In this document: positions 1 to 64,000 of the stretch, one piece after another
Position numbering within the stretch: the stretch's first letter is position 1
How the letters are laid out: each line of letters begins with the position of its first letter
Made by a program: the position numbers and the translations under genes
Assembly (NCBI GenBank): GCA_947598485.1
Contig: CANQFJ010000002.1
Span: 12,065-76,064 of the forward strand
Length of the DNA: 64,000 nucleotides
DNA from: an uncultured Bacilli bacterium
Lineage (GTDB): Bacteria > Bacillota_I > Bacilli_A > RF39 > UBA660
Direction of reading: 5' to 3'
The notes under the pieces: generated by a model
What the model was told of the DNA's origin: nothing
Seen by the model: the letters and a program-made list of their open reading frames with translations, nothing else
Database searches by the model: none

Positions 1-547
1 TGGTGTTAATATAAAAGATTTAACGGAAAAATCTTTAAGGAGTACTATTTCTTCGATTAGACAAAATCCTTTTTTATTTAACATGTCGGTTATAGATAAT
101 TTTAGATTAGTTAAACCTAAAGTTACTTTACAGGAAGTTAGGGAAGTATGCCAAAAAGCTTATATTGATGATTATATTATGAGCCTTCCTGATAAATATG
201 ATAGTATTATAGGCGAAGGGGGAATTAATTTATCTGGTGGTCAAAAGCAAAGACTGGCAATTGCGCGAACACTTCTTTTGAATACCAAGATTATTTTATT
301 TGATGAAGCAACATCTGCTCTTGATAATGAATCCCAAGGCTATATAAAAAAGACTATTGATAATTTAGTTAAAAATCATACTATAATTATAATAGCTCAT
401 CGCTTATCAACTATTGTTGATGCTGATGAAATATATTTAATTGATAAAGGTACTTTAGCAGCTCAAGGAAAACATAAAGAATTACTTAAAAAATCTAATA
501 TTTACAGAAACTTGTATTTAAATGAAGATATAAATGGAGATGAATAA
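1..547 (+). CDS. ABC exporter ATP-binding domain, C-terminal fragment; the 5' end lies outside the window
   Basis: The frame is open from base 2. It contains the ABC signature LSGGQKQRLAIARTLL, the Walker B motif ILFDEATSALD and an H-loop IIIIAHRLSTI. The stop codon is at 545-547. Confidence 0.85.
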   Translation, partial: GVNIKDLTEKSLRSTISSIRQNPFLFNMSVIDNFRLVKPKVTLQEVREVCQKAYIDDYIMSLPDKYDSIIGEGGINLSGGQKQRLAIARTLLLNTKIILFDEATSALDNESQGYIKKTIDNLVKNHTIIIIAHRLSTIVDADEIYLIDKGTLAAQGKHKELLKKSNIYRNLYLNEDINGDE

Positions 548-548
548 A

Positions 549-791
549 ATGGATATTAAAGATTTAAAAAAAGGATTACCTCAAGAAGATTCATGGCTTG
601 AAAAAAGAGAAAATGGTATGGTACTTTCTGATCATCACATAAAAGTGTTAAATAGAAATAACATTGATTATAAAAAGTATAAAAATATAAAGGAATTAAT
701 GTTTGCTATTAATGAAATGGATATTGATGAAGATGATGAATTAGAACAAGTTGCTCGAGATCTTGATGAAATGGATTACTATAGCAAATAG
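549..791 (+). CDS. Hypothetical small acidic protein (about 81 aa); an alternative start is at 534
   Basis: Open reading frame beginning right after the ABC stop codon. GGAGAT lies 7 nt upstream of the ATG at 549. I recognise no domain. Confidence 0.35.
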   Translation: MDIKDLKKGLPQEDSWLEKRENGMVLSDHHIKVLNRNNIDYKKYKNIKELMFAINEMDIDEDDELEQVARDLDEMDYYSK

Positions 792-798
792 GTATTAA

Positions 799-1530
799 AT
801 GAAAAGAAGTATAGTATTTTATTTATTAGTTTTAGTTTTTTGGCCTATGACTATTAAGGCGGATACTACTGCCCAAGAGGTTAGCTTTGTAAGATGCGTA
901 GATGGTGATACCGCAGTTTTTTTGGTTGGTGAAGAAGAACTTAAGTTTAGATTTCTAGCTATTGATACGCCTGAAACTGTCCATCCTACTAAAGAAGTTG
1001 AAGCCTATGGTGAAAATGCTAGCGAATATACCTGTAATAAACTGACTAATGCTAGTAAAGTAATTGTTGAGTATGAAAATAGTAATAAAATAGATAAATA
1101 TGGCAGAAGCCTAGCCTGGATCTGGGTCGATGATAGCTTACTGCAAAAAGAATTAGTGTCCATTGGTTATGCTGAAGTAGCCTATATCTATGGTAATTAT
1201 CGTTATACAAATAGCCTATGTTTAGCTCAGAAAGACGCTAGAGAAAATAGTTTAGGGCTATGGAGCGAAGGGAAAGAAGAAGGATATTGCTCCACTGTAA
1301 ATCTTGATGAAGTAACTGATAATATAGATCCTACAATGATAGGTGAAGTAACACCTGAAGAAGCTACTAAGCAAGAACTTGAAAATACGATTAAAGAAGT
1401 CAATGATTTTACCGATAAAATAAATGACTTTCTTGTTGATAATAATGGCAAGATTTCTAATATTTTTGTTTTTGTCTTTATTGGCATTGCTGCTATATAC
1501 GCTACTTTTAAGAAAACTAAAAGAAAATAA
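799..1530 (+). CDS. nuc: Secreted, membrane-anchored thermonuclease of the staphylococcal nuclease (SNase) family
   Basis: N-terminal signal peptide. The SNase core includes VRCVDGDT...RFLAIDTPE...YGRSLAWIWVD...LGLW. There is a C-terminal hydrophobic anchor (FVFVFIGIAAIYATF). Confidence 0.85.
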   Translation: MKRSIVFYLLVLVFWPMTIKADTTAQEVSFVRCVDGDTAVFLVGEEELKFRFLAIDTPETVHPTKEVEAYGENASEYTCNKLTNASKVIVEYENSNKIDKYGRSLAWIWVDDSLLQKELVSIGYAEVAYIYGNYRYTNSLCLAQKDARENSLGLWSEGKEEGYCSTVNLDEVTDNIDPTMIGEVTPEEATKQELENTIKEVNDFTDKINDFLVDNNGKISNIFVFVFIGIAAIYATFKKTKRK

Positions 1531-1588
1531 TTATTTTCGCCCAAGCCACTTTTTCAATAGCTAATATACTACTGATAGGGTGAATAAA

Positions 1589-2374
1589 ATGATATCGTGG
1601 TATGTAAATTTAGCTAATCCAATTCAATCTTTTTTGGCAGGGATACTAACTTTTGCCATAACATCTTTAGGAGCAGGAATTGTTGTTTTCTTTAAAAAAG
1701 TTGATAAAAATATTTTGGCTATGATGCTATCTTTATCTGCAGGTATAATGTTAGCAGCAAGTTTCTTTTCGTTAATTAATCCCGCTTTAAGTGGGGCAGA
1801 AAGTCTTGGACTTAATCCCTGGCTTGTCGTAGCTATTGGCTTTATTTTTGGAGGACTTTTCTTAATCCTAAGTGATAAATTAGTTTCTAAGCATGTAGAG
1901 GATAATAACAATACTAAAAGATTAATTTTACTTGTTAGCTCTATTGTATTACATAATATTCCTGAAGGCTTAGCAATAGGCGTTGCCTTTGGCTCTATTA
2001 AATATGGTTTAGACGGCGTAACATTAGCTTCAGCCGTAATGCTTGCGGTGGGAATTGGTATTCAAAATTTTCCTGAGGGAGCTGCAATTAGCTTACCTTT
2101 AAGAGGAGCAGGATATTCAAGACTAAAAGCTTTCCTTATAGGAGCTTTAAGTGGGATTGTTGAACCAATATCTAGTTTAATAGGAGCCATATTAGTTTTA
2201 AATGTCCGTAATTCTCTTCCATATTTATTAGCCTTTGCCGGAGGAGCTATGATCTTTGTGGTTATCTCAGAAATCATTCCCGAAAGTCAAAATAGTGAGC
2301 ATAAAAATTTAATGACTTTCTTAGCTTTAATGGGATTTGTTATTATGATGGTCTTAGATGTGGCACTTGGTTGA
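1589..2374 (+). CDS. ZIP-family divalent metal (zinc) transporter, ZupT/GufA-like
   Basis: Eight predicted TM helices. The ZIP signatures HNIPEGLAIGVAF and QNFPEGAAISLPL are present. The ATG at 1589 follows GGGTGA, and the GTG at 1580 is an alternative start. Confidence 0.85.
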   Translation: MISWYVNLANPIQSFLAGILTFAITSLGAGIVVFFKKVDKNILAMMLSLSAGIMLAASFFSLINPALSGAESLGLNPWLVVAIGFIFGGLFLILSDKLVSKHVEDNNNTKRLILLVSSIVLHNIPEGLAIGVAFGSIKYGLDGVTLASAVMLAVGIGIQNFPEGAAISLPLRGAGYSRLKAFLIGALSGIVEPISSLIGAILVLNVRNSLPYLLAFAGGAMIFVVISEIIPESQNSEHKNLMTFLALMGFVIMMVLDVALG

Positions 2375-2461
2375 CAAAAAAATACAAAATATTGTAAAGC
2401 TTTCTGCTTTTATACAAATAAAATGATATAATTATATAAGAGTAGGAAAGGAAGGTGTTAT

Positions 2462-4405
2462 ATGAAACGTAAATTATTATTACTATCTATAGCATGCTTC
2501 CTTTTTTTTAATTATGTAGATGTTTCGGCGAAAACTATTGTTAAGATTATTGTCCCTTATACAGGTGTAAGACTTAGGGAAGAGCCGTCAACAAGTTCTC
2601 GCTCTATTATAGATCGTATTTCTGAAAATGCGGTATATGAATTAGTCGATGAAGAACTATATAATAAATCAGATTCATGTTCTAAGGGTTGGAACAAAGT
2701 TTATTATAGTGGTCATAATATAGGTTATATCTGTTCTAATTATACAAAGGAATTTTCCCGAGTTGAGTATGATGAAAACGCTGCAGCTAGCTGTGAATCG
2801 GAACTAAAAATTAAGGGTTTTCCTGATAGCTATATCAAAGACTTATGTGACTTAAAAGCAATCCATCCGAATTGGACTTTTACTCCTGATTTTAATAATT
2901 TAGATTGGAATACTTCTATAACCGAACAAGAATATGACCGTAAAGCTTTAATTCAATCATATAATGAGGACACGCAAGGTCTTCTTGATACAGAGTATTT
3001 ATCTTATAATTACTTAACTGATACCTTTATTGTAAAAGAAGGAAGTAATTGGTATAATGCCAGTCATGATGCTATAGCTTACTTTTTAGATCCAAGAAAT
3101 TTCTTTAATGAAAAAGAAATATTTATCTTTCAAAAATTATCATTTGATGAAGTAACCCAAAAACAAGAAACCGTGGAAAGTATTTTAGATGGTACTGATA
3201 TTAAAGAAAAAAGCTCAGTTATTTACGATGCTGGACGTACTTATAATGTAAGTCCTATTTACCTTGCCAGTAGAATTAGACTAGAGACAACAGGAAATTA
3301 TACTAATTATTCTATTAAGGGGACAGCATATGGCAATTATCCTCATATATATAACGCTTATAATATTGGAGCATATACTGGTGCTGCCGATGGTATTAAA
3401 TGGGCTGCCGGTAATATGGGACATGGAACTCCTTGGACAACTCTTGATGCGGCTATTTATGGAGGAGCTAGCTATATCGCAGCTAACTATATAGGCCAAG
3501 GTCAAGATACTACCTATTTTCAAAAGTTTAATACATCTTCTTATTCTAACTATGCCACTCATACTCATCAATATCAAACTAATATTCAAGGCCCTGCAAG
3601 CGAGGCCGTACCTACTTACAATTCTTATGCTATTAATAATTTGTTAGAAACAGCATTTGACTTTGTAATTCCTATTTATGCAAATATGCCAGAAACTGCT
3701 TCTCCAATGCCTACTTATGGTAATCCTAATAATCATTTAAAAAGTATAACTATAAATGATAAAGAATTGCCAGGATTTAAACATGACACTTTCGTTTATG
3801 ACTATTATGTTGCAAAAGGCACTGTCTCTATAAAGATAGATGGGGCTATTATTAACAAGAATACTAAGCTTGAAGGCACTGGAACTATTAATTTGACTGG
3901 TGAAAAAACTCCTGTAGTACTTACTGTAACAGCGCAAAACCAAAAGGTCCAAACATATACTATTAACGTTATAAGGACAGATGGCATAGATATGAGTGTT
4001 GATGATATTTTAAATAGTATGTCAGCTCCCGTAACGGGGGATATGCTAATTTACTCCGCGGGAATAACTATTGATCAATTAAGAAATGAAGTTAATAAAG
4101 TATCTGCTACCGCAAGTGTAGTTGTTGATGCTAAAAATGCTATGACCCTTTCGACCGGTGATACCATAACTATTGCTAATGGAAGCGATAAGAAAACATT
4201 CAATGTTACAATAAAAGGCGATATAAGTGGGGATGGTAATATCGATATTCAAGATTTATTAAAAGTTCAAAAAAGCATTTTAGGATATACCGATTTGGCA
4301 GGACCATACTTTAAAGCCGCTGATACTAATCAAGATGGACTTGTTAATGTTACTGACTTATTAAGAGTTCAAAAGCATATATTAGGATATATAACTATTC
4401 AATAG
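2462..4405 (+). CDS. Secreted cell-wall hydrolase: SH3b domain, LytD-like GH73 N-acetylglucosaminidase, an Ig/cadherin-like beta-sandwich, and a C-terminal type-I dockerin
   Basis: Signal peptide. The SH3b-like region is KTIVKIIVPYTGVRLREEPS...GWNKVYYSGHNIGYICSNY. GH73 motifs are YFLDPRNFF...IFIFQ, IYLASRIRLETTGN (catalytic Glu) and YFQKFN. Two dockerin calcium-binding segments are DISGDGNIDIQDLLKVQKSILG and ADTNQDGLVNVTDLLRVQKHILG. The RBS AGGAAAGGAAGG precedes the ATG. Confidence 0.8.
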   Translation: MKRKLLLLSIACFLFFNYVDVSAKTIVKIIVPYTGVRLREEPSTSSRSIIDRISENAVYELVDEELYNKSDSCSKGWNKVYYSGHNIGYICSNYTKEFSRVEYDENAAASCESELKIKGFPDSYIKDLCDLKAIHPNWTFTPDFNNLDWNTSITEQEYDRKALIQSYNEDTQGLLDTEYLSYNYLTDTFIVKEGSNWYNASHDAIAYFLDPRNFFNEKEIFIFQKLSFDEVTQKQETVESILDGTDIKEKSSVIYDAGRTYNVSPIYLASRIRLETTGNYTNYSIKGTAYGNYPHIYNAYNIGAYTGAADGIKWAAGNMGHGTPWTTLDAAIYGGASYIAANYIGQGQDTTYFQKFNTSSYSNYATHTHQYQTNIQGPASEAVPTYNSYAINNLLETAFDFVIPIYANMPETASPMPTYGNPNNHLKSITINDKELPGFKHDTFVYDYYVAKGTVSIKIDGAIINKNTKLEGTGTINLTGEKTPVVLTVTAQNQKVQTYTINVIRTDGIDMSVDDILNSMSAPVTGDMLIYSAGITIDQLRNEVNKVSATASVVVDAKNAMTLSTGDTITIANGSDKKTFNVTIKGDISGDGNIDIQDLLKVQKSILGYTDLAGPYFKAADTNQDGLVNVTDLLRVQKHILGYITIQ

Positions 4406-4419
4406 AAAAGAGATGAAAT

Positions 4420-5994
4420 ATGAAGAAAGTAAAATTAATATTATTTACGCTCCTAAGTTGTTTACTATTTTCTGGTACTGCTTATGCTGCAACAGCAAAT
4501 ATTAAGGTATCTGCAACAGCATCACAAGTAATTATTGGTAATAACGTAACAGTTTATGTGACGATTTCTTCAGCATCTCCATTAGGCGCCTGGGAATATG
4601 GTCTTAACTATAATTCAAGTGTTTTTAGATTAGTATCTTCATCAGATGGTCTTCATGTAGCAGGATATGTTAGTAATAATACAACTAAGTCAATGACCTT
4701 TACTTATACTTTTACCGCTGTAGCAAAAGGATCTAGTACTTTTTCCGTAGGATCTGCTAATGTAGTAGGGTTTGATGAAAGTATTATGACTTTAAATCCA
4801 AGTTCTGTTACTGTAAATACTATAACTTATAATGAATACCAAGATAGTTTATCAAAGAATAATAATTTAGCGTCTTTAAAAGTAGATGGAGCTGATTTAG
4901 AACCGGAATTTAATAGAGATACTTTAGAATATAATGTTAAAGTATCTGAGGATACTAAAGAAATTAATATTGCCGCTACGCCGGAAGATAGTACTGCTTC
5001 CGTAAGTGGAATAGGACCTCAAAGTGTATCTCCCGGTAATAATACTTTTGAAATATATGTTGTAGCTCAAAATGGTAGTGAAAAAGTTTATAAAATTAAT
5101 GTTGAAGTAATCGATAAAAACCCTATAGAGGTTGAGTATGAAAATAAAAAGTATACAGTCGTAAAGATTAGAGATAATTTAGTTGCTCCAAAAGGATTTA
5201 AAGAATCAACTATAAATATCGAAGAATTTGAAATACCAGCTTATCGCAGCGATATAATGGATGTTGTAGTAATAGGCCTTAAAGATGAAGATGGTAAAAT
5301 AGTAATGTTTACTTATGAAGATGGCAAATATGATAAATATTTAGAAATAAATTTAGGTAATATAACTATTAGACCTCTTGAAATGAAAGAAAAGCTTGAT
5401 GACTATACACTTTCGTCATTAAAGATAAATAATATTGAGATAGAGTGCCTTCAAAAAACTAATGAAGATCGTTATAAATATGTTTATGGTGTTAATGTAG
5501 AAACTAATGAAGAAGGGCTATACACTGTAGATACCAAAGATAACACTATTATGAAGTTTGATAAAGAAGAAAGTACAGAAATAGCGGAACAAACTAAATT
5601 ATTATTGTATATCGCTTCTGCTTTTGCAGGTACGACATTTGTAAGCTTAATAGTTATTCTTTGTCTTCTAAGTAAAAAGAATAAAAACAAAGAACCCGAA
5701 AAGAAAGTAAGCAAACAAAATAAAAAAGAAGAAGTACAAGAAAAAACTATATGTCCTAAATGTCACCAAGAATATGATACTAATGAAGAAAGATGCCCAT
5801 ATTGTGCCTTAAAAGAAGAAGCAAATAAGCAAAAAGAAGATAAAAAATTAGCTAAAACTGCGAAAATAAGCAAAGATAATTTACCTTCCGAAGAAGAAAT
5901 AGAAAAAGCTGATGAGCAAGCCGATGAAGTATATGATATCTTCGAAGATGAGCATAAGCACAAAAAGAAGAAAAAAGACAAAAAAGTCAAATAA
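4420..5994 (+). CDS. Membrane-anchored cohesin-like scaffold protein: signal peptide, cohesin-like domain, cadherin-like domain, TM helix, and a cytoplasmic Zn-ribbon plus Lys/Glu-rich tail
   Basis: The N-terminal domain IKVSATASQVIIGNNVTVYVTISSASPLGAWEYGLNYNSSVFRLVS follows the cohesin pattern (GDTVxVPV...YDPxVLE). The single TM helix is LLLYIASAFAGTTFVSLIVILCLL. The tail has CPKCHQEY...CPYC followed by a KKEDKK-rich stretch. Confidence 0.6.
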   Translation: MKKVKLILFTLLSCLLFSGTAYAATANIKVSATASQVIIGNNVTVYVTISSASPLGAWEYGLNYNSSVFRLVSSSDGLHVAGYVSNNTTKSMTFTYTFTAVAKGSSTFSVGSANVVGFDESIMTLNPSSVTVNTITYNEYQDSLSKNNNLASLKVDGADLEPEFNRDTLEYNVKVSEDTKEINIAATPEDSTASVSGIGPQSVSPGNNTFEIYVVAQNGSEKVYKINVEVIDKNPIEVEYENKKYTVVKIRDNLVAPKGFKESTINIEEFEIPAYRSDIMDVVVIGLKDEDGKIVMFTYEDGKYDKYLEINLGNITIRPLEMKEKLDDYTLSSLKINNIEIECLQKTNEDRYKYVYGVNVETNEEGLYTVDTKDNTIMKFDKEESTEIAEQTKLLLYIASAFAGTTFVSLIVILCLLSKKNKNKEPEKKVSKQNKKEEVQEKTICPKCHQEYDTNEERCPYCALKEEANKQKEDKKLAKTAKISKDNLPSEEEIEKADEQADEVYDIFEDEHKHKKKKKDKKVK

Positions 5995-6000
5995 AGAAAA

Positions 6001-6029
6001 TTGACATTTAAAATATCTTTATGTTATAT
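6001..6029 (+). promoter_or_regulatory. Sigma-70-like promoter (TTGACA, 17 nt, TATATT) in an intergenic region; no annotated + strand gene lies downstream
   Basis: The -35 hexamer TTGACA is at 6001-6006. A 17-nt spacer follows, then TATATT at 6024-6029. A terminator hairpin sits about 90 nt downstream. Confidence 0.3.
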
Positions 6030-6117
6030 TTTCTTTACCGGAAGTAGAAATACTTTGTCAGGTCAATAACTGATGATTGTTAAAATTTATAAATTATATC
6101 TTCTCAGTTAGGTTATA

Positions 6118-6137
6118 GGAAGCGTAGGCTTCCTTTT
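6118..6137. terminator. Intrinsic terminator hairpin (GGAAGC-GTAG-GCTTCC followed by TTTT) lying between two convergent genes; probably works in both directions
   Basis: A perfect 6-bp GC-rich stem is followed by a T-run on the + strand. It sits between the + gene ending at 5994 and the - gene ending at 6139. Confidence 0.55.
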
Positions 6138-6138
6138 A

Positions 6139-6849
6139 CTATGGCAAAAAAAGCTTAACTGTTACAAAGTCTAGCTCATGAATATTATTTTGGTTAAATT
6201 TGCGATGAATAAAATTAGCTATCATATCTGCACTCTGAATACCATAATGAAGTTTAGAATTATATTTTTTTACTCTTAATATTAAGGAAGACTTAAGAAG
6301 AGGCTTATGCATAATAAAGTAGTCATAGTTTTTCATACCATGTACAAGTTCTTTAAAGATACTATCATATAAATTATAGTAGCCATTACTTTTAGCATTA
6401 TTCTCATCTATTTTAATATTTACTCTAAGAGTTAGTAAGCTATCTATAGCTTTATTTTTAATGGCATAGCTAACAATTTCTTTTACAATTCTTTTTTGCG
6501 CATATTCACAAAATCTTGCTCGAGAAAGTTTATTATTTAGAATTCTTTTAAATATTTTTTGATTATTAATAAGTACTGCATAAGATTTTTGACTCTTTAA
6601 TAGATTAATAATTCTTCTGCGACTAGCATTAGTAAGTCTTGATGTTGCTTTTATTTCAGGACAATCATTATTACAATTCTTTTTACTTGAACAGTATTTA
6701 CATTTAATACTATTTATTATACTTTTATATCTAATGATAAAGTTATTATATTCTTCTGCTGAGTAAAAAAATAATCCAGCATATACAAATGTGCCTTCGT
6801 TTGCATTTAATACTCCTGAATCATCCATATAAATAAATAATTCATTCAT
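6139..6849 (-). CDS. DUF3800-family protein; it is the only substantial minus-strand gene in the window
   Basis: An N-terminal IYMDDSG motif (a DES-like motif) and a C-terminal GIQSADMIANF (QxAD motif) are the two hallmarks of DUF3800. A cysteine-rich segment CKYCSSKKNCNNDCPE is also present. On the minus strand a strong RBS GGAGGT lies 5 nt before the ATG. Confidence 0.7.
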   Translation of the reverse strand: MNELFIYMDDSGVLNANEGTFVYAGLFFYSAEEYNNFIIRYKSIINSIKCKYCSSKKNCNNDCPEIKATSRLTNASRRRIINLLKSQKSYAVLINNQKIFKRILNNKLSRARFCEYAQKRIVKEIVSYAIKNKAIDSLLTLRVNIKIDENNAKSNGYYNLYDSIFKELVHGMKNYDYFIMHKPLLKSSLILRVKKYNSKLHYGIQSADMIANFIHRKFNQNNIHELDFVTVKLFLP

Positions 6850-6952
6850 TATGTACCTCCATATTTATTTATACCCGATTAATAACCAATTTCCTTTTTA
6901 TTTTTAAAATATTTTTCTTATTTTGGATAATAGTATAGTCTATTTATTTAGA

Positions 6953-6981
6953 TTGAACTATTATTTCATCTTTGATATAAT
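6953..6981 (+). promoter_or_regulatory. Near-consensus sigma-70 promoter (TTGAAC, 17 nt, TATAAT)
   Basis: TTGAAC is at 6953-6958, followed by a 17-nt spacer and TATAAT at 6976-6981. A GC-rich hairpin starts 10 nt downstream. Confidence 0.45.
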
Positions 6982-6990
6982 GTAGATATG

Positions 6991-7032
6991 GAAGTGGCCT
7001 CGCCGTCATCGGGGAGGTCACTTCTTTTTTTA
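6991..7032 (+). terminator. GC-rich intrinsic terminator or attenuator hairpin in the leader of the polysaccharide locus
   Basis: The sequence is GAAGTGGCCTCGCCGTCATCGGGGAGGTCACTTC followed by TTTTTTTT. It forms an 11-bp stem with one G-U pair and an extended inner stem. It has the highest GC content of any segment in an otherwise AT-rich region. Confidence 0.6.
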
Positions 7033-7083
7033 TTTGTTGTCTATAAAAACTCTAAAAGTAAAATTAATATAAACATCTTATTA

Positions 7084-7113
7084 TTGTTAAATCTTCTTAT
7101 TATGGGTTATAAT
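7084..7113 (+). promoter_or_regulatory. Putative promoter of the tagO operon (TTGTTA, 18 nt, TATAAT)
   Basis: The hexamers are at 7084-7089 and 7108-7113, about 17 nt upstream of the AGGAG RBS of the gene starting at 7130. Confidence 0.35.
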
Positions 7114-7129
7114 ACTAATAGGAGTTATA

Positions 7130-8191
7130 ATGAATTTTGTTATTAATAATCACAATATATTAGAAATATTAATTGTAACTTATTTAGTTAGTTTTATCTT
7201 AGTATTTTTATCTAAAAGACTTGCTATTTATGTTGGTGCTATGGACATTCCTAACGCTAGAAAAATTCATAAGCATCCTATGCCAAGACTTGGCGGTATA
7301 GCTATTTATGGTGGCTTTTTATTTGGTTATATGGCCTATGGTGAAGTTACTACACAAATGCTTTCTATTTTAATAGCTTCATTTATATTAGTTGTATTAG
7401 GCATTTTAGATGATATTAAACCAATTAGGGCTAAATATAAATTCTTAGTTCATCTTGTGGTAGCCTCGATTGTTGTTTTTTATGGCCGATTATTCTTTCA
7501 AAATATTACTTTATTAGGACTTAATTTATACTTTCCAATTTTAGCAGGACAAATAATATCAGTTTTATTTATTGTTTCTGCTATAAATGCTATTAATTTA
7601 ATTGATGGTTTAGATGGACTTTGTGCTGGGGTAAGTAGCATTTATTTTGCCACTATAGCTGTTATAGCCTTTATAATGGGTAATACTTCAGGCCTTGATG
7701 TAATTTTGTGTTTAATAATGCTTGGCTCAACTTTAGGATTTTTAACACATAATTTTCCCCCTGCCAAAGTATTCATGGGCGACTGTGGTAGTACCTTCTT
7801 AGGTTTTATGATATCTATTATAGCTTTATTAGGATTTAAAGTGGCTACTATTACATCTTTAGTAGTGCCATTATTAATTTTAGCAATTCCAATATTTGAT
7901 ACATTATTTGCTATAATAAGAAGACTTATTAAACATCAAAGCATAGGAGAACCTGATAAAGAACATTTGCATCATCAACTTCTTAGAATGAAGTTCTCAC
8001 CAAGAAAAAGCTTATTTATAATCTATTTTATCAGTATGCTTTTCTCTTTAGTATCAATATTCTATGCAATAGGAAATAATAGTAAGTTAGCTATAGGTAT
8101 ATATATTGTGTTAATGATCTTATTAATTATTATTGTTGCTAAGACTAATATCTTATTTGAACATAAGAAAAAGAAGAAAAAGGAATTATAA
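7130..8191 (+). CDS. tagO: Undecaprenyl-phosphate N-acetylhexosamine-1-phosphate transferase (TagO/WecA, MraY-like GT4 family)
   Basis: Polytopic membrane protein with the MraY/WecA motifs PRLGGIAI, NAINLIDGLDGL and FMGDCGSTFLGF. It has an AGGAG RBS. Confidence 0.85.
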   Translation: MNFVINNHNILEILIVTYLVSFILVFLSKRLAIYVGAMDIPNARKIHKHPMPRLGGIAIYGGFLFGYMAYGEVTTQMLSILIASFILVVLGILDDIKPIRAKYKFLVHLVVASIVVFYGRLFFQNITLLGLNLYFPILAGQIISVLFIVSAINAINLIDGLDGLCAGVSSIYFATIAVIAFIMGNTSGLDVILCLIMLGSTLGFLTHNFPPAKVFMGDCGSTFLGFMISIIALLGFKVATITSLVVPLLILAIPIFDTLFAIIRRLIKHQSIGEPDKEHLHHQLLRMKFSPRKSLFIIYFISMLFSLVSIFYAIGNNSKLAIGIYIVLMILLIIIVAKTNILFEHKKKKKKEL

Positions 8192-8916
8192 TGGCTAAAA
8201 AAGAAGAAAAAGTACTTGGCTTCAAAGTATGCACTTTAGAATATAACAAATTATTAACAAATATTAAAAAAGATTTAACTAATAATAAGAGTAATATAAT
8301 TTACAATATTAATCCTTTGATTGTAATGAATTTTTATAAAAATGAACTGATAAAAGAAAAATTTAATGAGCAAAAATATAATATTCCCGATGGGATAGGA
8401 ACTGTTTTAGCTTTAAAAATACATGGAATCAAAATACCATCTCGTATAGCAGGCATAGATTTATTTCAAGATTTTTTAAATGTCGCTGCAAAAGATAAGT
8501 ATAAAGTATACTTGTATGGAGCTAAAAAAGAAGTTGTAACAAAGGCTAAAGAAAATATTGAAAAACAATATAAAGGCATCAATATTGTAGGTATTACAAG
8601 CGGTTATGAAAGGGAAGATAAAGCTTTAGCTAATATTATAAAAACAAAGCCCGATATGCTTTTTGTCGCCACAGGAAGTCCAAAACAGGAAGAATTTATT
8701 ATAAATAATGAGGATAAGCTAAAAGATATTAGATTAATTATGCCTGTAGGCGGGTCCTTTGATGTTATAAGTGGTTACACTAAAAGAGCGCCAAAAGTAT
8801 GGCAAAAACTTAAATTAGAATGGCTTTATCGCATGATTAAAGAGCCGAAAAGAATAAAAAATAATTTAAACTTATTTAAGTTTATGTATTTAGTAGTATT
8901 TAAAAATAATAAATAA
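8191..8916 (+). CDS. tagA: WecB/TagA/CpsF-family (GT26) N-acetylmannosaminyltransferase
   Basis: The GT26 core includes YLYGAKKEVVTKA...MLFVATGSPKQEEFI. Its start codon overlaps the tagO stop (TAATG), which suggests an operon. Confidence 0.8.
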   Translation: MAKKEEKVLGFKVCTLEYNKLLTNIKKDLTNNKSNIIYNINPLIVMNFYKNELIKEKFNEQKYNIPDGIGTVLALKIHGIKIPSRIAGIDLFQDFLNVAAKDKYKVYLYGAKKEVVTKAKENIEKQYKGINIVGITSGYEREDKALANIIKTKPDMLFVATGSPKQEEFIINNEDKLKDIRLIMPVGGSFDVISGYTKRAPKVWQKLKLEWLYRMIKEPKRIKNNLNLFKFMYLVVFKNNK

Positions 8917-8947
8917 GTCCTTTAAATTTCGTGATAGTTAAAAAAGG
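8915..8947 (+). repeat. Single copy of the roughly 33-bp motif AAGTCCTTT(A/G)AATTTCGTGA...GTTAAAAA, just upstream of the Panacea-domain gene
   Basis: The same motif recurs as three tandem copies at 9927-10020, upstream of the next gene. Confidence 0.6.
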
Positions 8948-8958
8948 AGAGTGATAAA

Positions 8959-9444
8959 ATGTTAACTGCAAAGGAAATTGCCGAATATTTTCTTGCCAAA
9001 GATCCTGAAAGAAAATTATTTAATTATAATGTTGTTTCATATAATGGCCGAAAATTTTACGAAGGTAACGCTAGAATAAATAAATATTTATTTTTAGCTC
9101 AAGTAGTACACTTAGCTAAATATGACTCAAAATTGTTTCAAGACGATTTTGCCTTTTATGATAATGGTCCTGTAATTGAAACTATAATGAATTCTTATTC
9201 TAATTTATGCGGTAATGCTACTAATGGAAATATTAATAAAAAAGAAAAAGATTTTTTGGATAAAATATATTTTTCTTTGGAAAATGCTACGTATGAAGAA
9301 CTAATTGATATCACTCATGAAGATCCAGAATGGATCAGATTAAACAAAAATACAAAATATTCTCCTGTTATGAAAATTGAAAATAATATTATGGAATATA
9401 AAAGAAGGTACAAAGGACTAATTGAAGCTTTAAAGCTAGTATAA
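8959..9444 (+). CDS. Panacea-domain (DUF4065, SocA-like) protein
   Basis: NKYLFLAQVVHLAKYDSKLFQDDFAFYDNGPVIETIMNSY matches the core of DUF4065 (KLxKLLYxAQ...LF...FxAW..GPV). It is a 161-aa cytoplasmic protein. Confidence 0.5.
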   Translation: MLTAKEIAEYFLAKDPERKLFNYNVVSYNGRKFYEGNARINKYLFLAQVVHLAKYDSKLFQDDFAFYDNGPVIETIMNSYSNLCGNATNGNINKKEKDFLDKIYFSLENATYEELIDITHEDPEWIRLNKNTKYSPVMKIENNIMEYKRRYKGLIEALKLV

Positions 9445-9926
9445 AAGCCTAAGTACCTTTTTTTAATCTCCTGAAATAAAAAAACCTAGGGCTTCAAAAA
9501 TTTCCTAGGCACTACTTGATACATGAATATCCAATGTTTATAAATTAAATCAATAATTTTTTTATTTATTGTAGCTTAATGTTATCCAAAAAGATAGCAC
9601 TACCCGAGCTTACAAGTACTAATATCGCATTACTTGTTAATCTTCCCAGTTGGGGTTTTGGCAAGACGTTATTACGAAAGCGAGATAGATTATGAAAATA
9701 AATCTTATTACTGTTAGTAATTATAATAATGATTATTTACATTCTTAAAAGAATTGTTGATATCACCAAAAAAATACTAGGTCTTTAAACCATAGCACCA
9801 ACCAAAAGGCAAATGCTATCTTTAGTAGAATAACACTACATTTATAGTATATGATATTTTACTCTAAATTACAATTGACATTTTACAATAGTGGGTAATT
9901 TTTTGGTAAATGTCATTGCCTTATTA

Positions 9927-10020
9927 AAAGTCCTTTGAATTTCGTGAAAAAGTAGTTAAAAAGTGCTTCGAATTTCGTGAAAAAATAGTCAAAAAGTCCT
10001 TTGAATTTCGTGAAATTTAT
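9927..10020 (+). repeat. Three tandem direct repeats of 31-34 bp (core GTCCTTTGAATTTCGTGAAA) upstream of the AAA+ ATPase gene
   Basis: Units begin near 9927, 9962 and 9995. A single copy lies at 8915-8947. Confidence 0.7.
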
Positions 10021-10068
10021 TGATTTCAAGCTAAAAAAATGGTATCCTTATTCATAAGGAGAATACCT

Positions 10069-11379
10069 ATGAAAAGAAAAATTTATAACGATTTATTAAA
10101 ATGGAAAGAAGAAATTCATGCTAAACCATTAATTATGCTTGGTGTAAGACAATGTGGTAAAACTCATATTATTAATGAGTTTTGTCAAAATGAATATCAA
10201 AATTATATTTATGTTAATTTAATTAAAAGAAATGATATTATTGATTTATATGATTCTGTTTTATCTTCGGATGAAAAATTTAATAGATTAAAGGTATTAT
10301 TAGACTTTGATATTGAAAAGGATAATACTATTTTATTTATTGATGAAATTCAAGAATCAGAAAAAATAATTACTGAACTTAAGTATTTTTGGGAGGATCA
10401 TCCAAAATTACGTGTTATTTGCGCTGGTTCGCTTCTCGGTGTTAGGCTAAAAAGATTTAAATCTTCTTTTCCTGTTGGAAAAATCACTTTTTCTTATTTA
10501 TATCCTATGGATTTTGAAGAATTTCTTTGGGCAAATAACGAAGAACTTTTAATTGACGTTATTAAAGATGGTTATGATAATAATAGAGCTTTAGGCAAAG
10601 CACTACATAATAAGGCTTTAAAATATTACTATATGTATTTAATGTCTGGGGGAATGCCTGAAAGCGTTAAAAAAATTATTGCTACTAAAGGAGATTATAT
10701 TAAATACGATAATAGTGTTTTAAATGACATATTATCTTCTTATTTTGATGATATGAGAAGATATGTTACTAATGATGCCGAATCTTTAAAAGTACAAAGA
10801 ATTTATAATTCTTTACCATCGCAATTAAATAATTTATCTAGTAAATTCCAATATTCTTTAGTTGATAAAGATGCTCGGTCTAGAGATTATGCAACAGCTT
10901 TAGATTGGCTTGAAGCTAGTAATTTAGTTTTAAGGGCTAAAATGGCAAAAAGGGCGGAAATTCCTTTGGAAGGTTTTATAGATGTAGATACATTCAAACT
11001 TTTCTTAAGTGATGTTGGAATATTAAACACTTTATTAAAAATATCTCCTATGGATATTATTAAAGATAATATTTCTTTGTATAAAGGAATTATAACCGAA
11101 AATTTTGTTGCTAATCAGTTAGTATGTAATAATTTTTCTTTATATTATTGGAAAAATGATGCCACAGCGGAAATTGATTTTCTTTTATATACTAGAGATG
11201 GTATTATTCCTTTAGAAGTTAAAGCCAGAGAAAATACGCAATCTAAAAGTTTAAATATTTATAGGGAAATATATCATCCTAAATATTCAATAAGATTAAG
11301 TACTAAAGATTTCGCTTATGATCCTAAAAAACAAATTAAATCTGTTCCTTTATATGCTGTTTTTCTTATTAAACCATAA
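10069..11379 (+). CDS. AAA+ ATPase of the COG1373 family (AAA_14 domain plus DUF4143); the DUF4143 C-terminus carries a PD-(D/E)XK-like motif
   Basis: The Walker A motif is GVRQCGKTH and the Walker B motif is ILFIDEIQ. The C-terminal motif EIDFLLY...IPLEVKA fits a D...E-x-K nuclease signature. The RBS AAGGAG lies 7 nt before the ATG at 10069; the ATG at 10039 given in the ORF track is unlikely to be the real start. Confidence 0.7.
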   Translation: MKRKIYNDLLKWKEEIHAKPLIMLGVRQCGKTHIINEFCQNEYQNYIYVNLIKRNDIIDLYDSVLSSDEKFNRLKVLLDFDIEKDNTILFIDEIQESEKIITELKYFWEDHPKLRVICAGSLLGVRLKRFKSSFPVGKITFSYLYPMDFEEFLWANNEELLIDVIKDGYDNNRALGKALHNKALKYYYMYLMSGGMPESVKKIIATKGDYIKYDNSVLNDILSSYFDDMRRYVTNDAESLKVQRIYNSLPSQLNNLSSKFQYSLVDKDARSRDYATALDWLEASNLVLRAKMAKRAEIPLEGFIDVDTFKLFLSDVGILNTLLKISPMDIIKDNISLYKGIITENFVANQLVCNNFSLYYWKNDATAEIDFLLYTRDGIIPLEVKARENTQSKSLNIYREIYHPKYSIRLSTKDFAYDPKKQIKSVPLYAVFLIKP

Positions 11380-11395
11380 TAGTATTAAAGTTAGT

Positions 11396-11421
11396 TAGAG
11401 CCTATCTCTAGCTTTTTATTT
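11396..11421 (+). terminator. Weak terminator-like hairpin (TAGAG-CCTAT-CTCTA followed by GCTTTTTATTT) after the ATPase gene
   Basis: A short AT-rich stem is followed by a T-rich tract. Confidence 0.3.
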
Positions 11422-11536
11422 GGCTAGAAACCTAGGATTTTTGGCCGTTATAATTTAAAATTGTTTCTAAAATATTAATTATATGGTATATTTATATTGT
11501 GATTGTATAGGAAAAATATAATAGAGGAAGATGCAA

Positions 11537-12349
11537 ATGAAATTTTTCAAAAACATTTATTATAATATTATTAAGTATAAATTCTTATTATCGCAATTAG
11601 TAATAAGAGATTTTAAGATAAAATATAAAAGAAGCGTATTAGGAGTTTTATGGAGCCTATTGTATCCTCTTTTAATGATGGCGGTAATGGCATTAGTTTT
11701 CTCTCATATGTTTAAATTTAGTATGGAGGGCGTTAACTATTTAGTTTATTTAATGAGTGGCTTAGTAGTATTTAATTATTTTAGTGAAGCTACTAACTCG
11801 GCAATGACCTCAATAACGGGAAATTCTTCTTTGATAAATAAAGTATATATACCTAAGTATATTTTTCCTGTGGCTAAATGTTTATTCGTAGGAATTAATT
11901 TTGTTTTATCATTAATTCCTCTTTTGCTTATTATTTTAATATCTGGTGATGCTGCAGCTGGAACAAAATGCTATATTAATATTTATTATTTGTTACTACC
12001 TTTTATATATGTTTGCATGTTTATGTTTACTTTAGGAGTAAGCTACATTTTATCAACAATTGCCGTTTTCTTACGTGATATGATTTATATATGGGGTATC
12101 CTTCTTACTATTTTAAATTATTTTACTCCAATCTTTTATTCAATAACAATTCTTCCAACCTGGCTTCAAAACATATTTAAATTTAATCCTTTATATTTAT
12201 ATATAAATGCTACTAGAGAAATAGTTTTATTTTCTAGAATGCCAAGTCCATTATATTTACTTGCGTGCTTTTTATCAGGCTTTATAGTAATGATAATAGG
12301 TATGGCTGTATTTAGGAAGAAACAAAATAAGTTTATTTATTACTTATAG
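11537..12349 (+). CDS. tagG: ABC-2 family polysaccharide/teichoic-acid export permease (TagG/Wzm-like)
   Basis: Six TM helices typical of the ABC-2 family. The RBS GAGGAAG sits before the second ATG. Confidence 0.75.
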   Translation: MKFFKNIYYNIIKYKFLLSQLVIRDFKIKYKRSVLGVLWSLLYPLLMMAVMALVFSHMFKFSMEGVNYLVYLMSGLVVFNYFSEATNSAMTSITGNSSLINKVYIPKYIFPVAKCLFVGINFVLSLIPLLLIILISGDAAAGTKCYINIYYLLLPFIYVCMFMFTLGVSYILSTIAVFLRDMIYIWGILLTILNYFTPIFYSITILPTWLQNIFKFNPLYLYINATREIVLFSRMPSPLYLLACFLSGFIVMIIGMAVFRKKQNKFIYYL

Positions 12350-12358
12350 GAGATTACA

Positions 12359-13102
12359 ATGATAGATATAAAGAATGTAGGAATGAAATTTAATCTCGGT
12401 GTTGAAAAAGATAATTCTTTAAAAATGACCTTCATAAGGTTATTTGACCGGAAGAAAAGAATTAAAAAAAGTGATTTTTGGGCTTTAAAAGATGTAAGCT
12501 TTCACGTAGACCGTGGTGATGTTGTAGGTTTAATTGGCTCAAACGGTGCTGGTAAAAGTACCTTACTTAAAGTAGTAAGTGGCGTATTGAAGCCTACTGA
12601 AGGTAGTGTGGAAGTAGGAGGCGCTATATCACCTATGATTGAGCTTGGTGCAGGATTTGATGGTGATTTAACTGCTAGAGAAAATATTTTCTTAAATGGT
12701 GCTATCCTTGGTTATTCCAAAGAATTTTTACTTGAGAAGTTTGATGAAATAGTAGAATTTTCTGAATTAAGAGATTTCTTAGATGTACCAGTTAAAAACT
12801 TTTCTTCAGGAATGGTTGCCAAACTAGCATTTTCAATTTCAACTGTTGTTGATCCTGAAATACTAATAGTAGATGAAATTCTTTCCGTAGGAGATATTAA
12901 ATTTCAAGAAAAAAGTAAGAATAAGATGATGTCAATGATTAAGGGAGGAACAACAGTTTTATATGTTTCTCACTCACTTGAGTCAATTAAGGAGCTATGT
13001 AATAAAGTGGTGTGGCTTGATAAAGGAAAAATTGTTAAAATCGGTGATCCCATTGAGGTTTGTAATGAATATTATGATAAACAATTGAAGGGCAAAAGTT
13101 AG
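12359..13102 (+). CDS. tagH: Polysaccharide/teichoic-acid ABC exporter ATP-binding protein (TagH/Wzt-like)
   Basis: Walker A GSNGAGKST, ABC signature SSGMVAKLAF and Walker B ILIVDEIL. Confidence 0.8.
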   Translation: MIDIKNVGMKFNLGVEKDNSLKMTFIRLFDRKKRIKKSDFWALKDVSFHVDRGDVVGLIGSNGAGKSTLLKVVSGVLKPTEGSVEVGGAISPMIELGAGFDGDLTARENIFLNGAILGYSKEFLLEKFDEIVEFSELRDFLDVPVKNFSSGMVAKLAFSISTVVDPEILIVDEILSVGDIKFQEKSKNKMMSMIKGGTTVLYVSHSLESIKELCNKVVWLDKGKIVKIGDPIEVCNEYYDKQLKGKS

Positions 13103-13116
13103 ACAGGAGGTATAAA

Positions 13117-14094
13117 ATGGTTATAACAAAAACCCCATTTAGAATAAGTTTATGTGGAGGAGGAAGTGATTTACCCGCGTTTTATGAAAAAAATGGTGGC
13201 TGTGTAATTAGTACTACAATAAATAAGTACATGTATATTACATCTCATCCATCTTTCGATAAAGAGACAACGGTGTTAAAATACTCTAAGACTGAAACGG
13301 TTCATGATGTAAATGAAATAGAACATAATATTTTTAGAGAGTGCTTAAAACAGGAAAAAATGGAAGGATATGAAATTACCTCTATTGCTGATGTTCCTCA
13401 AGGAACTGGACTTGGATCTTCTAGTTCATTTACAGTAGGTTTAATTAAAAATTTAAAATGTCAAAAAAGAGAATATATTTCTGATGAAGAAGTTGCGCAA
13501 ATGGCTTGCCATATGGAAATAGATATTTTAAAAAATCCCATTGGTAAACAAGACCAATATGCTGCTGCTTATGGCGGACTTAACTATTATCAATTTAATA
13601 AAGATGGTTCTGTATTTGTCGAACCAATATTGATGAGTAAAGAAGCATTTAATCAACTGGAAAAAAATTTGATTATGCTTTATGTAGGTGGTGAGCATAG
13701 CGCATCAAAAATTCTAAAAGAACAATCTAAAAATATGGTTAATGCTAAAGATAAAGAAGAAGGCCAAAAAAAGATAGTAGAGCTTACTCATGAGCTTAAA
13801 TATGAACTTGAACATAATAATATTGATGCTGTAGGTAAAGCTTTACACGAAAATTGGCTAATCAAAAAAACTTTAGCATCAGGCATATCTAATCCAAAAT
13901 TTGATGAGTGGTATGACCTAGCTTTAAAAAATGGTGCTATGGGAGGCAAAATTCTTGGAGCAGGAGGAAGTGGCTTCTTCTTATTCTATGTTCCTGAAAA
14001 AAATCAAGCAAAATTTAGAAAAGCTATGCATGAATTACCAGAAATGGAATTCAAATTTGATCACCAAGGAACAACAGTTATATTTGTAAATTAA
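13117..14094 (+). CDS. hddA: GHMP-family sugar kinase, probably D-glycero-alpha-D-manno-heptose 7-phosphate kinase (HddA)
   Basis: It contains FRISLCGGGSDLP and the GHMP ATP-binding motif PQGTGLGSSSS. Three other heptose-pathway genes (a hddC-gmhB fusion and gmhA) lie in the same cluster. Confidence 0.6.
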   Translation: MVITKTPFRISLCGGGSDLPAFYEKNGGCVISTTINKYMYITSHPSFDKETTVLKYSKTETVHDVNEIEHNIFRECLKQEKMEGYEITSIADVPQGTGLGSSSSFTVGLIKNLKCQKREYISDEEVAQMACHMEIDILKNPIGKQDQYAAAYGGLNYYQFNKDGSVFVEPILMSKEAFNQLEKNLIMLYVGGEHSASKILKEQSKNMVNAKDKEEGQKKIVELTHELKYELEHNNIDAVGKALHENWLIKKTLASGISNPKFDEWYDLALKNGAMGGKILGAGGSGFFLFYVPEKNQAKFRKAMHELPEMEFKFDHQGTTVIFVN

Positions 14095-14104
14095 GGAGGT
14101 TTAA

Positions 14105-15049
14105 ATGAAAATATTAGTAACTGGGGGAGCAGGATTTATTGGTACTCATTTAGTAAGAGAATTATTAAATAGAAAAAATGAAGTAGTTGTTGTAGATAAC
14201 TTTACTTTAGGACATCAAGAAAATGTCGATTGCTTTAAAGATAATAGCAATTATAAATTTTATAATATCGATATAGCTAAAACTGAAGAATTTTGCGATA
14301 AGCTAAAAGATGAAAAGTTTGATATAGTTTATCATTTAGCAGCTAATTCGGATATTCAAAAAGGTGGTAGAAATCCTGAAGTAGATTATAATGATACTTT
14401 TATGACTACCAGAAGCGTTTTAGAACTAATGCGTAGAAATGGGTGCAAAAATCTATTCTTTTCTTCAACATCTGCTGTATATGGAGAGAAAACGGAATTA
14501 TTAACAGAAACAGCTGGCGATTTAAAGCCAATATCTTATTATGGTGCTGCTAAACTTGCTAGTGAGAGTTTTATTGACTCTTATACATATATGAATGATT
14601 TTAATACTGTTATTTTTAGATTTCCTAATGTCATAGGACCAAACTTGACTCATGGGGTAATATATGATTTTACGAGAAAACTACAAAATAATCCAAATGA
14701 ATTAGAAATTTTAGGAGATGGCAGTCAAACTAAACCTTATATATATGTTTTAGATTTAATTGATGCTATTATTAAATTTACTTTAGAAATACCTATGAAA
14801 CAAGGAATTGAAATTTACAATGCTGGTGTAGAAACTGCTACTAATGTAACTACTATTGCAAATATAGTATGTGAAGAATTAGGCTATAAAAATGTTAAAT
14901 ATAACTATACCGGAGGAAATGTAGGCTGGAAAGGCGATGTTCCTAAGTTCCAATATGATTTAACAAAAATTCATAATGCTGGATGGACTGCAAGTAAAAC
15001 AAGTGATGAAGCGGTTAGAGAAACAGTAAGATATATTAAGGAACATTAA
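14105..15049 (+). CDS. NAD-dependent sugar-nucleotide epimerase/dehydratase (extended SDR family), possibly modifying GDP-heptose
   Basis: The Rossmann motif is GGAGFIGTHL and the catalytic YGAAK (YxxxK) is present. It is embedded in the heptose gene set. Confidence 0.7.
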   Translation: MKILVTGGAGFIGTHLVRELLNRKNEVVVVDNFTLGHQENVDCFKDNSNYKFYNIDIAKTEEFCDKLKDEKFDIVYHLAANSDIQKGGRNPEVDYNDTFMTTRSVLELMRRNGCKNLFFSSTSAVYGEKTELLTETAGDLKPISYYGAAKLASESFIDSYTYMNDFNTVIFRFPNVIGPNLTHGVIYDFTRKLQNNPNELEILGDGSQTKPYIYVLDLIDAIIKFTLEIPMKQGIEIYNAGVETATNVTTIANIVCEELGYKNVKYNYTGGNVGWKGDVPKFQYDLTKIHNAGWTASKTSDEAVRETVRYIKEH

Positions 15050-15050
15050 A

Positions 15051-16382
15051 ATGAAAGCAGTTATAATGGCAGGGGGAAAGGGGACTAGAATATCCTCTAT
15101 CACCCAAGATGAAATACCAAAGCCTATGCTTACCGTTGGGGGTAAACCCATCTTAGAACATCAAATAGAATGTTTGAAAAAATCTGGTGTTGATGAAGTT
15201 ATTATCGTAACCGGCCATTTAGGTGAAAAAATTAAAGAATATTTTAAAGATGGTAGTACTTTAGGTGTTAATATAAGCTACTATGAAGAAGATCCTGATA
15301 AGCCTTTAGGAACCGCAGGTTCACTATATTATTTAAAAGATAGAATCCAAGATGATTTTATCTTGATATTTGGTGATGTTTTCTTAAGTGTTGACTTTGC
15401 TAGAATGATGGCATTTCATAAAGCTAACGCTTCAGATGCGACACTTTTAACCCATCCTAATTCTCATCCATTTGATAGTGATTTAATAATAACTGATCAT
15501 AATGAAGTTGTAGCATTTGATTCTAAAGAAAATGTTAGAGATTATGATTATAATAATTTAGTTAATTCAGGAATATATATTTTTTCCCCAAGAATATTTA
15601 CTTATCTTACAGAACCTAGAAAATATGGCTTAGAAAAAGATGTAATAGCAAAAATGCTTGGCAAAGATAGAGTGTTTTCTTATCATTCTACTGAGTATGT
15701 AAAAGATATGGGAACTCCTGAAAGATATGAAAGTGTTAATAATGATTATGCCAATGGCTTATGTGAAGCTAGAAATTTAGAAAGAAAACAAAAAGCAATT
15801 TTCTTAGATCGCGATGGCACTATAAATGTACTTAAAGGTTTTTTAACAAGAAAAGAAGACTTTGAGCTAATACCTGGGGTAAGTGAAGCTATCAAAATGA
15901 TTAATGCTTCAGAATATTTGTGTATTGTTATAACTAATCAGCCTATTATTGCAAGAGGTGATAGTACAGTGCAAAACTTAGATGATATTCATCGTCATAT
16001 GGAAACCTTACTTGGAAAAGAAGGAGCGTATATAGATGGGTTATATTATTGTCCTCATCATCCTGATAAAGGGTTTGCTGGCGAAGTTCCCGAACTAAAA
16101 ATTGTATGTGATTGCCGTAAGCCAAAAATAGGGATGCTATTAAAGGCTGCTGAAGATTATAATATTGGTTTAGCAGAGTCTATAGTAATTGGAGATTCGA
16201 CTTTAGATATAAAAATGGCAGAAAATGCCGGAATAAAAAGTATACTCGTTAAAACGGGAGAAGCAGGCTTAGATGGTAAATTTACTGTTGAGCCAACGGA
16301 ATGCGCAAATGATTTATTTGATGCCGTAAATAGTTTTTTAAATAAAAAAGAAAGAGGTAGAAGAATTGAAAAAAGAAATTGA
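15051..16382 (+). CDS. Bifunctional heptose-1-phosphate nucleotidyltransferase (HddC-like) fused to D,D-heptose 1,7-bisphosphate phosphatase (GmhB-like HAD)
   Basis: The N-terminus has the nucleotidyltransferase motif MKAVIMAGGKGTRI. The C-terminus has the HAD motif I FLDRDGTIN and the GmhB Zn-binding signature CPHHP...CDCRKPK. Confidence 0.75.
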   Translation: MKAVIMAGGKGTRISSITQDEIPKPMLTVGGKPILEHQIECLKKSGVDEVIIVTGHLGEKIKEYFKDGSTLGVNISYYEEDPDKPLGTAGSLYYLKDRIQDDFILIFGDVFLSVDFARMMAFHKANASDATLLTHPNSHPFDSDLIITDHNEVVAFDSKENVRDYDYNNLVNSGIYIFSPRIFTYLTEPRKYGLEKDVIAKMLGKDRVFSYHSTEYVKDMGTPERYESVNNDYANGLCEARNLERKQKAIFLDRDGTINVLKGFLTRKEDFELIPGVSEAIKMINASEYLCIVITNQPIIARGDSTVQNLDDIHRHMETLLGKEGAYIDGLYYCPHHPDKGFAGEVPELKIVCDCRKPKIGMLLKAAEDYNIGLAESIVIGDSTLDIKMAENAGIKSILVKTGEAGLDGKFTVEPTECANDLFDAVNSFLNKKERGRRIEKRN

Positions 16383-16986
16383 TTTTAAAAAGGCTATAAA
16401 AGAATATTATGACAGAGAAATTAAATGTATTGAAAGATTTAATTTAGACGAACTAAATGAAGCTATGAATGCCATTTTAGATACTTATAATAATGGTGGT
16501 ATGATTTATGTATGCGGAAATGGTGGCTCTGCTTCCACAGCATCACATATGCAAAATGACTTTAATAAGGGTATTTCTGAATATGTTGAAAAGAAATTTA
16601 ATTTCTATTGTTTAAGTGATAATGTTTCAACTATGATGGCAGTTGCTAATGACATTGGATATGAAGAAATATTTAGATTCCCTTTAAAAAATAAAATAAC
16701 ATCAAAAGATTTATTCATAGGTATATCAGGAAGTGGTAATTCTAAGAATGTTTTAAATGCCGCAGAATATGCTCATGAATGTGGTGCTAAAGTACTAGGA
16801 ATTACAGGATACTCTGGTGGTAAACTAAAAGAAATGGCTGATTATAAAATGCATGTTGATGAAATGGATATGCAAATAGCTGAAGATTTGCATATGACTT
16901 TTGATCATATGATGATGAAGATATTTTCTAATTATTTAATCAATAACGAAATAACGGGAAATAATATTAAAGATAGTCATTGCTAA
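16366..16986 (+). CDS. gmhA: SIS-domain sedoheptulose-7-phosphate isomerase (GmhA)
   Basis: The SIS signature is GNGGSASTASHMQNDF. It starts at a TTG codon with GAGGT 7 nt upstream and overlaps the 3' end of the previous gene. Confidence 0.7.
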   Translation: MKKEIDFKKAIKEYYDREIKCIERFNLDELNEAMNAILDTYNNGGMIYVCGNGGSASTASHMQNDFNKGISEYVEKKFNFYCLSDNVSTMMAVANDIGYEEIFRFPLKNKITSKDLFIGISGSGNSKNVLNAAEYAHECGAKVLGITGYSGGKLKEMADYKMHVDEMDMQIAEDLHMTFDHMMMKIFSNYLINNEITGNNIKDSHC

Positions 16987-17025
16987 AATTTTTTATAAAT
17001 AACTAAAAGTTGAGGAAGTGGAGTA

Positions 17026-18093
17026 ATGCCTAAAACTATTAATAAAAATGGTGAATCGAATCAGTTAATTGATTTATTTAAGCTGTTTTTTGCAATCTGT
17101 GTTGTTGCAATTCATACTGGATTATTATGGAGCGTGAAATATGGATATATGTTAAAAACTAATATCTATAGATTAGCTGTTCCTTTTTTCTTTTTATGTT
17201 CGGGTTATTATTTAGAAGATAAAATTTTAAAATTCAAAAGTGATTTGCCAGAATATATAAAAAAGAATTTTCTAAAATATGTTTTTTGGTGTATAGCTTA
17301 TGCGATAATATATCAAATATTATTAGTAAGCCCTTTTGATTGGAATTTATTTTTAACAGATATTATGAATACATTTTATTTTACAACAACTACAGTGTTT
17401 TGGTTTTTAGGAGTATTGATAATCTTTGCAATAATTCTTCTCCATGTAAAGGATAGTAAAAAAATAAATATAATATTTTTATTAAGTACATTATTTTATT
17501 TAATTGGGCTTTCTTTTACAACTTATAAATATCTATTTGAAAATACTAGTTTTCAAGTTTTTACAAACTTTTTTATAAATAATTATCATCACAATAGATA
17601 TTTTTTGTTTACGCTAATTTTTCCTTTTTTAGGATATTATATTCGCAAACTTGAATTGCCTAAAAAAATGAAATTATGGCAAGTGGTATGCTTGTTATTT
17701 GTTAGTTATGGATTATTAATCTTGGAAACATACCTATATTATGATAAAACATTTACAAATAATGAGTATGACTATTTTTTGATGATGCCAGTTGTTATTT
17801 CCTTTCTGTTAATTTTATTAAATAAAATTAACATTAAAACGAATTTTAATACCAAAATTTTACGAAACTTGTCTATTTCAATTTATTTTTACCATTTTGC
17901 CATTATTTGGACATATTATCGATTTAAGGCTCAGTTTCCTAATTGTGTAATTGTTGATTTATGTAATAAGCATACATCAATTTATTTTTTGGTAATTTTG
18001 GCTGCAACTTTAATTTTCACTTTAATTGTTAATTTAATAAAAGTAATAATAAAAAAAATAAAAAAATCTTTAAACTTAAAATGTTTTAATTAG
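17026..18093 (+). CDS. Acyltransferase-3 family membrane O-acyltransferase (OatA/OafA-like)
   Basis: Ten predicted TM helices. The N-terminal motif ICVVAIHTG resembles the start of Acyltransferase_3 (PF01757) proteins. Confidence 0.6.
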   Translation: MPKTINKNGESNQLIDLFKLFFAICVVAIHTGLLWSVKYGYMLKTNIYRLAVPFFFLCSGYYLEDKILKFKSDLPEYIKKNFLKYVFWCIAYAIIYQILLVSPFDWNLFLTDIMNTFYFTTTTVFWFLGVLIIFAIILLHVKDSKKINIIFLLSTLFYLIGLSFTTYKYLFENTSFQVFTNFFINNYHHNRYFLFTLIFPFLGYYIRKLELPKKMKLWQVVCLLFVSYGLLILETYLYYDKTFTNNEYDYFLMMPVVISFLLILLNKINIKTNFNTKILRNLSISIYFYHFAIIWTYYRFKAQFPNCVIVDLCNKHTSIYFLVILAATLIFTLIVNLIKVIIKKIKKSLNLKCFN

Positions 18094-18106
18094 AAAGGAT
18101 GAAATT

Positions 18107-19708
18107 ATGAAAATAATACAATTTAATGATTTATTTAATAAGTTAGAAAAATGGTTTGACAAAGATAAAAGAAGACTAGCACTTTTTGTTATTATTTTTG
18201 GCTTTATGGTTAATATTTTGGTTATTACTGCCAATATTGTTTTTGCTGATTCCATAGTTTTTACAGATCACTATGTAGCTAACGTTTGGGATTTATCTCT
18301 AGGAAGATGGGCTCTTCATTATTTTGAGGGATTAAGATTTGGCTTATCTAGTTCTGTTGTTTCGACAATACTTTCACTTATATATCTATCTGTAATTATT
18401 GTAATGCTTATTGATTTATTTAAAGTTAAAAATAAATTTTTTCAATATTTATTTGCCTCTATTTCAGTGGTTGCTCCCTTTTTCTATGAAACTATGTTTT
18501 CCGTTTTTTGCTCCTCTGAATTTTTAATGGCTTGTTTACTAGCTACTACTTCAGTTTTTATTATATATAATTTTAAAGAAAAATTAATTAATGTTCTTCT
18601 TGCTTCTTTAGCTTTAGCAGTGTCTCTTGGATTATATCAAGCTCATATAGGAATTGCTACAACTTTAAGTATTCTATTGCCAATAGTATATTTATTAAAA
18701 AATGAAATGGATTTTAAAAATGTTATAAAAAAGTTTTTCTTATGTTTAGCTATGGGAATTTTAGGAGTAATTTTTTATGAAATTATATTAAATATTATTT
18801 TACATATATGGGGTGTTTCTTTAATATCTTATTCAGGAGCTAATGAAATTGGACTTAAAAATTTATTGATGTTGCCAACGTTAATAGTTAATTCTTATCA
18901 ATCATTTTATAATTATTTTTTTACTAACAATATTATTAATAATCTTATATATAATCGGCATATTATGCATCTAATTCTGTTTTTAGTACTAATAAGTGCT
19001 ATTGTCTTATTAATTTGGAAAAATAAAAAGTTAAATTTTAAATCAATAATTTTTATTATATTTTGCTTAATAGTATCACCAATTTGTTTTGGTATTGTAG
19101 AGCTAATTGCTCCTGAAAGAGATATTAATCAATTGATGTCTTCTTCATTTATTATCTTTTATTTATTTGTATTAACTTTAATCGATTTTAAAAAATTTGA
19201 TAATTTAAAAACAATTGTTAATTGGGTTGGAGTTATTACTTGTTGTGCTGTTTTTTTAACTTATTTTGTTATGAGCAATGCTAGCTTTATGGCAGTTAGA
19301 ATAACTAAAGAAAAAACTATTAATAATATTTCAAGAATTATGGATTTAATTCTAAGCAATGAAAATTATTCTATAGACATGCCGGTTATGTTTATTGGCA
19401 ATGGCTATAGTGATGTAGGATATTTTAAACAAAGTACAAATGCTGTATTTAATTATAGTTCTGGCCATACAGCTGAATCTCCATTAATTTGGGGTGGAAA
19501 TGTGGATAACTGTAATACTGGATGGCAAAAATTAATTAATTATTACTTAGGAACAAGAATTGAAGTTGTAGATTATGAAACGCACATGAAAATTTTAAAT
19601 ACTGATGAATACAAGGAGATGAACGTATATCCTAAGCAAAATTCTTTAAAAATTATTGATGGTGTAATGGTAGTAAAACTAGATGATCCGGCACCAACCC
19701 AACAATAG
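18107..19708 (+). CDS. Polytopic membrane protein, putatively a GT-C fold glycosyltransferase (GtrII/YfhO-like) that transfers sugar from a lipid carrier to a wall polymer
   Basis: At least ten TM helices followed by an extracytoplasmic C-terminal domain of about 140 aa. It sits immediately upstream of a GtrB/CsbB-like GT2 gene. Confidence 0.4.
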   Translation: MKIIQFNDLFNKLEKWFDKDKRRLALFVIIFGFMVNILVITANIVFADSIVFTDHYVANVWDLSLGRWALHYFEGLRFGLSSSVVSTILSLIYLSVIIVMLIDLFKVKNKFFQYLFASISVVAPFFYETMFSVFCSSEFLMACLLATTSVFIIYNFKEKLINVLLASLALAVSLGLYQAHIGIATTLSILLPIVYLLKNEMDFKNVIKKFFLCLAMGILGVIFYEIILNIILHIWGVSLISYSGANEIGLKNLLMLPTLIVNSYQSFYNYFFTNNIINNLIYNRHIMHLILFLVLISAIVLLIWKNKKLNFKSIIFIIFCLIVSPICFGIVELIAPERDINQLMSSSFIIFYLFVLTLIDFKKFDNLKTIVNWVGVITCCAVFLTYFVMSNASFMAVRITKEKTINNISRIMDLILSNENYSIDMPVMFIGNGYSDVGYFKQSTNAVFNYSSGHTAESPLIWGGNVDNCNTGWQKLINYYLGTRIEVVDYETHMKILNTDEYKEMNVYPKQNSLKIIDGVMVVKLDDPAPTQQ

Positions 19709-19762
19709 ATAGCTAAAAATATTTTAAATATTAGAAAGGTATATTGAAAAAAGTAGGTATGT

Positions 19763-20716
19763 ATGAAAAATAAAAAAGAAAAAATAACAATTATTGGTCA
19801 ATGCTATAATGAGGAAGAAATGATACCATTATATTATGAAGCTATGACTAATTTAATGAAAAAAATGAATTACGTTGATTTTGAAATTATTTTTATAGAT
19901 GACCATAGTCAGGATGAATCATTAAAAATAATTAAAGAGTTAGCTTCTAAGGATGAGCGCATAAAATGTATTTCCATGGCAAAAAATTTTGGAAGAGAAG
20001 CCTGTGCAATGGCTGGATTTAAATATGCAACTGGTGATTATATTACAACTATGGATTTAGACTTACAAGATCCTCCTGAGTTGTTAATTTCAATGTATGA
20101 TGCACTAAAAGATGGGAAATATGATATTGCAGCTGCCAAAGCTCTCACTAGAAAAGGCTATTCTTTTATTCATAAAATGTGTACGAAAATTTTTTTTGGA
20201 ATTATTAATAAAATATCTTCGGTTAAAATGGTTGATGGTCAAAGAGAATATCGACTAATGACAAGACAGGTTGTCCAAGCTATCTTAGAATATAAAGAAT
20301 ATAATTTATTTAACAAAGGACTATTAAATGATGTTGGATTTAATACTAAATGGATTGAATTCGAAAATATTGAAAGAGTTGCAGGAAATACTAAATTTCC
20401 CTATAAGAGAATGATTAAATACGCCATTACAGGCATAATAGACTACTCATTATTTCCTTTAATATTTGTATTGTTTTTAGGAATTGGCGCTTTAATTCTT
20501 GATTTAGTTTTATTGCTTTTGCTCATTATATTTGCTATAGCAAATATAAGTATAAACCTATCTTGCTTTATACTTATAATATTATCTTTATTTATGTTTG
20601 GAGTAATTTTGTGTTGTATGGGAATAACTAACCTTTATATTGCACAGATTCATTTAGAAGTAAAACATCGTCCTATTTATACAATTAAGACTTTAATAAA
20701 TATTGATAAAGAGTAA
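19763..20716 (+). CDS. GT2 polyprenyl-phosphate sugar synthase (GtrB/CsbB/ArnC-like)
   Basis: A GT2 catalytic domain (IIFIDDHSQDES...DLDLQDPPE) followed by two C-terminal TM helices, the typical GtrB topology. Confidence 0.75.
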   Translation: MKNKKEKITIIGQCYNEEEMIPLYYEAMTNLMKKMNYVDFEIIFIDDHSQDESLKIIKELASKDERIKCISMAKNFGREACAMAGFKYATGDYITTMDLDLQDPPELLISMYDALKDGKYDIAAAKALTRKGYSFIHKMCTKIFFGIINKISSVKMVDGQREYRLMTRQVVQAILEYKEYNLFNKGLLNDVGFNTKWIEFENIERVAGNTKFPYKRMIKYAITGIIDYSLFPLIFVLFLGIGALILDLVLLLLLIIFAIANISINLSCFILIILSLFMFGVILCCMGITNLYIAQIHLEVKHRPIYTIKTLINIDKE

Positions 20717-20776
20717 GCTATTAATTTCTTGATTATACTATGAAAATAGTAAACAATGGAATAGAGGATTATTTTC

Positions 20777-20805
20777 TTGAATTAATCATCTATTTTTTTT
20801 ATAAT
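20777..20805 (+). promoter_or_regulatory. Sigma-70 promoter (TTGAAT, 17 nt, TATAAT) upstream of the acylation module
   Basis: TTGAAT is at 20777-20782 and TATAAT at 20800-20805. The gene start (TTG, with RBS GAAGGTGA) is at 20825. Confidence 0.5.
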
Positions 20806-20824
20806 GTAAGTAGAAGGTGATAAT

Positions 20825-22600
20825 TTGAAGGAATTAAAGTATCCATTTGATGTTGAATATTTAATAAAAAATAAGAAAAAAATAAAAAGGGAATTACTTA
20901 ATAAAGAAGGTTTAATAGAGAAAAATATAGCTATTTTAGGTGGATCTACTACTAGTGAGATTAAGAATATGTTAGAAATATTTTTATTAAATTATGGCAT
21001 CAAGCCCACCTTTTATGAATCTGAATATAATAAATATTATGAAGATGCAGTTTTTGGCAATGAAGAGTTAGATAATTTTAAACCAGATATCATTTATATA
21101 CATACAACAAATAGAAACATAATGAATTATCCTACGATTGTAGATGATGAAGATACAATAAATCAAATGTTGGAAACTGAGTATAAAAAGCTAGAACAAA
21201 TCTGGGAAAAGTTGCAAGAAAAATTTGGAGCAGTCATTATTCAAAATAATTTTGAATATCCTTATTACCGCTTACTCGGCAATAAGGATGTTTCTGATAT
21301 GCATGGAAGAATTAATTTTATTAATAGATTGAATGATAAAATATATAGTTATATTAATAATCATAATAATATATTTATTAATGATATTAATTATTTGTCT
21401 AGCTGCTATGGATTAGATAAATGGGCTAATCAATTTTACTGGCATATGTACAAGTATGCATTAGAGGTGCCTGCAATCCCTTATTTAGCGTTCAATATTG
21501 CTAATATTATTAAATCTATTTATGGTAAAAATAAAAAAGCATTTGTTTTAGATTTAGATAATACACTATGGGGCGGAATAGTAGGCGATGATGGTGTTGA
21601 AAATCTTGCTATTGGACCTGAAGTTCCAAGTGGCCAAGTTTATGCTGAATTTCAAGAATATATAAAAGCTCATAAAAATTTAGGAATTATTTTAAATGTT
21701 AATTCTAAAAATGAGCATGAAAATGCTATTGCTGGATTAAATCATCCAGCAGGAATCTTAAAGCCAGATGATTTTATAATAATTAAAGCTAATTGGAATC
21801 CTAAACATATGAACATTAAGGATATTGCTGAAGAATTAAATCTAGGAGCCGATAGTTTTGTTTTTGTTGATGATAATCCGGCAGAAAGACACATAGTTGA
21901 AGAGACTTATGAAGGAATTGGAGTGCCTGAAATAGATGTTCCTGAAAATTATATAAGAATAATTGACCATAATGGTTATTTTGAAATGACTAATTTCTCT
22001 AAAGAAGATATAAAGAAAAATGAGCTATATAAGGATAATGCTAAAAGAAGTCAAATGATGGCAACATTTGAAAATTATGATGATTATTTAAAATCATTAA
22101 AAATGAAAGCTGAAATAAGTTCATTTAAGCCAATATATTTGGAACGTATAAGTCAATTATCAAATAAAAGTAATCAATTTAATTTGACTACTAAAAGATA
22201 TTCACTTGCTGATATTGAGCATGTAGCAAATAGTGAAAATTATATAAAAATTTATGGTAAATTAGAAGATATTTTTGGCGATAATGGTGTTATCTCTGTT
22301 GTCATAGGACATATTAAGGGTAAAGAGTTACACATTGATTTATGGATTATGAGCTGTAGAGTTTTAAAACGAAATATGGAATATGCCATGATGGATGAAT
22401 TAATGCGTCGAGCAAAAGAAGAAAATATTACTACTGTTTATGGATATTATTATCCAACCTTGAAGAATAAAATGGTTAAAAACTTTTACGAAGATCAAGG
22501 CTTTACTTTAATAAGTGAAGACGATAAAGGAAATAAATTCTATAAACAAGATGTAGAAAGTTATAAAAATAAAAATAATGTAATAGAGGTGGAAGAATAA
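20825..22600 (+). CDS. FkbH-like HAD-IIIC family protein (glyceryl-ACP loading-enzyme family) with a C-terminal GNAT-like domain
   Basis: The HAD motif I is VLDLDNTLWGG. The FkbH-like segment is NVNSKNEHENA...ADSFVFVDDNPAE. The C-terminus contains IMSCRVLKR with a conserved Cys. It starts at TTG. Confidence 0.7.
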   Translation: MKELKYPFDVEYLIKNKKKIKRELLNKEGLIEKNIAILGGSTTSEIKNMLEIFLLNYGIKPTFYESEYNKYYEDAVFGNEELDNFKPDIIYIHTTNRNIMNYPTIVDDEDTINQMLETEYKKLEQIWEKLQEKFGAVIIQNNFEYPYYRLLGNKDVSDMHGRINFINRLNDKIYSYINNHNNIFINDINYLSSCYGLDKWANQFYWHMYKYALEVPAIPYLAFNIANIIKSIYGKNKKAFVLDLDNTLWGGIVGDDGVENLAIGPEVPSGQVYAEFQEYIKAHKNLGIILNVNSKNEHENAIAGLNHPAGILKPDDFIIIKANWNPKHMNIKDIAEELNLGADSFVFVDDNPAERHIVEETYEGIGVPEIDVPENYIRIIDHNGYFEMTNFSKEDIKKNELYKDNAKRSQMMATFENYDDYLKSLKMKAEISSFKPIYLERISQLSNKSNQFNLTTKRYSLADIEHVANSENYIKIYGKLEDIFGDNGVISVVIGHIKGKELHIDLWIMSCRVLKRNMEYAMMDELMRRAKEENITTVYGYYYPTLKNKMVKNFYEDQGFTLISEDDKGNKFYKQDVESYKNKNNVIEVEE

Positions 22601-22842
22601 TGAAAAGAGAAGAAATTTTTGAAAGACTAAATAATGTATTTAGAGATGTATTTGATGATGAATCAATTACTGTTAGTGAAAAGACAACTTCAGCAGATAT
22701 AGAAGATTGGGATAGCCTAGAGCATATTAATTTAATTGTAGCTGTTGAGCAAGAATTTGGAATTAAGTTTAATATGGGCGAAGTAACAACTATGAAAAAC
22801 GTTGGAGAAATGGTTAATATTATTGAATCTAGAGTTAAATAA
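22600..22842 (+). CDS. Acyl/peptidyl carrier protein (ACP-like, 80 aa)
   Basis: The phosphopantetheine attachment motif DIEDWDSLEHINLIVAVE is present (serine in DSL). Its start overlaps the stop of the FkbH-like gene. Confidence 0.75.
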   Translation: MKREEIFERLNNVFRDVFDDESITVSEKTTSADIEDWDSLEHINLIVAVEQEFGIKFNMGEVTTMKNVGEMVNIIESRVK

Positions 22843-22890
22843 CTAGAAATAATTGCTTTTTCATGTTATCCTTTTAGTAAGAGGAAAAAT

Positions 22891-23907
22891 ATGAAAAAGC
22901 TGGCTAAAGTAATAATTTTTATATTAATTTTTGGATGCATATATAGCGTTGTATTTTCAAAATTACATATTGAAAGAAATACAATTAACTATTTTTATGA
23001 TGAACCTGCAGATAGTTTAGATATTATGTATCTTGGCTCTAGTAATGCCTATAACCATTTTAATGCGGTATTAGCCTTTCATGAATACGGGTTTACTACA
23101 GGCCTGTTATCGAGTGATAGTCAGCCATTTACCGCAATTAAATATTTATTAGAAGAAAGTAGAAAGGCACAAAATCCTAAGCTATATGTTATTGATATAT
23201 CTATAGCTAATAATATAAAATCTAATGAAGGCGGCATAAGAAAAGTAACTGATGAATTGAAACCTTCACTAAATAAAATTAAAGCTACTACTAACATTTT
23301 AAAATATAGTGATATACCAAAAGAAGATTATATAAACTATTATTTTACATTTATTTTATATCATGATTTATGGAAGCAATATAAGAAAGATTTGGGAGAA
23401 CTATCAATTTTATTTAAAGGGCATTTGTTAAGCAGTCAAACAGTAACTATAGAACCTCAAGAACAATTTGAGTGGAATGATGAAATAGGTGATTTAACCA
23501 AAGATCAAAAAGAAGTAATTTATGATTTGATAGAATATATTAAAAGCAATAAATTAAATGTATTGTTTGTAGTTTCTCCAAGAACATATTTTGAAGAAGA
23601 CCTAAAAGAATTAAATGCAATTATAAATATCATTGAAAAAGAAAAATTGAGTGTTTTGAATTTTAATAAATTAGAAGATTTAAATATTAATTATGAGACA
23701 GATTATTTTAATTATGCTCATTTAAACGCATATGGAGCTAAGAAATTTACCTTATACTTTTCTGATTGTTTAAAGAAAAATTTTGAATTACCAGACCATC
23801 GAAATGATGATAGGTATGCTTCATGGAATGAGACTTATGATAGATATCTTCAAGAATTTTATAATTATACAGGTAAAAATTATGAAACAATACTTGAACA
23901 GTCGTAG
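22891..23907 (+). CDS. DltD/AlgX-like extracytoplasmic O-acyltransferase partner protein (paralog 1 of 3), N-terminally membrane-anchored
   Basis: N-terminal TM anchor. The motifs LGSSNAYNHFNAVLAFHEYGFTTGLL and YAHLNAYGAKKF are shared with the genes at 25858 and 26900. Confidence 0.55.
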   Translation: MKKLAKVIIFILIFGCIYSVVFSKLHIERNTINYFYDEPADSLDIMYLGSSNAYNHFNAVLAFHEYGFTTGLLSSDSQPFTAIKYLLEESRKAQNPKLYVIDISIANNIKSNEGGIRKVTDELKPSLNKIKATTNILKYSDIPKEDYINYYFTFILYHDLWKQYKKDLGELSILFKGHLLSSQTVTIEPQEQFEWNDEIGDLTKDQKEVIYDLIEYIKSNKLNVLFVVSPRTYFEEDLKELNAIINIIEKEKLSVLNFNKLEDLNINYETDYFNYAHLNAYGAKKFTLYFSDCLKKNFELPDHRNDDRYASWNETYDRYLQEFYNYTGKNYETILEQS

Positions 23908-23942
23908 TATAAGAGTATTAAATATTATAGAAGGCGGTAAAA

Positions 23943-24329
23943 ATGAAATTTCATCATATAGGAATAGCGACAGATGATATTGAGTCGATGATAAAGAAAT
24001 GTCAGAAATTTTTGGAAGTAAAATCGGTTTCTGATATTGTTTATGACGATAATCAAAAAGCAAATTTATGTATGCTTGATATTAATGATGGTGTTAAGAT
24101 TGAATTAATTAGTGGAGAAGTAGTTCAAAACATTTTGCGTAAAAGACAATATTTATATCATACCTGTTATTCTGTTGAAAATATAGAACAAACAATTAAT
24201 GAATTAATCGAAGATGGGGCGTTGCTAGTAAGAGAAGCTAGGGAGGCAATTTTATTTAACAATCGCAAGGTGGCCTTTTTAATGTGGGATTTGGGCCTAA
24301 TTGAATTGGTTGAGGAGGAAAAACTATGA
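23943..24329 (+). CDS. VOC/glyoxalase-family protein resembling methylmalonyl-CoA epimerase
   Basis: It has the N-terminal FHHIGIATDD motif typical of methylmalonyl-CoA epimerases and the two-module VOC fold. It is 128 aa long. Confidence 0.55.
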   Translation: MKFHHIGIATDDIESMIKKCQKFLEVKSVSDIVYDDNQKANLCMLDINDGVKIELISGEVVQNILRKRQYLYHTCYSVENIEQTINELIEDGALLVREAREAILFNNRKVAFLMWDLGLIELVEEEKL

Positions 24330-25855
24330 TACTTACTACTTTTAACTTTTTATTTTTTGCTGTAATAACGATTTTAATATATTTTATTATTCCTAAAAAG
24401 CTACAATGGCTTTTTTTGCTAGTATCCAGCTTTTATTTTTTGTTTTATAAATCTTTTAGTATTTTAAATTTAATTTACGTAATGATTATTTTGATAACTT
24501 CATGGGGTGCAGGATTAATAATAGATAAATTTAAAAACAAAAAGATTGTTAAATATGTTTTGATAATTAGTGTTTTAATCATTTTAGGTGAATTAGTTTT
24601 CTTAAAAGATAGTAATTTATTCATAACTACTATTAATCATTTGTGTAATTTGATGGGAATAAATAAACAATTTGATTTAGTATACAGGAATGCTCCCATA
24701 GGGATATCTTATTATTCACTTATTATGATTGGTTATATTATTGACGTTTATCGTGGAGTATGCAAACCACAAAAAAATATTTTAAAATGTGCATTATTTA
24801 TGTCTTATTTTCCAATTCTAACTAGCGGTCCATTTATACGCTACAATGATATGGAAGACAAATTGTTTGGAAAACATAAATTTAATTATGATAATTTTTG
24901 CTATGGACTAACTAGAGTTTGTTGGGGGTTATTTAAAATATTAGTAATATCTCAAAGATTAGCAATATTTGTAAATACTGTTTATGCTGATTATTACACC
25001 TATAATGGATTTTATATTATTATTGCTGCAATGTTCTTTGTTTTACAATTATATACTAACTTTTCCGGCTCAATAGATGTAATTATGGGTGTATCAAAAA
25101 TTATGGGAATTGATTTGCCAGAAAACTTTACAAGTCCATTTTATTCTAGAACAATTACCGAGTTATGGAGAAATTGGCATATAACGTTAGGCGCTTGGCT
25201 TAAAGATTATATTTTTTATCCGTTAATGAAATCGGATTTTATACAAAATCTTGGCAAATTCTTTAAAAAGATATTTGGTAAAAAAGTGAGTAAAAAAATC
25301 ACATTATATTTACCAATGTTAATAATGTGGATTTTGATAGGAATTTGGCATGGTGGTGCCTATACTTTTATTATCTCATCTGGAATACTACAATTTATTT
25401 TTATTTTTCTAGAAGATACTTTGGCGCCTTTAGCTAAAAAGATTAATAAAAAATTGAATATTAATACTGAAACTTTTGGCTATAAATTCTATCAATGTGT
25501 AAGAACATATTTATTATTTTCATTTTCAATGATATTCTTTAGAGCCAATACTGTAGGCGAGGCTATTGGTATTATAAAAAATATGTTTGCATGGAATCCA
25601 TGGATTTTACTAGATCATACATCATTATATACACTTGGCTTAGATATGCTTGATTTTAAAGTACTTATGATTAGTTTAGTTGTATTATTTGTAGTTGGCA
25701 GAATGCAAATGAAATTTGATGTAATAAAAAAAGTATTTGAACAAAATATTGTATTTAGATGGATAGTATTATATTTATTAATATTTTCAATAATTATTTT
25801 TGGAATGTATGGTCCTGGTTATGATGCAGCAACATTTATATATAGACAATTTTAG
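24326..25855 (+). CDS. MBOAT-family membrane-bound O-acyltransferase (DltB/AlgI-like)
   Basis: Polytopic membrane protein. The MBOAT catalytic-His motif is RNWHITLGAWLKDYIFYPL, and a second His is at IGIWHGG. Confidence 0.8.
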   Translation: MILTTFNFLFFAVITILIYFIIPKKLQWLFLLVSSFYFLFYKSFSILNLIYVMIILITSWGAGLIIDKFKNKKIVKYVLIISVLIILGELVFLKDSNLFITTINHLCNLMGINKQFDLVYRNAPIGISYYSLIMIGYIIDVYRGVCKPQKNILKCALFMSYFPILTSGPFIRYNDMEDKLFGKHKFNYDNFCYGLTRVCWGLFKILVISQRLAIFVNTVYADYYTYNGFYIIIAAMFFVLQLYTNFSGSIDVIMGVSKIMGIDLPENFTSPFYSRTITELWRNWHITLGAWLKDYIFYPLMKSDFIQNLGKFFKKIFGKKVSKKITLYLPMLIMWILIGIWHGGAYTFIISSGILQFIFIFLEDTLAPLAKKINKKLNINTETFGYKFYQCVRTYLLFSFSMIFFRANTVGEAIGIIKNMFAWNPWILLDHTSLYTLGLDMLDFKVLMISLVVLFVVGRMQMKFDVIKKVFEQNIVFRWIVLYLLIFSIIIFGMYGPGYDAATFIYRQF

Positions 25856-25857
25856 CT

Positions 25858-26883
25858 ATGAAAAATTTTGTTAAATTTATTTTGTTTATACTATTGGGAA
25901 TATTTATATGGCACTGTGTATTTAAAGTATTATGGATTGAAGAAAATGGCATAAATAGTTTTTATGAAGATTCCGAAATTCCCATGGATGTCATTTTTCT
26001 CGGTGCAAGTAATGCCTTTTGGCAATTTAATACAGTGTTAGCTTTCCATGAGTATGGTTTTGCTACTGGCATGCTCGCTACTGGTGGACAAAGTTTCGTC
26101 GCTACAGAATTTTTATTGAAAGAAGCGCAAAAATATCAAAACCCAAATGTGTACGTTATAGATATAAATAATATTGCAGTTGGAATAGATTTCTTTGAAG
26201 AAGGAATAATTAGAAAAGTTACAGATAATATGAAATTTTCTAAAAACAAATTAGATACGATAGAAACTTTATTAAAATATACACCTTTAGAAAAAGATGA
26301 ATATATAAATTATTATTTAAGCTTCTTAACTTATCATAATTCGTGGAAGAGCGTTAATATTAATAATTTTAAAAATATGACTATGTTTAAGGGTTATTTT
26401 TTTGATAGTAGTATGATAGAAAATGAACCTTTTTCTAAAACTGTTTGGTGTGATAATGAAGAAAAAATTGATGATAATAACGAAGAAGTATTGCTTCACT
26501 TAATAGATTACATTAAAGAAAATAAATTAGAAGTATTATTTATTATACCACCAAGAACATTTGGCGATTCTCATTGCGCAAAGTTAAATTATGCTAAAAG
26601 AATTTTAGAAGAAAATGATTTTAAAGTTTTGAACTTTAGCGAAGGTAATGAAATGAATATTGACTTTCAACATGATTTAGTAAATGAAGCTCACTTAAAT
26701 GTTTATGGCGCTACTAAATACACAGTGTATTTAGGTAATTACCTGTCAGCTAATTACCATTTAAAAAAACATACAAATGATAATAAATATTTATCATGGC
26801 AAAATGAATATGAAAGATTTAAGGATACCTTTAAGGAAATATCTGGAACAGATTTTGAAAGTTTGGTTCAAGAAGCTTCTTAA
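25858..26883 (+). CDS. DltD/AlgX-like partner protein (paralog 2)
   Basis: Same architecture and motifs as 22891 (LGASNAFWQFNTVLAFHEYGFATGML, EAHLNVYGATKY). Confidence 0.55.
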   Translation: MKNFVKFILFILLGIFIWHCVFKVLWIEENGINSFYEDSEIPMDVIFLGASNAFWQFNTVLAFHEYGFATGMLATGGQSFVATEFLLKEAQKYQNPNVYVIDINNIAVGIDFFEEGIIRKVTDNMKFSKNKLDTIETLLKYTPLEKDEYINYYLSFLTYHNSWKSVNINNFKNMTMFKGYFFDSSMIENEPFSKTVWCDNEEKIDDNNEEVLLHLIDYIKENKLEVLFIIPPRTFGDSHCAKLNYAKRILEENDFKVLNFSEGNEMNIDFQHDLVNEAHLNVYGATKYTVYLGNYLSANYHLKKHTNDNKYLSWQNEYERFKDTFKEISGTDFESLVQEAS

Positions 26884-26899
26884 TTTGGAGGGTTAAGTA

Positions 26900-27940
26900 A
26901 TGAAAATAAAAAAAGTTATTAAAATAATAGCATTTATTTTGATATTTATGCTAATTTGGAATTATGTTTTTACAATTATATGGGCTAATAGAAATTCTAT
27001 TTCTCAATTTTATGAAGAACCTAAAAATAGCTTAGATGTAGTATATATTGGCTCAAGCAATAGTTATGCCCATTTTAATAACACTTTAGCATATCATCTT
27101 TATGGATATACTACAGGATTATTAGCTAGTGATGGACAACCTTTTGCGCTAGTAGAGTATTTATTAAAAGAAGCCACTAAATATCAAAAACCTAATGTTT
27201 ATGTTATAGATATAAATTGTATTACAACTGATGTTGGTTATTTTAATAGTGGAGATGTTCGTAAAGTCACTGACAATATGAAATTTAGTAAAAATAGAAT
27301 TGATGCTATTAATGATCTTATTCAGTATTTACCCCAAGAAGATCAAGATGAAAAGCTAAGTTTTTATTTTAGCTTCTTGACTTACCACAACTCTTGGCGT
27401 TATATAGGAGACTATAGCTTTAAGCCTATCAGCTTAATTAAAGGGCACTTAATAGATGAAGGCACAGCAGTAATAAGTCCTGAAGAGGAATATGTTTGGA
27501 AAAAGGAAGAGATGGAGCTTCCAGAGGAAAATAAACAAATTTTAACCGACTTAATGGATTATATAGAAGATGAAAAATTAGAGGTATTATTTGTAATTCC
27601 TCCAAGAAGTTTTACAGAAGAAAATAATAAAAAATTAAATTATGCGGCAAGAATGTTAGAAGATAGAGGCTTTAAAGTATTTAATGCCAATTTAGTTGAT
27701 GAAATAAATATAGATTTTTCTCATGATTTATATAACTCCGCTCATTTAAATGCATATGGAGCTACTAAATTTACAAAATATTTTGCAAAATATCTAAAAG
27801 ATAATTATAACTTAAAAGATCATAGATCAGATGAAAAATATGAATCTTGGAATAAAGCTTATGAAGAGTATGTAGAAAGATTTGAAAAGGTGACAGGCGA
27901 GAACTTTCAAGATTATTTAGATAATGGAAGCGAAAAGTAG
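26900..27940 (+). CDS. DltD/AlgX-like partner protein (paralog 3)
   Basis: Same architecture and motifs (IGSSNSYAHFNNTLAYHLYGYTTGLL, SAHLNAYGATKF). Confidence 0.55.
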   Translation: MKIKKVIKIIAFILIFMLIWNYVFTIIWANRNSISQFYEEPKNSLDVVYIGSSNSYAHFNNTLAYHLYGYTTGLLASDGQPFALVEYLLKEATKYQKPNVYVIDINCITTDVGYFNSGDVRKVTDNMKFSKNRIDAINDLIQYLPQEDQDEKLSFYFSFLTYHNSWRYIGDYSFKPISLIKGHLIDEGTAVISPEEEYVWKKEEMELPEENKQILTDLMDYIEDEKLEVLFVIPPRSFTEENNKKLNYAARMLEDRGFKVFNANLVDEINIDFSHDLYNSAHLNAYGATKFTKYFAKYLKDNYNLKDHRSDEKYESWNKAYEEYVERFEKVTGENFQDYLDNGSEK

Positions 27941-27991
27941 TGTATCATCGTATAACTCAAGAAAACTTTTAGATAGGAGTGAAGCGATTAA

Positions 27992-28705
27992 ATGAAAAAA
28001 ATCCATATTTCTATTGATGATACTATTAATGTCTTTCAAGATTTAACTACTTATGGTGAAAATTACAGTAGTATTTTTGATAACTGGTTTCTTAAAGAGT
28101 TAAAGAAATTACATGATGATTATGGCATGAAATTTACTTTATATTGTTTTTTAGAGAATATGGATTTAAGTTTTGAGTTGAAAAATTGTACAACCAAATT
28201 TAGACAAGAATTCAAAAAAAATAAAAAATGGTTGAGATTTGGTTTCCATGGTCTTAATGGAAAAACAAAACTAGAAAAATTAACTGCTAAAGAAATTGAA
28301 TCAATGTATTTAGACTTTAGCAATATATTATATAAAGTTACGGGATTAAAGCCCTATAAGTTGGTTAGAATTCATAATTGGAATCTAAACTATGATACAA
28401 TTATGATGTTAAAGAAATATCGCTTAAAGTATTTAACGAGAGAAGATAATGATAAATCGTATAATTTAAGTGATGTTGATTTAGAAAAATTAAATTTATA
28501 TGGCAAAGTTATTAGTAATGGTATAACTTATAAAAAATCATCATTTAGATTAGAAAAGATTAGTACTCATGATATGGAAGATATTTTGAACTGTAAAACT
28601 AAAGAATATTATATTTATACGCATGAGTGGATGCTTTATGATAATTTAAATGAGACGCTAAATAAGTTAAAGCTTATTGGCAAATGGGCTAGCAAATATA
28701 TATAA
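27992..28705 (+). CDS. Hypothetical cytoplasmic protein, possibly with a carbohydrate-esterase (CE4-like) fold
   Basis: The N-terminus has HISIDDT (similar to the NodB motif TFDDG), and His residues follow at FGFHG and RIHNW. It has no signal peptide. The family assignment is uncertain. Confidence 0.3.
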   Translation: MKKIHISIDDTINVFQDLTTYGENYSSIFDNWFLKELKKLHDDYGMKFTLYCFLENMDLSFELKNCTTKFRQEFKKNKKWLRFGFHGLNGKTKLEKLTAKEIESMYLDFSNILYKVTGLKPYKLVRIHNWNLNYDTIMMLKKYRLKYLTREDNDKSYNLSDVDLEKLNLYGKVISNGITYKKSSFRLEKISTHDMEDILNCKTKEYYIYTHEWMLYDNLNETLNKLKLIGKWASKYI

Positions 28706-28723
28706 GTGAAAGAGAGAATGACT

Positions 28724-30163
28724 ATGGAAAAAATAAAAAGATTAGTAAATTGTGTTATTCCCATCACGGTGTGCAATTTTAAATGTCATTATTGCTATTT
28801 GGCTCAAACAAATTCATTTGATAAAAATATACCTCAGCTAAAATATGATCTAGATATTATAAAAAAAGCATTAACTAAAGAAAGACTTGGAGGAACCTGT
28901 TTAATTAATTTATGTGCTGTTGGCGAAACTTTAATGGCACCATATCTATTTAAGCTAACAAAAGACATGCTTGATAATGGACATTACGTTGCCATAGTTA
29001 CAAATGGTTCTTTAACAAATAAAATTAAGGATTATTGTGAATTATCAAAAAGTGAAAAAAATAGATTATTTTTTAAATTTTCATATCAATTTATGGAGCT
29101 TAAAAGATTAAATTTATTACAAACGTTTTTTGACAATGTTAAAATGGTTCGTGATGCGGGAATTTCTTATACAGTTGAATTAACTGTGAATGATGAATCT
29201 ATTCCATTTATTGATGAAATTAATGAAACGTGTTTAAAAAATGTGGGAGCTTATCCTCATGTTATAGAGTCTAGAGATAATAATGATGGATATAAAAAAC
29301 TTACTAAGTTACCTAATGATAAGCATATGAAGGCGTGGTCAAAAATGGCAAGCCCAATTTTGACATTTCAAGATAAACTATGGTTGAAAAAACGTAAAGA
29401 ATTTTGTTATGCTGGCGATTGGGTCTTAAATCTTTATTTAGAAAATGGAAACTTGACGCCTTGCTTCGCTGGTGGCCCAGTTATTCAAAATATATTTGAG
29501 AATATTGATGAACCGATTCATTTTGAAGCAATAGGTAATAAATGTCCGTGGGAACATTGTTTTGCTTGTCATGTTTTGCTTACTCTCGGTGCTATTCCTC
29601 AATTAGATACTCCTAAATATTCAGAAATAAGAAATAGAAAAACTAAAGATAACAAAGAATGGCTAACTAAAGATATGAAAAGCTTTATGTCCTCAAAGTT
29701 TATTGAAAGTAATCTTGAATATTCGCAAAACAAAAAGGAAGTAATTAATTGGTATCGGGATATTGAATTAAATGGGAAAGAATGCGAAAGTAATGAATTT
29801 GCTAAGGCTTTAGACGAAACTTTAAAGGCTAGAAATATTAAGAGTGTTGGCATATATGAAAATGAAAAATACGAAAAAAGTTTGATTAATGGATTACTAC
29901 GTACATCCATTAAGGTGAAATACATTATTTCACCTAACTATAAAGAATATAATAATATAAAACATTATATTATTCATCAATTAAAATATGTTATAAAAAA
30001 GCGTATAAGAAAAGAAAAAGTGCCAATTTTAAATTATTATGACAGGTTACCCAATGTAGATGCTATAATAGTTACAGATATAACAAATTTTGATAGAATA
30101 AAAAAGGAAGTAAAAGAAAAAATACATAAGGAAGCTATATTGATTACAGAAATTGAGAGGTAG
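28724..30163 (+). CDS. Radical SAM enzyme with a C-terminal auxiliary cysteine cluster (SPASM/twitch-like)
   Basis: CNFKCHYC is a CX3CX2C motif. The SAM-binding region CAVGETLMAPY follows, and later Cys clusters are CYAGD...CFAGG and CPWEHCFAC. An AAGAGAGA RBS precedes the ATG at 28724; the GTG at 28706 is an alternative start. Confidence 0.65.
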   Translation: MEKIKRLVNCVIPITVCNFKCHYCYLAQTNSFDKNIPQLKYDLDIIKKALTKERLGGTCLINLCAVGETLMAPYLFKLTKDMLDNGHYVAIVTNGSLTNKIKDYCELSKSEKNRLFFKFSYQFMELKRLNLLQTFFDNVKMVRDAGISYTVELTVNDESIPFIDEINETCLKNVGAYPHVIESRDNNDGYKKLTKLPNDKHMKAWSKMASPILTFQDKLWLKKRKEFCYAGDWVLNLYLENGNLTPCFAGGPVIQNIFENIDEPIHFEAIGNKCPWEHCFACHVLLTLGAIPQLDTPKYSEIRNRKTKDNKEWLTKDMKSFMSSKFIESNLEYSQNKKEVINWYRDIELNGKECESNEFAKALDETLKARNIKSVGIYENEKYEKSLINGLLRTSIKVKYIISPNYKEYNNIKHYIIHQLKYVIKKRIRKEKVPILNYYDRLPNVDAIIVTDITNFDRIKKEVKEKIHKEAILITEIER

Positions 30164-30166
30164 TAT

Positions 30167-33145
30167 ATGAAAAAGAAAAACGCTATAATGATTGCTGACA
30201 CTAGACCAGCATTAATGGGTAATATCTTAGTACAATTAAATGATACAAATAAAGGCTTATTTGATGAAGCATTAATTTATTATGATACTATAACTGAAAA
30301 AGATAAAGAAGTAATGAGTAGTATAATGCCATGTCGTTTTATTAAGTTTGATTATGAGTTGCCAAATGAGGTAAAGGCTTTACCAGCTTTTGAAAAATTC
30401 TCATCTCTTATGTTTGCTCGTTATTATATGTTTGATATGCTTGATGAATATGAAACTGTAACATGGATTGATACTGATGTTTTAATAACGGGAAGCTTAC
30501 AAGATGTTATAGAAAAAGCTAAAATAAATGGAATGGCTGCGAATTTTGAAGACCCCATTAATAAATCTTATAAAACTACTGATATTGTTAAAACTAGCTT
30601 CTCAATGCCAATTAATAATTATGACATGAATCGCTATAATATGAGTTCAGGATTAATTACGATTGCAGATACTCTTGAAAATTATGAGAAAATGACTAAG
30701 TGGTGTTTTGAAAAAACAATAGAATATGCTGAGTATTTAAGCTTACCGGATCAAGGAATACTAAATATATTAATACAAGAATTTAATATTGATGTGGCTA
30801 GTGTCGGAGAAAATGGTGCTTATTGTTTTTATCCTAGTTATAATAGAGATGCTAGTAAAGCTAAAATTGTCCATGCATGGGGTGCACGTAAGTTTTGGAA
30901 AAGTTGGTATTTATATAATAAATTTCCAGATTGGAAAAAGTATTATGAAAAATGGGTAAGTATGGGCGGTAGCGATTTTTTTGGTGAAATTAAGCCAGAT
31001 ATTTCTGTAGTAATTCCAACTTATAATACCAACGTTAATTACTTTAAAGATGTTCTTGAAGATTTACTTGTTAATCAAGTTCAAGAACATGGCTTTCAAT
31101 ATGATAATTTTGAAGTTATATTGGTTGTGGATGGAGATAAGAACGAAGAACTAATTGAATTACTAAAAAAATATAATGATCCAAGAATCGTGTTAAAAAT
31201 CAGTAAAGAAAGATTAGGCATTGCCAAAAGTTTAAACACCGGAATTAAGCTTGCTAAAGCTGATTATATAGCTAGAATAGATGATGATGATAGAATAGCT
31301 CCTGATAGATTGTTTAAGCAATATAAATATTTGAATACCCATAAAAATATTGATTTAGTAACTTCAAACTTTGCTTATTTCGGTGACATGAATGAAGAAA
31401 GAGTTTCTTTTGAAGGAGAAATGTGTAGGGCCTGGGGTATTTTTACTTGCCCATTTAATCATCCAACAATAATGGTAAGAAAAAGTTTTTTGCTTGATAA
31501 TGATTTGCTCTATGATGAATCAAGGTCTCATGTAGAAGATTGGGAACTATGGCAAAGGTGTTTTAAAAAAGGCATGAAAGTTGGAAGTATACCAGAAGTA
31601 TTATATTATCATCGTTGGCATAATAATAGTGCTGGACAAAATCAAAAAACAATTGATATGATGCGTGAACTTGTAAGATTAAATTTTGCTGAGTTAAATG
31701 TTGATTTAACTGAAGAAGATTTAAAAATAGTACCTATTTGGCAAGGAAAAGTCACTGAAAATCAATACAAAAAATTAGAGAGTATATTTAATAAAGCTCT
31801 TAAGAATAATGCTGAGTTAAAAGTTTATGATCAAAGATGTTTGGAAAAAGTCTTTGACTTAAGACTTTATGAAGCGAAGACAGGAACAGTTAAGGATATT
31901 GTTATAAAGAAAGATAAGGTTATACCTAACGCTCAAAATCAATCCAAAACTATTAAACAAAAAATTTTAGGACCTATTTATCGTCCATTTAAAAGGGTTT
32001 TATATAATATTATGGCTGAAGCCGTAAATGACAGTGCTCAATCGATAAGTACTGAGAGCAAGAAAAATAATAAAGAGATTCGCGAAAATTTAGAAAGGCG
32101 AGTTGAAAGTTTTAAAAATCAATTAAATTATTTACATGATCAATTATATGACTTTGAGATGCGGAGCACCTTTATAAGAGAATTTAGTGAAGATAATTTA
32201 TATAATCAAAAAAAATTAATTTTAATAGGAACTAGTGAACACTCTAATATTGGTGATGCTGCTATAACAAGGGGAGAATATGAGTTTATTCGTAAGTATT
32301 TTAGTGATTATAAATTAATAGAGGTTTCAACATATCAATTTAATGATTATCTTCCTTATTTAGAAAACATTATTAATGATGATGATGTTATATTCCTACA
32401 CGGAGGAGGTAATTTAGGAAACAAATATTTAACTGAAGAAAATGTTCGAAGAGTAGTAATAGATACTTTCAAAAATAATAAAATAGTTATATTACCGCAA
32501 ACAATACATTTTGATAATGATGAAGAATTAAATAAGAGTAAAGAGATATATAATCGTCATAATAATTTAATCTTATTTACCCGTGGTGAAAAAAGTTTAG
32601 AATTTGCTAAGAAGAATTTCCCTAAAGTTAAAATCTATAAAGCTATAGATATGGCTTTAAATATGCATATAGACTATAATTATGAAAGAAATGGAATATT
32701 ATGCTGTATTAGGGATTTAAGTGATGAAAGCATTTTAACTAAAGAAGAATATGAAAAAATATTTAGTATTGTTAAAGCTCATGATGCTAACTATGACTTC
32801 ACTAATAATTTAAATACAGAAGATATTAGAAAACAAATACGTAATCATGTAGTGTATAATCAATTAAAATTATTTGCTAAACATAAATTAGTAATAACAG
32901 ATCGTTTACATGGATTAATCTTTTGCTTAATTACTAATACTCCTTGTATAGTAATAAGAAACCATAATCATAAGATTAATGAATTCATAGAAATGCTTAA
33001 AGATAATAAAAATATTTGTTTTATTGATAAGAATATAGATTTATTGGAAAGTAAGATAACAGAACTATTAAATAGTGTACCAATCAATACTGATTATAGG
33101 GATAAATTCGTGGAAGTCGCTAAAATAATAAAAGAAAATAAGTAG
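30167..33145 (+). CDS. Three-domain glycopolymer enzyme (992 aa): an N-terminal GT-A (GT8-like) domain, a central GT2 domain and a C-terminal polysaccharide pyruvyl transferase domain (CsaB/WcaK family)
   Basis: The N-terminal domain has WIDTDVL (DxD). The GT2 domain has ISVVIPTYNT...RIDDDD. The C-terminal domain has IGTSEHSNIGDAAI...VITDRLHGLIF, typical of PS_pyruv_trans. Confidence 0.6.
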   Translation: MKKKNAIMIADTRPALMGNILVQLNDTNKGLFDEALIYYDTITEKDKEVMSSIMPCRFIKFDYELPNEVKALPAFEKFSSLMFARYYMFDMLDEYETVTWIDTDVLITGSLQDVIEKAKINGMAANFEDPINKSYKTTDIVKTSFSMPINNYDMNRYNMSSGLITIADTLENYEKMTKWCFEKTIEYAEYLSLPDQGILNILIQEFNIDVASVGENGAYCFYPSYNRDASKAKIVHAWGARKFWKSWYLYNKFPDWKKYYEKWVSMGGSDFFGEIKPDISVVIPTYNTNVNYFKDVLEDLLVNQVQEHGFQYDNFEVILVVDGDKNEELIELLKKYNDPRIVLKISKERLGIAKSLNTGIKLAKADYIARIDDDDRIAPDRLFKQYKYLNTHKNIDLVTSNFAYFGDMNEERVSFEGEMCRAWGIFTCPFNHPTIMVRKSFLLDNDLLYDESRSHVEDWELWQRCFKKGMKVGSIPEVLYYHRWHNNSAGQNQKTIDMMRELVRLNFAELNVDLTEEDLKIVPIWQGKVTENQYKKLESIFNKALKNNAELKVYDQRCLEKVFDLRLYEAKTGTVKDIVIKKDKVIPNAQNQSKTIKQKILGPIYRPFKRVLYNIMAEAVNDSAQSISTESKKNNKEIRENLERRVESFKNQLNYLHDQLYDFEMRSTFIREFSEDNLYNQKKLILIGTSEHSNIGDAAITRGEYEFIRKYFSDYKLIEVSTYQFNDYLPYLENIINDDDVIFLHGGGNLGNKYLTEENVRRVVIDTFKNNKIVILPQTIHFDNDEELNKSKEIYNRHNNLILFTRGEKSLEFAKKNFPKVKIYKAIDMALNMHIDYNYERNGILCCIRDLSDESILTKEEYEKIFSIVKAHDANYDFTNNLNTEDIRKQIRNHVVYNQLKLFAKHKLVITDRLHGLIFCLITNTPCIVIRNHNHKINEFIEMLKDNKNICFIDKNIDLLESKITELLNSVPINTDYRDKFVEVAKIIKENK

Positions 33146-33150
33146 GAAAC

Positions 33151-34077
33151 ATGATTAAATTTAGTATTATAATTCCTGTATATAATGTTGAAAAATATTT
33201 ATCTAGATGTCTTGATAGTGTAATAAATCAAACGTATAAAGATTATGAAGTAATTTTAGTATGCGATGATTCTGAAGATAAAAGTGAAAATGTAGCAGAT
33301 GAATATGTTGAAAAATATGGCTTTATCAAAATAAAGGCTAGTCACACAGGCTTAAGTAGGGCTAGAAATATAGGTGTAGAGAAAGCCAAAGGAGAATTCT
33401 TAGTTTTTCTTGATAGTGATGATTATCTTGAAAAAGATTTTCTAGAAACTATGCAAAATAATCTTGCGGATAATCCTGATTTAGTTCGTATTCAAGTTCA
33501 AGATATATACCCTGATAAAGTTATTAAACACAGTGAAGTAGGGTTTGATACTACGGGTGGAATAGGGGCCTTTAGTAAGATTATTAAGTATCATTATATT
33601 GAAAATGCCTGGAGCTATATTTACAATAGCAAATTTTATAAAGGTAACAATTTTAAATTTATGGATAATTGTATTGCCGAAGATTATGGTCTTATACCTC
33701 TTATTATTGCTAAAGCCAAAAAGGTGAAATCTTTAGATTATGTTGGTTATAACTATGTCCAAAGAGATAATAGTTTAATGTCTGATTCTGATTACAATAA
33801 AAAAATCAAAAAAATGGATGATATGCTTTTACAAGCTAATTTTTTAAAAAAAGAATTTCAAGAAATAAAAAATAATGAAAACTTTATTCGCTTTATAAAT
33901 AATTCCTTGATTTATTATTCAACTAGATTAAATTATAAAGATTACCGAAAGTATAAGAAGATATTAAAAAATAATAATTGCTTTTGCCATTTAAAGTCTA
34001 AGGGTATAAAAGGAAAGATTAGAGATTTTTTAATTAAAAATAATGCTTACTTATTTTATAATTATATTGTGAGGTAA
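33151..34077 (+). CDS. GT2 family glycosyltransferase
   Basis: FSIIIPVYNVEKYLSRCLDSVINQTY plus FLDSDD (DxD). Confidence 0.8.
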   Translation: MIKFSIIIPVYNVEKYLSRCLDSVINQTYKDYEVILVCDDSEDKSENVADEYVEKYGFIKIKASHTGLSRARNIGVEKAKGEFLVFLDSDDYLEKDFLETMQNNLADNPDLVRIQVQDIYPDKVIKHSEVGFDTTGGIGAFSKIIKYHYIENAWSYIYNSKFYKGNNFKFMDNCIAEDYGLIPLIIAKAKKVKSLDYVGYNYVQRDNSLMSDSDYNKKIKKMDDMLLQANFLKKEFQEIKNNENFIRFINNSLIYYSTRLNYKDYRKYKKILKNNNCFCHLKSKGIKGKIRDFLIKNNAYLFYNYIVR

Positions 34078-34078
34078 T

Positions 34079-35023
34079 ATGGTAAAGGTAAGTTTAATAG
34101 TTCCTGTTTATAAGACAGAAAAATATTTAAATAAATGTATAGATTCTATATTAAATCAAACACTAAAAGATATTGAAGTTATAATAATAAATGATGGATC
34201 ACCCGATAATTCTGAAAAGGTAATAAAAAAATATAATGATTCTAGAATCAAATATTTTAAGCAAGAAAACCAAGGAATAGGTAAAACAAGAAATTTAGGC
34301 ATAGAAAAAAGCCAAGGTGAGTATATTGCCTTTGTAGATAGTGATGATTATTTAGACTTACATTTTTGTGAGTATTTATATAATAAGTGCTATAATGATA
34401 ATTGTGATGTAGCATTATGTGATTATTATGAAGAAAGAGATAGTATTACTAGAGTTAATTTTAAAATCTTTAAAGATACTAATTTAGAAAAGACTCCTAG
34501 TTTAATAAATAATATTAATTTAGGACCTTGTAATAAACTATATAAACGAAGCTTATTAATAGAAAATAATATTCTTTTTGAAGAAAAGTTAAAATATGAA
34601 GATGCTCCCTTTGTTGTTAAGGCTTTACTTAATGCTAAAAAAATAGGTAAATTAGATGAAGCTTTAACATATTATGTTATTCATGAAAAAAGTCAAACAA
34701 CTATTAGAGATGCAAGAATATTTGATATTATTGAAATAGTTAATATTATAGATAATGAAATGAGCAAATTTGCAAATATGCATGAAGCAAAAGTTAATTT
34801 AATTACTATGATATTACTTGATTATACTATTCAACAAAGATATGTTGAAGATAAAAAAATGCGCAATAAGTTTATCGATGAAGCATTTAGTTACTTAGAT
34901 AAAATGGATAAAAATTGGCCAAAATGTTCTTATTTAAAAAATATCCCTTTTAGCAAAAGAATAGTGAAAAGTAATAAGCTTTTAACCAAAATTTATTGTA
35001 GTTGCTGTAATTCTAAACAATAG
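34079..35023 (+). CDS. GT2 family glycosyltransferase
   Basis: VSLIVPVYKTEKYLNKCIDSILNQT plus FVDSDD. Confidence 0.8.
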   Translation: MVKVSLIVPVYKTEKYLNKCIDSILNQTLKDIEVIIINDGSPDNSEKVIKKYNDSRIKYFKQENQGIGKTRNLGIEKSQGEYIAFVDSDDYLDLHFCEYLYNKCYNDNCDVALCDYYEERDSITRVNFKIFKDTNLEKTPSLINNINLGPCNKLYKRSLLIENNILFEEKLKYEDAPFVVKALLNAKKIGKLDEALTYYVIHEKSQTTIRDARIFDIIEIVNIIDNEMSKFANMHEAKVNLITMILLDYTIQQRYVEDKKMRNKFIDEAFSYLDKMDKNWPKCSYLKNIPFSKRIVKSNKLLTKIYCSCCNSKQ

Positions 35024-35162
35024 AATTATAGCGATTTTTTTATTATGTTATCAATTATATAGCTTAGAAAGATGGAAAGAAGTTGCTATTCAGACATTTT
35101 TTGGCAACTAAATAAATCTTTTTATTTTAAAAGATATAAGATATAATTAAATAGAAGTTATT

Positions 35163-37619
35163 ATGAAGAAGATTAATTATTTATACACATTTCTATCTAT
35201 ACTACCTTTAATAGATTTAATAACTAGTATAACAAGTAGATATTTTCCTAATTTTATTTCTATTGGAGCTATCTTAAAGGGATTAATTTTATTAATAGGA
35301 GTTTTTTATATCTTCTTTTATAGTGCTAGTAAATATAAGAAGATGTCCATAATATATATTACTATTTTGGTTTTTTATGTTCTGGGATATTTTATTTTTA
35401 AAAGTGATTTAATAGATAAAAGTTATTTTTTTAGCGAACTAAATTATTTGATTAAACTTTCTTTCTTTCCAACCATGTTTGTTGTCTTTCTAAATTTATT
35501 TGATGATTTTGGCTTCGACATTAAGAAAATAGAAAAAGTAATGATTATAAATATTATATTTTATATTTTGTTTATAATTGGTCCTACAATATTGAATTTT
35601 AACTTTTCTTCTTACTCAAGCAATGCGTATTTTGGATCTGTTGGGTGGTTTTATTCCGCTAATGAGATATCTAGCATTTTATTATTTTTATTTCCATTTA
35701 TATATAAATTCATGTCTAAAGATAAATTGATATTGATAATATTATTTCTTTTAGCTTTATATATGATAAGCTTTATTGGCACTAAAGTTACTTTGTTTGG
35801 GATTATCATCATGAGCATAATATTAATGCTTATGGTTTTATTTAAAAGCAAAAATAATTTAAATCGAATAATAGCTATAATTTTAACCTTTATAACTATA
35901 GGTTTCATGCATAATAATTACGCATTTTTAAATATGAAAGCATCAATAGGCTATGAAAATAATCAAAATGCAGTTATTGATGATAACCCAGATATAGTTG
36001 ATAAGGACTTGGAAGAAGAATTAAATGATATCAAAGAAGAAAAGGAAAGCTATAAGAAATGGCAAAAGTTTAGTTTATCATTATTAAGCGATAGAGATAT
36101 ATATGCCATTTATACGTATAGACTTTATCGTAAAAATTTTGAACCGAGCTATTTTCTATTTGGCATGGGAATCTCAAATACATCAAGAATTAATGATAAG
36201 CAAGTAGCCAAACTTATTGAAATAGATTTTTTAGATATTTTCTTCCATTTTGGCTTGTTAGCTTTACTTATCACTATTTATCCCTTTATTTATACAATAA
36301 TATGCATTGTTAAATCAAAAACATTTAATCATAAAATATTACTATTTAGTTTAACGGTCCTTTTAATGATGGGAGTTTCATCTTTAGCAGGACATGTTCT
36401 TTTAGCTCCTGCTGTTAGTATTTATTTATGCCTTTATTTAATTTGTATTATAAATGAGACACATAGCTTTAAAAGAAAAGATATTAAAAAAAATAAAGTG
36501 ACGATTTTAGCTATGCATTTAGGTTATGGTGGCGTAGAAAATGCCATTTGTAACATTGCTAGTAATTTAGTAGATAATTATGATGTAGAAATTATTTCTT
36601 TGTATAAAAATAAAGAAAAAATTCCCTTTAAATTGGCTAAAAAAGTTAAAGTTACGTATCTATTAAATACAATATCTAATCGTCAAGAATTTAAAAATGC
36701 TTTAAAGGATTTTGATTTAACAAACCTTTTAAAAGAGGGATTTAAAGCTTTAAAGATAATAAGTAAAAAAGACAATTTAATTAAAAAAGCGATAATTAAC
36801 TGTGATGCTAAAATTATTATCTCTACAAGAATTAAATATAGTAATTTATTAAATGAATACGGAAATGACTTGGCTATAAAAATTCATCAAGAACATACAT
36901 ATAGTGTTGGTGATAAGTACATAAATCATTTAAATAAATTAGATAATATAAATTATATAATGCCTGTGAGCAATGTATTATATAACGAATATAAAAATAA
37001 AGTTACTATACCTTTAAAATACATTCCTCTTGCATTAAATTATTATCCTAGTGATGATGAAATATCTAAATTAAATAATTATAATTTGATTGCTATTGGA
37101 AGATTAGAACCTGAAAAGGGGTTTGATGACTTGCTGGATGTTGTATATCATTTGACTAAAGAGAATAAAAAAATAAAATTAAACATATTTGGTGATGGAT
37201 CACTAAGAGAAAGCTTACAAGATAAAATTAATCATCTTAAACTTGAAAATAATATTACACTATGGGGCTTTAAAGAATACGATTTTATAAAAAAGTACTT
37301 AATTGATTCAGCATTATATGTTATGACATCTTATGAAGAATCATTTGGCTTAGTTGTGCTTGAGGCTATGAGCTATGGCGTACCTTGTGTTACTTATGCA
37401 AGTGCTAAAGGGGTAAAATCTATAGTAAATAATAAAAATGGCTTTATAATTAATAAAAGGGATAATAAAAAAATGGCTAAAGTTATCCTTGATTATTTTA
37501 ATTTAAAATCTGCGGATAAAAGAAAATACGGTACTGAAGCAAGAAAAATAAGCTATGAGTATAGTAATGAAGCAATCAAAGAGCAGTGGTTAGATTTTTT
37601 GGATAGTATTAATGAATAA
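35163..37619 (+). CDS. Fusion protein: an N-terminal Wzy/O-antigen-ligase-like polytopic membrane domain and a C-terminal GT4 (glycosyl transferase group 1) domain
   Basis: Residues 1-430 contain about ten TM helices with a large loop. Residues 440-818 form a GT4 domain with FGLVVLEAMSYGVPCV. Confidence 0.55.
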   Translation: MKKINYLYTFLSILPLIDLITSITSRYFPNFISIGAILKGLILLIGVFYIFFYSASKYKKMSIIYITILVFYVLGYFIFKSDLIDKSYFFSELNYLIKLSFFPTMFVVFLNLFDDFGFDIKKIEKVMIINIIFYILFIIGPTILNFNFSSYSSNAYFGSVGWFYSANEISSILLFLFPFIYKFMSKDKLILIILFLLALYMISFIGTKVTLFGIIIMSIILMLMVLFKSKNNLNRIIAIILTFITIGFMHNNYAFLNMKASIGYENNQNAVIDDNPDIVDKDLEEELNDIKEEKESYKKWQKFSLSLLSDRDIYAIYTYRLYRKNFEPSYFLFGMGISNTSRINDKQVAKLIEIDFLDIFFHFGLLALLITIYPFIYTIICIVKSKTFNHKILLFSLTVLLMMGVSSLAGHVLLAPAVSIYLCLYLICIINETHSFKRKDIKKNKVTILAMHLGYGGVENAICNIASNLVDNYDVEIISLYKNKEKIPFKLAKKVKVTYLLNTISNRQEFKNALKDFDLTNLLKEGFKALKIISKKDNLIKKAIINCDAKIIISTRIKYSNLLNEYGNDLAIKIHQEHTYSVGDKYINHLNKLDNINYIMPVSNVLYNEYKNKVTIPLKYIPLALNYYPSDDEISKLNNYNLIAIGRLEPEKGFDDLLDVVYHLTKENKKIKLNIFGDGSLRESLQDKINHLKLENNITLWGFKEYDFIKKYLIDSALYVMTSYEESFGLVVLEAMSYGVPCVTYASAKGVKSIVNNKNGFIINKRDNKKMAKVILDYFNLKSADKRKYGTEARKISYEYSNEAIKEQWLDFLDSINE

Positions 37620-37783
37620 CGAAAAAATACTTTCCTTTTTTGACTTTAATCATGTCATATTATAAAATTAAAGAGATGAGATATTTCTATTTATAAATTT
37701 TAGATGAGAGAATAAACAAATTTTTTAAGGAAAAGAAGTGTTTGAATACGGTTTAAGCTAAAGGAATTGTTGTAGGTGGTAAA

Positions 37784-39760
37784 GTGAAGATTATTAAAAA
37801 GATATTAAAGCATTTAAAGGAGTATGGATTATTTGATACAGTTAAGTGGTTATATAATTGCTTATTATTTAAAATAAGACACAGAAAAGTTAAAAGTATT
37901 GATTTTGATTCACTTAATGTTGATAGCCAATATCAAAAATATTTAATACCTAAAACAGGAATTAATATATTTATGGTTGCTAACGTACCTTATTATGATA
38001 TTGGTGGTGGTCAACGCTGCTCACAACTTGCCAAAACATTTAATAAAATGGGTTTTAACGTTATTTATTTATACGCTTATAAATCTTCTGAAAGTATGGT
38101 CTTTAATATGACCATGCCTATGAATGCCCATATATTTATTGACGACTATATAATTTCAAAAATCGAAAATTACGCTAAAGAGGGAGATTTATTTATATTT
38201 GAATCTCCATCAGAAAAATTTTCTAAAGTATTAGATTTCGCTATAGCAAAAAAGGGTAAGATAGTGTATGAAAATATTGATAATTGGGAAACATCACTTG
38301 GCTCTGATGTATATGACGAAAAGACGCTAAAAAAATTACTAGAGAATGCGGATTTATTAGTTGGAACTGCTAAACCACTTGTTGAACAATTAGAAAAATA
38401 TTTAAAAAGATATAAAATTAATGGCAAAAAAACAATTTATTTACCAAATGCCGTTGATGATGAACTATTTTGTGGCCTAAAAAAGTTGGAAAAACCACAA
38501 GACTTAGTAATAGATAAAAAGACCTTTTTATATTATGGATCATTATGGGGAGAATGGTTTGACTGGGATCTTCTGATTGATTTAGCATTAAAACATCCTA
38601 GATACTCTTTTAATATAATAGGAGATTATAATAATGTATATAATCAGTACAAAAATTGCCCTTATAATATTCATTTTCTTGGCTTGAAAAAGCAGTATGA
38701 GTTGCCGGCTTATTTAAAGTATGTTGACTATGCTATGATTCCATTTAAAACCGGTGAAATTGGTGATTATGTTTCACCATTAAAGATATTTGAATATATA
38801 TCTATGTATACAAAAGTACTTTGTACAGAACTACCTGATGTAATAGGATATCCCAATGTTTATATTGGCAATACTGCTGAAGAATGGGATAAAATTATTG
38901 AAAATGATTATAAAATTGATATAGAAGGTGCAGATAATTTTGTTGAAGATAATACATGGTCAAATAGGGTTGATAAAATACTTAATGAGATATATCCAGA
39001 AATTAATAACTCATTTTTAAAAAATAATTTATCTATAATCGTATTAAATTATAATAATAAGAACATTATTTTTAAATCATTAAATACTCTTTTAAAGTTT
39101 AATGATATTTATAATTATGAAATCATTGTTGTTGATAATGGAAGTACTGATGGCTCATATGAAATATTAAAAGAAAAATATACAGATAAAATTAAGTTAA
39201 TAAAAAACAAAAAGAATGGTTGCGCCAGTGGAAGAAATTTAGGTGCAACACTTGCCACTAAAAAGTACTTGATGTTTTTGGATAGTGATCAATGGATTAC
39301 TACTAAATATTGGCTTATGCCTTATGAAACTATATTGAAAAATGTGGATAATGTGGGTTTGATTGGCTGGGCTGCTGGTTTCTTTAATCGTGATAATGCT
39401 GCGTATCATGTTGTAGATAGTTTTCCATATCGGTATATGCCTTCAAACTCTTTATGTAGGTATGATATAGGCTATCTAGGATCAGGTGGAATGATTGTTT
39501 TAAAAGAGGATTTTGATAAGGTTGGAGGCTTTGATTTGGCATACGATCCAACATGTTATGAAGATACAGATTTTTCAGTTGCAATTAGAAATGCTGGGAA
39601 AGAACTTTACTATTGTCCTTATTTAGGCATCATTCATTTGCCACATCAAACTACAAATAGTGGAAGTAAAGAACATACTAAATTAATAAATGAAAAGCAA
39701 AAATATTTTACGGAAAAATGGCTTAAGAAAAATAAAGAAGTATTTAAATATAAAAAATAA
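37784..39760 (+). CDS. Two-domain glycosyltransferase: an N-terminal GT4-like domain and a C-terminal GT2 domain
   Basis: It starts at GTG, with GGTGG upstream. The N-terminal segment YYGSLWGEWFDWDLL is paralogous to the gene at 41473. The GT2 part has LSIIVLNYNN...FLDSDQ. Confidence 0.6.
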   Translation: MKIIKKILKHLKEYGLFDTVKWLYNCLLFKIRHRKVKSIDFDSLNVDSQYQKYLIPKTGINIFMVANVPYYDIGGGQRCSQLAKTFNKMGFNVIYLYAYKSSESMVFNMTMPMNAHIFIDDYIISKIENYAKEGDLFIFESPSEKFSKVLDFAIAKKGKIVYENIDNWETSLGSDVYDEKTLKKLLENADLLVGTAKPLVEQLEKYLKRYKINGKKTIYLPNAVDDELFCGLKKLEKPQDLVIDKKTFLYYGSLWGEWFDWDLLIDLALKHPRYSFNIIGDYNNVYNQYKNCPYNIHFLGLKKQYELPAYLKYVDYAMIPFKTGEIGDYVSPLKIFEYISMYTKVLCTELPDVIGYPNVYIGNTAEEWDKIIENDYKIDIEGADNFVEDNTWSNRVDKILNEIYPEINNSFLKNNLSIIVLNYNNKNIIFKSLNTLLKFNDIYNYEIIVVDNGSTDGSYEILKEKYTDKIKLIKNKKNGCASGRNLGATLATKKYLMFLDSDQWITTKYWLMPYETILKNVDNVGLIGWAAGFFNRDNAAYHVVDSFPYRYMPSNSLCRYDIGYLGSGGMIVLKEDFDKVGGFDLAYDPTCYEDTDFSVAIRNAGKELYYCPYLGIIHLPHQTTNSGSKEHTKLINEKQKYFTEKWLKKNKEVFKYKK

Positions 39761-39838
39761 TGAATTTAGCTCTTTAAAACTTGTGTGGAGATGTACATGC
39801 AAGCGAAAGAATAGTTGACTCTATTATAAAGACAAACA

Positions 39839-39865
39839 AATTTGGCCGACAGTGTCGGCCAAATT
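39839..39865. repeat. Perfect GC-rich palindrome AATTTGGCCGACA-G-TGTCGGCCAAATT (13-bp arms); likely an operator or recombination site
   Basis: It stands out as GC-rich in AT-rich DNA. A 12/13 match recurs at 40259-40284 inside the DUF1016 coding sequence, and half-sites are arrayed at 40921-41232. Confidence 0.7.
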
Positions 39866-39991
39866 AAGTTGATATATATTTAAAATTATAATTATCCGTG
39901 TCAAAATAATTAAAAATATATCCTATATGACATAATATTACAATTTTTTCACAGTTATTATGGCATACTATCCCATTAACAGGGTGGTATC

Positions 39992-40913
39992 ATGGATGAA
40001 CAAAAATATTTTCAACAAGTAGTAAGCTTAATTGAAGAAAAGGAAATAAACAGAAGAACTAGAGAATTACTAAACAATTATAATACTCTATATACTTACT
40101 GGCAAATAGGAAGGTGTATAGTGGAAGCTTCTGGAGCACGAGCTACTTATCGTAGTGACTTAATAAACAAATGGGGAACTGAATTATCTTTACAATATGG
40201 AACTGATTATAAGGTACAAAAATTGAGAAGAATGCGACAATTTTATTTAACTTTTCCGATTTGGGCGACAGTGTCACCCAAATTAAAATGGTCTCACATC
40301 TCGGAGATTATGACTATACAAAACGAAAATGCAAGAAACTATTATATCAACCAAATAATTTTAAATAATCTTTCTGTTAGGGAATTAAGATGCTTAATTA
40401 AAAGTAATGCTTATGAGCGTTTAAGTAATAAGTCAAAAAATAACATTGATTACAGACAAAGATAAACCTAATTTAAACTTAGATGATATGTTAAAAGATC
40501 CCATTATAATAAAAACTAATCAAAAAATAGATAAATTAAATGAGATGGCTATTCATAGATTTTTAATTAGCATGGTAGAAACGAAATTCTTAGAACTTGG
40601 TACAGGTTTTGCTTTAATTGGTCATGAGTATAAGATTATTGTTGGTAATAAAATATTTAGAATAGATCTATTGTTCTTTAATATTGAATTAAATAGATAT
40701 ATAGTTGTTGAAGTAAAAAATAGAGAATTTAGTCCTAAAGATATTGGGCAAATCGACTTTTATGTTAATTATATCGATAAGAATATAAAGAGGAATAACC
40801 ATAAAGATACATTAGGAATTATAGTTGTAAAAAAGAAAAATCAATTGGTTATTGAGTATGTTACAAATAAAATATATATAACAACTTTTAAAATTGAAGA
40901 AACTAATCTATAA
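39992..40913 (+). pseudogene. Frameshifted YhcG/DUF1016-family PD-(D/E)XK nuclease gene; the two ORFs overlap at an A6 tract near 40435-40440
   Basis: The first ORF (39992-40465) carries the DUF1016 N-terminal motifs YWQIGRCIVE and LRRMRQFYLTFP. The second ORF (40446-40913) carries the nuclease core GFALIGHEYKI...IDLLFFNIELNRYIVVEVKNREF. Both match one protein family and are disrupted by a +/-1 shift. Confidence 0.65.
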
Positions 40914-40920
40914 GATATAA

Positions 40921-41232
40921 GCAAAACGCGCCACACTTTTTCAAAAAAAGCGAACAGAAATGGCCGACACTTTCTTCAATTTTTTTTGCTATAATTCAGA
41001 AAAGCCCGAAATTATGGGCCAAAAATGTCATTAAAAATGGCCGACACTAACTCCCAAAAAGGCGAACAAAAACGCGCCACACTTTTTCAAAAAAGCGAAC
41101 AGAAATGGTCGACACTTTACTTGATTTTTTGCTGCAATTCAAGAAAAAGCCCGAAATTACTGGCCAAGATGGTCACCGAAAATGGTCGACACTAACGCTA
41201 AAAAAAGCGAACAAAAATGGGTGACACTTGAA
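40921..41232. repeat. Two tandem GC-rich repeat units of about 145 bp each, each carrying about four half-sites of the form GCGAACA-AAA-(T/C)GG(C/T)CGACAC
   Basis: Unit 1 spans about 40921-41071 and unit 2 about 41072-41217, with roughly 90% identity. The half-sites match one arm of the palindrome at 39839. Confidence 0.7.
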
Positions 41233-41472
41233 TAAAAATGTAGTAGTTGATTAAATTATTAAAAGCAGCGTTTTTGCTAACCATATTTCTCGTTGCATGA
41301 GAATTATTTTTTTATTATAATAATTATAAGTAAGAAATAGGATAAATATTAAAATCAATTTTAGATTTATTACAATTTATATCCTATCGAGTCTTTTATT
41401 TATCGTAAATGGAAGATATAATTATCCAATTTATTTTACTATTATTTTTTTTACTTAGGAATGGAGGGTTTA

Positions 41473-42762
41473 ATGGCAAAAAATAGTTTTAATCATAAAG
41501 TGTCTAAATTAGCAAATGTTTATAAAAAGTATGGCTTTATGGGATTTTGCAAGAAATTATATGCTCATGTTAAAGCTAATTATCTAGATAAAATAAGTTT
41601 TAAAGTATTTTTTCAAAAAGGTAAATACCGTAAGATAATAAATGATATCTTAATAAATACTAAATATGATCGTATAATATTATGGCGTAGTAGTTTTGGC
41701 TATAATGTTCCTTTATATCAAAGACCTCAACATATTGCTAGTAATTTAGCTAAAGAAAATTGTTTAGTCTTTTATGAAGTTACTACTATGACTGATAAAG
41801 TTAAAACTATTAAGAAAATTAATGAACATATCTATCTTACTAATTTTAATAATATCTTACTAAATAAACTATTAATGAGTGAACTTAGTAAAATAAATAA
41901 ACCTAAATATATTCAACTTTATTCTACAGATTGGAAATTAACTATTAATGATATCGAAAACTATATTAATAATAATTATAGATTTATATATGAGTATATT
42001 GATCATTTATCACTAGAACTCGCAGGTACTAAATCTTTACCGCAAAATATAATTGATAAATATGAATATGCAATGAGCCATGAAGATGTATTTGTAGTTG
42101 TAACAGCTTCCGATTTGGAAGAAGATGTTCTATCTAAAAGAGGTAAGAAAAATGTTATCTTTTCCTCCAATGGGGTAGATTATAAATACTTTGAAAGTTT
42201 TGATGAAGACTTTGAATTTGATGAAGAATTTAAAAATATTTTAGCTAAAAAGAAACCAATAGTTTGCTACTATGGAGCTTTAGCTAAATGGTTTGATTAT
42301 GATTTAATTAAGGAAATAGCCAAGACCGATAAATATAGTATCGTATTATTTGGCATTAAATATGATGAATCTTTTGATAACAATTTAACAGGTAACGAAA
42401 AGAATATTTATTTCTTAGGACCAAGAGATTATAAGGTACTTAAAAATTATGCTCGTAAATGTGATATTTTAACAATTCCCTTTCTTTTAAATGATATAAC
42501 TAAAGCTACAAGCCCCGTTAAGATATTTGAATATATGGCTTTACATAAACCGATAGTTATAACTGATTTAAAAGAATGTAGACAATATAAGAGTGTCATG
42601 ATAGGGCATAGTCATAAAGAATTTATAGAGTTATTAGACAAAGCTTTAGAAAAGAAAGATGATAAGAAATATATAAGTCTTCTTGATAAAGAAGCAAGAG
42701 AAAATGACTGGGCCTATAAAGCTCAAGCCATTATAGATGTTATTCAGAAAAGTGAAAAATAA
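41473..42762 (+). CDS. Glycosyltransferase (GT4-like C-terminal domain); the last gene of the polysaccharide locus
   Basis: The C-terminal segment KKPIVCYYGALAKWFDYDLIKEIAK is paralogous to the N-terminal domain of the gene at 37784. GGAGGG precedes the ATG at 41473; the ATG at 41461 is an alternative start. Confidence 0.55.
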   Translation: MAKNSFNHKVSKLANVYKKYGFMGFCKKLYAHVKANYLDKISFKVFFQKGKYRKIINDILINTKYDRIILWRSSFGYNVPLYQRPQHIASNLAKENCLVFYEVTTMTDKVKTIKKINEHIYLTNFNNILLNKLLMSELSKINKPKYIQLYSTDWKLTINDIENYINNNYRFIYEYIDHLSLELAGTKSLPQNIIDKYEYAMSHEDVFVVVTASDLEEDVLSKRGKKNVIFSSNGVDYKYFESFDEDFEFDEEFKNILAKKKPIVCYYGALAKWFDYDLIKEIAKTDKYSIVLFGIKYDESFDNNLTGNEKNIYFLGPRDYKVLKNYARKCDILTIPFLLNDITKATSPVKIFEYMALHKPIVITDLKECRQYKSVMIGHSHKEFIELLDKALEKKDDKKYISLLDKEARENDWAYKAQAIIDVIQKSEK

Positions 42763-42858
42763 TATAAGCATTCAAATTATATGGCAAATCTTTAATTGCC
42801 TTCCTAATCTAGTTTTTTATTAGTATTTATGGTACAATTTATGGGAGGTGAATGAACG

Positions 42859-44280
42859 ATGAAAGTTAGAACACGTTTTGCTCCATCCCCAACAGGATAT
42901 ATGCACATTGGAAATTTAAGATCGGCCTTGTTTGCATATTTAACTGCGAAGAGTATGGGTGGCGATTTTATATTAAGAATTGAGGATACCGATCAAGAGC
43001 GTAAAGTCGAAGGCGCTGTAGATTTCATCTGTCAAACATTAGATTTAGTAGGTCTTAAAGTTGATGAAGGTGTAGGAGCAGGAGGAGAATATGGCCCTTA
43101 CTTTCAAAGTGAAAGACTAGATATTTATAAAAAATATGCCGAAATGCTAGTTGAAAAAGGCGATGCATATTATTGCTTTTGTGATGAAGAAAGATTAAAT
43201 AAATTAAGAGAAATAGCTAATGCAAGAAAAGTACCATTTACTTATGATGGTCACTGTTCTACAATTCCTTTAGAGGAAGCTAGAAAAAGGATTGCCGCGG
43301 GCGAAAAGTATGTTATAAGACAAAGAATGCCTAAAGAAGGTGTAACTTCATATATTGATACTGTATACGGAGAAATAAAAGTTGAAAATAATACCTTAGA
43401 GGATCAAATTCTTATTAAAAGTGATGGCTATCCAACTTATAATTTTGCTAACGTTATTGATGATCATTTAATGAATATTACCCATGTTAACCGTGGTAAT
43501 GAATATTTATCATCAACGCCAAAATATTTACTTTTATATAAATCTTTTGGCTGGGAATCTCCCGTATATGTTCATCAACCTTTAGTTATTAAAGCTGATG
43601 GTACTAAGATTAGTAAGAGAAATAAAGATGATAATTTAATGGATTTAATTAATCGTGGTTTCTTACCAGAAGCTATAATTAATTATTTAGCTTTACTTGG
43701 TTGGTGTCCAAAAGAAAATAGAGAATTCTTTACTTTAAAAGAACTTGAAGAAGCATTTGATATTAAAAGAATTTCTAACGCTCCGGGATGCTATGATATT
43801 AAAAAACTTGAATGGTTTAATGCTCACTATATCAAAGAGCTTGATGATGAAAAATATCTTGAATGGGTTAAGAAATATTTAACTTTAGATGTAAGCGGTA
43901 AATCTGAAGAATGGGTTAATAAATTATTAATCACTTATAAAGATCATATAAGCTGTGGCGAAGAGATTAACGAGGTAGTTAAAAACTTCTTTACTGATGA
44001 ATATAATTTATCTGAGGAATGTAAAGAATTTTTAGCAAGTGATCCCGTTATTGATTTAGTAATTGAGAAGTTTATAAGTGAAATTGAACTTATTGAAGAT
44101 TGGAATTGTGATAACATTAATGTTGCTATTGAGAATGTTAAGAATTCTCTAAATGTTAAAGGTAAACTACTTTATATGCCTCTTAGAATAAAAGCCAGTG
44201 GTTATATGCATGGCCCTGGGCTTGATGCCTGTATTTACTTACTTGGCAAAGAAAAAACTTTAAGTAATTTAAGAAAGTAG
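42859..44280 (+). CDS. gltX: Glutamate--tRNA ligase
   Basis: The class I HIGH motif is PSPTGYMHIGNLRSA and the KMSKS-like motif is KISKR. Its 473-aa length is typical for GltX. Confidence 0.9.
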   Translation: MKVRTRFAPSPTGYMHIGNLRSALFAYLTAKSMGGDFILRIEDTDQERKVEGAVDFICQTLDLVGLKVDEGVGAGGEYGPYFQSERLDIYKKYAEMLVEKGDAYYCFCDEERLNKLREIANARKVPFTYDGHCSTIPLEEARKRIAAGEKYVIRQRMPKEGVTSYIDTVYGEIKVENNTLEDQILIKSDGYPTYNFANVIDDHLMNITHVNRGNEYLSSTPKYLLLYKSFGWESPVYVHQPLVIKADGTKISKRNKDDNLMDLINRGFLPEAIINYLALLGWCPKENREFFTLKELEEAFDIKRISNAPGCYDIKKLEWFNAHYIKELDDEKYLEWVKKYLTLDVSGKSEEWVNKLLITYKDHISCGEEINEVVKNFFTDEYNLSEECKEFLASDPVIDLVIEKFISEIELIEDWNCDNINVAIENVKNSLNVKGKLLYMPLRIKASGYMHGPGLDACIYLLGKEKTLSNLRK

Positions 44281-44286
44281 GTAATT

Positions 44287-45669
44287 ATGAGATTATATAA
44301 TACTCTTACAAAAAGGGTAGATGAATTTATCCCTTGGGAAGAGGGAAAAGTTAAAATGTACACCTGTGGTCCAACAGTTTATCATTATGCTCATATTGGT
44401 AATTTAAGAACCTATATCATGGAAGATGTCTTAGAAAAAACTTTAAGATTTATTGGCTATGAAGTTAAAAGATGCATGAATATAACTGATATTGGTCATT
44501 TATCATCAGATAGTGATACTGGTGTTGATAAAATGGTTAAAAGTGCTCAAGAATCACATAAAACTGTTTTAGATATTGCTAAATTTTATACTGATGCTTT
44601 TTTTAAAGATACCGAAAGATTAAATATTAAGACTCCGGAGATTGTTTCACCTGCGACTAGTAATATAGAAGAATATATTAAGATTATTACTAAATTACTT
44701 GACACAGGATATGCTTATAAAGCGGGAGGAAATGTTTACTTTGATACCTCTAAGTTAAAGAACTATTTTGTCCTAACCGGTGGTGATACTTCTGATGTTA
44801 TAACTGGAGTTAGAGATACGGTTGAAGAAGATACGAATAAAAAGAATAAAAATGACTTTGTTCTATGGTTTACCAAATCTAAATTTGAAGATCAAGAACT
44901 AAAATGGGAAACACCATTTGGTTTAGGCTATCCAGGTTGGCATATTGAGTGTAGTGGCATATCCCTAAAATATTTAGGAGAATATCTTGATATCCATTGT
45001 GGTGGAGTTGATAATATTTTTCCTCATCATACTAATGAAATAGCCCAAAGTGAAAGCTATATTGGTCATGATTGGTGTCACTATTGGGTTCATGGAGCTC
45101 ATTTAAATGATAAATCTGGTAAGATGAGTAAATCTAAGGGTGATACATTAACAATAGATACTTTAGAGGATAAAGGTTATAACCCTTTATCATATCGCTT
45201 TATGTGTTTAAACTCGCATTATCGTAGTCAATTAGTCTTTTCTTATGAGGCTTTAGATAATGCGGAAAATGCTTATAAAAAGCTAAAAAATAGAGTTCTT
45301 AGTTTAAAAGATGATAATAATATAGATCAAGATAAGTATGAAGAATATATTAATAGATTCAAAGAATGTATTGAAGATGATTTAAATACCTCGAATGCTA
45401 TTACATTATTATACGATGTTTTAAAAAGTGATATAACTGATGCTACGAAAATAGCTTTAGTAAAGAAGTTTGATGAAGTATTATCTCTTGATTTAACTAA
45501 AAAGGATAATAATATTGACGAAGCGTATATTAATAGTATGATAGCAAAAAGAAAAGAGGCTAAAAAGAATAAAGATTTTGCCTTAGCAGACAAAATTAGA
45601 GAAGATTTATTAAAAGAAGGTATTATATTAAAAGATACTAGAGAGGGAACAATATACGAGGTGAAGTAA
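44287..45669 (+). CDS. cysS: Cysteine--tRNA ligase
   Basis: It contains CGPTVYHYAHIGNLRTY, KMSKSKGD and the Zn-binding residues CGGVD...HH. Confidence 0.9.
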   Translation: MRLYNTLTKRVDEFIPWEEGKVKMYTCGPTVYHYAHIGNLRTYIMEDVLEKTLRFIGYEVKRCMNITDIGHLSSDSDTGVDKMVKSAQESHKTVLDIAKFYTDAFFKDTERLNIKTPEIVSPATSNIEEYIKIITKLLDTGYAYKAGGNVYFDTSKLKNYFVLTGGDTSDVITGVRDTVEEDTNKKNKNDFVLWFTKSKFEDQELKWETPFGLGYPGWHIECSGISLKYLGEYLDIHCGGVDNIFPHHTNEIAQSESYIGHDWCHYWVHGAHLNDKSGKMSKSKGDTLTIDTLEDKGYNPLSYRFMCLNSHYRSQLVFSYEALDNAENAYKKLKNRVLSLKDDNNIDQDKYEEYINRFKECIEDDLNTSNAITLLYDVLKSDITDATKIALVKKFDEVLSLDLTKKDNNIDEAYINSMIAKRKEAKKNKDFALADKIREDLLKEGIILKDTREGTIYEVK

Positions 45670-45670
45670 T

Positions 45671-46348
45671 ATGTCAGATGGTATGGAATTAATATTAATT
45701 TTAGTAATTATCTTATTACCTTTAATTGCCCAAGTTTATGTTTCAACATCATTTGGTAAATATAATAAAGTAGGTAATAAGAAGAAAATAACAGGTCAAG
45801 AAGTTGCTAGAAAAATTCTTGATAAGCATGGACTTGAAAAAGTATATGTTGTAGCAATTGATGGAAATCTAACCGATCATTATGATCCTAAAAGAAAGGT
45901 TGTAAGACTTTCAAAAGCTGTTTATGAAGGAACAAGTGTATCTGCTTTAGCTGTAGCGGCCCATGAGTGTGGTCATGCTATTCAAGATAAAGAAGGCTAT
46001 GCTTATATGCGTTTTAGAAGTCTTATTTATCCTCCGGTTAGAATAGCTACTTCAGTTTCATATTGGATTATTTTATTAGGCTTTTTATTTGAACTTTTAG
46101 ATTTAGTTTATTTAGGCATTGCTCTTACATGTTTTGGCTTATTATTTCAAATTGTAACGCTTCCCGTAGAGTTTAATGCTTCATCTAGGGCTAAAAAAGA
46201 ACTTGATGAGCTATCTTTGGTTGATACTGATGAAGCAAATGGTGTTAGTACCGTTTTAAGAAGTGCTGCTTTAACATATGTTGCTGGCGTTCTTGCTAGT
46301 GCTCTTCAAGTACTAAGATTAATTTTAATTGCCAATAATAGGGATTAA
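45671..46348 (+). CDS. YugP-family membrane Zn-metallopeptidase
   Basis: It has an N-terminal TM helix, the HExxH motif AAHECGHAIQD, and C-terminal TM helices. Confidence 0.75.
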   Translation: MSDGMELILILVIILLPLIAQVYVSTSFGKYNKVGNKKKITGQEVARKILDKHGLEKVYVVAIDGNLTDHYDPKRKVVRLSKAVYEGTSVSALAVAAHECGHAIQDKEGYAYMRFRSLIYPPVRIATSVSYWIILLGFLFELLDLVYLGIALTCFGLLFQIVTLPVEFNASSRAKKELDELSLVDTDEANGVSTVLRSAALTYVAGVLASALQVLRLILIANNRD

Positions 46349-47409
46349 TGGAAAAAATATATCGCCAAACTTATGCCGAAATTAATCTTAGCAATTTAGA
46401 TTATAATATTAAACTATTAATTGAAAATGCTAAAGATTATAAATATCATATAGCAGCAGTTAAAGCGGATTGTTATGGCCATCATGGTTATCCTGTAGTA
46501 AAGCAAATGCTTGCTTCAGGTATAAACTTTTTGGCTGTATCTTCTTTAGAGGAAGCTTTAGAAATAAGAAATAATAATAAAGAAATACCTATCCTATGTT
46601 TAGGTATTGTTATGCCAGAATTTATAAATGAATGCCTAAAAAATAAAATTGCCGTAACTATAAGCAGTGCTGAGTATGCTGAAACTATTAGTAAAATGGC
46701 TATTAAAGATTTAATTGTTCATTTTAAGGTAAATACAGGAATGAATAGACTAGGTATTAGTAGTCCTGAGGATTTACTAAAAGCCTATAATTTACTCAAA
46801 GATAAAGCCATTATCGAAGGAATATATACGCATATGTACATTGCTCATGATAAAGATAAAACTAATGAGCAAATTCAAGAATTTGAAAGAATTACCCAAA
46901 ATATCAACTTAAAAGAAATACCTATCATTCATTTTGGAGGTAGTGAATATTCCTTAAACTATCCTAAACTTAATTACGTAAATGGAGTAAGATATGGTCT
47001 TGCAATGTATGGCCTTGTTGATTGCCATTTACCATTTAAATCTACTTTTAGTGTTTATTCTCATGTTTATCAAATTAATAACATTGATAAAGGTACTTTA
47101 GGCTATGATGGGGAATATGAAATAAATGAGCCTACCAAGATTGCGGTTGTTCCTATTGGCTATGCTGATGGCATATTAAGGTGCAACACAGGTCGTTATG
47201 TTTATATTAATGATAAAAAATATCCTATTGTAGGTAAAGTATGTATGGATATGTTATTTGTTAAGATTGATGATAGTGTAAAACTAAATGATAAGGTGGC
47301 TATTATTAAAGATAATGAACATATTAAATATATTGCACAGTATACTCATACCAATAATCATGAGATACTTTGCTTAATATCTAAAAGAGTTCCAAGAGTT
47401 TATATTTAA
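46348..47409 (+). CDS. alr: Alanine racemase
   Basis: The PLP-binding motif is AAVKADCYGHHG. It is 353 aa long and its start overlaps the stop of the previous gene. Confidence 0.85.
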   Translation: MEKIYRQTYAEINLSNLDYNIKLLIENAKDYKYHIAAVKADCYGHHGYPVVKQMLASGINFLAVSSLEEALEIRNNNKEIPILCLGIVMPEFINECLKNKIAVTISSAEYAETISKMAIKDLIVHFKVNTGMNRLGISSPEDLLKAYNLLKDKAIIEGIYTHMYIAHDKDKTNEQIQEFERITQNINLKEIPIIHFGGSEYSLNYPKLNYVNGVRYGLAMYGLVDCHLPFKSTFSVYSHVYQINNIDKGTLGYDGEYEINEPTKIAVVPIGYADGILRCNTGRYVYINDKKYPIVGKVCMDMLFVKIDDSVKLNDKVAIIKDNEHIKYIAQYTHTNNHEILCLISKRVPRVYI

Positions 47410-47410
47410 G

Positions 47411-47439
47411 CTATAAATAACGATATTTATAGTTTTTTT
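47411..47439 (+). terminator. Intrinsic terminator after alr
   Basis: CTATAAATA-ACGA-TATTTATAG forms a perfect 9-bp stem and is followed by TTTTTTT. Confidence 0.55.
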
Positions 47440-47486
47440 ATGTCTCAATTATGTTATAATTTGTAATAAGAATAGGAGACTTTATA

Positions 47487-48080
47487 ATGAAAAAAGCAAA
47501 TAATAAAAAGCATAATTTGAACTATAAAAAAATATTTAAAATTATTTTAATTATACTTGGTGTATTTTGCCTAGTTACTGCCCTTGATTGTGGACAAGCT
47601 TTATTATTTAATAACAATTTAATATTTAGTATAAAATGGAATGAGGAAAAATCAGATTCAGTTATCTTTTCTAATCTTTTTTTATCATCTTATAATTATT
47701 GTGATGGAACAAGAGAAATAAAAAGTCCATATGTAGTATCTTTAGGATCTGGCCATGGAGGATGCAATTTTAAAGATGAAATTGAGAAAATGGTTAAGGA
47801 GAATAATGTAGATACATATCCTGATGGTTTTTATGCTACTGCTTCCATAGTCGAAGATTTATATAATAATGGTGCTTTTGATGAAGCATCATCATATACT
47901 TCAGCACTTATAATAGAAAAAGTAACAGGATGTAATGTAGCAAAAGAATTTAATACAACATGGGAAACTGCTGAAGAATTTTATAAATTATGGCGTAAAA
48001 GTGAATGTCGAAAAGAAAACTATGAAAAGTATCATCTTAAAAAAGGACGATTTGAAGACTTTAGTTTTACTAGGAAGTAA
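47487..48080 (+). CDS. Hypothetical N-terminally membrane-anchored protein; paralogous to the gene at 59449
   Basis: After the TM helix the segment DCGQALLFNNNLIF...YNYCDGTREIKSPY aligns with the 59449 protein. I recognise no known domain. Confidence 0.5.
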   Translation: MKKANNKKHNLNYKKIFKIILIILGVFCLVTALDCGQALLFNNNLIFSIKWNEEKSDSVIFSNLFLSSYNYCDGTREIKSPYVVSLGSGHGGCNFKDEIEKMVKENNVDTYPDGFYATASIVEDLYNNGAFDEASSYTSALIIEKVTGCNVAKEFNTTWETAEEFYKLWRKSECRKENYEKYHLKKGRFEDFSFTRK

Positions 48081-48167
48081 ATTTATTATATTAGTAAATC
48101 AATGATTTCAACTTCATTAATTTACTTGTCCGTGTTATAATTATTTAAGATAAAGGGGCTAGATAAG

Positions 48168-50555
48168 ATGCTATATTTAACAAAAGAAAAAGATCAAGAG
48201 AAATTATTTCAAAAAATGGATAAATACTTTAGAGCGGCGAATTATATCGCAGCTTGTCAATTATATCTTCTTGATAATCCACTTTTAAAAAGAAAACTTA
48301 CTTTTGATGATGTTAAAAAGAAGATTGTAGGACACTGGGGTACTGTTCCTGGCCAAAATTTTATTTATGTTCATTTAAATCGTTTAATTAAAGAAAATAA
48401 CTTAAATATGATTTATATATCTGGCCCAGGTCATGGAGGAAATGCTCCTTTAGCTAATGTTTATCTCGAAGGAACATATAGTGAAAAGTATCCTAATATT
48501 ACGGAAGATGAAGAAGGGCTAAAAAAATTATTTAAACAATTTAGCTTTCCGGGCGGAACATCCTCCCATGTAGCACCCGAAGTTCCTGGTTCTATAAATG
48601 AAGGTGGAGAACTTGGCTATAGTCTTGCGCATGCTTTTGGTGCTGTTTTAGATAATCCTAGTTTAATCGCGGCTTGTGTAGTTGGTGATGGCGAAGCTGA
48701 AACTGGCCCTCTTGCAACTTCATGGCGGATAAATAAATTTATAAATCCTGAAAAAGATGGAGTAGTACTTCCTATTTTACATTTAAATGGTTATAAGATA
48801 GCTAATCCTACTGTGCTTGCCCGAATTTCCCACGAAGAGCTAAAAAGCTATTTCGAGGGTCTAGGATGGCATCCATACTTTGTCGAGGGAACTGATCCAA
48901 TGACTATGCATAGTAAGATGGCTAAAGCATTAGATCAAGTACTATTAGAAATAAATATTATTAAAAAATATTCTGGTGAGAGAAATTTAACTAACATAAA
49001 GTGGCCAATGATTATTCTTAGAACTCCTAAAGGATGGACAGGGCCTAAAGAATTTGACCGTAAAAAGATTGAAGATACCTTTAGAGCTCATCAAGTCCCT
49101 ATAACGATTGAAAATAAAAAAGAAAATCTTGAGTGTCTAGAAAATTGGCTTAGAAGTTATCATCCCGAAGAGTTATTTGATGAAAAGGGAAGACTTCTTC
49201 CTGAACTTAAAGAGCTTGCTCCTAAGGGTAACCTTAGAATGGGATCAAATCCTCATGCCAATGGTGGATTACTTCTTAAAGAATTAAAAATACCTGATTT
49301 TAGAAACTATGCAGTTGAAGTTAAGTTCCCTGGCAGTGAACAAAAAAGCGATATGACGGAATTAGGCAGATTTATAAGAGATATTATGAAAGCTAATAAA
49401 GATGAAGCCAATTTCCGTATATTTGGACCAGATGAAGCTTTATCTAACCGTTTAAATTATGTTTTTGATGATGAGAATAGATGTTGGGATGCCTTTACTT
49501 ATGATGGCGATGAATACCTATCTAAAAATGGCCGAATATTCGATTCTTATTTATCTGAACATGTTTGCGAAGGTGCTTTAGAAGGCTACTTACTAACGGG
49601 AAGACACGGCTTTATGCATAGTTATGAGGCCTTTATTAGAATTGTTGATTCTATGACAAGTCAGCATGCCAAATGGTTAAAGATTACTAAAGCTTTACCT
49701 TGGCGAGCCGATATAGCATCACTAAATTATATTTTAACTTCTCATGTATGGCAACAAGATCATAATGGTTATACTCATCAAGATCCAGGTTTTTTAAATC
49801 ACTTAGTAACTAAGAAAGCGGATATTGTCAGAATGTATTTACCCGCGGATGCTAACTGTTTACTTTCTTGTTTTGATCATTGTATAAAAACTAAAAACTA
49901 TATTAATGTCATAGTAGCTTCTAAACATTTAAGGCCGCAATGGCTTTCTATGGATGAAGCCGTTAAACATTGTACGAACGGAATAGGCATATGGGATTTT
50001 GCTAGTAATGATCAAGATAGTGAACCTGATGTTGTTATGGCCTGCTGTGGGGATACACCAACCTTAGAAACTTTGGCAGCCGTATCTATTTTACGTAACA
50101 ATTTACCAGAACTTAAAATAAGAGTTGTAAATGTTGTTGATTTAATGCGTCTAGAATCTAATACTAAGCATCCTCATGGTCTTGATGATAATGATTATGA
50201 TGCCTTATTTACTAAAGATAAACCAATTGTATTTGCTTTCCATGGTTATGCATCACTCATTCATGAATTAACATATAATAGACACAATTTAAATTTACAT
50301 GTTCATGGTTATATTGAAGAGGGCTCTATTACAACACCATTTGATATGCGTGTTCAAAATAAAATTGATAGATATCATTTAGTTCAAGATGCTCTTAAAT
50401 ATATTCCTGATTTAGGCAATAAAGGAGCAAGACTTTATGAATGGTGTAAAAATAAAATAGTAGAACATAATATGTACATACGAGAGTATGGCGTAGATAT
50501 GCCTGAGGTTGAAAACTGGAACTGGCAAGATGCGATGAAAAATGCTCAGAAATAG
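48168..50555 (+). CDS. xfp: Xylulose-5-phosphate/fructose-6-phosphate phosphoketolase
   Basis: It has the N-terminal signature [20 protein letters not shown] and thiamine-diphosphate motifs. Its 795-aa length is typical of Xfp. Confidence 0.9.
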
Positions 50556-50580
50556 GAAGTATTATCTTCCTTTTTCTTTT
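50554..50580 (+). terminator. Intrinsic terminator after xfp
   Basis: AGGAAG-TATTAT-CTTCCT is followed by TTTTCTTTT. Confidence 0.45.
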
Positions 50581-50611
50581 GCCATGATATAATATTTACT
50601 GAGGTGTTAAT

Positions 50612-51019
50612 ATGATAGAAGTCGTAGGTACTATGTTTTTTAAAGATAATAAATTATTAATTGATAAACCAAGAAAAAGACCAACTTATCAAATGGTTGG
50701 AGGTTCTGTAGAAGAAGGGGAAACGCCTTTACAGGCTGCGATAAGGGAAGTAGGAGAAGAACTTGGCTCAAAGGCTATATTTGATGAAAGCTTATTTGAA
50801 AAAATCATGGAATTTGATGAAATAGCTACATCAGATCCTAATAAGAAAATTCATTTTCATGTTTTTAAATATAATGGTGCTTTAAAAGGAGAACTTACAA
50901 CTTCAGAAGAAATCGGCGATTTTCTTTGGTATGATTCAACCCTTGGAAGCGATATATTATCTAATACTTTAAAAAATGAAGTAGTCCCATATTGTCTTAA
51001 AAATAATTTAATAAAGTAG
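50612..51019 (+). CDS. NUDIX hydrolase
   Basis: The Nudix box is GGSVEEGETPLQAAIREVGEELG. Confidence 0.8.
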   Translation: MIEVVGTMFFKDNKLLIDKPRKRPTYQMVGGSVEEGETPLQAAIREVGEELGSKAIFDESLFEKIMEFDEIATSDPNKKIHFHVFKYNGALKGELTTSEEIGDFLWYDSTLGSDILSNTLKNEVVPYCLKNNLIK

Positions 51020-51026
51020 GTGTAAG

Positions 51027-51914
51027 ATGGAAAACTTTAATGACATCATAACGGAAGCTTGCCAAAAAAGAGGCATCAAAATTGATATTGTGTCTGATGG
51101 TTGGGTAAAGATTTTGCAAAAAGATGGCAAAACACGTTTTATATCGCAATTTTATTTTGACAATAATCGATGTGGGGTAGCAAGAATTCTTGATGAAAAG
51201 TATGCTTTGTATGAAACTTTAAAATACTTTAATATTCCCGTAGCTAAACATCATTTACTATATGCAAGTACTCCTAAAGAAGATGTTCTAAAATTATTTC
51301 ATAAATATAATGATAATGTAGTTGTAAAGCCTAATATAGGAAGTCAAGGAAGAGGCGTTTATAATGCTCAAAACGAAGAAGAATTATTTACTAAAATGGA
51401 TGAACTATTTGCAAATAATCCTTCCATAAGTTTATGCCCTTGCTATGACATTGATATGGAATATCGCGTAATTATTTTAAATGGGAATCCCGAGCTTATA
51501 TATGGTAAAATCAAACCTATTGTCACGGGTGATGGTCAAAAGACTATAAAAGAGTTACTATTAGATTTTAATAATCACTATTTTATAGATAAAGATTTAC
51601 CAAATGATATTCTTCCTAAAGGCGAAAAATATGTTTATAATTGGAAGTTTAATCTTTCCCGGGGAGCCATATCCACTTTAGATATACCTGAAAGCAAAAA
51701 AGCAAAGTTAAAAGATATTGCTAAAATGGTTTATGATAAGTTAAATATTGCTTTTTGTAGCATAGATATTATTGAAACCAAAGGTGAATTTATGGTTTTA
51801 GAAATAAATTCGGGTATTGCCATTGATAAATTTACTTATCAACATGAAAATGGTCGAAAAATAGCTTTGGACGTTTATGGCAAAGCTATAGATGCATTAT
51901 TTAATAATGAATAA
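51027..51914 (+). CDS. ATP-grasp family protein (RimK/ligase-like); substrate unknown
   Basis: The ATP-grasp core includes VVVKPNIGSQGRGVY...VLEINSG. Confidence 0.55.
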   Translation: MENFNDIITEACQKRGIKIDIVSDGWVKILQKDGKTRFISQFYFDNNRCGVARILDEKYALYETLKYFNIPVAKHHLLYASTPKEDVLKLFHKYNDNVVVKPNIGSQGRGVYNAQNEEELFTKMDELFANNPSISLCPCYDIDMEYRVIILNGNPELIYGKIKPIVTGDGQKTIKELLLDFNNHYFIDKDLPNDILPKGEKYVYNWKFNLSRGAISTLDIPESKKAKLKDIAKMVYDKLNIAFCSIDIIETKGEFMVLEINSGIAIDKFTYQHENGRKIALDVYGKAIDALFNNE

Positions 51915-51958
51915 ATTAAAAAAATAGGTTATAATATAATTATTATTAAGGAGACATA

Positions 51959-53701
51959 ATGAATAAAATAAAAGACTTATTAAAAGTTTTTACTAAGGAT
52001 AAATGTCCTTGGGAGAAATTTTATGATAAAGATGAAAGGGATGTAACGGTCCCTGATATGTCACTTTTTGAATATCTTTATGAGTGCAATAAAGATCATA
52101 TGAACTTAGTTGCTCTTAACTATTTTAATAAAAAGATGACTTATAAAGAATTATTTAATCAAATAGATTTATGTGCAAGAGCTCTTCGGAGCCAAGGCAT
52201 AAGACCAGGTGATGTTGTAACAATATGTATGCCTAATACTCCTGAGGCGGTAATAAGTTTTTATGCTGTTAATAAAATTGGAGCTATAGCTAATATGATT
52301 CACCCTTTATCAGCCGAAGAAGAGATTAAACAATCTTTATTAGCTACAAAAAGTGTAATGCTTATAGCCATCAATTTAGCATATTCTAAAATTGAGAATA
52401 TCATTGGCCAAACGCAAGTATATAAGGTAATCATTATTTCAGCTGCTGACTCCATGCCTAAGGGATTAAAACTCGGCTATAATCTTACGCAAGGAAGAAA
52501 AATCTTAACTCCTAAAAAAAGCGAAAAATTCTTATATTGGCATGAATTTATGGAAAAGGGTAAGAAATATTATGAAGATGTTTTAGTTAAAACAACTAAA
52601 GATCAAGATGCGGTTATTCTACATAGTGGAGGTACAACGGGAACACCAAAGAATATTGTCTTAACCAATGGTAATATTAACGTTGTTGTCGAGCAAGGTC
52701 ATGTTATATTCCCTGATGTTAATACTGAAGATGTCGCTTTACTTATTCTGCCATTGTTCCATTGCTTTGGTTTAGTAGCTACAATGCACTGTCCTTTATG
52801 TTTTGGAGCAAGTGTCGTTTTAATCCCTCAATTTGATGCTCGTAAATTTGATAAGCTTATAACTAAATATCATCCCACTTATATATCTGGCGTACCAACC
52901 TTATATGAAGCTTTAGTTTCTAATAAAAAGATGGCTAATGTTGATTTATCCTTTGTTAAGAATATTTATTCGGCAGGGGATTCTCTTAACCCTGAAAAGC
53001 AAGCTAAGATTAATAATTTCTTAAAAGAACATAATTGTCAAAAGGAAATTATGCAAGGTTATGGTATGACGGAAACTTCAGGTCCTGTTTGCTTTGGTTC
53101 CCATGGCTCTGGCCTTCCTGGCAGTATTGGTATACCTCTTCCAGGAGACATTATTAAGATTGTTGATGTTAATACTAAGGAAGAACTTCCCTACGGTGAA
53201 GTCGGAGAAATATTAGTCACTGGTCCTACCGTTATGAAAGGCTACCTTGATAATGAAAAAGAAACTAATGAAGTATTAGAAAAAGATGAAAAAGGTCGTA
53301 TTTGGGTTCATACAGGTGATCTTGCTTATATGACAGAAGATGGAGTAGTATTCTTTGCCCAAAGACTTAAAAGAATGCTTATTGTATCTGGCTATAATGT
53401 ATATCCATCCCATATAGAAGAAGTTTTACTAAAACATCCTGACGTTTTAAATTGTGGGGTAATTGGTATACCTCATCCTTACAAAGTTCAGGTTCCTAAA
53501 GCTTATATTGTTTTAAAGCCTGAGGTTAAAGTAACTCCTAAGGTTAAAAGTGATATTAAAGAATATTGTGAAAAAAATCTAGCGCGATATATGCTACCTA
53601 AAGAATATGTGTTTAAAGAGTCTCTTCCTAAAACTATGATTGGCAAAGTGGATTATCGTGAACTAGAAAAAGAAAATGAACAAGAAAAAAATAACGAATA
53701 A
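51959..53701 (+). CDS. AMP-dependent synthetase/ligase (acyl-CoA synthetase family)
   Basis: AMP-binding motif I is LHSGGTTGTPKNIV and motif II is GYGMTETSG. The conserved C-terminal Lys region is also present. Confidence 0.85.
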   Translation: MNKIKDLLKVFTKDKCPWEKFYDKDERDVTVPDMSLFEYLYECNKDHMNLVALNYFNKKMTYKELFNQIDLCARALRSQGIRPGDVVTICMPNTPEAVISFYAVNKIGAIANMIHPLSAEEEIKQSLLATKSVMLIAINLAYSKIENIIGQTQVYKVIIISAADSMPKGLKLGYNLTQGRKILTPKKSEKFLYWHEFMEKGKKYYEDVLVKTTKDQDAVILHSGGTTGTPKNIVLTNGNINVVVEQGHVIFPDVNTEDVALLILPLFHCFGLVATMHCPLCFGASVVLIPQFDARKFDKLITKYHPTYISGVPTLYEALVSNKKMANVDLSFVKNIYSAGDSLNPEKQAKINNFLKEHNCQKEIMQGYGMTETSGPVCFGSHGSGLPGSIGIPLPGDIIKIVDVNTKEELPYGEVGEILVTGPTVMKGYLDNEKETNEVLEKDEKGRIWVHTGDLAYMTEDGVVFFAQRLKRMLIVSGYNVYPSHIEEVLLKHPDVLNCGVIGIPHPYKVQVPKAYIVLKPEVKVTPKVKSDIKEYCEKNLARYMLPKEYVFKESLPKTMIGKVDYRELEKENEQEKNNE

Positions 53702-53746
53702 AATGGCTACAATTGTAGTCTTTTTATTTGCTATAAAATTTACTTT

Positions 53747-54997
53747 TTGGTCTTTTTGTATTATGATAGTGTCATGAATATGGATAATAGAATAAAAAAG
53801 ATATTATTTCTCTTACTATTGTTATTGCCCTTTAATGTAGTAGCCTTAGAACCTACAGGTATGCATTTTCAAAAGGCAATTGTCTATGATATGACAGATG
53901 ATGTTGTTAGGTATGATTTGGATGGTGATAAAAGAGCCTCAATTGCTTCCCTAACGAAGATAATGACAACTATTATCTCGATTGAACATATTAAAGATTT
54001 TAATGAAAAGGTAACTTATACGGCAAATATGGCTTCTGAGGTAGATGAAGAAGCTTCTATTGCAGGCCTCGAAGTTGGCGAGAGTTATACTTATGATGAT
54101 TTAATATATGCCTCTATATTACCTTCCGGAGCTGATGCAACCACAGCTTTAGCGTTTTCTTTATATGGCTCTATAGATAACTTTGTCAATGAAATGAATA
54201 ACTATGCCCAAAAGTTAGAAATGAATGATACTCATTTTGTTAATGTAACAGGCATGGAAATCGAAGGGCATTATAGTACTTGTGAAGATCTTATAAAGCT
54301 TTTAAAATATGCTCTTAGTAATCCTAAATTTAAAAATGTTTATACTACCAAAAGATATACATTAACAAATGGCCTTACTGTCCAAAGTACAGTTCTTGCT
54401 TATTCGGGTGGTAATGATACTACAAGAATATTGGGTAGTAAAACAGGCTTTACATATAATGCCGGAAGGTGTATATCTATTTACTTTATTTCTAATAATC
54501 ATGAGTATATAGCTGTTACTTTAGGAGCTCCAGGTTCATCAAGTACTATCCATGTAACTGATGCTTTAGGCTTAATCACTTTTTATGATAATAATTATGC
54601 GCAAATAAAAATATCGAAAAAAGGTGATGTTGTAAAAGAAGTCCCTGTTGAAAATAGTAATGTCAAAATGTATAAAGTAACAAGTAAAAGTGATGTTACT
54701 GAATATCTTGAGGTTGATTATGATAAAGATAAAGTTGAAGTTGAATATGTTGGGGAAGAGAAATTAAATTTCTTAGATAAAAAAGGTTCTAATATAGGTA
54801 AAGTTAATTATTATTATGATGGTAAATTACTAGCAAGTGAGGATGTTACTCTTGATATTGTAATAAAGCCAAATATCCTGAAGTTAGCAGTTTCTTATTG
54901 GTACGTTGTTCTACTAGCTCTTTTATTTATATTGTTTTTGGCTAAAATAATTAGAAAAAAGCTAAGAAGAAAAAGACATAAAAAAGCCTATATGTAA
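53747..54997 (+). CDS. Serine-type D-alanyl-D-alanine carboxypeptidase (PBP5/DacA-like) with a C-terminal membrane anchor
   Basis: It has a signal peptide (more likely starting at the internal Met at 53774-53780), the SxxK motif SIASLTKIM, the motifs LPSGAD and KTGFT (KTG), and a C-terminal TM helix. Confidence 0.75.
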   Translation: MVFLYYDSVMNMDNRIKKILFLLLLLLPFNVVALEPTGMHFQKAIVYDMTDDVVRYDLDGDKRASIASLTKIMTTIISIEHIKDFNEKVTYTANMASEVDEEASIAGLEVGESYTYDDLIYASILPSGADATTALAFSLYGSIDNFVNEMNNYAQKLEMNDTHFVNVTGMEIEGHYSTCEDLIKLLKYALSNPKFKNVYTTKRYTLTNGLTVQSTVLAYSGGNDTTRILGSKTGFTYNAGRCISIYFISNNHEYIAVTLGAPGSSSTIHVTDALGLITFYDNNYAQIKISKKGDVVKEVPVENSNVKMYKVTSKSDVTEYLEVDYDKDKVEVEYVGEEKLNFLDKKGSNIGKVNYYYDGKLLASEDVTLDIVIKPNILKLAVSYWYVVLLALLFILFLAKIIRKKLRRKRHKKAYM

Positions 54998-55072
54998 AGC
55001 TATATGTCAAGCGCCTGCCATATTTACAACAGCGTCAACAGTTATGTTAATATTAAGTAAATAGGAGGACGT

Positions 55073-55537
55073 ATGAAGAAAGTTAATATTATTTTGATAG
55101 TGATTCTTGCTGCTCTTTTAGTTGTAATTGGGTTTCTATTTTATAAGTTTAATTTAGTAAATGATAAGTATCAAGAAAATAAAAATCTATATTGTGTAGT
55201 AACAAACAGCGATAGTGATGATAAAATTGAACTATATTTTGACTTTAAAGATGGTAAAGCATATAGGTATACACAAGTTTTTACTAATGAATTAAATCCT
55301 GATTTTAATTTAGATAGTTATAAACAATTAATTGAAGAAGAAAACGACAATTATAATTGCGTAGTAGCTAAAGTATGGACAGATGATAATAATTATGTAC
55401 TTACAGAAGTATTTGATTTAGATGAGAAAAACAATGATGAATTAAAAGAATTTGGTTTTTCTGACTTTAGTAAAAAGAGTAGAGAAGAATTAATTGAAGC
55501 TATCGAAGTTTATGGTGGCAAGCTAGAATGTAAATAG
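55073..55537 (+). CDS. Hypothetical small membrane-anchored protein
   Basis: An N-terminal TM helix and no recognisable domain. The RBS AGGAGG precedes the start. Confidence 0.5.
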   Translation: MKKVNIILIVILAALLVVIGFLFYKFNLVNDKYQENKNLYCVVTNSDSDDKIELYFDFKDGKAYRYTQVFTNELNPDFNLDSYKQLIEEENDNYNCVVAKVWTDDNNYVLTEVFDLDEKNNDELKEFGFSDFSKKSREELIEAIEVYGGKLECK

Positions 55538-55543
55538 GTAAAA

Positions 55544-55573
55544 ATGCATCCCTAAAAAAGGATGTATTTTTTT
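55544..55573 (+). terminator. Intrinsic terminator
   Basis: ATGCATCC-CTAAAAAA-GGATGTAT is followed by TTTTTTT. Confidence 0.55.
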
Positions 55574-55613
55574 GTTATTTATGGTATTATAGTGCTCATT
55601 AAAGAGGGATTAT

Positions 55614-56429
55614 ATGAAATCATTATACGATTTTGATTTTTTACAAAATGAAGTTTTTTATCGCAGTGAATGTATATTAAAATATTTAGAAAGACATAAA
55701 GATATAAGTGAGCTTGATAGAGAAGCTATCATTAATACGATATTAGATGCTTTAGTTTATAAAGGCTTAATGAATCCTGATACTGAGAGTCTTGATTTTG
55801 AACATCTTTGTATTAGGGATGATTTAGATCATATAAGATATGACAAGACGCCGAATGTAACTAGTATACCTCAAGAAATAAAAGAGGCTATGCGTCATAA
55901 GAGCATAATAATATCAGGAAGTATTCCTATATCAATGTTTTGTGCTAAACCCGCGGGAAAGATTCACACTTGTGTTTATGACATGAATACAGCCGTTAGC
56001 TCTTTATTTCCATCTTTTAAATTTTTACTTTGTGATTATGATTCACCAACAAGACCGGGAGTAAGAGCTACGCAACGGCCATTTGTCGAAGTGATTATAA
56101 ATGGTGAGCCTTATTTAGTAGATACTTTAACTAAACGAATATTTAGATCTTCTTGGTTTAGAACTACATATAATATGACGGTTACTGAAGAAATAGCCTC
56201 TGAAGATTTTGATGAAGAACGCCAAAGAACGTATCAAGAGATAACGGCTCCAAGCCTTCAACTTGCAACATTTTATCATTTAATGGATGCCATGCAAGAT
56301 GCCTTTAAAACAATCCCTAAAATGGAAGAATCTTTATTCGAACAGGAAAAAAGTAAAGAAAATTATCCTGAAGCTGTTGCAGAGATGAATTTTATTACAG
56401 AGGATATGCGAAGACTAGGACTTCTTTAA
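55614..56429 (+). CDS. Hypothetical cytoplasmic protein
   Basis: A 271-aa ORF with normal codon usage and a GAGGGA RBS. I cannot assign a family. Confidence 0.5.
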   Translation: MKSLYDFDFLQNEVFYRSECILKYLERHKDISELDREAIINTILDALVYKGLMNPDTESLDFEHLCIRDDLDHIRYDKTPNVTSIPQEIKEAMRHKSIIISGSIPISMFCAKPAGKIHTCVYDMNTAVSSLFPSFKFLLCDYDSPTRPGVRATQRPFVEVIINGEPYLVDTLTKRIFRSSWFRTTYNMTVTEEIASEDFDEERQRTYQEITAPSLQLATFYHLMDAMQDAFKTIPKMEESLFEQEKSKENYPEAVAEMNFITEDMRRLGLL

Positions 56430-56461
56430 TATAAGTGTTATACTTATATTGAGGTAGTAAA

Positions 56462-57376
56462 ATGTTTAAATTATTAAATCGTTATTTTCGTTTTTTTAGA
56501 CTTTCTATATATTCTCTTTTTACTAAAGGGACAAGAAACTCTGCCTACAATATTTCTAAGAAAGAATCAGCTTTATTAAAGTTAGATTCTTTTAATATTG
56601 TCCTTAATACTTTTGTCTTACAAGGTATATGTCTTATTGATGATTATGTTTTTATTACAGCATATGATGATAAAAGAGAGCAAAATTCTAAAATAATGAT
56701 TTTTAAAGATAAAAATTTATGTCATGAAACGGATTTAAATACTAAAAGTCATGTCGGAGGCATATGTTTTGATAATATTCATAATATCATTTGGATTACT
56801 GATTCAAGAGGCACAATAAGTGGTTATGAATATGAGGATATTATCAAAAATGATAAAGCATATCCAAAATATAAAAAGATAAAAGTTATAAATGAACATA
56901 TAAATATCTATGGTAATAATGCTACGGCTTTTATTACTTATTTTAATAATAAATTATATGTAGGTAACTATCATAAAAGGAAATATAGTGCTATAATAGA
57001 GTATAACATACAGGATAATGGCTTAATTGATTTAGATTCATATCGCGTTATTAAAGGTTTAGATTTTGTTCAAGGTATTTTCTTTTATGAAGATGGTGAT
57101 AATACTTATTTACTTGCTAGTTCATCTTTTATCTTAAAAAAGTCCTTAATAAAAATATTTAACTATAATGATAAGATAACTGATTTAAGTAAAGAAGTGG
57201 CTATAGCTTCATATAAAATGGGACCTATGCTTGAACAAATTGCGATTGATAAAAATAAAATATTATATGCTGTCTTTGAATCTAATGCTTTAAAATTTAA
57301 AAAATATAGACTCAAAAATAATGATATAGAACTATATGATTTAGCGAAAGGAAACTATAATGATAAAGGAAAGTAA
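56462..57376 (+). CDS. Hypothetical protein with repeated beta-strand motifs (beta-propeller-like; possibly glutaminyl-cyclase-like)
   Basis: It contains recurring G-hydrophobic-x-F/L-x-D segments (QGICLIDDYVFITAYDD, GGICFDNIHNIIWITD, VQGIFFYEDGDNTYLLASS). The family assignment is uncertain. Confidence 0.45.
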   Translation: MFKLLNRYFRFFRLSIYSLFTKGTRNSAYNISKKESALLKLDSFNIVLNTFVLQGICLIDDYVFITAYDDKREQNSKIMIFKDKNLCHETDLNTKSHVGGICFDNIHNIIWITDSRGTISGYEYEDIIKNDKAYPKYKKIKVINEHINIYGNNATAFITYFNNKLYVGNYHKRKYSAIIEYNIQDNGLIDLDSYRVIKGLDFVQGIFFYEDGDNTYLLASSSFILKKSLIKIFNYNDKITDLSKEVAIASYKMGPMLEQIAIDKNKILYAVFESNALKFKKYRLKNNDIELYDLAKGNYNDKGK

Positions 57377-58037
57377 AAAGGGTACTTTGATAGTTATATC
57401 AGGACCAAGTGGCAGTGGTAAGGGGAGTATCATAAATGGGCTTTTAGCAAGAGATGATAAGTCAAGATGGCTTTCTATTTCAACTACATCAAGGCCTATA
57501 CGAGCTAATGACATACCTGGTAAAACTTATAATTTTGTTAGTAAGGAAGAATTTGAACAAAAGATTAAGGAAGGTTACTTTTTAGAATATACCAATTATG
57601 TAGGTAATTATTATGGAACTCCCAAAGAATATATTAGTGATAAGTTAAAAAATGGTATTGATGTTATCTTGGAAATTGAAATCGAAGGAGCAAGTAATAT
57701 TAAAAAACTTATTCCCGGAGCTTTATTTATCTTCATTATGCCACCTTCTTTAAAGATAATGGTCCAAAGACTTAAGAAAAGAGGAACTGATAGTCCTGAG
57801 AAAATACTAGAAAGATTTCGAAGAGCTTATCAAGAAATTAATGATGTTACTAAATATAACTATGTTGTTGTGAATGATGATTTAGATAAAGCTATTGATA
57901 AAGTTGAAGCTATATTAAAAGCGGAAAAGTGTCGAGTAGATCGAATTGAAGAAGTATACTTAGATACTAAAGAAGAAGAGATTCATGAACTTTTACTAGA
58001 TAATAAAGAATTTACCAATAAAGATATTGAAGTGTAA
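57360..58037 (+). CDS. gmk: Guanylate kinase
   Basis: The P-loop is ISGPSGSGKGS and the fold is guanylate-kinase-like. Its start overlaps the end of the previous gene. Confidence 0.8.
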   Translation: MIKESKKGTLIVISGPSGSGKGSIINGLLARDDKSRWLSISTTSRPIRANDIPGKTYNFVSKEEFEQKIKEGYFLEYTNYVGNYYGTPKEYISDKLKNGIDVILEIEIEGASNIKKLIPGALFIFIMPPSLKIMVQRLKKRGTDSPEKILERFRRAYQEINDVTKYNYVVVNDDLDKAIDKVEAILKAEKCRVDRIEEVYLDTKEEEIHELLLDNKEFTNKDIEV

Positions 58038-58053
58038 AAAGAGGTATGAAGTT

Positions 58054-59430
58054 ATGAAAAAAATATTAGAAAACAAAAAATTATTAGCAATAATTATAGG
58101 AGTAATAATCCTTGTCATAATTGGTGTTGTAAGTCTTATTTTAATTAATAATAAACCTAGCAAAAAGGAAGATAAGAAAGTACAAAAAGAAGAAATTCAT
58201 ACAATGTATGTTAAGATTAATCCTTTAGTTAAACTTACTTATAAAGAATCTCTATTTACTTGTGAGGATAAAAATGGTAATGATATCTTATGTTCAGACG
58301 GAACCGGTACAGTTATGGGGTATGAACTTATAAATGATGATGCTAAAGAATTTTATAAAGATTTAGATTTTAATGGTAAATATATTGGCGAAGTATTATT
58401 AATGTTATGTGAAACAGCCCGAGATAATAATGTAGGATTTGAAAGCCTAGAGATAACAACTGATAGCGAACACTTTAATAAAGAAGAAATGTTAGATTAT
58501 TTAAAAGATAATTCTAAATATGAATTTAGTTATGATATATACGTTAATTTTGAAGAACATATTGACGAAGATGAAATAGTTAAAGATGAAGAAATAAACA
58601 ATAAATTCTTAGTTAATTTTAATAGTGATGGAGGAAGTAAAGTAGAAAGTCAAACTGTAAACAAAGGTGATAAAGCTTCAAGGCCTAGTGATCCTGTTAA
58701 AGAAGGTTATGATTTTGTCGAATGGCAACTTGATGGAAAGACATTTGATTTTAATACGCAGATAACTAAAGATATAACTTTAGAGGCTTTATGGAAACAA
58801 AAAGAGATAGATAAAGATGAAACGACCGATAAAAAGGAAGAAAAACCAGTAGATCCAACACCTGAAAAGCCTACCGAAGATTCCAAGCCATCTAAGACGC
58901 CTTCCAGTATTTCTAAAATTAATTTAAATGATAATATTTTGGTACAAGTTATTTATTCTGGAACTATGTGTGGTTGGAAATCTTTTGCCACGAATTTGGA
59001 AACTTTATTTCCTGGTTATGTTAAATATCAAGGTATAGAACTTGGAGAACTTACAGAGTATAACCAACTACCTTATGATGATTATAATAAAAAAGAAGGC
59101 CAAATAGAGTATGATATAAATAAAGAAAATACTGCTGTAAATGAGCTGAATGCTTTAAAGAATCAAAAAATTCCTGGTTTAAATGGTTTAGAGTATTCAC
59201 TAGAAAACCATCATTTTAAATATTCTTATGATTATTTAGTTATTTACTATGAAAATGAAAATCCTTTTGAAGAATTAAACAATTATTTAATGCAAGGAGA
59301 TAAACAAATAAAAGATATTTTTAAAGATGCTTATAGTTTATATGGAGGATGTGGAACTGGCCCTGATGATCCACAGTTATTAACTAAAGACTTATGTAAT
59401 GAATATAATTTAACTTGTGATAGATGGTAA
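58054..59430 (+). CDS. Membrane-anchored surface protein with a Listeria-Bacteroides repeat (Flg_new) domain and a Pro/Lys-rich linker
   Basis: An N-terminal TM helix. The repeat FLVNFNSDGGSKVESQTVNKGDKASRPSDPVKEGYDFVEWQLDGKTFDF...LEALW matches the List_Bact repeat. The linker is PVDPTPEKPTEDSKPSKTP. AAAGAGG precedes the ATG at 58054; the ATG at 58027 is an alternative start. Confidence 0.6.
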   Translation: MKKILENKKLLAIIIGVIILVIIGVVSLILINNKPSKKEDKKVQKEEIHTMYVKINPLVKLTYKESLFTCEDKNGNDILCSDGTGTVMGYELINDDAKEFYKDLDFNGKYIGEVLLMLCETARDNNVGFESLEITTDSEHFNKEEMLDYLKDNSKYEFSYDIYVNFEEHIDEDEIVKDEEINNKFLVNFNSDGGSKVESQTVNKGDKASRPSDPVKEGYDFVEWQLDGKTFDFNTQITKDITLEALWKQKEIDKDETTDKKEEKPVDPTPEKPTEDSKPSKTPSSISKINLNDNILVQVIYSGTMCGWKSFATNLETLFPGYVKYQGIELGELTEYNQLPYDDYNKKEGQIEYDINKENTAVNELNALKNQKIPGLNGLEYSLENHHFKYSYDYLVIYYENENPFEELNNYLMQGDKQIKDIFKDAYSLYGGCGTGPDDPQLLTKDLCNEYNLTCDRW

Positions 59431-59448
59431 ATATTTTAGGAGAAGAGA

Positions 59449-60117
59449 ATGAAAAAAGAAAAAAGTATAAAAGATAATAAGAAAAACAATACCAAAGTGA
59501 TAATTAAAAAAGTAGCAAAAATAGTATGTATTATAGTAGTTGTTTTAATCGCAGTGATTTTACTCGATACATTACAAGCTTTACTTTATGATAATAGTCC
59601 TTTAATAAAAGTTAGGGAAAAGGATAGTTTGTATACAGTAGATAAAGGGATATTAGTTAGAACTTATACATATTGTGATGGCAGTAAAAAAACCATATCT
59701 AATTTTATTCCAAGAACTTTGAGTATACCAGTTTGTCGCAATAATAATGATAAAAATGAAACAACTGAAAATAGTGAACTTTCTTGCTTAGAAAATTTAC
59801 TTGGTGGTTATATTGTAACTGAAAATACTAGTCTTGTTGAAGAGAAGCTTTCAAGTATAATTGATGTTGATGATGACTTAGAAGATGCAATTTTAATAAG
59901 AGGAAAAAATTCTAACACAGAAACTGGCATTAGTGTAATAATAAAAACTGAAGATGATAAGATAATTAGTGATCTTGATAAATACTTTAGTAAAAATTAT
60001 GCCGGTTATAAATCATTTGTAAGTGGTGAATATAATATATATCTTTACAATAAGACACTTAGTGATAAAGAGCTTAATAATTTAAAAGCTCAAACTACTA
60101 AATGTTTAGCAAATTGA
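59449..60117 (+). CDS. Hypothetical N-terminally membrane-anchored protein; paralog of the gene at 47487
   Basis: The segment LDTLQALLYDNSPLIKV...YTYCDGSKKTISNF aligns with the 47487 protein. Confidence 0.5.
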   Translation: MKKEKSIKDNKKNNTKVIIKKVAKIVCIIVVVLIAVILLDTLQALLYDNSPLIKVREKDSLYTVDKGILVRTYTYCDGSKKTISNFIPRTLSIPVCRNNNDKNETTENSELSCLENLLGGYIVTENTSLVEEKLSSIIDVDDDLEDAILIRGKNSNTETGISVIIKTEDDKIISDLDKYFSKNYAGYKSFVSGEYNIYLYNKTLSDKELNNLKAQTTKCLAN

Positions 60118-60147
60118 TATAAGAATTAATAATTATAATTAGCAAAA

Positions 60148-60239
60148 TGCCAAATTAGGAAGTAAAAGTGCGCCAAATTAAGAACTAAAAACACGCCAAA
60201 TTAGGAACTGAAAACTTGCCAAATTAGGAAATTATTAAC
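60148..60239 (+). promoter_or_regulatory. Four tandem 22-23-bp direct repeats (core GCCAAATTAGGAA) upstream of the C39-like peptidase gene; a candidate array of response-regulator binding sites
   Basis: The repeats are TGCCAAATTAGGAAGTAAAAG, GCGCCAAATTAAGAACTAAAAAC, ACGCCAAATTAGGAACTGAAAAC and TTGCCAAATTAGGAAATTATTAAC. A 22-bp period is two helical turns. Confidence 0.55.
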
Positions 60240-60396
60240 AATTTAACAACAAATATGGCGAAAGTTTTGATGAAATAGGTTATTTTAATAATCTATTTTT
60301 TTATTTTAAGAAAATATTAAGAAACATATAAGAATAAGTTAAAGATTCAAAGGGTCTTTACTTGCTAATATTGTTGTGTAAGTAGGGAGGTCCTTT

Positions 60397-61248
60397 ATGA
60401 AGAAAAATAAAAGACACTTAAAAAAGAGTTTCAGGATATTTTTAATTGTCGTAGTACTAACTTTTGTCATTGGTAGTTTGCAAATTAGATTAAATAAAGA
60501 TAACTATTATAATAGCTTTATAAGTGAGAATGAAAGCATTATTCCGGATATAAACTTTAAAGAAGACTTAACAATTTTAGAAAAATTAAAGATTTTAAGG
60601 GAATATGATAAAAGGGTAGATAAGATAATTAAAAATTATGATGAATATCCAGAAATATTATTAGAATCTTTAACTAATAATCCTGATATGTTAGATTTCG
60701 TCATAGATTACCCTGATAAGTTAGGTAATGTCTATAGCGATAATGTCGGAGATATTAAAGAAGGGGAAGTACCACTTTTACTCCAATGGGATAAAAGATG
60801 GGGATATGCAAGATATGGTGGAAGTAGTATTGCTGTAAGTGGCTGTGGACCTACCGCCCTATCAATGGTTATTGTAAGTCTTACAAAGAATAATACTATG
60901 ACTCCTTATAAAGTTGCTAAGTTTGCTCAAGATAACGGTTATTACTTTGATGAATTAGGTACTACTTGGACTCTTATGAGTGAAGGAGCAAGAAAACTTG
61001 GAGTGGAAAGTCGTGAACTTCCTTTATCGAAAACCGTTATCTTTAATGCTTTAGAAAATGGTCATCCAATTATATGTAGTGTAAGGCCAGGGGATTTTAC
61101 TAAAACAGGTCACTACATAGTCCTCGTAGGTATTAAAGATGGTAAAATAAAAGTAAATGATCCTAATAGCAAAGAAAGAAGTGATAAACTATGGGATTAC
61201 GAAAAAATCGAAGGTCAAATAAAGAATTTATGGGAATATTACGTTTGA
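60397..61248 (+). CDS. Membrane-anchored peptidase C39-like domain protein (PF13529-like)
   Basis: An N-terminal TM helix. The putative catalytic Cys motif is YGGSSIAVSGCGPTALSMVI, and a His-containing segment TGHYIVLVG lies downstream. Confidence 0.6.
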   Translation: MKKNKRHLKKSFRIFLIVVVLTFVIGSLQIRLNKDNYYNSFISENESIIPDINFKEDLTILEKLKILREYDKRVDKIIKNYDEYPEILLESLTNNPDMLDFVIDYPDKLGNVYSDNVGDIKEGEVPLLLQWDKRWGYARYGGSSIAVSGCGPTALSMVIVSLTKNNTMTPYKVAKFAQDNGYYFDELGTTWTLMSEGARKLGVESRELPLSKTVIFNALENGHPIICSVRPGDFTKTGHYIVLVGIKDGKIKVNDPNSKERSDKLWDYEKIEGQIKNLWEYYV

Positions 61249-61285
61249 TGATATATAATAAAGATGTTTAGGATTAAGGGATATT

Positions 61286-61975
61286 ATGAATATTTTAGTA
61301 GTAGATGATGAGAAAGAGATTGCCGATTTAATTGAGATATGTTTAAAAAATGCTAATTATAATGTTTATAAATATTACACAAGTAATAAGGTAGTCGAAG
61401 ATTTAGAAAGCCTTAAAATAGATTTAGCTATTTTAGATGTTATGATGCCAGATATTGATGGTTTCTCTTTATGCCAAATGATTAGAGAAAAGTATAACTT
61501 TCCTATTATCTTTGTAACTGCTAAAGTTGAAGATATTGATAAGATAAATGGTCTTACGATTGGCGCTGATGACTATATAACTAAACCCTTTAAACCCTTG
61601 GAACTTATGGCCAGAGTAAAGGCTCAACTTCGAAGATACACAACTTATAATGAAAATAATCTTGAAAATGAAAGTGTAATTGATTTTAGAAATATAGTAA
61701 TTAATAAAAATACGCATGAATTTTATTTTAATGATAAGAAGATAGAGCTAACACCAATTGAGTTTGATATATTGTGGTATTTATGTCAAAATCGGGGTAG
61801 TGTAGTTAAAACTGAAGATTTATTTAGTCATGTTTGGCAAGAAAAATATTATGAAAATGATAACAATACCATTATGGTTCATATTCGTCATTTAAGAGAA
61901 AAGATGAATGATACAGGTAAAAAGCCTAAATATATTGTTACTATATGGGGAGTGGGGTATAAAATTGAAAAATAA
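61286..61975 (+). CDS. OmpR/PhoB-family response regulator
   Basis: The receiver domain has VVDDE...LAILDVMMPDIDG (phospho-accepting Asp) and a winged-helix C-terminus (TPIEFDILWYL). Confidence 0.85.
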   Translation: MNILVVDDEKEIADLIEICLKNANYNVYKYYTSNKVVEDLESLKIDLAILDVMMPDIDGFSLCQMIREKYNFPIIFVTAKVEDIDKINGLTIGADDYITKPFKPLELMARVKAQLRRYTTYNENNLENESVIDFRNIVINKNTHEFYFNDKKIELTPIEFDILWYLCQNRGSVVKTEDLFSHVWQEKYYENDNNTIMVHIRHLREKMNDTGKKPKYIVTIWGVGYKIEK

Positions 61976-61979
61976 GTCA

Positions 61980-63077
61980 TTAATGAAAAAAACTTTAATT
62001 AACTTTGTAATTAGACTTGTTGTATGGACACTTTCTTTTCCTGCCTTCTTTATTATTTTTTACTTTATAATAAGCCGTTCTGATTTCCAATGGGTATATA
62101 ATTATTCACCAGAAATTTATTATAATGCTAAAAATCTTATAAACAATTTATCTAGTGGTTATTTACCTTTTAACGTTTTAGCTATAGCAATTGGTATATG
62201 GCTTTTAGGCTTTATAATTATGTTATATATTTTAATTAGAAAGACCTTTTCTTATATTAATGCTTTATCTATCGCTTCAGAAAATATCCTCAATAAAGAT
62301 GTTGAATATATTGAACTTCCTAAAGATTTTGAAAATTTACAAATGAAGATTAATCATTTGAAAAAAGAAGCTGAGAAAAATGAAATATTAGCAAGGGAAA
62401 ATGAACAGAAGAAAAATGATTTAATTGTTTATCTTGCTCATGATTTAAAAACACCTCTTACTTCGATGATTGGTTATTTATCTTTACTTGATGAAATAAA
62501 AGATATGCCTAAAAAACAAAGAGAAAAATATATCGGCATAGCTCTTGATAAGTCTTATCGTTTGGAAGATTTAATAAACGAATTATTTGATATTGCCAGA
62601 TTCAATAATGAAACTATTGTTTTACAAAAAGAAGAAATTAATTTAAATTTAATGCTTGAACAACTTGTTGATGATTTCTATCCTCTTTTAATGGAAAATA
62701 ATAAAGAAGTTAAACTAAATTATCATGATAAAGTTATAATAATGGGTGATTCAGATAAACTAGCAAGAGTATTTAGTAACTTAATAAAAAATGCTATTAG
62801 CTATAGTAATGATAAATTAATAACTATCGATGTTGAAACGGATAATGATTATGTTACTATTACCGTAAGTAATAAGGGCAAGAAGATACCTAAAGAAGAA
62901 CTTGATAAAATCTTTACTAAGTTTTATCGTCTTGATAATGCCAGATCCTCTAAAACCGGAGGTAGTGGTCTAGGTCTTGCTATAAGCAAAGAGATTGTAG
63001 AGCTTCATGGGGGAAGTATTAACGCTGAAAGTGATGAGCTAACTAAATTTATTGTTAAACTTCCTTTTAAAGGATAA
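61980..63077 (+). CDS. Sensor histidine kinase (VanS/short-sensor type)
   Basis: Two TM helices with a short loop. The H-box is YLAHDLKTPLTSMIGY, the N-box is NLIKNAISY and the G-boxes are GGSGLGLAI. The TTG at 61962 is an alternative start that would overlap the end of the response-regulator gene. Confidence 0.8.
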   Translation, partial: LMKKTLINFVIRLVVWTLSFPAFFIIFYFIISRSDFQWVYNYSPEIYYNAKNLINNLSSGYLPFNVLAIAIGIWLLGFIIMLYILIRKTFSYINALSIASENILNKDVEYIELPKDFENLQMKINHLKKEAEKNEILARENEQKKNDLIVYLAHDLKTPLTSMIGYLSLLDEIKDMPKKQREKYIGIALDKSYRLEDLINELFDIARFNNETIVLQKEEINLNLMLEQLVDDFYPLLMENNKEVKLNYHDKVIIMGDSDKLARVFSNLIKNAISYSNDKLITIDVETDNDYVTITVSNKGKKIPKEELDKIFTKFYRLDNARSSKTGGSGLGLAISKEIVELHGGSINAESDELTKFIVKLPFKG

Positions 63078-63126
63078 TTTAATATAATAGGATTATAAAA
63101 ATAGCTATTTAGGCCATATTAATGGT

Positions 63127-64000
63127 ATGAAAACAATTCCCATATGGCAAGATATTAAAACAAAAGACTATCCTAGGTTAGATAGAGATATAGAAACAGA
63201 TATTTTAATAATCGGTGGTGGAATAACCGGTATTAATCTTTTATATGCTTTAAAAGATGACAAACGAAAGATTACTTTGGTGGAAAAAAATAAGATTGGT
63301 ATGGGCGTAACATCAAGATCAACTGCGAAGATAACCTTTTTAGAGCAAAATATTTATACCAAACTTAAGAAAAATTTTAACTTTAATACGGCATATTCAT
63401 TTTATAAAGCTACTAAAGAAGCCATTACTAAAATGGTTACTGTTATCAAAAAAGAGAAAATCGAATGTGACTTAGAAAAAGTAGACTCTTATTTTTATAC
63501 TTTATCTAAATTAAATATTAACGAAATAACTGAAGAGCAAAAAATTCTCGAATCTTTTGGCGAAAAAGTATATGAAGTAGAAAAACTTCCTAACAATATT
63601 AAAGTTCAAAAGGGCATTTATGTTAAAGATACCTATGTTTTTCACCCCTTAAAGTACGTTAATAAACTTGCTAAGATAAGTATTACAGATAATCATCAAA
63701 TATATGAAAATACTAATATTTATAAAATTGAAAAAGTAGATAATTATTTTACTGCCTATACGAATAATAATACTATTAAGTGCAATGATATAGTTCTTTC
63801 GTGTCATTATCCTTACTTTTTGCTACCATTTATCTTTCCGTTGAAGTGTTATATAGAAAAGTCATATATTATGGCTTGTAAAAATCAAAATTTATTATTT
63901 AGTGCTATTAATGAGCAAAATCCTATTTATTCTTATCGTTATTATAAAGATTATTTGCTTACTTTAAGTAGTTCACATAATGGTAGTTTTAATAATAATC
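63127..64000 (+). CDS. FAD-dependent oxidoreductase (DAO-like); the 3' end lies outside the window
   Basis: The N-terminal dinucleotide-binding motif is DILIIGGGITGINL. The frame stays open to the end of the window. Confidence 0.6.
   Translation, partial: MKTIPIWQDIKTKDYPRLDRDIETDILIIGGGITGINLLYALKDDKRKITLVEKNKIGMGVTSRSTAKITFLEQNIYTKLKKNFNFNTAYSFYKATKEAITKMVTVIKKEKIECDLEKVDSYFYTLSKLNINEITEEQKILESFGEKVYEVEKLPNNIKVQKGIYVKDTYVFHPLKYVNKLAKISITDNHQIYENTNIYKIEKVDNYFTAYTNNNTIKCNDIVLSCHYPYFLLPFIFPLKCYIEKSYIMACKNQNLLFSAINEQNPIYSYRYYKDYLLTLSSSHNGSFNNN

Follow-up and report, generated by a model that had tools for sequence, protein, structure and literature searches.

The locus consists of two adjacent genes, A and B, which, like all of the features described here, lie on the forward (+) strand and are numbered within the window, the whole 64-kb stretch of DNA that was analyzed. 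Gene A (2462..4405) encodes a protein of 647 residues that is predicted to be secreted and to contain an SH3 domain, a GH73-type N-acetylglucosaminidase, a cadherin-like module, a β domain and a dockerin. Its N terminus, as read from the sequence, carries a positive charge followed by a hydrophobic core and a VSA cleavage motif, and is a putative signal peptide (residues 1–23, 2462..2530, with YVDVSA before the cleavage site and KT after it). The SH3_3-like domain (residues 35–95, 2564..2746), a putative wall-binding module, matches PF08239 with an E value of 0.0018 and 18.9 bits, which is under the Pfam cut-off, and the same family is annotated in many homologues of A. The catalytic region (residues 188–383, 3023..3610) is homologous to the solved GH73 glucosaminidases Staphylococcus aureus Atl (6fxo, 2e-10), AtlE (4pi7, 1e-9) and SagB (6u0o, 2e-8), and Glu275 (3284–3286), in the motif RLETTG, aligns with the Glu of the LLE-TGNG motif, the catalytic Glu of Atl and AtlE, and is the predicted catalytic residue. 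The NCBIfam SagB model also matches A at 3.8e-12, far below its cut-off, and the Pfam Glucosaminidase model PF01832 gave no match at E ≤ 1. The description of A as a GH73/LytD-like hydrolase in the initial annotation is thus borne out by the solved structures and the SagB model. Glu275 is at least 95% conserved in 63 homologues of A and at least 90% conserved in 150 representatives.

Close to the C terminus of A is a type I dockerin (residues 585–641, 4214..4384) composed of two repeats, each a Ca2+ loop plus a helix, at nucleotides 4220–4255 and 4322–4357; the two helices are near-identical (DLL[KR]VQK.ILGY). The domain spans the complete Pfam Dockerin_1 profile (PF00404, positions 1–57 of 57) at E = 3.7e-10 and 40.3 bits against a cut-off of 22.9, and is matched by the solved dockerins 2vn5_B, 1ohz_B and 3ul4_B (E 7e-5 to 1e-4), in agreement with the canonical duplicated dockerin that had been proposed from a first reading of the sequence. 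Both Ca2+ loops, together with the catalytic Glu, are conserved across the 63 homologues. Among 150 diverse relatives of A, a dockerin is present at the end of 149 and a cohesin was found within none, and a six-frame regular-expression scan detected no other dockerin-type Ca2+ loops in the window. The retention of the dockerin in nearly all of these relatives would be difficult to account for if it had no conserved partner.

Gene B (4420..5994) encodes a type I membrane anchor of 524 residues with a signal peptide, a cohesin, a cadherin-like module, two β domains, a transmembrane helix and a cytoplasmic tail. The cohesin module (residues 24–140, 4489..4839), which carries the family motif G[SA]WE[YM]xLNY, is assigned from profile matches and from an AF2 model with a pLDDT of 95.6. 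In a Foldseek search with this model, cohesins were the top 7 structural matches (E 1e-7 to 1e-5), the best being 2vo8 (E 1.3e-7, TM 0.70), 2w1n, 2jh2, 4dh2, 1qzn and 2xdh; TM-scores against cohesins were 0.6–0.7 with an rmsd of ~4 Å, and the modeled domain, at ~120 residues, is shorter than canonical cohesins (140–170 residues). Cohesins also made up 11 of the 12 PDB profile matches to this region. The Pfam Cohesin model (PF00963) did not match B itself at E ≤ 1, but three homologues that are 44–51% identical to it, P0115, P0049 and P0028, pass the cut-off of 24.1 with 31.4, 28.4 and 25.7 bits, respectively, over residues 28–117. The N-terminal cohesin of the initial annotation is therefore upheld by the predicted fold and through these homologues, but not by a Pfam score for B itself; in the model, the fold of the domain is that of a cohesin.

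The cadherin-like β-sandwich module of B (residues 151–229, 4870..5106) matches PF12733 at E = 2.2e-10 and 41.3 bits, and the corresponding module of A (residues 427–505, 3740..3976) matches the same family at E = 2.8e-4 and 21.7 bits, just under the cut-off of 24.2; the two modules align directly by BLASTP (29% identity, E = 5e-9), so that the Ig/cadherin-like module previously suggested to be common to both proteins is confirmed. Two all-β domains and a juxtamembrane helix follow (residues 237–395, 5128..5604; AF2 pLDDT 91.5) and are read as a stalk or spacer; this segment has no Pfam family, and its matches, to multi-domain stalks of the Ig, cadherin or S-layer type, were all weak and generic. 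As the initial annotation proposed, the second gene encodes a membrane protein, with a signal peptide and one transmembrane helix (residues 398–416, 5611..5667), located in a hydropathy scan and followed by a Lys-rich, positive-inside segment; a signal peptide, a single transmembrane helix (at about residues 390–425) and a Lys-rich tail are present in all 65 complete homologues of B. The cytoplasmic tail contains a CPKC...CPYC zinc-ribbon-like motif (residues 445–462, 5752..5805) with weak Pfam zinc-ribbon matches (E ~0.01), and no C..C...C..C motif was found in the tails of 67 other homologues. Within the family the tail varies from 8 to 161 residues in length, and its sequence is not conserved.

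The two genes are separated by a 14-nucleotide spacer (4406..4419, aaaagagatgaaat) with a purine-rich ribosome-binding site. A hairpin with a T-tract downstream of B (6117..6134) marks a probable operon end, but one such site in the interval 2300–7200, compared with 1.5 expected by chance, is weak support for a terminator. In species-level genomes with usable upstream sequence, a GH73-dockerin gene lies directly upstream of the cohesin gene at 65 of 65 loci, with a median spacer of 12 nucleotides (64 of the 65 between −17 and +17) and the Shine-Dalgarno sequence AGGAGG in most. The same gene order is found in three further homologue groups, and at all five of the distant loci, which range from 25 to 58% GC. 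Each of 67 genomes has a single cohesin locus, and no second dockerin or cohesin was found within 5 kb on either side of the pair or in the 64-kb window. No other neighboring gene was shared by more than 16 of 67 loci. Genes in the window include a TagO-like GT4, TagA, a TagGH-like ABC transporter, many glycosyltransferases and a PBP5-type carboxypeptidase, and LCP, DAP epimerase or FtsA genes are near the pair in other loci. A DUF3800 gene and toxin-antitoxin-like genes also lie near the pair. The hosts live in the gut or rumen and include non-fibrolytic Bacilli-type MAGs, and relatives of A with the SH3/cadherin-like/dockerin architecture occur in Clostridia and Lachnospiraceae MAGs. The conserved family to which the pair belongs is very large.

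The invariant adjacency of the two genes (65/65 and 5/5 loci) is the main reason for proposing that A and B bind each other. It could be argued instead that they are not partners, the cohesin-like sandwich of B binding a glycan or another protein, the dockerin of A binding a cohesin encoded elsewhere in the genome or simply stabilizing the enzyme through Ca2+, and the adjacency reflecting a shared envelope function. This would fit with the lack of a PF00963 match to B itself and with the appearance of CARDB, TRAP-β, complement C3 MG and CLIPPER domains in the fold search (E 1e-5 to 1e-4); orphan dockerins, for which no cohesin can be detected, have been described, in Ruminococcus albus among others (PMC4081043). 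Covariation of dockerin positions 10 and 11 with the cohesin, being no stronger than that with the GH73 catalytic domain, used as a control, reflects clade structure and not contact, which also fits this reading. However, genuine cohesins outrank the other folds in the structural search and dominate the profile matches, homologues of B pass the Pfam cut-off, the dockerin is kept in 149 of 150 relatives of A, and the dockerin and cohesin genes remain side by side at all 70 loci that could be tested while their surroundings change, so that independent functions for the two modules appear quite improbable. It should also be noted that GH73 domains occur in phage endolysins, and this, with the adjoining membrane-protein gene and the nearby DUF3800 and toxin-antitoxin-like genes, might suggest a lysis cassette of a prophage or mobile element; such an origin is effectively refuted by the predicted Sec signal peptides on both proteins, the large structured ectodomain of B, the lack of flanking phage structural or integrase genes, and the conservation of the pair as a single-copy chromosomal unit, amid varied housekeeping genes, in at least 70 genomes.

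We consider it probable that the two genes constitute an operon specifying a peptidoglycan N-acetylglucosaminidase that is tethered to the membrane. Both proteins would be exported through their Sec signal peptides, B being kept in the membrane by its one C-terminal transmembrane helix and projecting a stalk of three β-sandwich domains with the single cohesin at its far N-terminal tip. A, a GH73-type enzyme, would be soluble and would carry an SH3-like module for wall binding. Its C-terminal Ca2+-dependent dockerin would plug 1:1 into the cohesin, for which dockerin proteins encoded elsewhere in the genome may compete; since the helices of its two repeats are near-identical, either may engage, in a dual binding mode. 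With its dockerin held by a membrane protein, the enzyme would remain attached to the cell that makes it, with the stalk determining how far it sits from the membrane, and would most likely cleave the cell's own glycan strands in wall growth, turnover or daughter-cell separation. A housekeeping role is considered most likely on the basis of gene context and single-copy conservation.

The same complex could also act outward, as a minimal "lyticome" displayed on the surface and used as a weapon or for foraging, to lyse neighbors or harvest their peptidoglycan. The dockerin-bearing lysozymes and D,D-carboxypeptidases of rumen metagenomes have been interpreted in terms of attack and defense (PMC6487960), and the lyticome idea itself has been put forward (PMC6403190). 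The position of the cohesin at the membrane-distal tip of a ~370-residue ectodomain, the presence of a separate SH3-like wall-binding module in A and the gut or rumen origin of the hosts are in keeping with this, and at least one host contig is only 1.55 Mb, which may mean a small genome and a dependence on scavenging. On the other hand, a strictly single-copy pair that is near-universal in very divergent lineages and organized as a tight operon is typical of core envelope functions and not of variable antagonism loci; wall-biogenesis or division genes often adjoin it, no immunity-like gene is conserved beside it, and a stalk of three small domains would be unlikely to pass beyond a Gram-positive wall. 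An outward-directed function is therefore regarded as rather unlikely.

A further question is whether B serves chiefly as a regulator or latch, keeping A inactive or off the mature wall through the dockerin, and perhaps the cadherin-like modules, until release by, for example, Ca2+ or signals from the tail. Membrane partners commonly control autolysins, the partner in SagB-SpdC orienting the active site and setting product length; the homologous PF12733 modules could provide a second contact, and B has a cytoplasmic tail, with a zinc-ribbon-like motif in this genome. However, the tail is conserved in neither length nor sequence, and because the zinc ribbon is found in this genome alone, conserved signaling through the tail is unlikely. 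Control of A by B is a conjecture that would be compatible with anchoring and not exclusive of it; as the principal function of B it is improbable.

The proposed membrane retention of A would resemble that of SagB, one of its closest characterized relatives, which S. aureus holds at the membrane through SpdC, a partner that positions the glucosaminidase on glycan strands and offers a precedent for membrane scaffolding (bioRxiv 10.1101/2020.05.21.109470). The likeness is a functional analogy only: SagB has its own transmembrane helix and binds the polytopic CAAX-protease-like SpdC inside the membrane, whereas A would be attached outside the cell, by cohesin-dockerin interaction, to a stalk protein that crosses the membrane once and has no relationship to SpdC.

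The closest solved relatives of the B cohesin are from Clostridium perfringens (2jh2 in the profile search, E = 0.005; 2vo8, 2w1n and 2jh2 as the top three fold matches, E 1e-7 to 8e-7, 17–22% identity), and the comparison with this organism made in the initial annotation holds because its cohesins are the best profile match and the top three structural matches. The C. perfringens systems (GH84 NagJ and GH33 sialidase cohesins; 2jh2, 2o4e, 2w1n, 2vo8 and 2ozn) are likewise non-cellulosomal and involve enzymes that act on glycans other than those of plant walls. In C. perfringens, a secreted glycosidase or toxin carries the cohesin as an internal module, and the interaction links one enzyme with another, whereas the cohesin of the present pair is borne by a dedicated type I membrane protein that is not itself an enzyme, the enzyme with the dockerin is a peptidoglycan hydrolase and the genes form a strict 1:1 operon. 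With the anchoring of cellulosomes and amylosomes, the pair shares a canonical duplicated F-hand dockerin, a cohesin jelly-roll and a secreted glycoside hydrolase retained at the surface, but it has no multi-cohesin scaffoldin, CBM, or plant-polysaccharide or starch enzymes; it consists of one enzyme and one anchor, and its substrate would be bacterial peptidoglycan.

The idea of a cohesin-dockerin system for a GH73 enzyme is not wholly new. Fusions of a peptidoglycan-active module to a dockerin are known from ruminococcal cellulosomes, including a GH25 lysozyme of Ruminococcus champanellensis and the lysozymes and D,D-carboxypeptidases of rumen metagenomes (PMC6403190, PMC6487960), but these are GH25 and S11 enzymes, not GH73, they dock on cellulosomal scaffoldins that hold several enzymes, their discussion in the literature is as weapons, and no dedicated adjacent cohesin anchor is described for them. 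Single cohesins anchored by a transmembrane helix have been predicted in some Ruminococcus species (PMC13463774). A close parallel is Ruminococcus bicirculans, a noncellulolytic gut Firmicute for which Ze et al. (2015, PMC4611034), citing Wegmann et al. (2014), mention exactly one cohesin and one dockerin linked to a GH73 enzyme; no function or breadth is described there. Because relatives of A with the same architecture occur in Clostridia and Lachnospiraceae MAGs, the R. bicirculans association probably belongs to the same family. No description of the breadth of the operon or of its stalk-anchor architecture was found in the literature, and the pair is a real, uncharacterized variant of non-cellulosomal cohesin-dockerin use. 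Since the two-gene unit is kept in many uncultured gut Firmicutes, the "cellulosome" connector probably also serves to hold a cell-wall enzyme on the cell's own surface.

The open reading frames A (2462–4405) and B (4420–5994), both on the forward strand, encode proteins of 647 and 524 amino acids and are separated by a 14-nt spacer with a purine-rich ribosome-binding site inside it. As read from its sequence, A has an N-terminal signal peptide and no transmembrane helix; in Pfam searches it gives a weak SH3_3 match at residues 35–95 and a Cadherin-like match at residues 427–505, with a score (21.7 bits) that is slightly below the cut-off of 24.2. The catalytic region, at about residues 183–383, is homologous with the GH73 domains of known structure in Staphylococcus aureus Atl (6fxo, E = 2e-10), AtlE (4pi7, 1e-9), and SagB (6u0o, 2e-8), and it also matches the NCBIfam SagB model (E = 3.8e-12), with a score far under the cut-off of that model. 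The domain is divergent; the Pfam Glucosaminidase profile (PF01832) does not match A at E ≤ 1. The catalytic general acid of 6fxo and 4pi7, the Glu of LLE-TGNG, corresponds to Glu275 of A, which is part of the sequence RLETTG and is shared by at least 95% of 63 close homologues and 90% or more of a set of 150 diverse representatives. Gln370 and Tyr371, the latter being the Tyr of the YATD-like motif, are also at least 90% conserved in this set, across which Asn374 is kept but Asn373 is not, although the 63 close homologues have Asn373 in at least 95% of cases; the motif containing these residues is HQYQTN in A as compared with HQYATD in Atl, an Asn replacing the Asp. The homology with the three structures and the conservation of Glu275 support the GH73/LytD-like assignment made in the initial annotation, and A is predicted to be a GH73-type glucosaminidase that would cleave the GlcNAc-β-1,4-MurNAc bond.

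At the C terminus of A, residues 585–641 match Dockerin_1 (PF00404) over the whole profile (positions 1–57 of 57), and the score, 40.3 bits, is above the cut-off (22.9). Dockerins are recognized by a tandem pair of segments, each about 22 residues long, in which an EF-hand-like loop with Asp or Asn at positions 1, 3, 5, and 9 and Asp at position 12 is followed by a helix, and A has two such segments. The first Ca2+ loop (nucleotides 4220–4255) contains D587-S-D591-D595-D598 and the second (nucleotides 4322–4357) D621-N623-D625-N629-D632, residues that are at least 90% conserved in the 150 representatives. Both of the repeats quoted when a duplicated dockerin was originally proposed are thus located here, within a full-length match that exceeds the cut-off, and a six-frame scan of the 64-kb window found no dockerin motif besides these two. 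The helices of the two repeats are near-identical (DLL[KR]VQK.ILGY), and positions 10 and 11 vary in parallel in both repeats from clade to clade. Type I dockerins have a symmetric dual-binding mode, and these two properties fit with it.

The cohesin profile PF00963 (cut-off 24.1 bits) does not match B itself in Pfam at E ≤ 1, but it scores above the cut-off, over residues 28–117, with three homologues (P0115, 31.4 bits; P0049, 28.4 bits; P0028, 25.7 bits) that are 44–51% identical to B across about 80% of its length. When a profile of 38 B-type N-terminal domains was compared with the PDB, 11 of the 12 matches were cohesins, the best being that of Clostridium perfringens NagJ (2jh2, E = 0.005), with E values from 0.005 to 3 that are each marginal and matches that cover only the N-terminal half. 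The AlphaFold2 model based on the same alignment has a mean pLDDT of 95.6 and is all-β, with about 9–10 strands; it has the nine-stranded β jelly-roll, superposing on solved cohesins, by which the cohesin fold is defined. The top Foldseek match is the cohesin of a C. perfringens GH33 enzyme (2vo8, E = 1.3e-7, TM 0.70), and further matches are to cohesins of NagJ (2w1n and 2jh2), OlpC (4dh2), type II (1qzn), type III (5n5p), and an archaeal, non-cellulosomal protein (2xdh). The cohesin matches span types I, II, and III as well as non-cellulosomal forms, with E values of 1e-7 to 1e-4 and TM scores of 0.6–0.73, and the Ig-like folds TRAP-β, CARDB, C3 MG, and CLIPPER occur only lower in the list. 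The homologue scores, the profile matches, and the predicted fold together indicate that the N-terminal domain modeled here is a short (about 120 residues), divergent cohesin. The suggestion that it fits the cohesin pattern therefore fails for B itself with PF00963 but stands through its homologues and the predicted fold.

The remainder of B is consistent with a membrane anchor. Its only Pfam matches are to Cadherin-like (residues 151–229, 41.3 bits) and, weakly, to a zinc ribbon in the tail. The model of residues 143–396 (pLDDT 91.5) consists of three β domains in a chain with a juxtamembrane helix at the end, and its structural likeness is generic, to multi-domain surface, S-layer, or cadherin stalks. 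A single transmembrane helix (residues 398–416) is followed by a Lys-rich tail, and this topology is common to all 65 complete homologues, so that the description of the second gene product as a membrane protein is correct. The Ig/cadherin-like module said to be common to the two proteins is similarly confirmed, the modules of A (3740–3976) and B (4870–5106) being homologous (PF12733) with 29% identity and an E value of 5e-9; it could bring the two proteins into contact at a second site or be a spacer that both have. An alternative view of B as a lipoprotein, based on the sequence LLSC at residues 11–14, was rejected because this Cys is placed too close to the start of the signal peptide and homologues do not have it. 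The cytoplasmic tails of B-type proteins vary from 8 to 161 residues; that of B has a zinc-ribbon-like motif, CPKC...CPYC (residues 445–462; window 5752–5805, forward strand), and a C..C...C..C motif is absent from the tails of the 67 other homologues, among them the L008 protein (77% identity in the cohesin domain). The motif looks like a lineage-specific addition, and the idea that it is a conserved signaling element was discarded because it is confined to this genome among the homologues compared. In distant lineages, the PF12733 module is kept on both enzyme and anchor. At one locus with 55.7% GC on a 1.55-Mb contig (L075, 10001–14091), a long linker rich in Pro, Thr, and Ser precedes the SH3-like region of the enzyme, and the anchor has PT-rich interdomain linkers and an acidic tail; this other lineage has a version of the module rebuilt with flexible linkers.

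A scan for the cohesin motif, using one genome per species, identified 67 loci, one per assembly. The gene directly upstream of the cohesin gene encodes a GH73 region and a dockerin in 65 of 65 loci with usable upstream sequence, the other two being cut by contig ends, and the 5 kb to each side contained no second dockerin or cohesin. In the 65 pairs, the median length of the spacer is 12 nt; it is between −17 and +17 nt in 64 of them and usually contains AGGAGG. The other neighbors of the pair in the window recur in 16 (SNase), 16 (ZIP), 10 (TagO-like GT4), and none (TagA) of the 67 loci, and the genes downstream of the pair differ from one homologue group to another. An exhaustive search with A retrieved 1,363 representatives at 50% identity (E ≤ 1e-30); among the best 150, the dockerin is at the end of the protein in 149 and a cohesin is present within none. 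Five distant members, ranging from 25 to 58% GC and including one on a 1.55-Mb contig and one adjoining the spore-coat genes ylbD and ylbE, were examined. In all five, the enzyme gene is followed about 10–42 nt on by a gene whose product has an N terminus that matches the cohesin HMM (E values from 2e-8 to 3e-41) and, where complete, also a cadherin-like module and a C-terminal transmembrane helix. The relatives are labeled as Lachnospiraceae, Clostridiales, Clostridia, Bacilli, "Mycoplasma sp. CAG:472," and "Clostridium sp. CAG:609/628," and the operon is present in at least 70 genomes of low- and high-GC Firmicutes. The invariant adjacency, the presence of one locus per assembly, and the breadth of the relatives show that the two genes form a conserved single-copy unit that is widely spread in Firmicutes. 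It should be noted that about 10 loci (L016, L027, L028, L030, L032, L037, L038, L045, L057, and L067) belong to assemblies with the name "uncultured Muribaculaceae bacterium" (Bacteroidota), and the name of the assembly with L063 is "Agathobacter sp."; all have this Bacilli-type operon, with up to 53% identity (best segment) to the cohesin domain of the window, and the bin labels are probably wrong or the bins contaminated.

It is probable that A is tethered to B through a cohesin-dockerin interaction, as the initial annotation proposed for a peptidoglycan glucosaminidase and a membrane anchor; we infer the binding, its stoichiometry, the substrate, and the physiological role alike. Both proteins would be exported, B would be a type I membrane protein with one cohesin at the tip of a stalk of β domains, and the dockerin of A would bind this cohesin 1:1 in a Ca2+-dependent manner, thereby keeping the glucosaminidase at the surface of the cell that produces it. 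In an analysis of inter-protein covariation (MI with APC, 64 A-B pairs), dockerin position 10 of both repeats (residues 596 and 630 of A) was paired with residues 60 and 96 of B, in cohesin strands 3 and 6. However, the same dockerin columns covary equally with columns of the GH73 catalytic domain, used as a control; the signal is therefore regarded as phylogenetic and was set aside as a sign of contact. Residue 60 of B aligns with Phe40 of Clostridium thermocellum Coh2, which is probably core-facing.

In the non-cellulosomal complexes of C. perfringens, the cohesin is inside a secreted glycoside hydrolase or toxin and joins enzyme to enzyme. The analogy with these complexes, drawn from the outset, is apt because their cohesins are the closest solved relatives of that of B in both profile and fold, but the organization differs in that B has no catalytic domain and would serve an enzyme as its dedicated anchor in the membrane. 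Cellulosomes and amylosomes are characterized by a scaffoldin with multiple cohesins and/or a CBM, which integrates several dockerin-bearing polysaccharide-degrading enzymes, whereas B has one cohesin and no CBM, and a single dockerin occurs in the window, as at each of the other loci (±5 kb). The A-B pair is not a cellulosome or amylosome, and its enzyme is a predicted peptidoglycan hydrolase. The nearest functional analogue is SagB-SpdC of S. aureus, in which the membrane partner scaffolds a GH73 enzyme to cleave nascent glycan strands (bioRxiv 10.1101/2020.05.21.109470). SagB has its own N-terminal transmembrane helix and SpdC is a polytopic, CAAX-protease-like membrane protein, whereas A has a cleavable signal peptide in place of such a helix and B is single-pass and all-β, so that the likeness is purely one of analogy. 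A brief remark on Ruminococcus bicirculans by Ze et al. is a precedent for the association of GH73 with cohesin/dockerin (PMC4611034), dockerin-linked lysozymes and D,D-carboxypeptidases in rumen metagenomes have been interpreted in terms of attack or defense (PMC6487960), a "lyticome" has been suggested (PMC6403190), and transmembrane-anchored single cohesins have been predicted in some ruminococci (PMC13463774). In the literature searched, neither the conserved operon nor its breadth, the stalk-anchor architecture, or an experimental test is described. The pair is a variant of the non-cellulosomal use of cohesin and dockerin that was conceptually anticipated and whose GH73 association was briefly published before.

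The window has about 28% GC, almost all of its genes are on the forward strand, including every open reading frame of at least 150 codons between 12 and 64 kb, and each 2-kb bin from 1 to 64000 has a positive GC skew; the window is probably entirely on a leading strand. A very large cluster for wall-glycopolymer biosynthesis extends from 7130 to about 42760 and encodes a TagO-like GT4, TagA/WecG (8191), an ABC exporter (TagG/TagH-like genes at 11531 and 12359), a GHMP kinase, an NTP-transferase-HAD fusion, GtrII, an FkbH_N protein, an MBOAT, a radical SAM protein, a 992-residue GT8-GT2-pyruvyltransferase fusion (30167–33145), and an 818-residue fusion of an O-antigen-ligase-like protein and a GT1 (35163–37619). 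Between TagA and the TagG/TagH-like genes are a SocA/Panacea antitoxin-like gene (8959–9444) and an AAA_14/DUF4143/NERD ATPase gene (10039–11379), separated by about 600 nt (9445–10038) with no open reading frame of 60 or more codons; this may be an insertion in the cluster. A DUF3800 gene (6139–6849), the sole long minus-strand open reading frame thereabouts, is directly downstream of B, in a slot that looks like a variable islet and is perhaps related to toxin-antitoxin or defense functions. The same slot in CAG:609-type loci (L001–L003, 7426–9936) has HipA_C, HIRAN, and DUF3800 genes. Farther downstream are genes for a phosphoketolase (48168–50555), a PBP5-type D,D-carboxypeptidase (53747–54997), which confirms a link to peptidoglycan metabolism, and a protein with a Listeria-Bacteroides repeat (58027–59430). 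In other genomes, LCP, DAP epimerase, or FtsA adjoins the pair. This wall-biogenesis context argues for a housekeeping wall function rather than antagonism, a role for which the case is less secure than for the tethering. The idea of a prophage lysis cassette was dismissed, since the proteins have Sec signal peptides, the flanks have no phage structural or integrase genes, and the pair is chromosomal in at least 70 genomes. A further, rather doubtful proposal is that the operon is a widespread housekeeping use of cohesin and dockerin in Firmicutes, possibly older than their cellulosomal use, in which the rigid stalk would be a molecular ruler that holds the glucosaminidase at a fixed height, so that the cutting of glycan strands would be confined to one defined layer of the wall; the pair would then be a non-homologous equivalent of SagB-SpdC that releases or trims nascent peptidoglycan.

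Cohesin and dockerin are usually seen as the glue of the cellulosomes that degrade plant fiber, but there are many "orphan" cases in non-fibrolytic microbes, and the A-B operon provides a concrete candidate role for such pairs, the non-covalent tethering of an autolysin to the membrane. Should A and B turn out to be no more than a common autolysin and its anchor, the main benefit would be that thousands of "cadherin-like domain-containing" proteins could be annotated better. For protein engineering, the pair would be a naturally minimal and orthogonal 1:1 cohesin-dockerin system and, in studies of the cell wall, it would represent a new means by which little-known, uncultured gut lineages restrict where a peptidoglycan hydrolase acts.

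Follow-up and report, generated by a model that had tools for sequence, protein, structure and literature searches.

The window, the whole 64,000-nucleotide stretch of DNA analysed here, derives from an uncultured gut Firmicute and contains seven tightly packed genes, all on the plus strand, between positions 20825 and 27940 (Table 1). In order, these encode an FkbH-type loader, an acyl carrier protein (ACP), an SGNH-fold protein, a VOC protein, an MBOAT protein and two further SGNH paralogues, and all seven open reading frames are present as called in an earlier note on this DNA. The genes are joined by overlaps of 1 nt or 4 nt or separated by gaps of 2-48 nt, and the best reading is that they form one operon. 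Because the same gene set was found again in dozens of independent genomes, the arrangement is far beyond chance. The earlier note had also assigned the operon a dedicated promoter. A sequence match does exist upstream of the first gene, but in DNA this rich in AT, matches of the TTGAAT/TATAAT type were no commoner than expected (66 vs 86.9 +/- 9.8 in shuffles), so that the position of the predicted promoter is plausible while the match is no evidence in itself.

Table 1. Features of the seven-gene module and of its genomic context in the window.
Feature	Position	Strand	Basis
TagO/WecA-type initiating transferase (context, outside module)	7130-8191	+	WecA 181.6 bits, below equivalog cutoff
TagA/TarA-type initiating transferase (context, outside module)	8191-8916	+	TarA 161.4 bits, below equivalog cutoff
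ABC-2 exporter (context, outside module)	11531-13102	+	
Sigma-70-like promoter match, TTGAAT-17 nt-TATAAT	20777-20805	+	10/12 match, 108-bp gap 5' of module
FkbH-type loader, 591 aa; FkbH_N, HAD-IIIC phosphatase and GNAT-like C-terminal domain with Cys511	20825-22600	+	TIGR01686, PF21211, PDB 3slr
HAD motif I, DLDNT (Asp243 nucleophile, Asp245)	21551-21565	+	Alignment
MSCRV motif with Cys511, predicted acyl-thioester cysteine of FkbH/OzmB-type enzymes	22349-22363	+	Alignment
Dedicated ACP, 80 aa; Ser39 in WDSLE (22708-22722), predicted phosphopantetheine site	22600-22842	+	PP-binding match
SGNH-fold paralogue 1, 338 aa; N-terminal membrane anchor, predicted extracytoplasmic acyl-transfer domain (GSSNA Ser51; AHLN His277)	22891-23907	+	Paralogue alignment, family fold
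VOC (Glyoxalase_4) metalloenzyme, 128 aa; H5/E54/H73/E121 tetrad	23943-24329	+	PF13669
MBOAT, 509 aa; invariant His285 and His342 (IWHGG), fused C-terminal acyl-shuttle segment	24326-25855	+	PF03062
FIYRQF, FxYxxF acyl-shuttle motif; Tyr506 predicted acyl-Tyr intermediate	25835-25852	+	C-terminal motif, conservation
SGNH-fold paralogue 2, 341 aa (GASNA serine, AHLN histidine)	25858-26883	+	Paralogue alignment
SGNH-fold paralogue 3, 346 aa; Ser53 in GSSNS (27050-27064), His282 in AHLN (27725-27751)	26900-27940	+	

The loader scored 264.3 bits against the FkbH model TIGR01686 (cutoff 146.65), 60.9 bits against the HAD-IIIC model TIGR01681 and 36.5 bits against FkbH_N (PF21211), and PDB entry 3slr aligned to its residues 29-393 with an E value of 4.9e-49. 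The loader shares the DxDxT motif, HAD motifs II-IV and its SCR cysteine with FkbH homologues encoded in an NRPS/PKS cluster of Bacillus thuringiensis and in a cluster of Streptomyces, and D243, D245, S294, K327, D349 and S510-C511-R512 are invariant between the loader and PKS/NRPS-linked homologues (24-26 % identity). The Cys511 motif is likewise invariant among 36 loader orthologues, and the C-terminal domain resembles GNAT folds in a predicted model with an overall pLDDT of only 67.7. These results bear out the FkbH-like identity that the earlier note had drawn from DxDxT and a C-terminal cysteine (IMSCR), and speak against a plain phosphatase. Across many gut Firmicutes, members of the subfamily share 75-88 % identity, a conservation far above that of the partner proteins. 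FkbH domains load glycerate or lactate units (PMC10143770, PMC7901079), and the mechanism of OzmB has been described (PMC9057759). The loader is a predicted glyceryl-S-ACP synthase; the substrate of this ~590-aa, FkbH_N-containing subfamily could differ from that of OzmB.

The start of the ACP gene overlaps the loader stop codon by 1 nt. Its product scored 23.2 bits against PP-binding (cutoff 20.8) and 44.7 bits against ACP models and, since the latter score falls under the equivalog cutoffs, it is, as judged from sequence, not the housekeeping AcpP. The DSL phosphopantetheine site reported earlier is present, and its modifiable serine is conserved, D38-S39-L40 being kept in at least 95 % of 40 ACP orthologues.

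The MBOAT protein scored 38.2 bits against PF03062 but only 112.7 bits against the DltB model TIGR04091 (cutoff 375), and its shuttle motif is fused to its own C-terminus; it was rejected as a DltB equivalog. The proposal of an MBOAT in a dlt-like module thus stands for the family, but not for a DltB-type enzyme. His285, His342, Phe504 and Tyr506 are invariant across 64 MBOATs, and FxYxxF, which has an established acyl-shuttle role (PMC12148441), forms the C-terminal end of nearly all full-length MBOATs of related loci. Because this motif is fused to the MBOAT and the module contains no DltX, the predicted system combines the architecture of Dlt with that of PatAB/AlgIJ. MBOATs bearing FxYxxF as a fusion have been generalised to use acyl-CoA without carrier proteins (PMC12148441), and on that view the present MBOAT could be of the acetyl-CoA type. 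Despite the PatA-type fused shuttle motif, a carrier-protein gene lies next to that of the MBOAT.

SGNH paralogue 1 is 42-44 % identical to the other two copies, with the serine and histidine invariant. None of the three matched a Pfam or NCBIfam model, the DltD sequence model included, and no PDB sequence match was obtained even using a 56-sequence profile; the family is large and uncurated, with about 10,000 cluster representatives. The top Foldseek matches of this family, represented by a structural model of paralogue 3, are DltD. The description of these genes as DltD-like therefore holds for the fold but not for sequence-family membership. The three copies probably differ in the acceptor positions or polymers that they serve.

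The VOC protein matched Glyoxalase_4 (PF13669) at 61.7 bits, and its H/E/H/E tetrad is kept in 19 orthologues. The earlier note had likened it to methylmalonyl-CoA epimerase; it does belong to the VOC family, but scored 35.8 bits against the epimerase model (cutoff 115) and lies nearer to the solved structures 2qh0 and 3hdp, both named glyoxalase I and its best PDB matches (73 bits, E 2e-19). VOC genes adjoin FkbH and ACP genes in three unrelated contexts, including a Clostridium perfringens plasmid and an alphaproteobacterial plasmid. The enzyme is predicted to act at C2 of an ACP-bound 2-hydroxyacyl thioester, as an epimerase or through related enediolate chemistry.

A set of 77 related loci was identified through the SGNH family and scanned by one peptide pattern; all come from uncultured-genome assemblies without annotation, and the sampling is biased, many loci being rabbit-gut MAGs of one study. 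FkbH lies beside the MBOAT-SGNH core in 44 of the 77, with ACP detected in 41 of these 44, in agreement with the co-occurrence proposed earlier. In nine loci, a DltA-like adenylation enzyme (best named match DltA) and a PP-binding carrier occupy the equivalent position. In the MBOAT tree, the clade of the window is sister to the adenylation-linked clade with a bootstrap of 96/100, while all FkbH-linked MBOATs group together in 0/100; this topology shows that loaders were exchanged within one MBOAT-SGNH lineage. This exchange among the 77 loci directly supports the central claim of the earlier note, namely carrier-dependent, Dlt-like esterification with FkbH in the place of DltA.

On the gene content, domain families, catalytic-residue conservation, folds, recurring synteny and loader swapping described above, we consider it probable (roughly 0.6) that the seven genes encode a carrier-dependent MBOAT-SGNH system that esterifies an extracytoplasmic envelope glycopolymer with a three-carbon 2-hydroxyacyl group.

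It is possible, though rather unlikely, that the same machinery handles a three-carbon cargo other than glyceryl, made with the help of the VOC enzyme. This could be D-lactoyl-S-ACP, formed in the manner of glyoxalase I from the hemithioacetal of methylglyoxal with holo-ACP, or a pyruvoyl or 2-hydroxyacryloyl group, produced when glyceryl-S-ACP loses its 3-hydroxyl through an enediolate. The naming of the best solved VOC relatives as glyoxalase I or lactoylglutathione lyase and the intact tetrad are consistent with such chemistry. The accessories of the FkbH-linked loci comprise VOC, a MaoC dehydratase with an SDR, both, or neither, and VOC only (15 loci) and MaoC and SDR only (15 loci) look like substitutes for each other in making a similar product. 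FkbH, DH and KR are taken to yield D-lactate-ACP when they form loading modules of trans-AT PKS (PMC7901079). However, VOC, MaoC and SDR occur together in two loci (L009 and L040) and are thus not strict alternatives, and VOC is accompanied by FkbH in every locus with an intact upstream region except L034, which makes a route bypassing FkbH unlikely. Moreover, the window contains no reductase for converting a 2-oxoacyl to a lactyl group, and 10 loci carry neither accessory, so that glyceryl-ACP can apparently serve as donor without modification.

We consider it unlikely that the MBOAT and SGNH proteins instead form a conventional O-acetylation pair like PatAB/AlgIJ, dependent on acetyl-CoA, with FkbH, ACP and VOC serving the same glycan through a separate cytoplasmic task, for example by supplying a building block derived from glycerate or the N-acyl group of a nucleotide sugar. 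The fused FxYxxF is typical of acyl-CoA-using bacterial MBOATs, some MBOAT-SGNH loci (L070, L077 and others) have no loader nearby, and the C. perfringens plasmid carries FkbH, ACP and VOC beside a nucleotidyltransferase without an MBOAT. Against this, FkbH, ACP, MBOAT and SGNH are the only module genes in 6 of the 44 FkbH-linked loci (L054-L057, L059 and L061), and inspection of L054 showed these four genes as an operon of their own with no other transferase nearby; in this form, no enzyme other than the MBOAT is available to use acyl-ACP. The DltA-like enzyme and carrier in the same place in sister clades would also be difficult to account for if MBOATs of this lineage did not accept acyl groups from carriers, and translational coupling and tight packing extend across the entire gene set. 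A role for the SGNH paralogues as esterases that remove or remodel acyl groups, or for just one of the three as a transferase, is very improbable, given that at least one copy always lies directly 3' of the MBOAT, that the serine and histidine are kept in all three window copies, and that PatB, DltD and AlgJ provide precedent for MBOAT-partnered SGNH transferases (PMC12148441). Finally, although characterised FkbH homologues all belong to PKS/NRPS pathways, we give almost no credence to a secondary-metabolite cluster in which FkbH-ACP feeds a tetronate, polyketide or non-ribosomal peptide pathway, as the window module and all 44 FkbH-linked loci lack ketosynthase, PKS, NRPS and condensation genes, an MBOAT and membrane-anchored SGNH proteins are the partners throughout, and a TagO/TagA/ABC-2 glycopolymer locus surrounds the module in the window.

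The favoured system, carrier-dependent esterification by an MBOAT-SGNH pair, would share with Dlt of Gram-positive teichoic acids (DltA, DltC, DltB, DltX and DltD) a compact operon, a cytoplasmic loader charging a small phosphopantetheinyl carrier, an MBOAT that takes the acyl group through the membrane, a tyrosine relay in FxYxxF and a membrane-anchored SGNH-fold protein for delivery to the wall polymer, and sister loci of the same lineage even use a DltA-like adenylating enzyme with a carrier. Unlike Dlt, it has an FkbH/HAD-GNAT loader and no adenylating enzyme, an ACP rather than a DltC equivalog, an MBOAT about 100 aa longer with the shuttle motif fused in place of a DltX microprotein, an SGNH partner from another sequence family than DltD that is present as three paralogues, and a VOC enzyme in addition; its predicted cargo is an uncharged 2-hydroxyacyl group, whereas that of Dlt is a cationic amino acid. 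The invariant MBOAT histidine, FxYxxF on extra C-terminal sequence and separate SGNH partner are as in PatA/PatB, AlgI/AlgJ/AlgX and WssH/WssI, but those systems are described as lacking a carrier and using acetyl-CoA as donor (PMC12148441), while here a loader and dedicated ACP lie in the operon and are co-inherited with the MBOAT. With the glyceryl-ACP synthases FkbH, OzmB and ZmaN, the loader shares the TIGR01686 core, the HAD aspartates and SCR cysteine and an adjoining dedicated ACP, and the DH and KR partners of its relatives mirror the FkbH-DH-KR loading modules proposed for lactyl-ACP. It differs in carrying an additional FkbH_N domain (about 230 aa), which Bacteroides BF1531 (3slr) also has, and its predicted consumer is not a PKS or NRPS but a membrane acyltransferase acting on an envelope polymer.

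We infer the substrate, acyl group, direction of transfer and acceptor as follows. By family membership and conserved catalytic residues, the loader would take glycolytic 1,3-bisphosphoglycerate to form phosphoglyceryl-S-Cys511, which its HAD domain would dephosphorylate, and pass the glyceryl group to the phosphopantetheine arm on ACP Ser39. The VOC enzyme would act at C2 of glyceryl-S-ACP; in this weakest step, its likeliest role is to epimerise D-glyceryl to L-glyceryl. In relatives with MaoC dehydratase and SDR instead, glyceryl-ACP would be converted to lactyl-ACP. The acyl-ACP would dock at the cytoplasmic face of the MBOAT, where, by analogy with PatA and DltB/DltX, His342 would catalyse acyl transfer through the membrane to Tyr506 of FIYRQF. 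From this tyrosine, the acyl group would pass to the catalytic serine of one of the three membrane-anchored SGNH paralogues and on to wall-polymer hydroxyls.

As for the acceptor, the TagO/TagA-type genes and ABC-2 exporter, together with TagGH-like genes (TagH model, 191.4 bits, below equivalog cutoff), define a wall-teichoic-acid-like glycopolymer pathway as the candidate. The acceptor here is probably this TagO/TagA-initiated, ABC-exported polymer, but it may differ from the polymer made by the surrounding locus, since the module forms an operon by itself in relatives. The earlier note's decoration of the local wall glycopolymer is thus favoured by the surrounding genes and weakened by the stand-alone operons. 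That note had further held a glyceroyl-type ester on a wall glycopolymer to be, to its knowledge, undescribed. Gellan of Sphingomonas carries an L-glycerate ester, a natural example of such a decoration on a bacterial glycan (PMC9104527). Gellan, unlike the predicted target, is a Gram-negative exopolysaccharide. We know of no link of gellan glycerate to FkbH, ACP or MBOAT. With the glycerate ester already known chemically, the candidate novelty lies in the enzymology and the Gram-positive wall setting; if the proposed scheme is true, it would constitute a wall decoration and a donor route for which no description was found in the literature searched.

The seven plus-strand genes of the module (see table) are tightly packed: the loader and ACP genes overlap by 1 nt and the VOC and MBOAT genes by 4 nt (ATGA), while the other gaps are 2-48 nt. 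No convincing terminator was seen between the seven ORFs, and the GC content of the module (~26-27 %) is equal to that of its flanks. The earlier note had claimed a dedicated promoter, and a TTGAAT-17-TATAAT string does exist at 20777-20805, but such strings were not enriched over shuffles in this AT-rich DNA. An Rfam scan of the whole 64-kb window at the gathering threshold returned zero matches, so that no riboswitch or leader can be assigned to the operon. In that scan, a T-box leader was absent even 5' of gltX and cysS; missing T-box leaders upstream of such genes are unusual in Firmicutes. The two genes downstream of the module were considered as further members and rejected, because they follow it in the same species only. 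In Ca. Onthocola (L007), the second of them, whose product has weak matches to STM4011-like and viperin-like models, also follows an SGNH gene; elsewhere, neither of the two joins the module.

Positions of the module and of other features in the window and in loci from other genomes or plasmids
Feature	Location	Strand	Length (aa)
ORF1, FkbH-type loader	window, within 20825-27940	+	591
ORF2, ACP	window, within 20825-27940	+	80
ORF3, SGNH	window, within 20825-27940	+	338
ORF4, VOC	window, within 20825-27940	+	128
ORF5, MBOAT	window, within 20825-27940	+	509
ORF6, SGNH	window, within 20825-27940	+	341
ORF7, SGNH	window, within 20825-27940	+	346
ORF without a match in any library, then radical-SAM protein, directly downstream of module	window 27992-30163		237, 485
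Two large secreted proteins with cadherin-like domains	window 2462-5994		
SocA/Panacea antitoxin-like gene and AAA_14/DUF4143/NERD ATPase gene	window 8959-11379		
GT8 + GT2 + polysaccharide pyruvyl-transferase fusion	window 30167-33145		992
DUF1016 N-terminal and YhcG PDDEXK nuclease domains on two overlapping ORFs	window 39992-40913		157, 155
gltX	window 42859		
cysS	window 44287		
AMP-binding gene	window 51959-53701		
Second MBOAT with AlgX/DHHW-type SGNH	L004 5877-8575		
VOC-MBOAT-SGNH	L034 7933-10987		
Decarboxylase-fold locus (Agathobacter or Eubacterium MAG)	L053 11156-15661		
Decarboxylase-fold locus (Agathobacter or Eubacterium MAG)	L060 11108-15642		
BlaI-type repressor and BlaR1-type M56 sensor protease	L054 11101-12755		
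VOC + ACP + FkbH-type trio, C. perfringens plasmid pZ1322PCP0055-3	L086 4676-6957		
VOC + ACP + FkbH-type trio, Paroceanicella plasmid	L089 6889-10591		

Pfam and NCBIfam models identified FkbH_N (PF21211), HAD-IIIC (TIGR01681) and FkbH (TIGR01686) domains in ORF1, the last at 264.3 bits against a curated cutoff of 146.65, with model positions 3-320 of 323 covered. The sole solved relative found by sequence, Bacteroides BF1531 (3slr), spans the N-terminal and HAD parts, and the HAD catalytic motifs (DxDxT, S/T, K, DD) are all present. Catalytic residues were checked against divergent annotated FkbH homologues taken from plasmids. These included a Bacillus thuringiensis protein encoded between an ABC exporter and an NRPS, 3' of a hybrid NRPS/PKS gene, a position that we take to be that of zwittermicin ZmaN, as well as a Streptomyces protein adjoining an ACP and an acyl-CoA dehydrogenase. 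In the alignment of the loader with homologues 24-83 % identical to it, D243, D245, S294, K327 and D349 were invariant, as was S510-C511-R512 of the C-terminal acyl-transfer domain across loader homologues; the B. thuringiensis and Streptomyces proteins, at 24-26 % identity, have both the HAD residues and this tripeptide in common with the loader. The predicted structure of the loader was of low overall confidence (pLDDT 67.7) and was used for domain-level matches only (3slr, GNAT): in the model, the front part matches 3slr, and the better resolved C-terminal domain matches GNAT acyltransferases (E ~1e-5, TM to target 0.6-0.7).

ORF2 is a PP-binding protein matched by generic ACP models at 44.7 bits, below equivalog cutoffs, and had no match to the NCBIfam DltC model. 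Its D38-S39-L40 is kept in at least 95 % of 40 orthologues. Given the conserved HAD residues, SCR cysteine and ACP serine, together with the predicted GNAT-like domain, the assignment of these genes in the earlier note as an FkbH-like loader and its carrier withstood scrutiny: the loader does not look like a plain phosphatase, and neither its cysteine nor the modifiable serine of the carrier is missing. OzmB converts 1,3-bisphosphoglycerate to phosphoglyceryl-S-enzyme, then to glyceryl-S-enzyme and finally to glyceryl-ACP (PMC9057759), FkbH domains load glycerate in aeruginosin-type NRPS (PMC10143770), and FkbH domains in PKS loading modules are taken to yield D-lactate-ACP (PMC7901079). The module loader resembles the FkbH/OzmB synthases in its above-cutoff FkbH domain, HAD motifs and conserved cysteine, and by family membership it would use 1,3-bisphosphoglycerate, with glyceryl-S-ACP as the product (PMC9057759).

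The MBOAT protein matches PF03062 (38.2 bits) and scores 112.7 bits against the DltB equivalog model TIGR04091, for which the cutoff is 375. Whereas DltB lacks the shuttle motif, this protein carries FIYRQF at its C-terminus (residues 504-509), and F504, Y506, H285 and H342 (WHG) are invariant among 64 MBOATs. FXYXXF is an acyl-shuttle motif: its tyrosine receives the acyl group at the MBOAT and hands it on to the serine of the SGNH protein. In the carrier-dependent Dlt pathway, the motif sits on a separate microprotein, DltX (PMC12148441). Such a separate protein was rejected for the module: a search of 20700-28000 for ORFs of 25 aa or more that carry FxYxxF revealed no DltX-like microprotein. 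The motif is instead fused to the MBOAT, yet the operon also encodes a carrier and its loader. The fused motif, the lack of a DltX-like ORF in that interval and the presence of carrier and loader genes imply a hybrid system, in which the donor side follows Dlt and the MBOAT is built like PatA and AlgI. On the contig of one MAG (L004), a second, different MBOAT-SGNH pair lies a few kb 5' of the FkbH module; two MBOAT systems therefore coexist there.

ORFs 3, 6 and 7 had no match in Pfam or NCBIfam and are mutual paralogues (42-44 % identity). Of 113 close relatives found by homology search, none has a Pfam domain and only one is named ("hypothetical protein"), while an exhaustive profile search returned 10,151 cluster representatives at E<=1e-3, with 3,945 remaining at E<=1e-30, placing the proteins in a large uncurated family. 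Among 100 family members, the conserved residues include Ser53 (GSSN) and His282 (AHLN) as well as D46, G51, G69, H163, N284 and K290, and all three paralogues in the window keep the serine and histidine; D46 and D276 are candidates for the third residue of the triad. An extracytoplasmic SGNH-fold partner with a predicted catalytic serine and histidine is present in the module. The earlier description of these genes as DltD-like holds for fold and context, the proteins being membrane-anchored with an SGNH fold, but found no backing at the level of sequence family. The proteins were not assigned to the DltD family, since Pfam, NCBIfam and phmmer searches gave no match, nor did a 56-sequence profile run on all PDB chains; with the family profile, DltD sequences in the PDB went undetected even at E<=10. 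Transferase and esterase roles look alike in silico, and acyl transfer is the predicted one.

In the Dlt pathway, the donor is loaded by the DltA ligase; the module has an FkbH-type loader, and no AMP-binding ORF for a DltA-type ligase was found in 20700-28000. The only AMP-binding gene of the window was rejected as an adenylating loader, as it is of the FadD-like/fatty-acid-CoA-ligase type, and no DH/KR, adenylation or additional carrier genes were found elsewhere in the window. The carrier of the module has a conserved DSL serine and is matched by the generic ACP models but by no DltC model. With MBOAT-SGNH envelope acyltransferases, the module shares the invariant MBOAT histidines, the C-terminal FxYxxF and the SGNH partner. 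The system would thus work like Dlt and PatAB but is a member of neither.

To place the module among its relatives, we scanned one genome per species via the SGNH family with one peptide pattern, which returned 77 loci, almost all from uncultured gut Firmicutes and with many MAGs from one rabbit-gut study, making this a biased sample. Their ORFs, which included spurious calls in high-GC loci, were scored with the window proteins and with proteins from relatives. FkbH lies beside MBOAT-SGNH in 44 of the 77 loci, with an ACP detected in 41 of these 44. The accessory genes of the 44 are VOC (15 loci), a MaoC dehydratase with a FabG-like SDR (15), both (2) or neither (10), with 2 truncated and several further loci cut by contig ends. 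For six loci of the group with neither, from Oscillospiraceae and other Clostridia, the only module genes detected were FkbH, ACP, MBOAT and one SGNH gene; the one inspected, L054, is flanked by unrelated genes and is a stand-alone four-gene operon. Directly 3' of it lie genes for a repressor and a sensor protease, which may point to regulation by envelope stress or beta-lactams. L006, of the MaoC and SDR type, lies outside any glycan locus, beside spo0A.

In nine of the 77 loci, an amino-acid adenylation enzyme and a 73-78-aa PP-binding carrier occupy the position equivalent to that of FkbH and ACP. These enzymes score ~300-321 bits against TIGR01733 and 250-300 bits against DltA models, the latter below cutoffs. 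In a bootstrapped NJ tree built from a trimmed MBOAT alignment, the FkbH-linked clade that contains the window protein (100/100) was sister to an adenylation-linked clade (96/100), and a single group of all FkbH-linked MBOATs was never recovered (0/100). Based on these nine loci and this tree, loader and carrier are exchanged on a conserved MBOAT-SGNH chassis, as would be expected from the earlier proposal that FkbH replaces DltA. In the adenylation-type relatives L053 and L060, a gene of the PLP-dependent Orn/DAP-decarboxylase fold lies between carrier and MBOAT (order: SGNH, A-domain enzyme, carrier, decarboxylase, MBOAT), which suggests yet another tailored cargo. Among cultured bacteria, Lachnospiraceae bacterium FE2018 carries the adenylation-type system. 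MBOAT-SGNH pairs without a loader nearby also occur (L065, L070, L073, L077 and others).

Only the superfamily model PF13669 (Glyoxalase_4) passes for ORF4, at 61.7 bits. The designation "methylmalonyl-CoA-epimerase-like" therefore survives at the superfamily level, but the protein falls below equivalog level for TIGR03081, the epimerase model (35.8 bits vs 114.95), and for TIGR00068 (25.1 vs 120), and its best solved relatives, 2qh0 and 3hdp, are named glyoxalase I or lactoylglutathione lyase (73 bits, aligned end to end). As in methylmalonyl-CoA epimerase and glyoxalase I, the four metal-binding residues of the paired beta-alpha-beta-beta-beta fold are present (H5, E54, H73 and E121), and 19 orthologues conserve them. 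Two unrelated settings, a C. perfringens plasmid and a Paroceanicella plasmid, also have a VOC gene next to those for FkbH and ACP, which argues that the VOC enzyme acts on the FkbH product. Both plasmid trios are without an MBOAT; the first adjoins a nucleotidyltransferase and two ABC proteins and the second an SAM methyltransferase and MprF, and the FkbH/ACP/VOC set appears to be a portable cassette. The one exception to VOC accompanying FkbH is L034, where 8 kb of intact upstream sequence holds no FkbH or ACP; possible reasons are a loader gene at another site or an error in contig assembly.

Epimerase and glyoxalase chemistry both proceed via a metal-stabilised enediolate next to a thioester or hemithioacetal carbon. 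The favoured role of the VOC enzyme would be C2 epimerisation of glyceryl-S-ACP, the least secure step of the proposed pathway. VOC and DH/KR genes occur together in two loci, so they are not simple alternatives. To our knowledge, no bacterial glycan other than gellan is known to bear a glycerate ester. The gellan ester has the L configuration (PMC9104527); from the 1,3-bisphosphoglycerate of glycolysis, D-glyceryl would be expected instead.

Genomic context (the TagO/TagA/ABC-2 locus) points to a cell-envelope polymer as the probable acyl acceptor. The window encodes TagO/WecA-like and TagA/TarA-like initiating transferases and an ABC-2 exporter with a TagH-like ATPase, along with heptose-type nucleotide-sugar genes, a Gtr-type branch, an AT3 acyltransferase and many glycosyltransferases, as well as alanine racemase and DD-carboxypeptidase. 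Judging from the Tag-like, exporter, racemase and carboxypeptidase genes, the organism would make peptidoglycan and a WTA-like polymer, the latter being the obvious candidate acceptor in this genome. The acceptor need not be locus-specific, since the module is elsewhere a stand-alone operon (L054). FkbH proteins are 75-88 % identical across related genomes and SGNH proteins 40-57 %, with 1 to 5 SGNH copies per locus, a pattern that fits conserved cytoplasmic chemistry with diversifying extracellular acceptor specificity.

Several further features of the surroundings were observed. The glycopolymer locus is interrupted, between TagO/TagA and the ABC-2 exporter, by the SocA/Panacea-like and ATPase genes, and three transferase domains are fused in a single 992-aa chain. 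The DUF1016/YhcG pair, located where the glycan locus ends, may represent one gene that has been split or frameshifted. The first of the two secreted cadherin-like proteins adds an SH3 domain and a type I dockerin, which hints at cohesin-dockerin surface assembly in this organism.

In the open-access literature searched, we found no description of FkbH with MBOAT in an envelope context, nor of any system joining HAD-IIIC, ACP, acyltransferase and polysaccharide, or MBOAT, SGNH, carrier and adenylation, in agreement with the earlier view that the system had not been described; no names for the module proteins were found in public sources. We rate as new the donor-loading route and the predicted cargo for MBOAT-SGNH envelope acylation. 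From the observed gene content, conservation, fold and synteny, we infer a joint reading to which, as a whole, we give slightly less than even odds (about 0.45). According to this reading, gut Firmicutes would possess a widespread, unrecognised third donor route for envelope acylation, in which an FkbH-type enzyme directly captures a glycolytic intermediate. While on the carrier, the cargo would optionally be tailored, through epimerisation by VOC or through dehydration and reduction, the latter giving lactyl. An MBOAT that depends on the carrier and contains its own tyrosine shuttle would then export the cargo to the new SGNH family, which would form neutral glyceryl or lactyl wall esters. 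On a single MBOAT-SGNH chassis, loaders (FkbH or DltA-like) and tailoring genes would act as exchangeable cassettes, amounting to a combinatorial wall-ester code.

A fused-shuttle MBOAT with a carrier contradicts a published generalisation; if the joint reading is true, it would speak against the rule that fused-FxYxxF MBOATs use acyl-CoA and DltB alone uses a carrier. It would also give roles to the 590-aa FkbH_N-type "HAD-IIIC phosphatases" of glycan loci, a large unannotated family, and to the unannotated SGNH family with its ~10,000 cluster representatives, and may point to how glycerate esters like that of gellan are installed. With four to seven genes, the system is small enough for in vitro reconstitution. 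Gram-positive wall esters such as D-alanine and acetate control surface charge, autolysin activity and resistance to cationic peptides and lysozyme, wall-polymer esters also govern phage adsorption and immune recognition, and lactyl is the oxygen isostere of D-alanyl. A neutral, hydrophilic 2-hydroxyacyl ester would, if the reading is true, be a new class of wall decoration and would link glycolysis directly to the cell surface.

Follow-up and report, generated by a model that had tools for sequence, protein, structure and literature searches.

The window (the whole 64-kb stretch of DNA analyzed here) contains, with glycosyltransferase genes, gltX and cysS as its neighbors, a cassette-like unit of about 1.5 kb (~39825-41339) that carries a DUF1016 gene and several GC-rich repeats (Table 1). 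As had been proposed in a first reading made from the letters alone (hereafter the sequence-only reading), this gene is frameshifted. It is split over two overlapping ORFs, with DUF1016_N followed by YhcG_C, the arrangement found in the DUF1016/YhcG family. The cassette recurs at 99.97-100% identity in four independent metagenome contigs, where both split ORFs are seen again, and an intact homologue, P0001, is 87% identical. Many genes of this family are pseudogenes. Because the resident gene is frameshifted and its internal palindrome, described below, is imperfect, the system in the window may be inactive. By BLAST, positions 39905-40972 match the relatives L005, L008 and L009 at 87-90%, and both BLAST and MAFFT place the end of homology to the L005, L008B and L009 cassettes near 41339; the tails of the relatives' cassettes show a clearer stem and then a T-run. 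A consensus promoter scan of the cassette was uninformative, falling below the shuffle expectation, and an Rfam scan of 38500-42500 (E<=1) returned no match.

Table 1. Features of the DUF1016 cassette, in window coordinates.
Feature	Position	Strand	Remarks
Solo (free-standing) perfect palindrome	39839..39865		AATT-TGGCCGACA-G-TGTCGGCCA-AATT, 13+1+13
Cassette upstream region, presumably promoter and 5' UTR	39866..39991	+	Kept in L005, L008 and L009 except for an indel
ORF 1, DUF1016_N domain (helical)	39992..40465	+	Pfam PF17761, E 6e-28
Coding palindrome of the resident gene	40259..40283		Centre 40271; encodes I-W-A-T-V-S-P-K; 12-nt arms
A-run with +1 frameshift	40435..40440	+	A6 here vs A5 in intact L005 and L008 (sequences read side by side)
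ORF 2, YhcG_C PD-(D/E)XK nuclease domain	40446..40913	+	Pfam PF06250, E 1e-34
Two tandem 145-bp units and one extra repeat	40923..41232	+	Seven directly oriented half-palindromes
Right-hand tail of the cassette	41233..41339	+	Degenerate terminator-like hairpin AGCAGCGTTTTTGCT

DUF1016/YhcG is a large, uncharacterized nuclease family. E. coli K-12 carries a member, and others are found on plasmids and integrative elements and in restriction-modification and defence islands. In PADLOC the family figures as a defence candidate only (PDC-S02), and the PDC-S02 models match P0001 with E 2e-68. The second ORF also has weaker matches to NucS_C and HSDR_N_2. In a Foldseek search the matches were confined to the nuclease domain and included NucS/EndoMS, Bax1, Card1/Can2, Cas4 and XisH. 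This domain has been placed in the archaeal Holliday-junction-resolvase/YraN-like group (PMC1189080). The N-terminal domain resembles the helix-turn-helix (HTH) of ParB weakly: DUF1016_N matches HTH_ParB with E 0.026 and 15 bits, under the Pfam cutoff of 22.6, and three DUF1016 proteins give matches with E 0.03-0.05, with one additional match to Spo0J. The similarity spans residues ~97-140. In the AlphaFold2 model the residues encoded by the internal palindrome belong to a largely non-helical segment (88-99) flanked by helices H75-87 and H100-106.

The upstream element, AATTTGGCCGACA-G-TGTCGGCCAAATT, is perfect and lies exactly where the sequence-only reading had put it. With up to 3 mismatches, zero matches to it are expected by chance within the window, and besides this site and the one centred on 40271 the 64 kb contain no further palindrome of this kind. 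As single-stranded DNA it folds with -14.2 kcal/mol (z -6.9), and it is terminator-like on the minus strand only. The same solo lies upstream of the DUF1016 gene in L005, L008 and L009. Two comparisons identify the source of the element. First, positions 39839-39871 are identical at 33/33 positions to part of a decayed DUF1016 gene, of which 140 nt are left in L038. Second, they match at 32/33 positions the genic site of L011, where the encoded peptide is IWPTLSAKLS. The upstream palindrome is what a second DUF1016 gene, since lost, has left of its coding palindrome, and the idea that it is an independent operator was discarded.

The copy inside the gene had been described as a 12/13 match at 40259-40284. 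It is indeed related to the upstream element, although the relationship is better expressed as a stretch of 28 nt (40259-40286) with 89% identity; its own arms, 40259-40270 and 40272-40283, pair at 11/12 positions with a single C.A mismatch. This copy is not a stray insertion. In all of 81 distinct DUF1016 genes collected from metagenome-assembled genomes of gut Bacilli, a palindrome of the form AATT-N7-CA-[G/C]-TG-N7'-AATT occupies the codons F-P-x9-W; 43 of the 81 are perfect (13/13) and 16 more have one mismatch. The sequence-only reading had tied the elements to the DUF1016 gene as one family, and this is borne out; the alternative it had allowed for, motifs confined to this locus and absent from relatives, is contradicted by the occurrence of the family across relatives.

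Inspection of the 81 sites reveals that the C-A-S-T-G centre is near-invariant, while positions +-3 to +-9 have entropies of 1.2-1.8 bits. The arms are nevertheless paired in 95.3% of cells vs 65.7% in shuffles (0/500), with an arm covariation score of 0.657 vs 0.14, and when the partners are slid by 1-3 columns pairing falls to 28-40%. There are 280 cells altered on both arms. Where the flanks of two genes are 80-90% identical, 3.2 of the 7 arm positions are different. The arms evolve at roughly the pace of sequence under no constraint, and their complementarity is kept. Mismatches are evenly divided between G.T/T.G (18) and A.C/C.A (17), and the centre base is G in 43 sites and C in 33. Since the mismatches show no strand bias and G and C are about equally frequent at the centre, the symmetry resides at the level of DNA. 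In all 87 genic sites recovered, the site and the gene that it matched share one strand.

These observations bear on whether the palindromes might act in RNA, as terminators, attenuators or mRNA-stabilizing stem-loops in or beside a toxic nuclease gene. Some solos do have the A-run/stem/T-run form of bidirectional intrinsic terminators, the window solo is terminator-like on one strand, and solos often lie just past stop codons or upstream of promoters. However, selection on RNA pairing is hard to reconcile with equal numbers of G.U-type and A.C-type mismatches and with a centre that has no strand preference. Genic copies, and copies in high-GC genomes, have no T-run; no Rfam match was obtained; the stem would have a centre of one base; and the half-sites described below do not fold. 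We therefore regard a role in RNA as distinctly unlikely.

The 7-8 residues encoded by the palindrome are the only hypervariable patch in an otherwise conserved N-terminal domain. It is accordingly conceivable that the palindrome serves to diversify a protein loop beside the putative HTH recognition helix, hairpin-associated mutation and symmetric copying altering several residues at once and so adjusting what a defence nuclease recognizes as its target. The patch is mostly non-helical in the model, its arms evolve faster than their flanks, and the family is a PADLOC defence candidate, all of which fit. But solos outside any ORF are just as symmetric, and identical arms turn up in taxa far removed from one another, contrary to what diversification would give. 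Of the pairs of genes whose flanks are at least 90% identical, 13/13 have identical arms, and no near-identical genes with swapped arms were found. Contact between the loop and DNA is itself only putative. Loop diversification is, on balance, unlikely. The absence of swapped arms also leaves unsupported a scheme in which solo arrays act as silent cassettes that donate to the genic site.

Beyond the Bacilli, a palindrome or quasi-palindrome was present at the homologous position in 15/15 other lineages examined. E. coli K-12 yhcG has three in-frame palindrome modules; the homologous palindrome was also found in pECO-109b, Clostridium, Vescimonas, Legionella, Burkholderia, Granulicella, Leptolyngbya, Rhodococcus, Runella and Klebsiella, and degenerate versions occur in Francisella, Rathayibacter and Rickettsia. 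The same codon position is occupied over nine phyla or classes, whose GC contents span 26% to 67%. In organisms with 53-63% GC, DUF1016 genes carry at this codon position the exact 23-mer of the window solo, something that drift in codon usage would not have preserved. Every DUF1016 gene that we examined has a DNA palindrome at this one position, in the mostly non-helical stretch of the N-terminal domain. A search of the literature, including the identifiers PF17761, COG4804 and PDC-S02 and the sequence strings, found no prior description of a palindrome in DUF1016/YhcG, and the coding palindrome of this family is apparently previously undescribed.

The median E. coli genome has 3 palindrome places, all at the yhcG locus, and variants CTGCAGAC/CTCCAGAC are found in both arms, together with G and C centres. 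The exact G form of the centre was present in 2815 genomes and the exact C form in 2. These counts rule against a fast, phase-variable flip of the centre, and the stability of the centre within E. coli implies that whatever process symmetrizes the site is slow.

Palindromes of this family also occur outside ORFs, and these solos are equally symmetric: 27/51 are perfect, the centre being G in 22 and C in 20, and they remain perfect even in decayed gene fragments. All palindrome copies are confined to DUF1016 loci. In Clostridium (+30), Rhodococcus (-135) and Runella (-47) the solo shares the arms of the neighboring gene. In the gut Bacilli, solo and gene arms are mostly unshared, with a mean of 3.6 differences vs 4.2 for random pairs, and strict matching was rejected for this group, near matches being only weakly in excess. 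E. coli K-12 has two solos, one after gltD and one after yhcG. The yhcG gene is missing from strain SK1144, where a single solo palindrome is left at the empty site between gltD and nanQ. Rearrangement endpoints also coincide with the sites. In E. coli 214-4 yhcG is truncated at the end of the palindrome, and in cassette A of L008 a deletion junction falls at a palindrome.

Downstream of the resident gene, Tandem Repeats Finder reports a 145-bp unit in 2.0 copies at 40923-41217 (84% matches, score 414) with a sub-period of 33 nt. The two tandem units and the direct orientation of the half-sites within them agree with the sequence-only reading, which had counted about eight half-sites where we find seven. 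Their cores begin at 40927, 40961, 41038, 41073, 41106, 41183 and 41218, all on the + strand, at spacings of 33-35 and 77 bp. Each consists of an A-run, a variable GC core and ACA-C-T. Five (40961, 41038, 41106, 41183 and 41218) read TGG(C/T/G)(C/T)GACAC and two (40927 and 41073) read CGCGCCACAC; GCGAACA precedes 5/7. Allowing up to 2 mismatches, 13 half-site matches were found vs 5.7 expected, a number reached in 0/100 shuffles. That these elements are richer in GC than their surroundings was also confirmed, with GC 0.36-0.41 at 40900-41299 vs 0.175-0.26 on either side. Identity to the full palindrome extends as far as the centre C and the T after it and is then lost. The array thus consists of locally duplicated palindromes that end one base past the centre, and all the GC-rich repeats of the cassette belong to a single palindrome family specific to DUF1016 genes. 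The array is minimal, with two copies, in L005 and L009 and is expanded in L008. An interpretation of the array as an sRNA or structured RNA was dropped: its RNA fold (z -2.4) is not convincing as a structure, and a half-site taken singly does not fold significantly.

The sequence-only reading had likened this ensemble to iterons, to a parS-like partition site or to recombination targets on a small mobile cassette. Direct half-sites with an inverted version upstream are indeed seen in iteron plasmids, and the right arm of the upstream palindrome together with the half-sites forms 5'-TG...CA-3' inverted repeats around the gene, as might the ends of a transposon. However, no Rep, ParA, full ParB, transposase or integrase is encoded in the cassette or its neighbors, and the only gene between the repeats is that of the DUF1016 nuclease. 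BLAST of the 145-bp array found no match in plasmids and one chance-level match of 39 nt in phages, and a scan of viral contigs with the protein alignment found no relatives. The repeats are therefore in all likelihood not the iterons or the partition site of a replicon. Alongside the seven same-strand half-sites and the upstream solo, the same type of palindrome lies inside the ORF of all homologues, and copies keep to DUF1016 loci. In tandem gene arrays (L063) neighboring palindromes have mismatched arms, unlike transposon ends, so that a palindrome-to-palindrome unit was rejected as a transposon; no target-site duplication was seen. We consider an integrated replicon or a transposon very unlikely. 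The narrower comparison with parS gains some support, because the N-terminal domain repeatedly matches the ParB HTH model, though weakly and under threshold, while the 16-bp parS consensus is missing and there is no ParA. A shufflon-like inversion switch does not fit either, in that the window's cassette has no recombinase, the genic sites all have one orientation and the centre base is almost invariant in E. coli. As the sequence-only reading had recognized, this is not a CRISPR array: the 145- and 33-bp units are 73-84% alike, and the whole unit is repeated. As for mobility, there is a cassette-like unit and it has three different left neighbors in close relatives, but rearrangement and turnover of the glycosyltransferase genes could explain these positions as well as true movement of the cassette.

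Taken together, these data lead us to propose that the palindromes can form hairpins or cruciforms and serve the DUF1016 nuclease as cis sites, that their symmetry is maintained by arm-to-arm copying and that they are breakpoints for rearrangement. The function is inferred from sequence comparisons, and we would give the proposal as a whole an even chance of being correct. According to this proposal the arms would be kept perfect by hairpin or template-switch conversion and not by independent compensatory mutations. The encoded protein, with its ParB-type-HTH-like N-terminal domain and a nuclease domain resembling Holliday-junction resolvases and NucS, would act at the palindromes. Half-sites, relics, tandem modules, deletions and relocations would then arise when a site is broken and repaired at its centre or edges. 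The benefit to the cell or to the gene might be autoregulation, self-propagation or defence. A conserved putative recognition helix cannot read variable arms, and any binding would therefore be through the structure of the site or through its conserved centre and ends.

Template switching is known to homogenize the arms of inverted repeats and to invert their spacers (PMC8604942, PMC8794818, with PMC7202029 on quasi-palindromes), and it explains symmetric double changes, perfect arms and inversion of the centre base. It is a mutational mechanism and not a system, however, and it leaves unexplained why a palindrome is retained at the DUF1016 position. Cleavage of cruciforms by Holliday-junction resolvases and breakage at palindrome centres have been reviewed (PMC7999016 and PMC9180970; for SbcCD, PMC4787754 and PMC3315005). 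A perfect palindrome with a one-base centre would be a suitable cruciform substrate, and half-sites that end just past the centre resemble the products of a break there, although spontaneous extrusion would usually call for arms longer than 12-13 bp.

Perfect arms need not imply a function, since arm-to-arm copying could by itself be enough to preserve them. One may imagine a self-perpetuating mutational structure, in which an ancestral inverted repeat in a tolerant protein loop is kept perfect by template switching as DNA is replicated, the solos and half-sites being debris of gene decay. Such a structure would account for near-neutral arm divergence combined with perfect pairing, for the perfection of solos in decayed fragments and for the many pseudogenes in the family; it requires no matching of solo and gene arms in the Bacilli, and the known homogenizing and spacer-inverting effects of template switching are what it calls for. 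It has more difficulty with the persistence of the palindrome at one codon position over such a range of taxa and base compositions, with AT-rich outer arms and the exact 23-mer in genomes of 61% GC, with the conserved CA-S-TG centre and with same-arm solos near the gene in several distant lineages. In addition, long-term retention suggests selection, because short perfect palindromes are normally prone to deletion. We think this account possible but improbable.

Returning to the palindromes as cis sites of the nuclease, a bolder version may be entertained, tentatively and with less confidence than the proposal itself. DUF1016/YhcG might be a self-referential element of a kind so far unrecognized, in which the in-frame and adjacent palindromes are bound and cut by the ParB-HTH/Holliday-junction-resolvase-like protein that the gene itself encodes. 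Cutting and hairpin-templated repair would keep the arms perfect yet drifting, would duplicate and delete modules and gene copies, and would move the cassette. If true, nuclease and palindrome would together make up a system separate from REP/RAYT, from homing endonucleases and from ParABS, and a widespread candidate defence gene, present in E. coli K-12, would have its substrate revealed.

It is useful to compare the DUF1016 palindromes with known systems. Like ParB-parS, they place a palindromic site inside and near the gene for a protein with a ParB-type HTH (here only weakly similar), and the palindrome-encoded segment corresponds in position to the residues that separate 'LP' from 'LS.GHAR' in ParB. 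In B. subtilis a parS site reportedly lies within the spo0J coding sequence, as Lin and Grossman are said to have described in 1998. DUF1016 proteins differ in that they have neither the N-terminal CTPase domain of ParB (ParBc) nor a ParA partner and carry instead a C-terminal PD-(D/E)XK nuclease. The sites differ as well, parS being a conserved 16-bp sequence, TGTTNCACGTGAAACA, whereas the present element is the 27-bp AATT-N7-CASTG-N7-AATT, with hypervariable arms, confined to its own locus. The REP/RAYT (REPIN) systems are similar in that a palindrome family flanks one nuclease-type gene and structure is conserved over sequence. But RAYT is a relative of HUH/Y1 transposases; a genome may hold tens to hundreds of scattered REPs, whereas DUF1016 palindromes stay at the gene; REPs are not found in frame in the RAYT ORF; and the arms of the DUF1016 palindromes are hypervariable.

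The resident element also fits the descriptive class of coding palindromes, being an in-frame inverted repeat retained among homologues. Coding palindromes are known in mitochondrial genes of Nematomorpha (PMC6649704), and Rickettsia palindromic elements are in-frame gene insertions (Ogata 2000 and 2002, cited in PMC4316617). In these cases too a perfect inverted repeat stands in frame in a functional ORF, and therefore protein sequence and DNA symmetry are maintained together. The Rickettsia elements, however, are mobile and occupy many unrelated genes of one genus, and the mitochondrial repeats are long and lineage-specific. In the DUF1016 family a single short palindrome recurs at the homologous site in many phyla and has relatives outside the genes.

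These findings have several implications. A coding palindrome that extends across phyla, with covarying arms and satellite copies, is a first concrete clue to the likely DNA substrate or cis site of the DUF1016/YhcG family, and the function of the family is now directly testable in E. coli. The family also offers a clear natural case in which symmetry at the DNA level shapes the consensus motif of a protein. For annotation there is a warning: short GC-rich palindromes and half-site arrays beside DUF1016 genes should be taken for relics of this family, not for regulatory sites in their own right. Finally, the palindromes mark local hotspots of rearrangement, which in the lineage of the window lie among the shuffled glycosyltransferase genes of a cell-surface polymer locus. 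Three metagenome contigs start exactly at 39839, the first base of the upstream palindrome, and it is there that the contigs branch.

Thousands of homologues of the window's DUF1016/YhcG nuclease gene were returned by a protein search, and DNA was fetched for 79 loci, nearly all from metagenome-assembled genomes of uncultured gut Bacilli (rabbit, chicken and other hosts); several genomes yielded four or five loci apiece, and tandem copies occur at several loci. These genes carry a DUF1016-specific palindrome, covarying and symmetric in DNA, at a fixed codon position, and relic and half copies lie beside them. In every gene copy it occupies the codons between a conserved F-P and L-x-W. Among 81 distinct sites the 13-nt arms are perfect in 43 and have one mismatch in 16. 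The centre (C-A-[G/C]-T-G) and the ends (AATT) are near-invariant, and the seven positions between them show 1.2-1.8 bits of entropy on each side. Standard pairs make up 95.3% of arm cells, compared with 65.7% in column shuffles, none of which (0 of 500) reached the observed value, and the covariation score is 0.657 compared with 0.14. Pairing was 28-40% when the partner was slid by 1-3 columns, and both sides have changed in 280 cells. The palindrome finding is real. At one locus, L063, four family palindromes with different arms are spaced by exactly 963 nt, a spacing that four DUF1016 genes in tandem could explain (the first scan confirmed two of the palindromes as genic); L015 was grouped with it.

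The symmetry resides in the DNA and not in the RNA or the protein. The 7-8 residues encoded by the palindrome are the sole hypervariable patch of the conserved domain in the protein alignment, and an AlphaFold2 model (mean pLDDT 78) places them in stretch 88-99, which is mostly without helix and separates helices 75-87 and 100-106. Within the fixed peptide I-W-x-T-[VL]-S-x-K-L most paired positions fall at free synonymous sites in our codon-register analysis, so that the palindrome is no consequence of the peptide. A role in diversifying a protein loop is less well supported. Roles at the RNA level are likewise less well supported: mismatches tolerated in sense-strand RNA (G.T and T.G) number 18 and their antisense counterparts (A.C and C.A) 17, and the central base of genic sites is G in 43 and C in 33. 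The 51 copies outside the recognised gene motif are equally symmetric (27 perfect; centre G in 22, C in 20). Six metagenome contigs of 53-63% GC also contain the exact 23-mer of the window's upstream palindrome, and four of these have it in DUF1016 genes at the same codon position. A metagenome contig of 62% GC, L104, has two adjacent family palindromes, and no DUF1016 homologue was detected within about 6 kb on either side of them.

Palindromes or near-palindromes occupy the homologous position in genes of an E. coli plasmid, Clostridium saccharoperbutylacetonicum, Vescimonas, Legionella, Burkholderia, Granulicella, Leptolyngbya, Rhodococcus, Runella and a Klebsiella plasmid, with degenerate versions in Francisella, Rathayibacter and Rickettsia. 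The 'FVQQ.VAQ' peptide type of several distant members (Vescimonas, Leptolyngbya, Burkholderia) is palindrome-encoded, for example by TTGTGCAGCAGCCTGCTGCACAA. Free-standing copies (solos) with the arms of the gene's own palindrome lie 30 nt after the stop in Clostridium, and 135 nt (Rhodococcus) and 47 nt (Runella) before the start. In E. coli K-12, yhcG has three tandem in-frame palindromic modules, and gltD and yhcG are each followed, 16 nt on, by a yhcG-type solo; gltF-yhcA-yhcF separates the first of these solos from yhcG. In the other strains examined yhcG comes directly after gltD and is followed by nanQ, and in SK1144, which lacks yhcG, a single perfect palindrome lies in the interval from gltD to nanQ. 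The median number of matching places per E. coli genome is three, and in the cases examined all of them were at the yhcG locus. In strain 214-4 (L095), yhcG is cut off exactly at the end of the third module, a small transposase gene follows, and the junction is the palindrome edge.

Arms change quickly. They are identical in gene pairs whose 360-nt flanks match at 90% or more; once flank identity is down to 80-90%, they differ at 3.2 of the 7 positions, close to the saturation value of 4.5. Independent compensatory mutations could hardly give such fast change with pairing kept; it fits a process in which one arm is copied from its partner. E. coli strains include CTGCAGAC and CTCCAGAC variants with both arms altered, otherwise identical palindromes with a G or a C centre, and one, two or three in-frame 39-nt modules, the footprints expected of arm-to-arm copying. 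Template switching between inverted-repeat arms has been documented, and it homogenises the arms and inverts spacers (PMC8604942, PMC8794818). The exact E. coli 91-mer is G-centred in 2815 genomes and C-centred in only 2; on the population scale the process is slow. A hybrid palindrome in L053, each of whose arm types forms a full palindrome elsewhere, suggests that unlike palindromes exchange arms at the centre they have in common.

The C-terminal domain of the protein matches the folds of NucS/EndoMS, Bax1, Card1/Can2, Cas4 and XisH, and has been assigned to the archaeal Holliday-junction-resolvase/YraN-like group (PMC1189080). The N-domain repeatedly gives sub-threshold matches to Spo0J and, at E 0.03-0.05, to the ParB HTH model; these matches put the palindrome-encoded segment directly after the putative recognition helix. 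We infer that the palindrome may be a hairpin- or cruciform-capable cis site of this HTH-nuclease, that arm-to-arm conversion would keep it perfect, and that breakage and repair there could yield the half-sites, relics, tandem modules and relocations. The main rival explanation is a functionless structure that corrects itself; against it stand the retention of the palindrome across phyla and GC contents, the conservation of its centre and ends, and, in distant lineages, solos that lie near a gene and share its arms. In PADLOC the family is entered as defence candidate PDC-S02, untested. All that the literature searched says of DUF1016/YhcG is that it is a predicted nuclease found near restriction-modification systems, BREX and mobile elements, and no mention of its palindrome was found; this family-wide feature is apparently undescribed and is directly testable in E. 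coli K-12.

Positions of features in the window and in comparison sequences
Sequence	Feature	Position	Detail
Window	161-aa ORF	8959-9444	
Window	33-nt repeat	9926-10015	AAAAGTCCTTTGAATTTCGTGAAAAA..., 2.7 copies
Window	446-aa ORF	10039-11379	
Window	Cell-surface glycopolymer locus	34079-42761	
Window	Window-only glycosyltransferase gene	37784-39760	Compared with L005, L008, L009
Window	Cassette homology	about 39825-41339	
Window	Upstream palindrome	39839-39865	AATTTGGCCGACA-G-TGTCGGCCAAATT
Window	DUF1016_N ORF	39992-40465	
Window	Internal match to the upstream palindrome	40259-40286	28 nt; centre 40271
Window	A-run with one extra A	40435-40440	
Window	YhcG_C ORF	40446-40913	
Window	Tandem units	40923-41217	145 bp x 2.0; sub-period 33 nt
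Window	AATT-centred inverted repeats	41000-41025, 41145-41170	GCCC-GAAATTAT-GGGC
Window	Gene with homologues in L005, L008	41461-42762	
Window	Four 23-nt direct repeats	60144-60230	AAAA-NNN-GCCAAATTAGGAACT; minus strand AATTTGGC-N-TTTT
L006	AAC-rich element	4930-5090	
L007	AAC-rich element	4930-5100	
L053	Hybrid palindrome	about 1300-1330	Left arm GTGAACACA, right arm GCGTACACA
L063	Four palindromes	4268, 5231, 6194, 7157	
L095	yhcG junction	1290-1314	
L104	Two palindromes	6520-6600	TTTGGCCGACACTGTCGGCCAAA, ATTCCGCAGACGCTGTCTGCGGAAT
K-12 (L087, NC_000913.3)	Solos	about 3360632-3360656 and 3368970-3368994	Our conversion from the locus

Within the window, the sequence-only reading had described a perfect palindrome upstream of a frameshifted DUF1016 gene, a partial match inside it and GC-rich tandem units of about 145 bp downstream. 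The upstream palindrome is present, with a chance expectation of none, and the gene is indeed split across two overlapping ORFs, by an extra A according to our comparison with intact relatives; the same split occurs in 4 independent metagenome contigs whose cassettes are 99.97-100% identical to the window's. The internal match (89% identical) does lie in the coding sequence, but as a property of the gene family: it is the resident gene's own copy, pairs at 11 of 12 arm positions, and shares its one-mismatch form with an intact 87%-identical homologue. With a frameshift in the gene and an imperfect palindrome, this copy is probably decaying. Tandem Repeats Finder recovered the tandem units, and GC is 0.36-0.41 at the half-site array compared with 0.175-0.26 in windows on either side. 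The half-sites share one orientation (all on the plus strand), as had been proposed, and number seven rather than about eight. Each has an A-run, a variable GC core and ACA-C-T, and tracks the full palindrome as far as the centre C and next T before diverging; the cores TGGCCG, TGGTCG, TGGGTG and CGCGCC overlap the arms of the cassette's own palindromes. The array is a minimal two-copy version in the close relatives L005 and L009 and is duplicated in the window and in L008. Each 145-bp unit also holds a small AATT-centred inverted repeat with counterparts in L008.

Since the upstream palindrome and its next six bases are identical at 33/33 positions to a relic in L038 and at 32/33 to a genic site in L011, it is all that is left of a second DUF1016 gene. 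L038 preserves a stage in between, where a 140-nt gene relic with its palindrome at the centre lies just upstream of an intact gene. The window's upstream palindrome is in the same place in L005, L008 and L009. The cassette follows an O-antigen-ligase/glycosyltransferase gene in L009. In L005 and L008 it lies 3' of a homologue of the gene at 41461-42762, preceded by a 50-nt fragment of the ligase-gene end, and at the window's position L008 has a further cassette with an internal deletion. Three metagenome contigs begin precisely at 39839, which is what a repeat or variant boundary would give. Rearrangement breakpoints fall at palindrome edges or centres. These differing positions and neighbours, with the contig starts, make the unit cassette-like and rearrangement-associated. 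The earlier proposal of a repeat family on a small mobile cassette was therefore partly right: the repeats are one family and the unit is cassette-like, but either autonomous movement or glycosyltransferase gene turnover may underlie the pattern. Readings as a replicon or a transposon have less support. Gene order in the glycopolymer locus varies among these close relatives, and L008 has another glycosyltransferase gene between its two cassettes.

Solos are clustered next to the gene in some gut Bacilli loci (by our reading L074 has about 13 within some 1 kb; the scan lists nine in L053), and several keep recognisable gene fragments at their flanks. No further palindrome of the DUF1016 kind was found within the 64-kb window. 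Its intergenic 23-nt repeats, with no DUF1016 gene nearby, resemble on the minus strand a DUF1016 palindrome arm and flank. The 33-nt repeats, with a layout (A-run, core, T-run) similar to the half-site array, lie after the 161-aa ORF and upstream of the 446-aa ORF, which look to us like genes for a SocA/Panacea-type protein and an AAA-ATPase, respectively. Immediately 3' of the DUF1016 stop, L006 and L007 share a conserved AAC-rich element of about 150 nt (translation ...NANVF.V...GNLNNNNV...GVRPI), which resembles the template/variable repeat of a diversity-generating retroelement target (C-type-lectin fold end).
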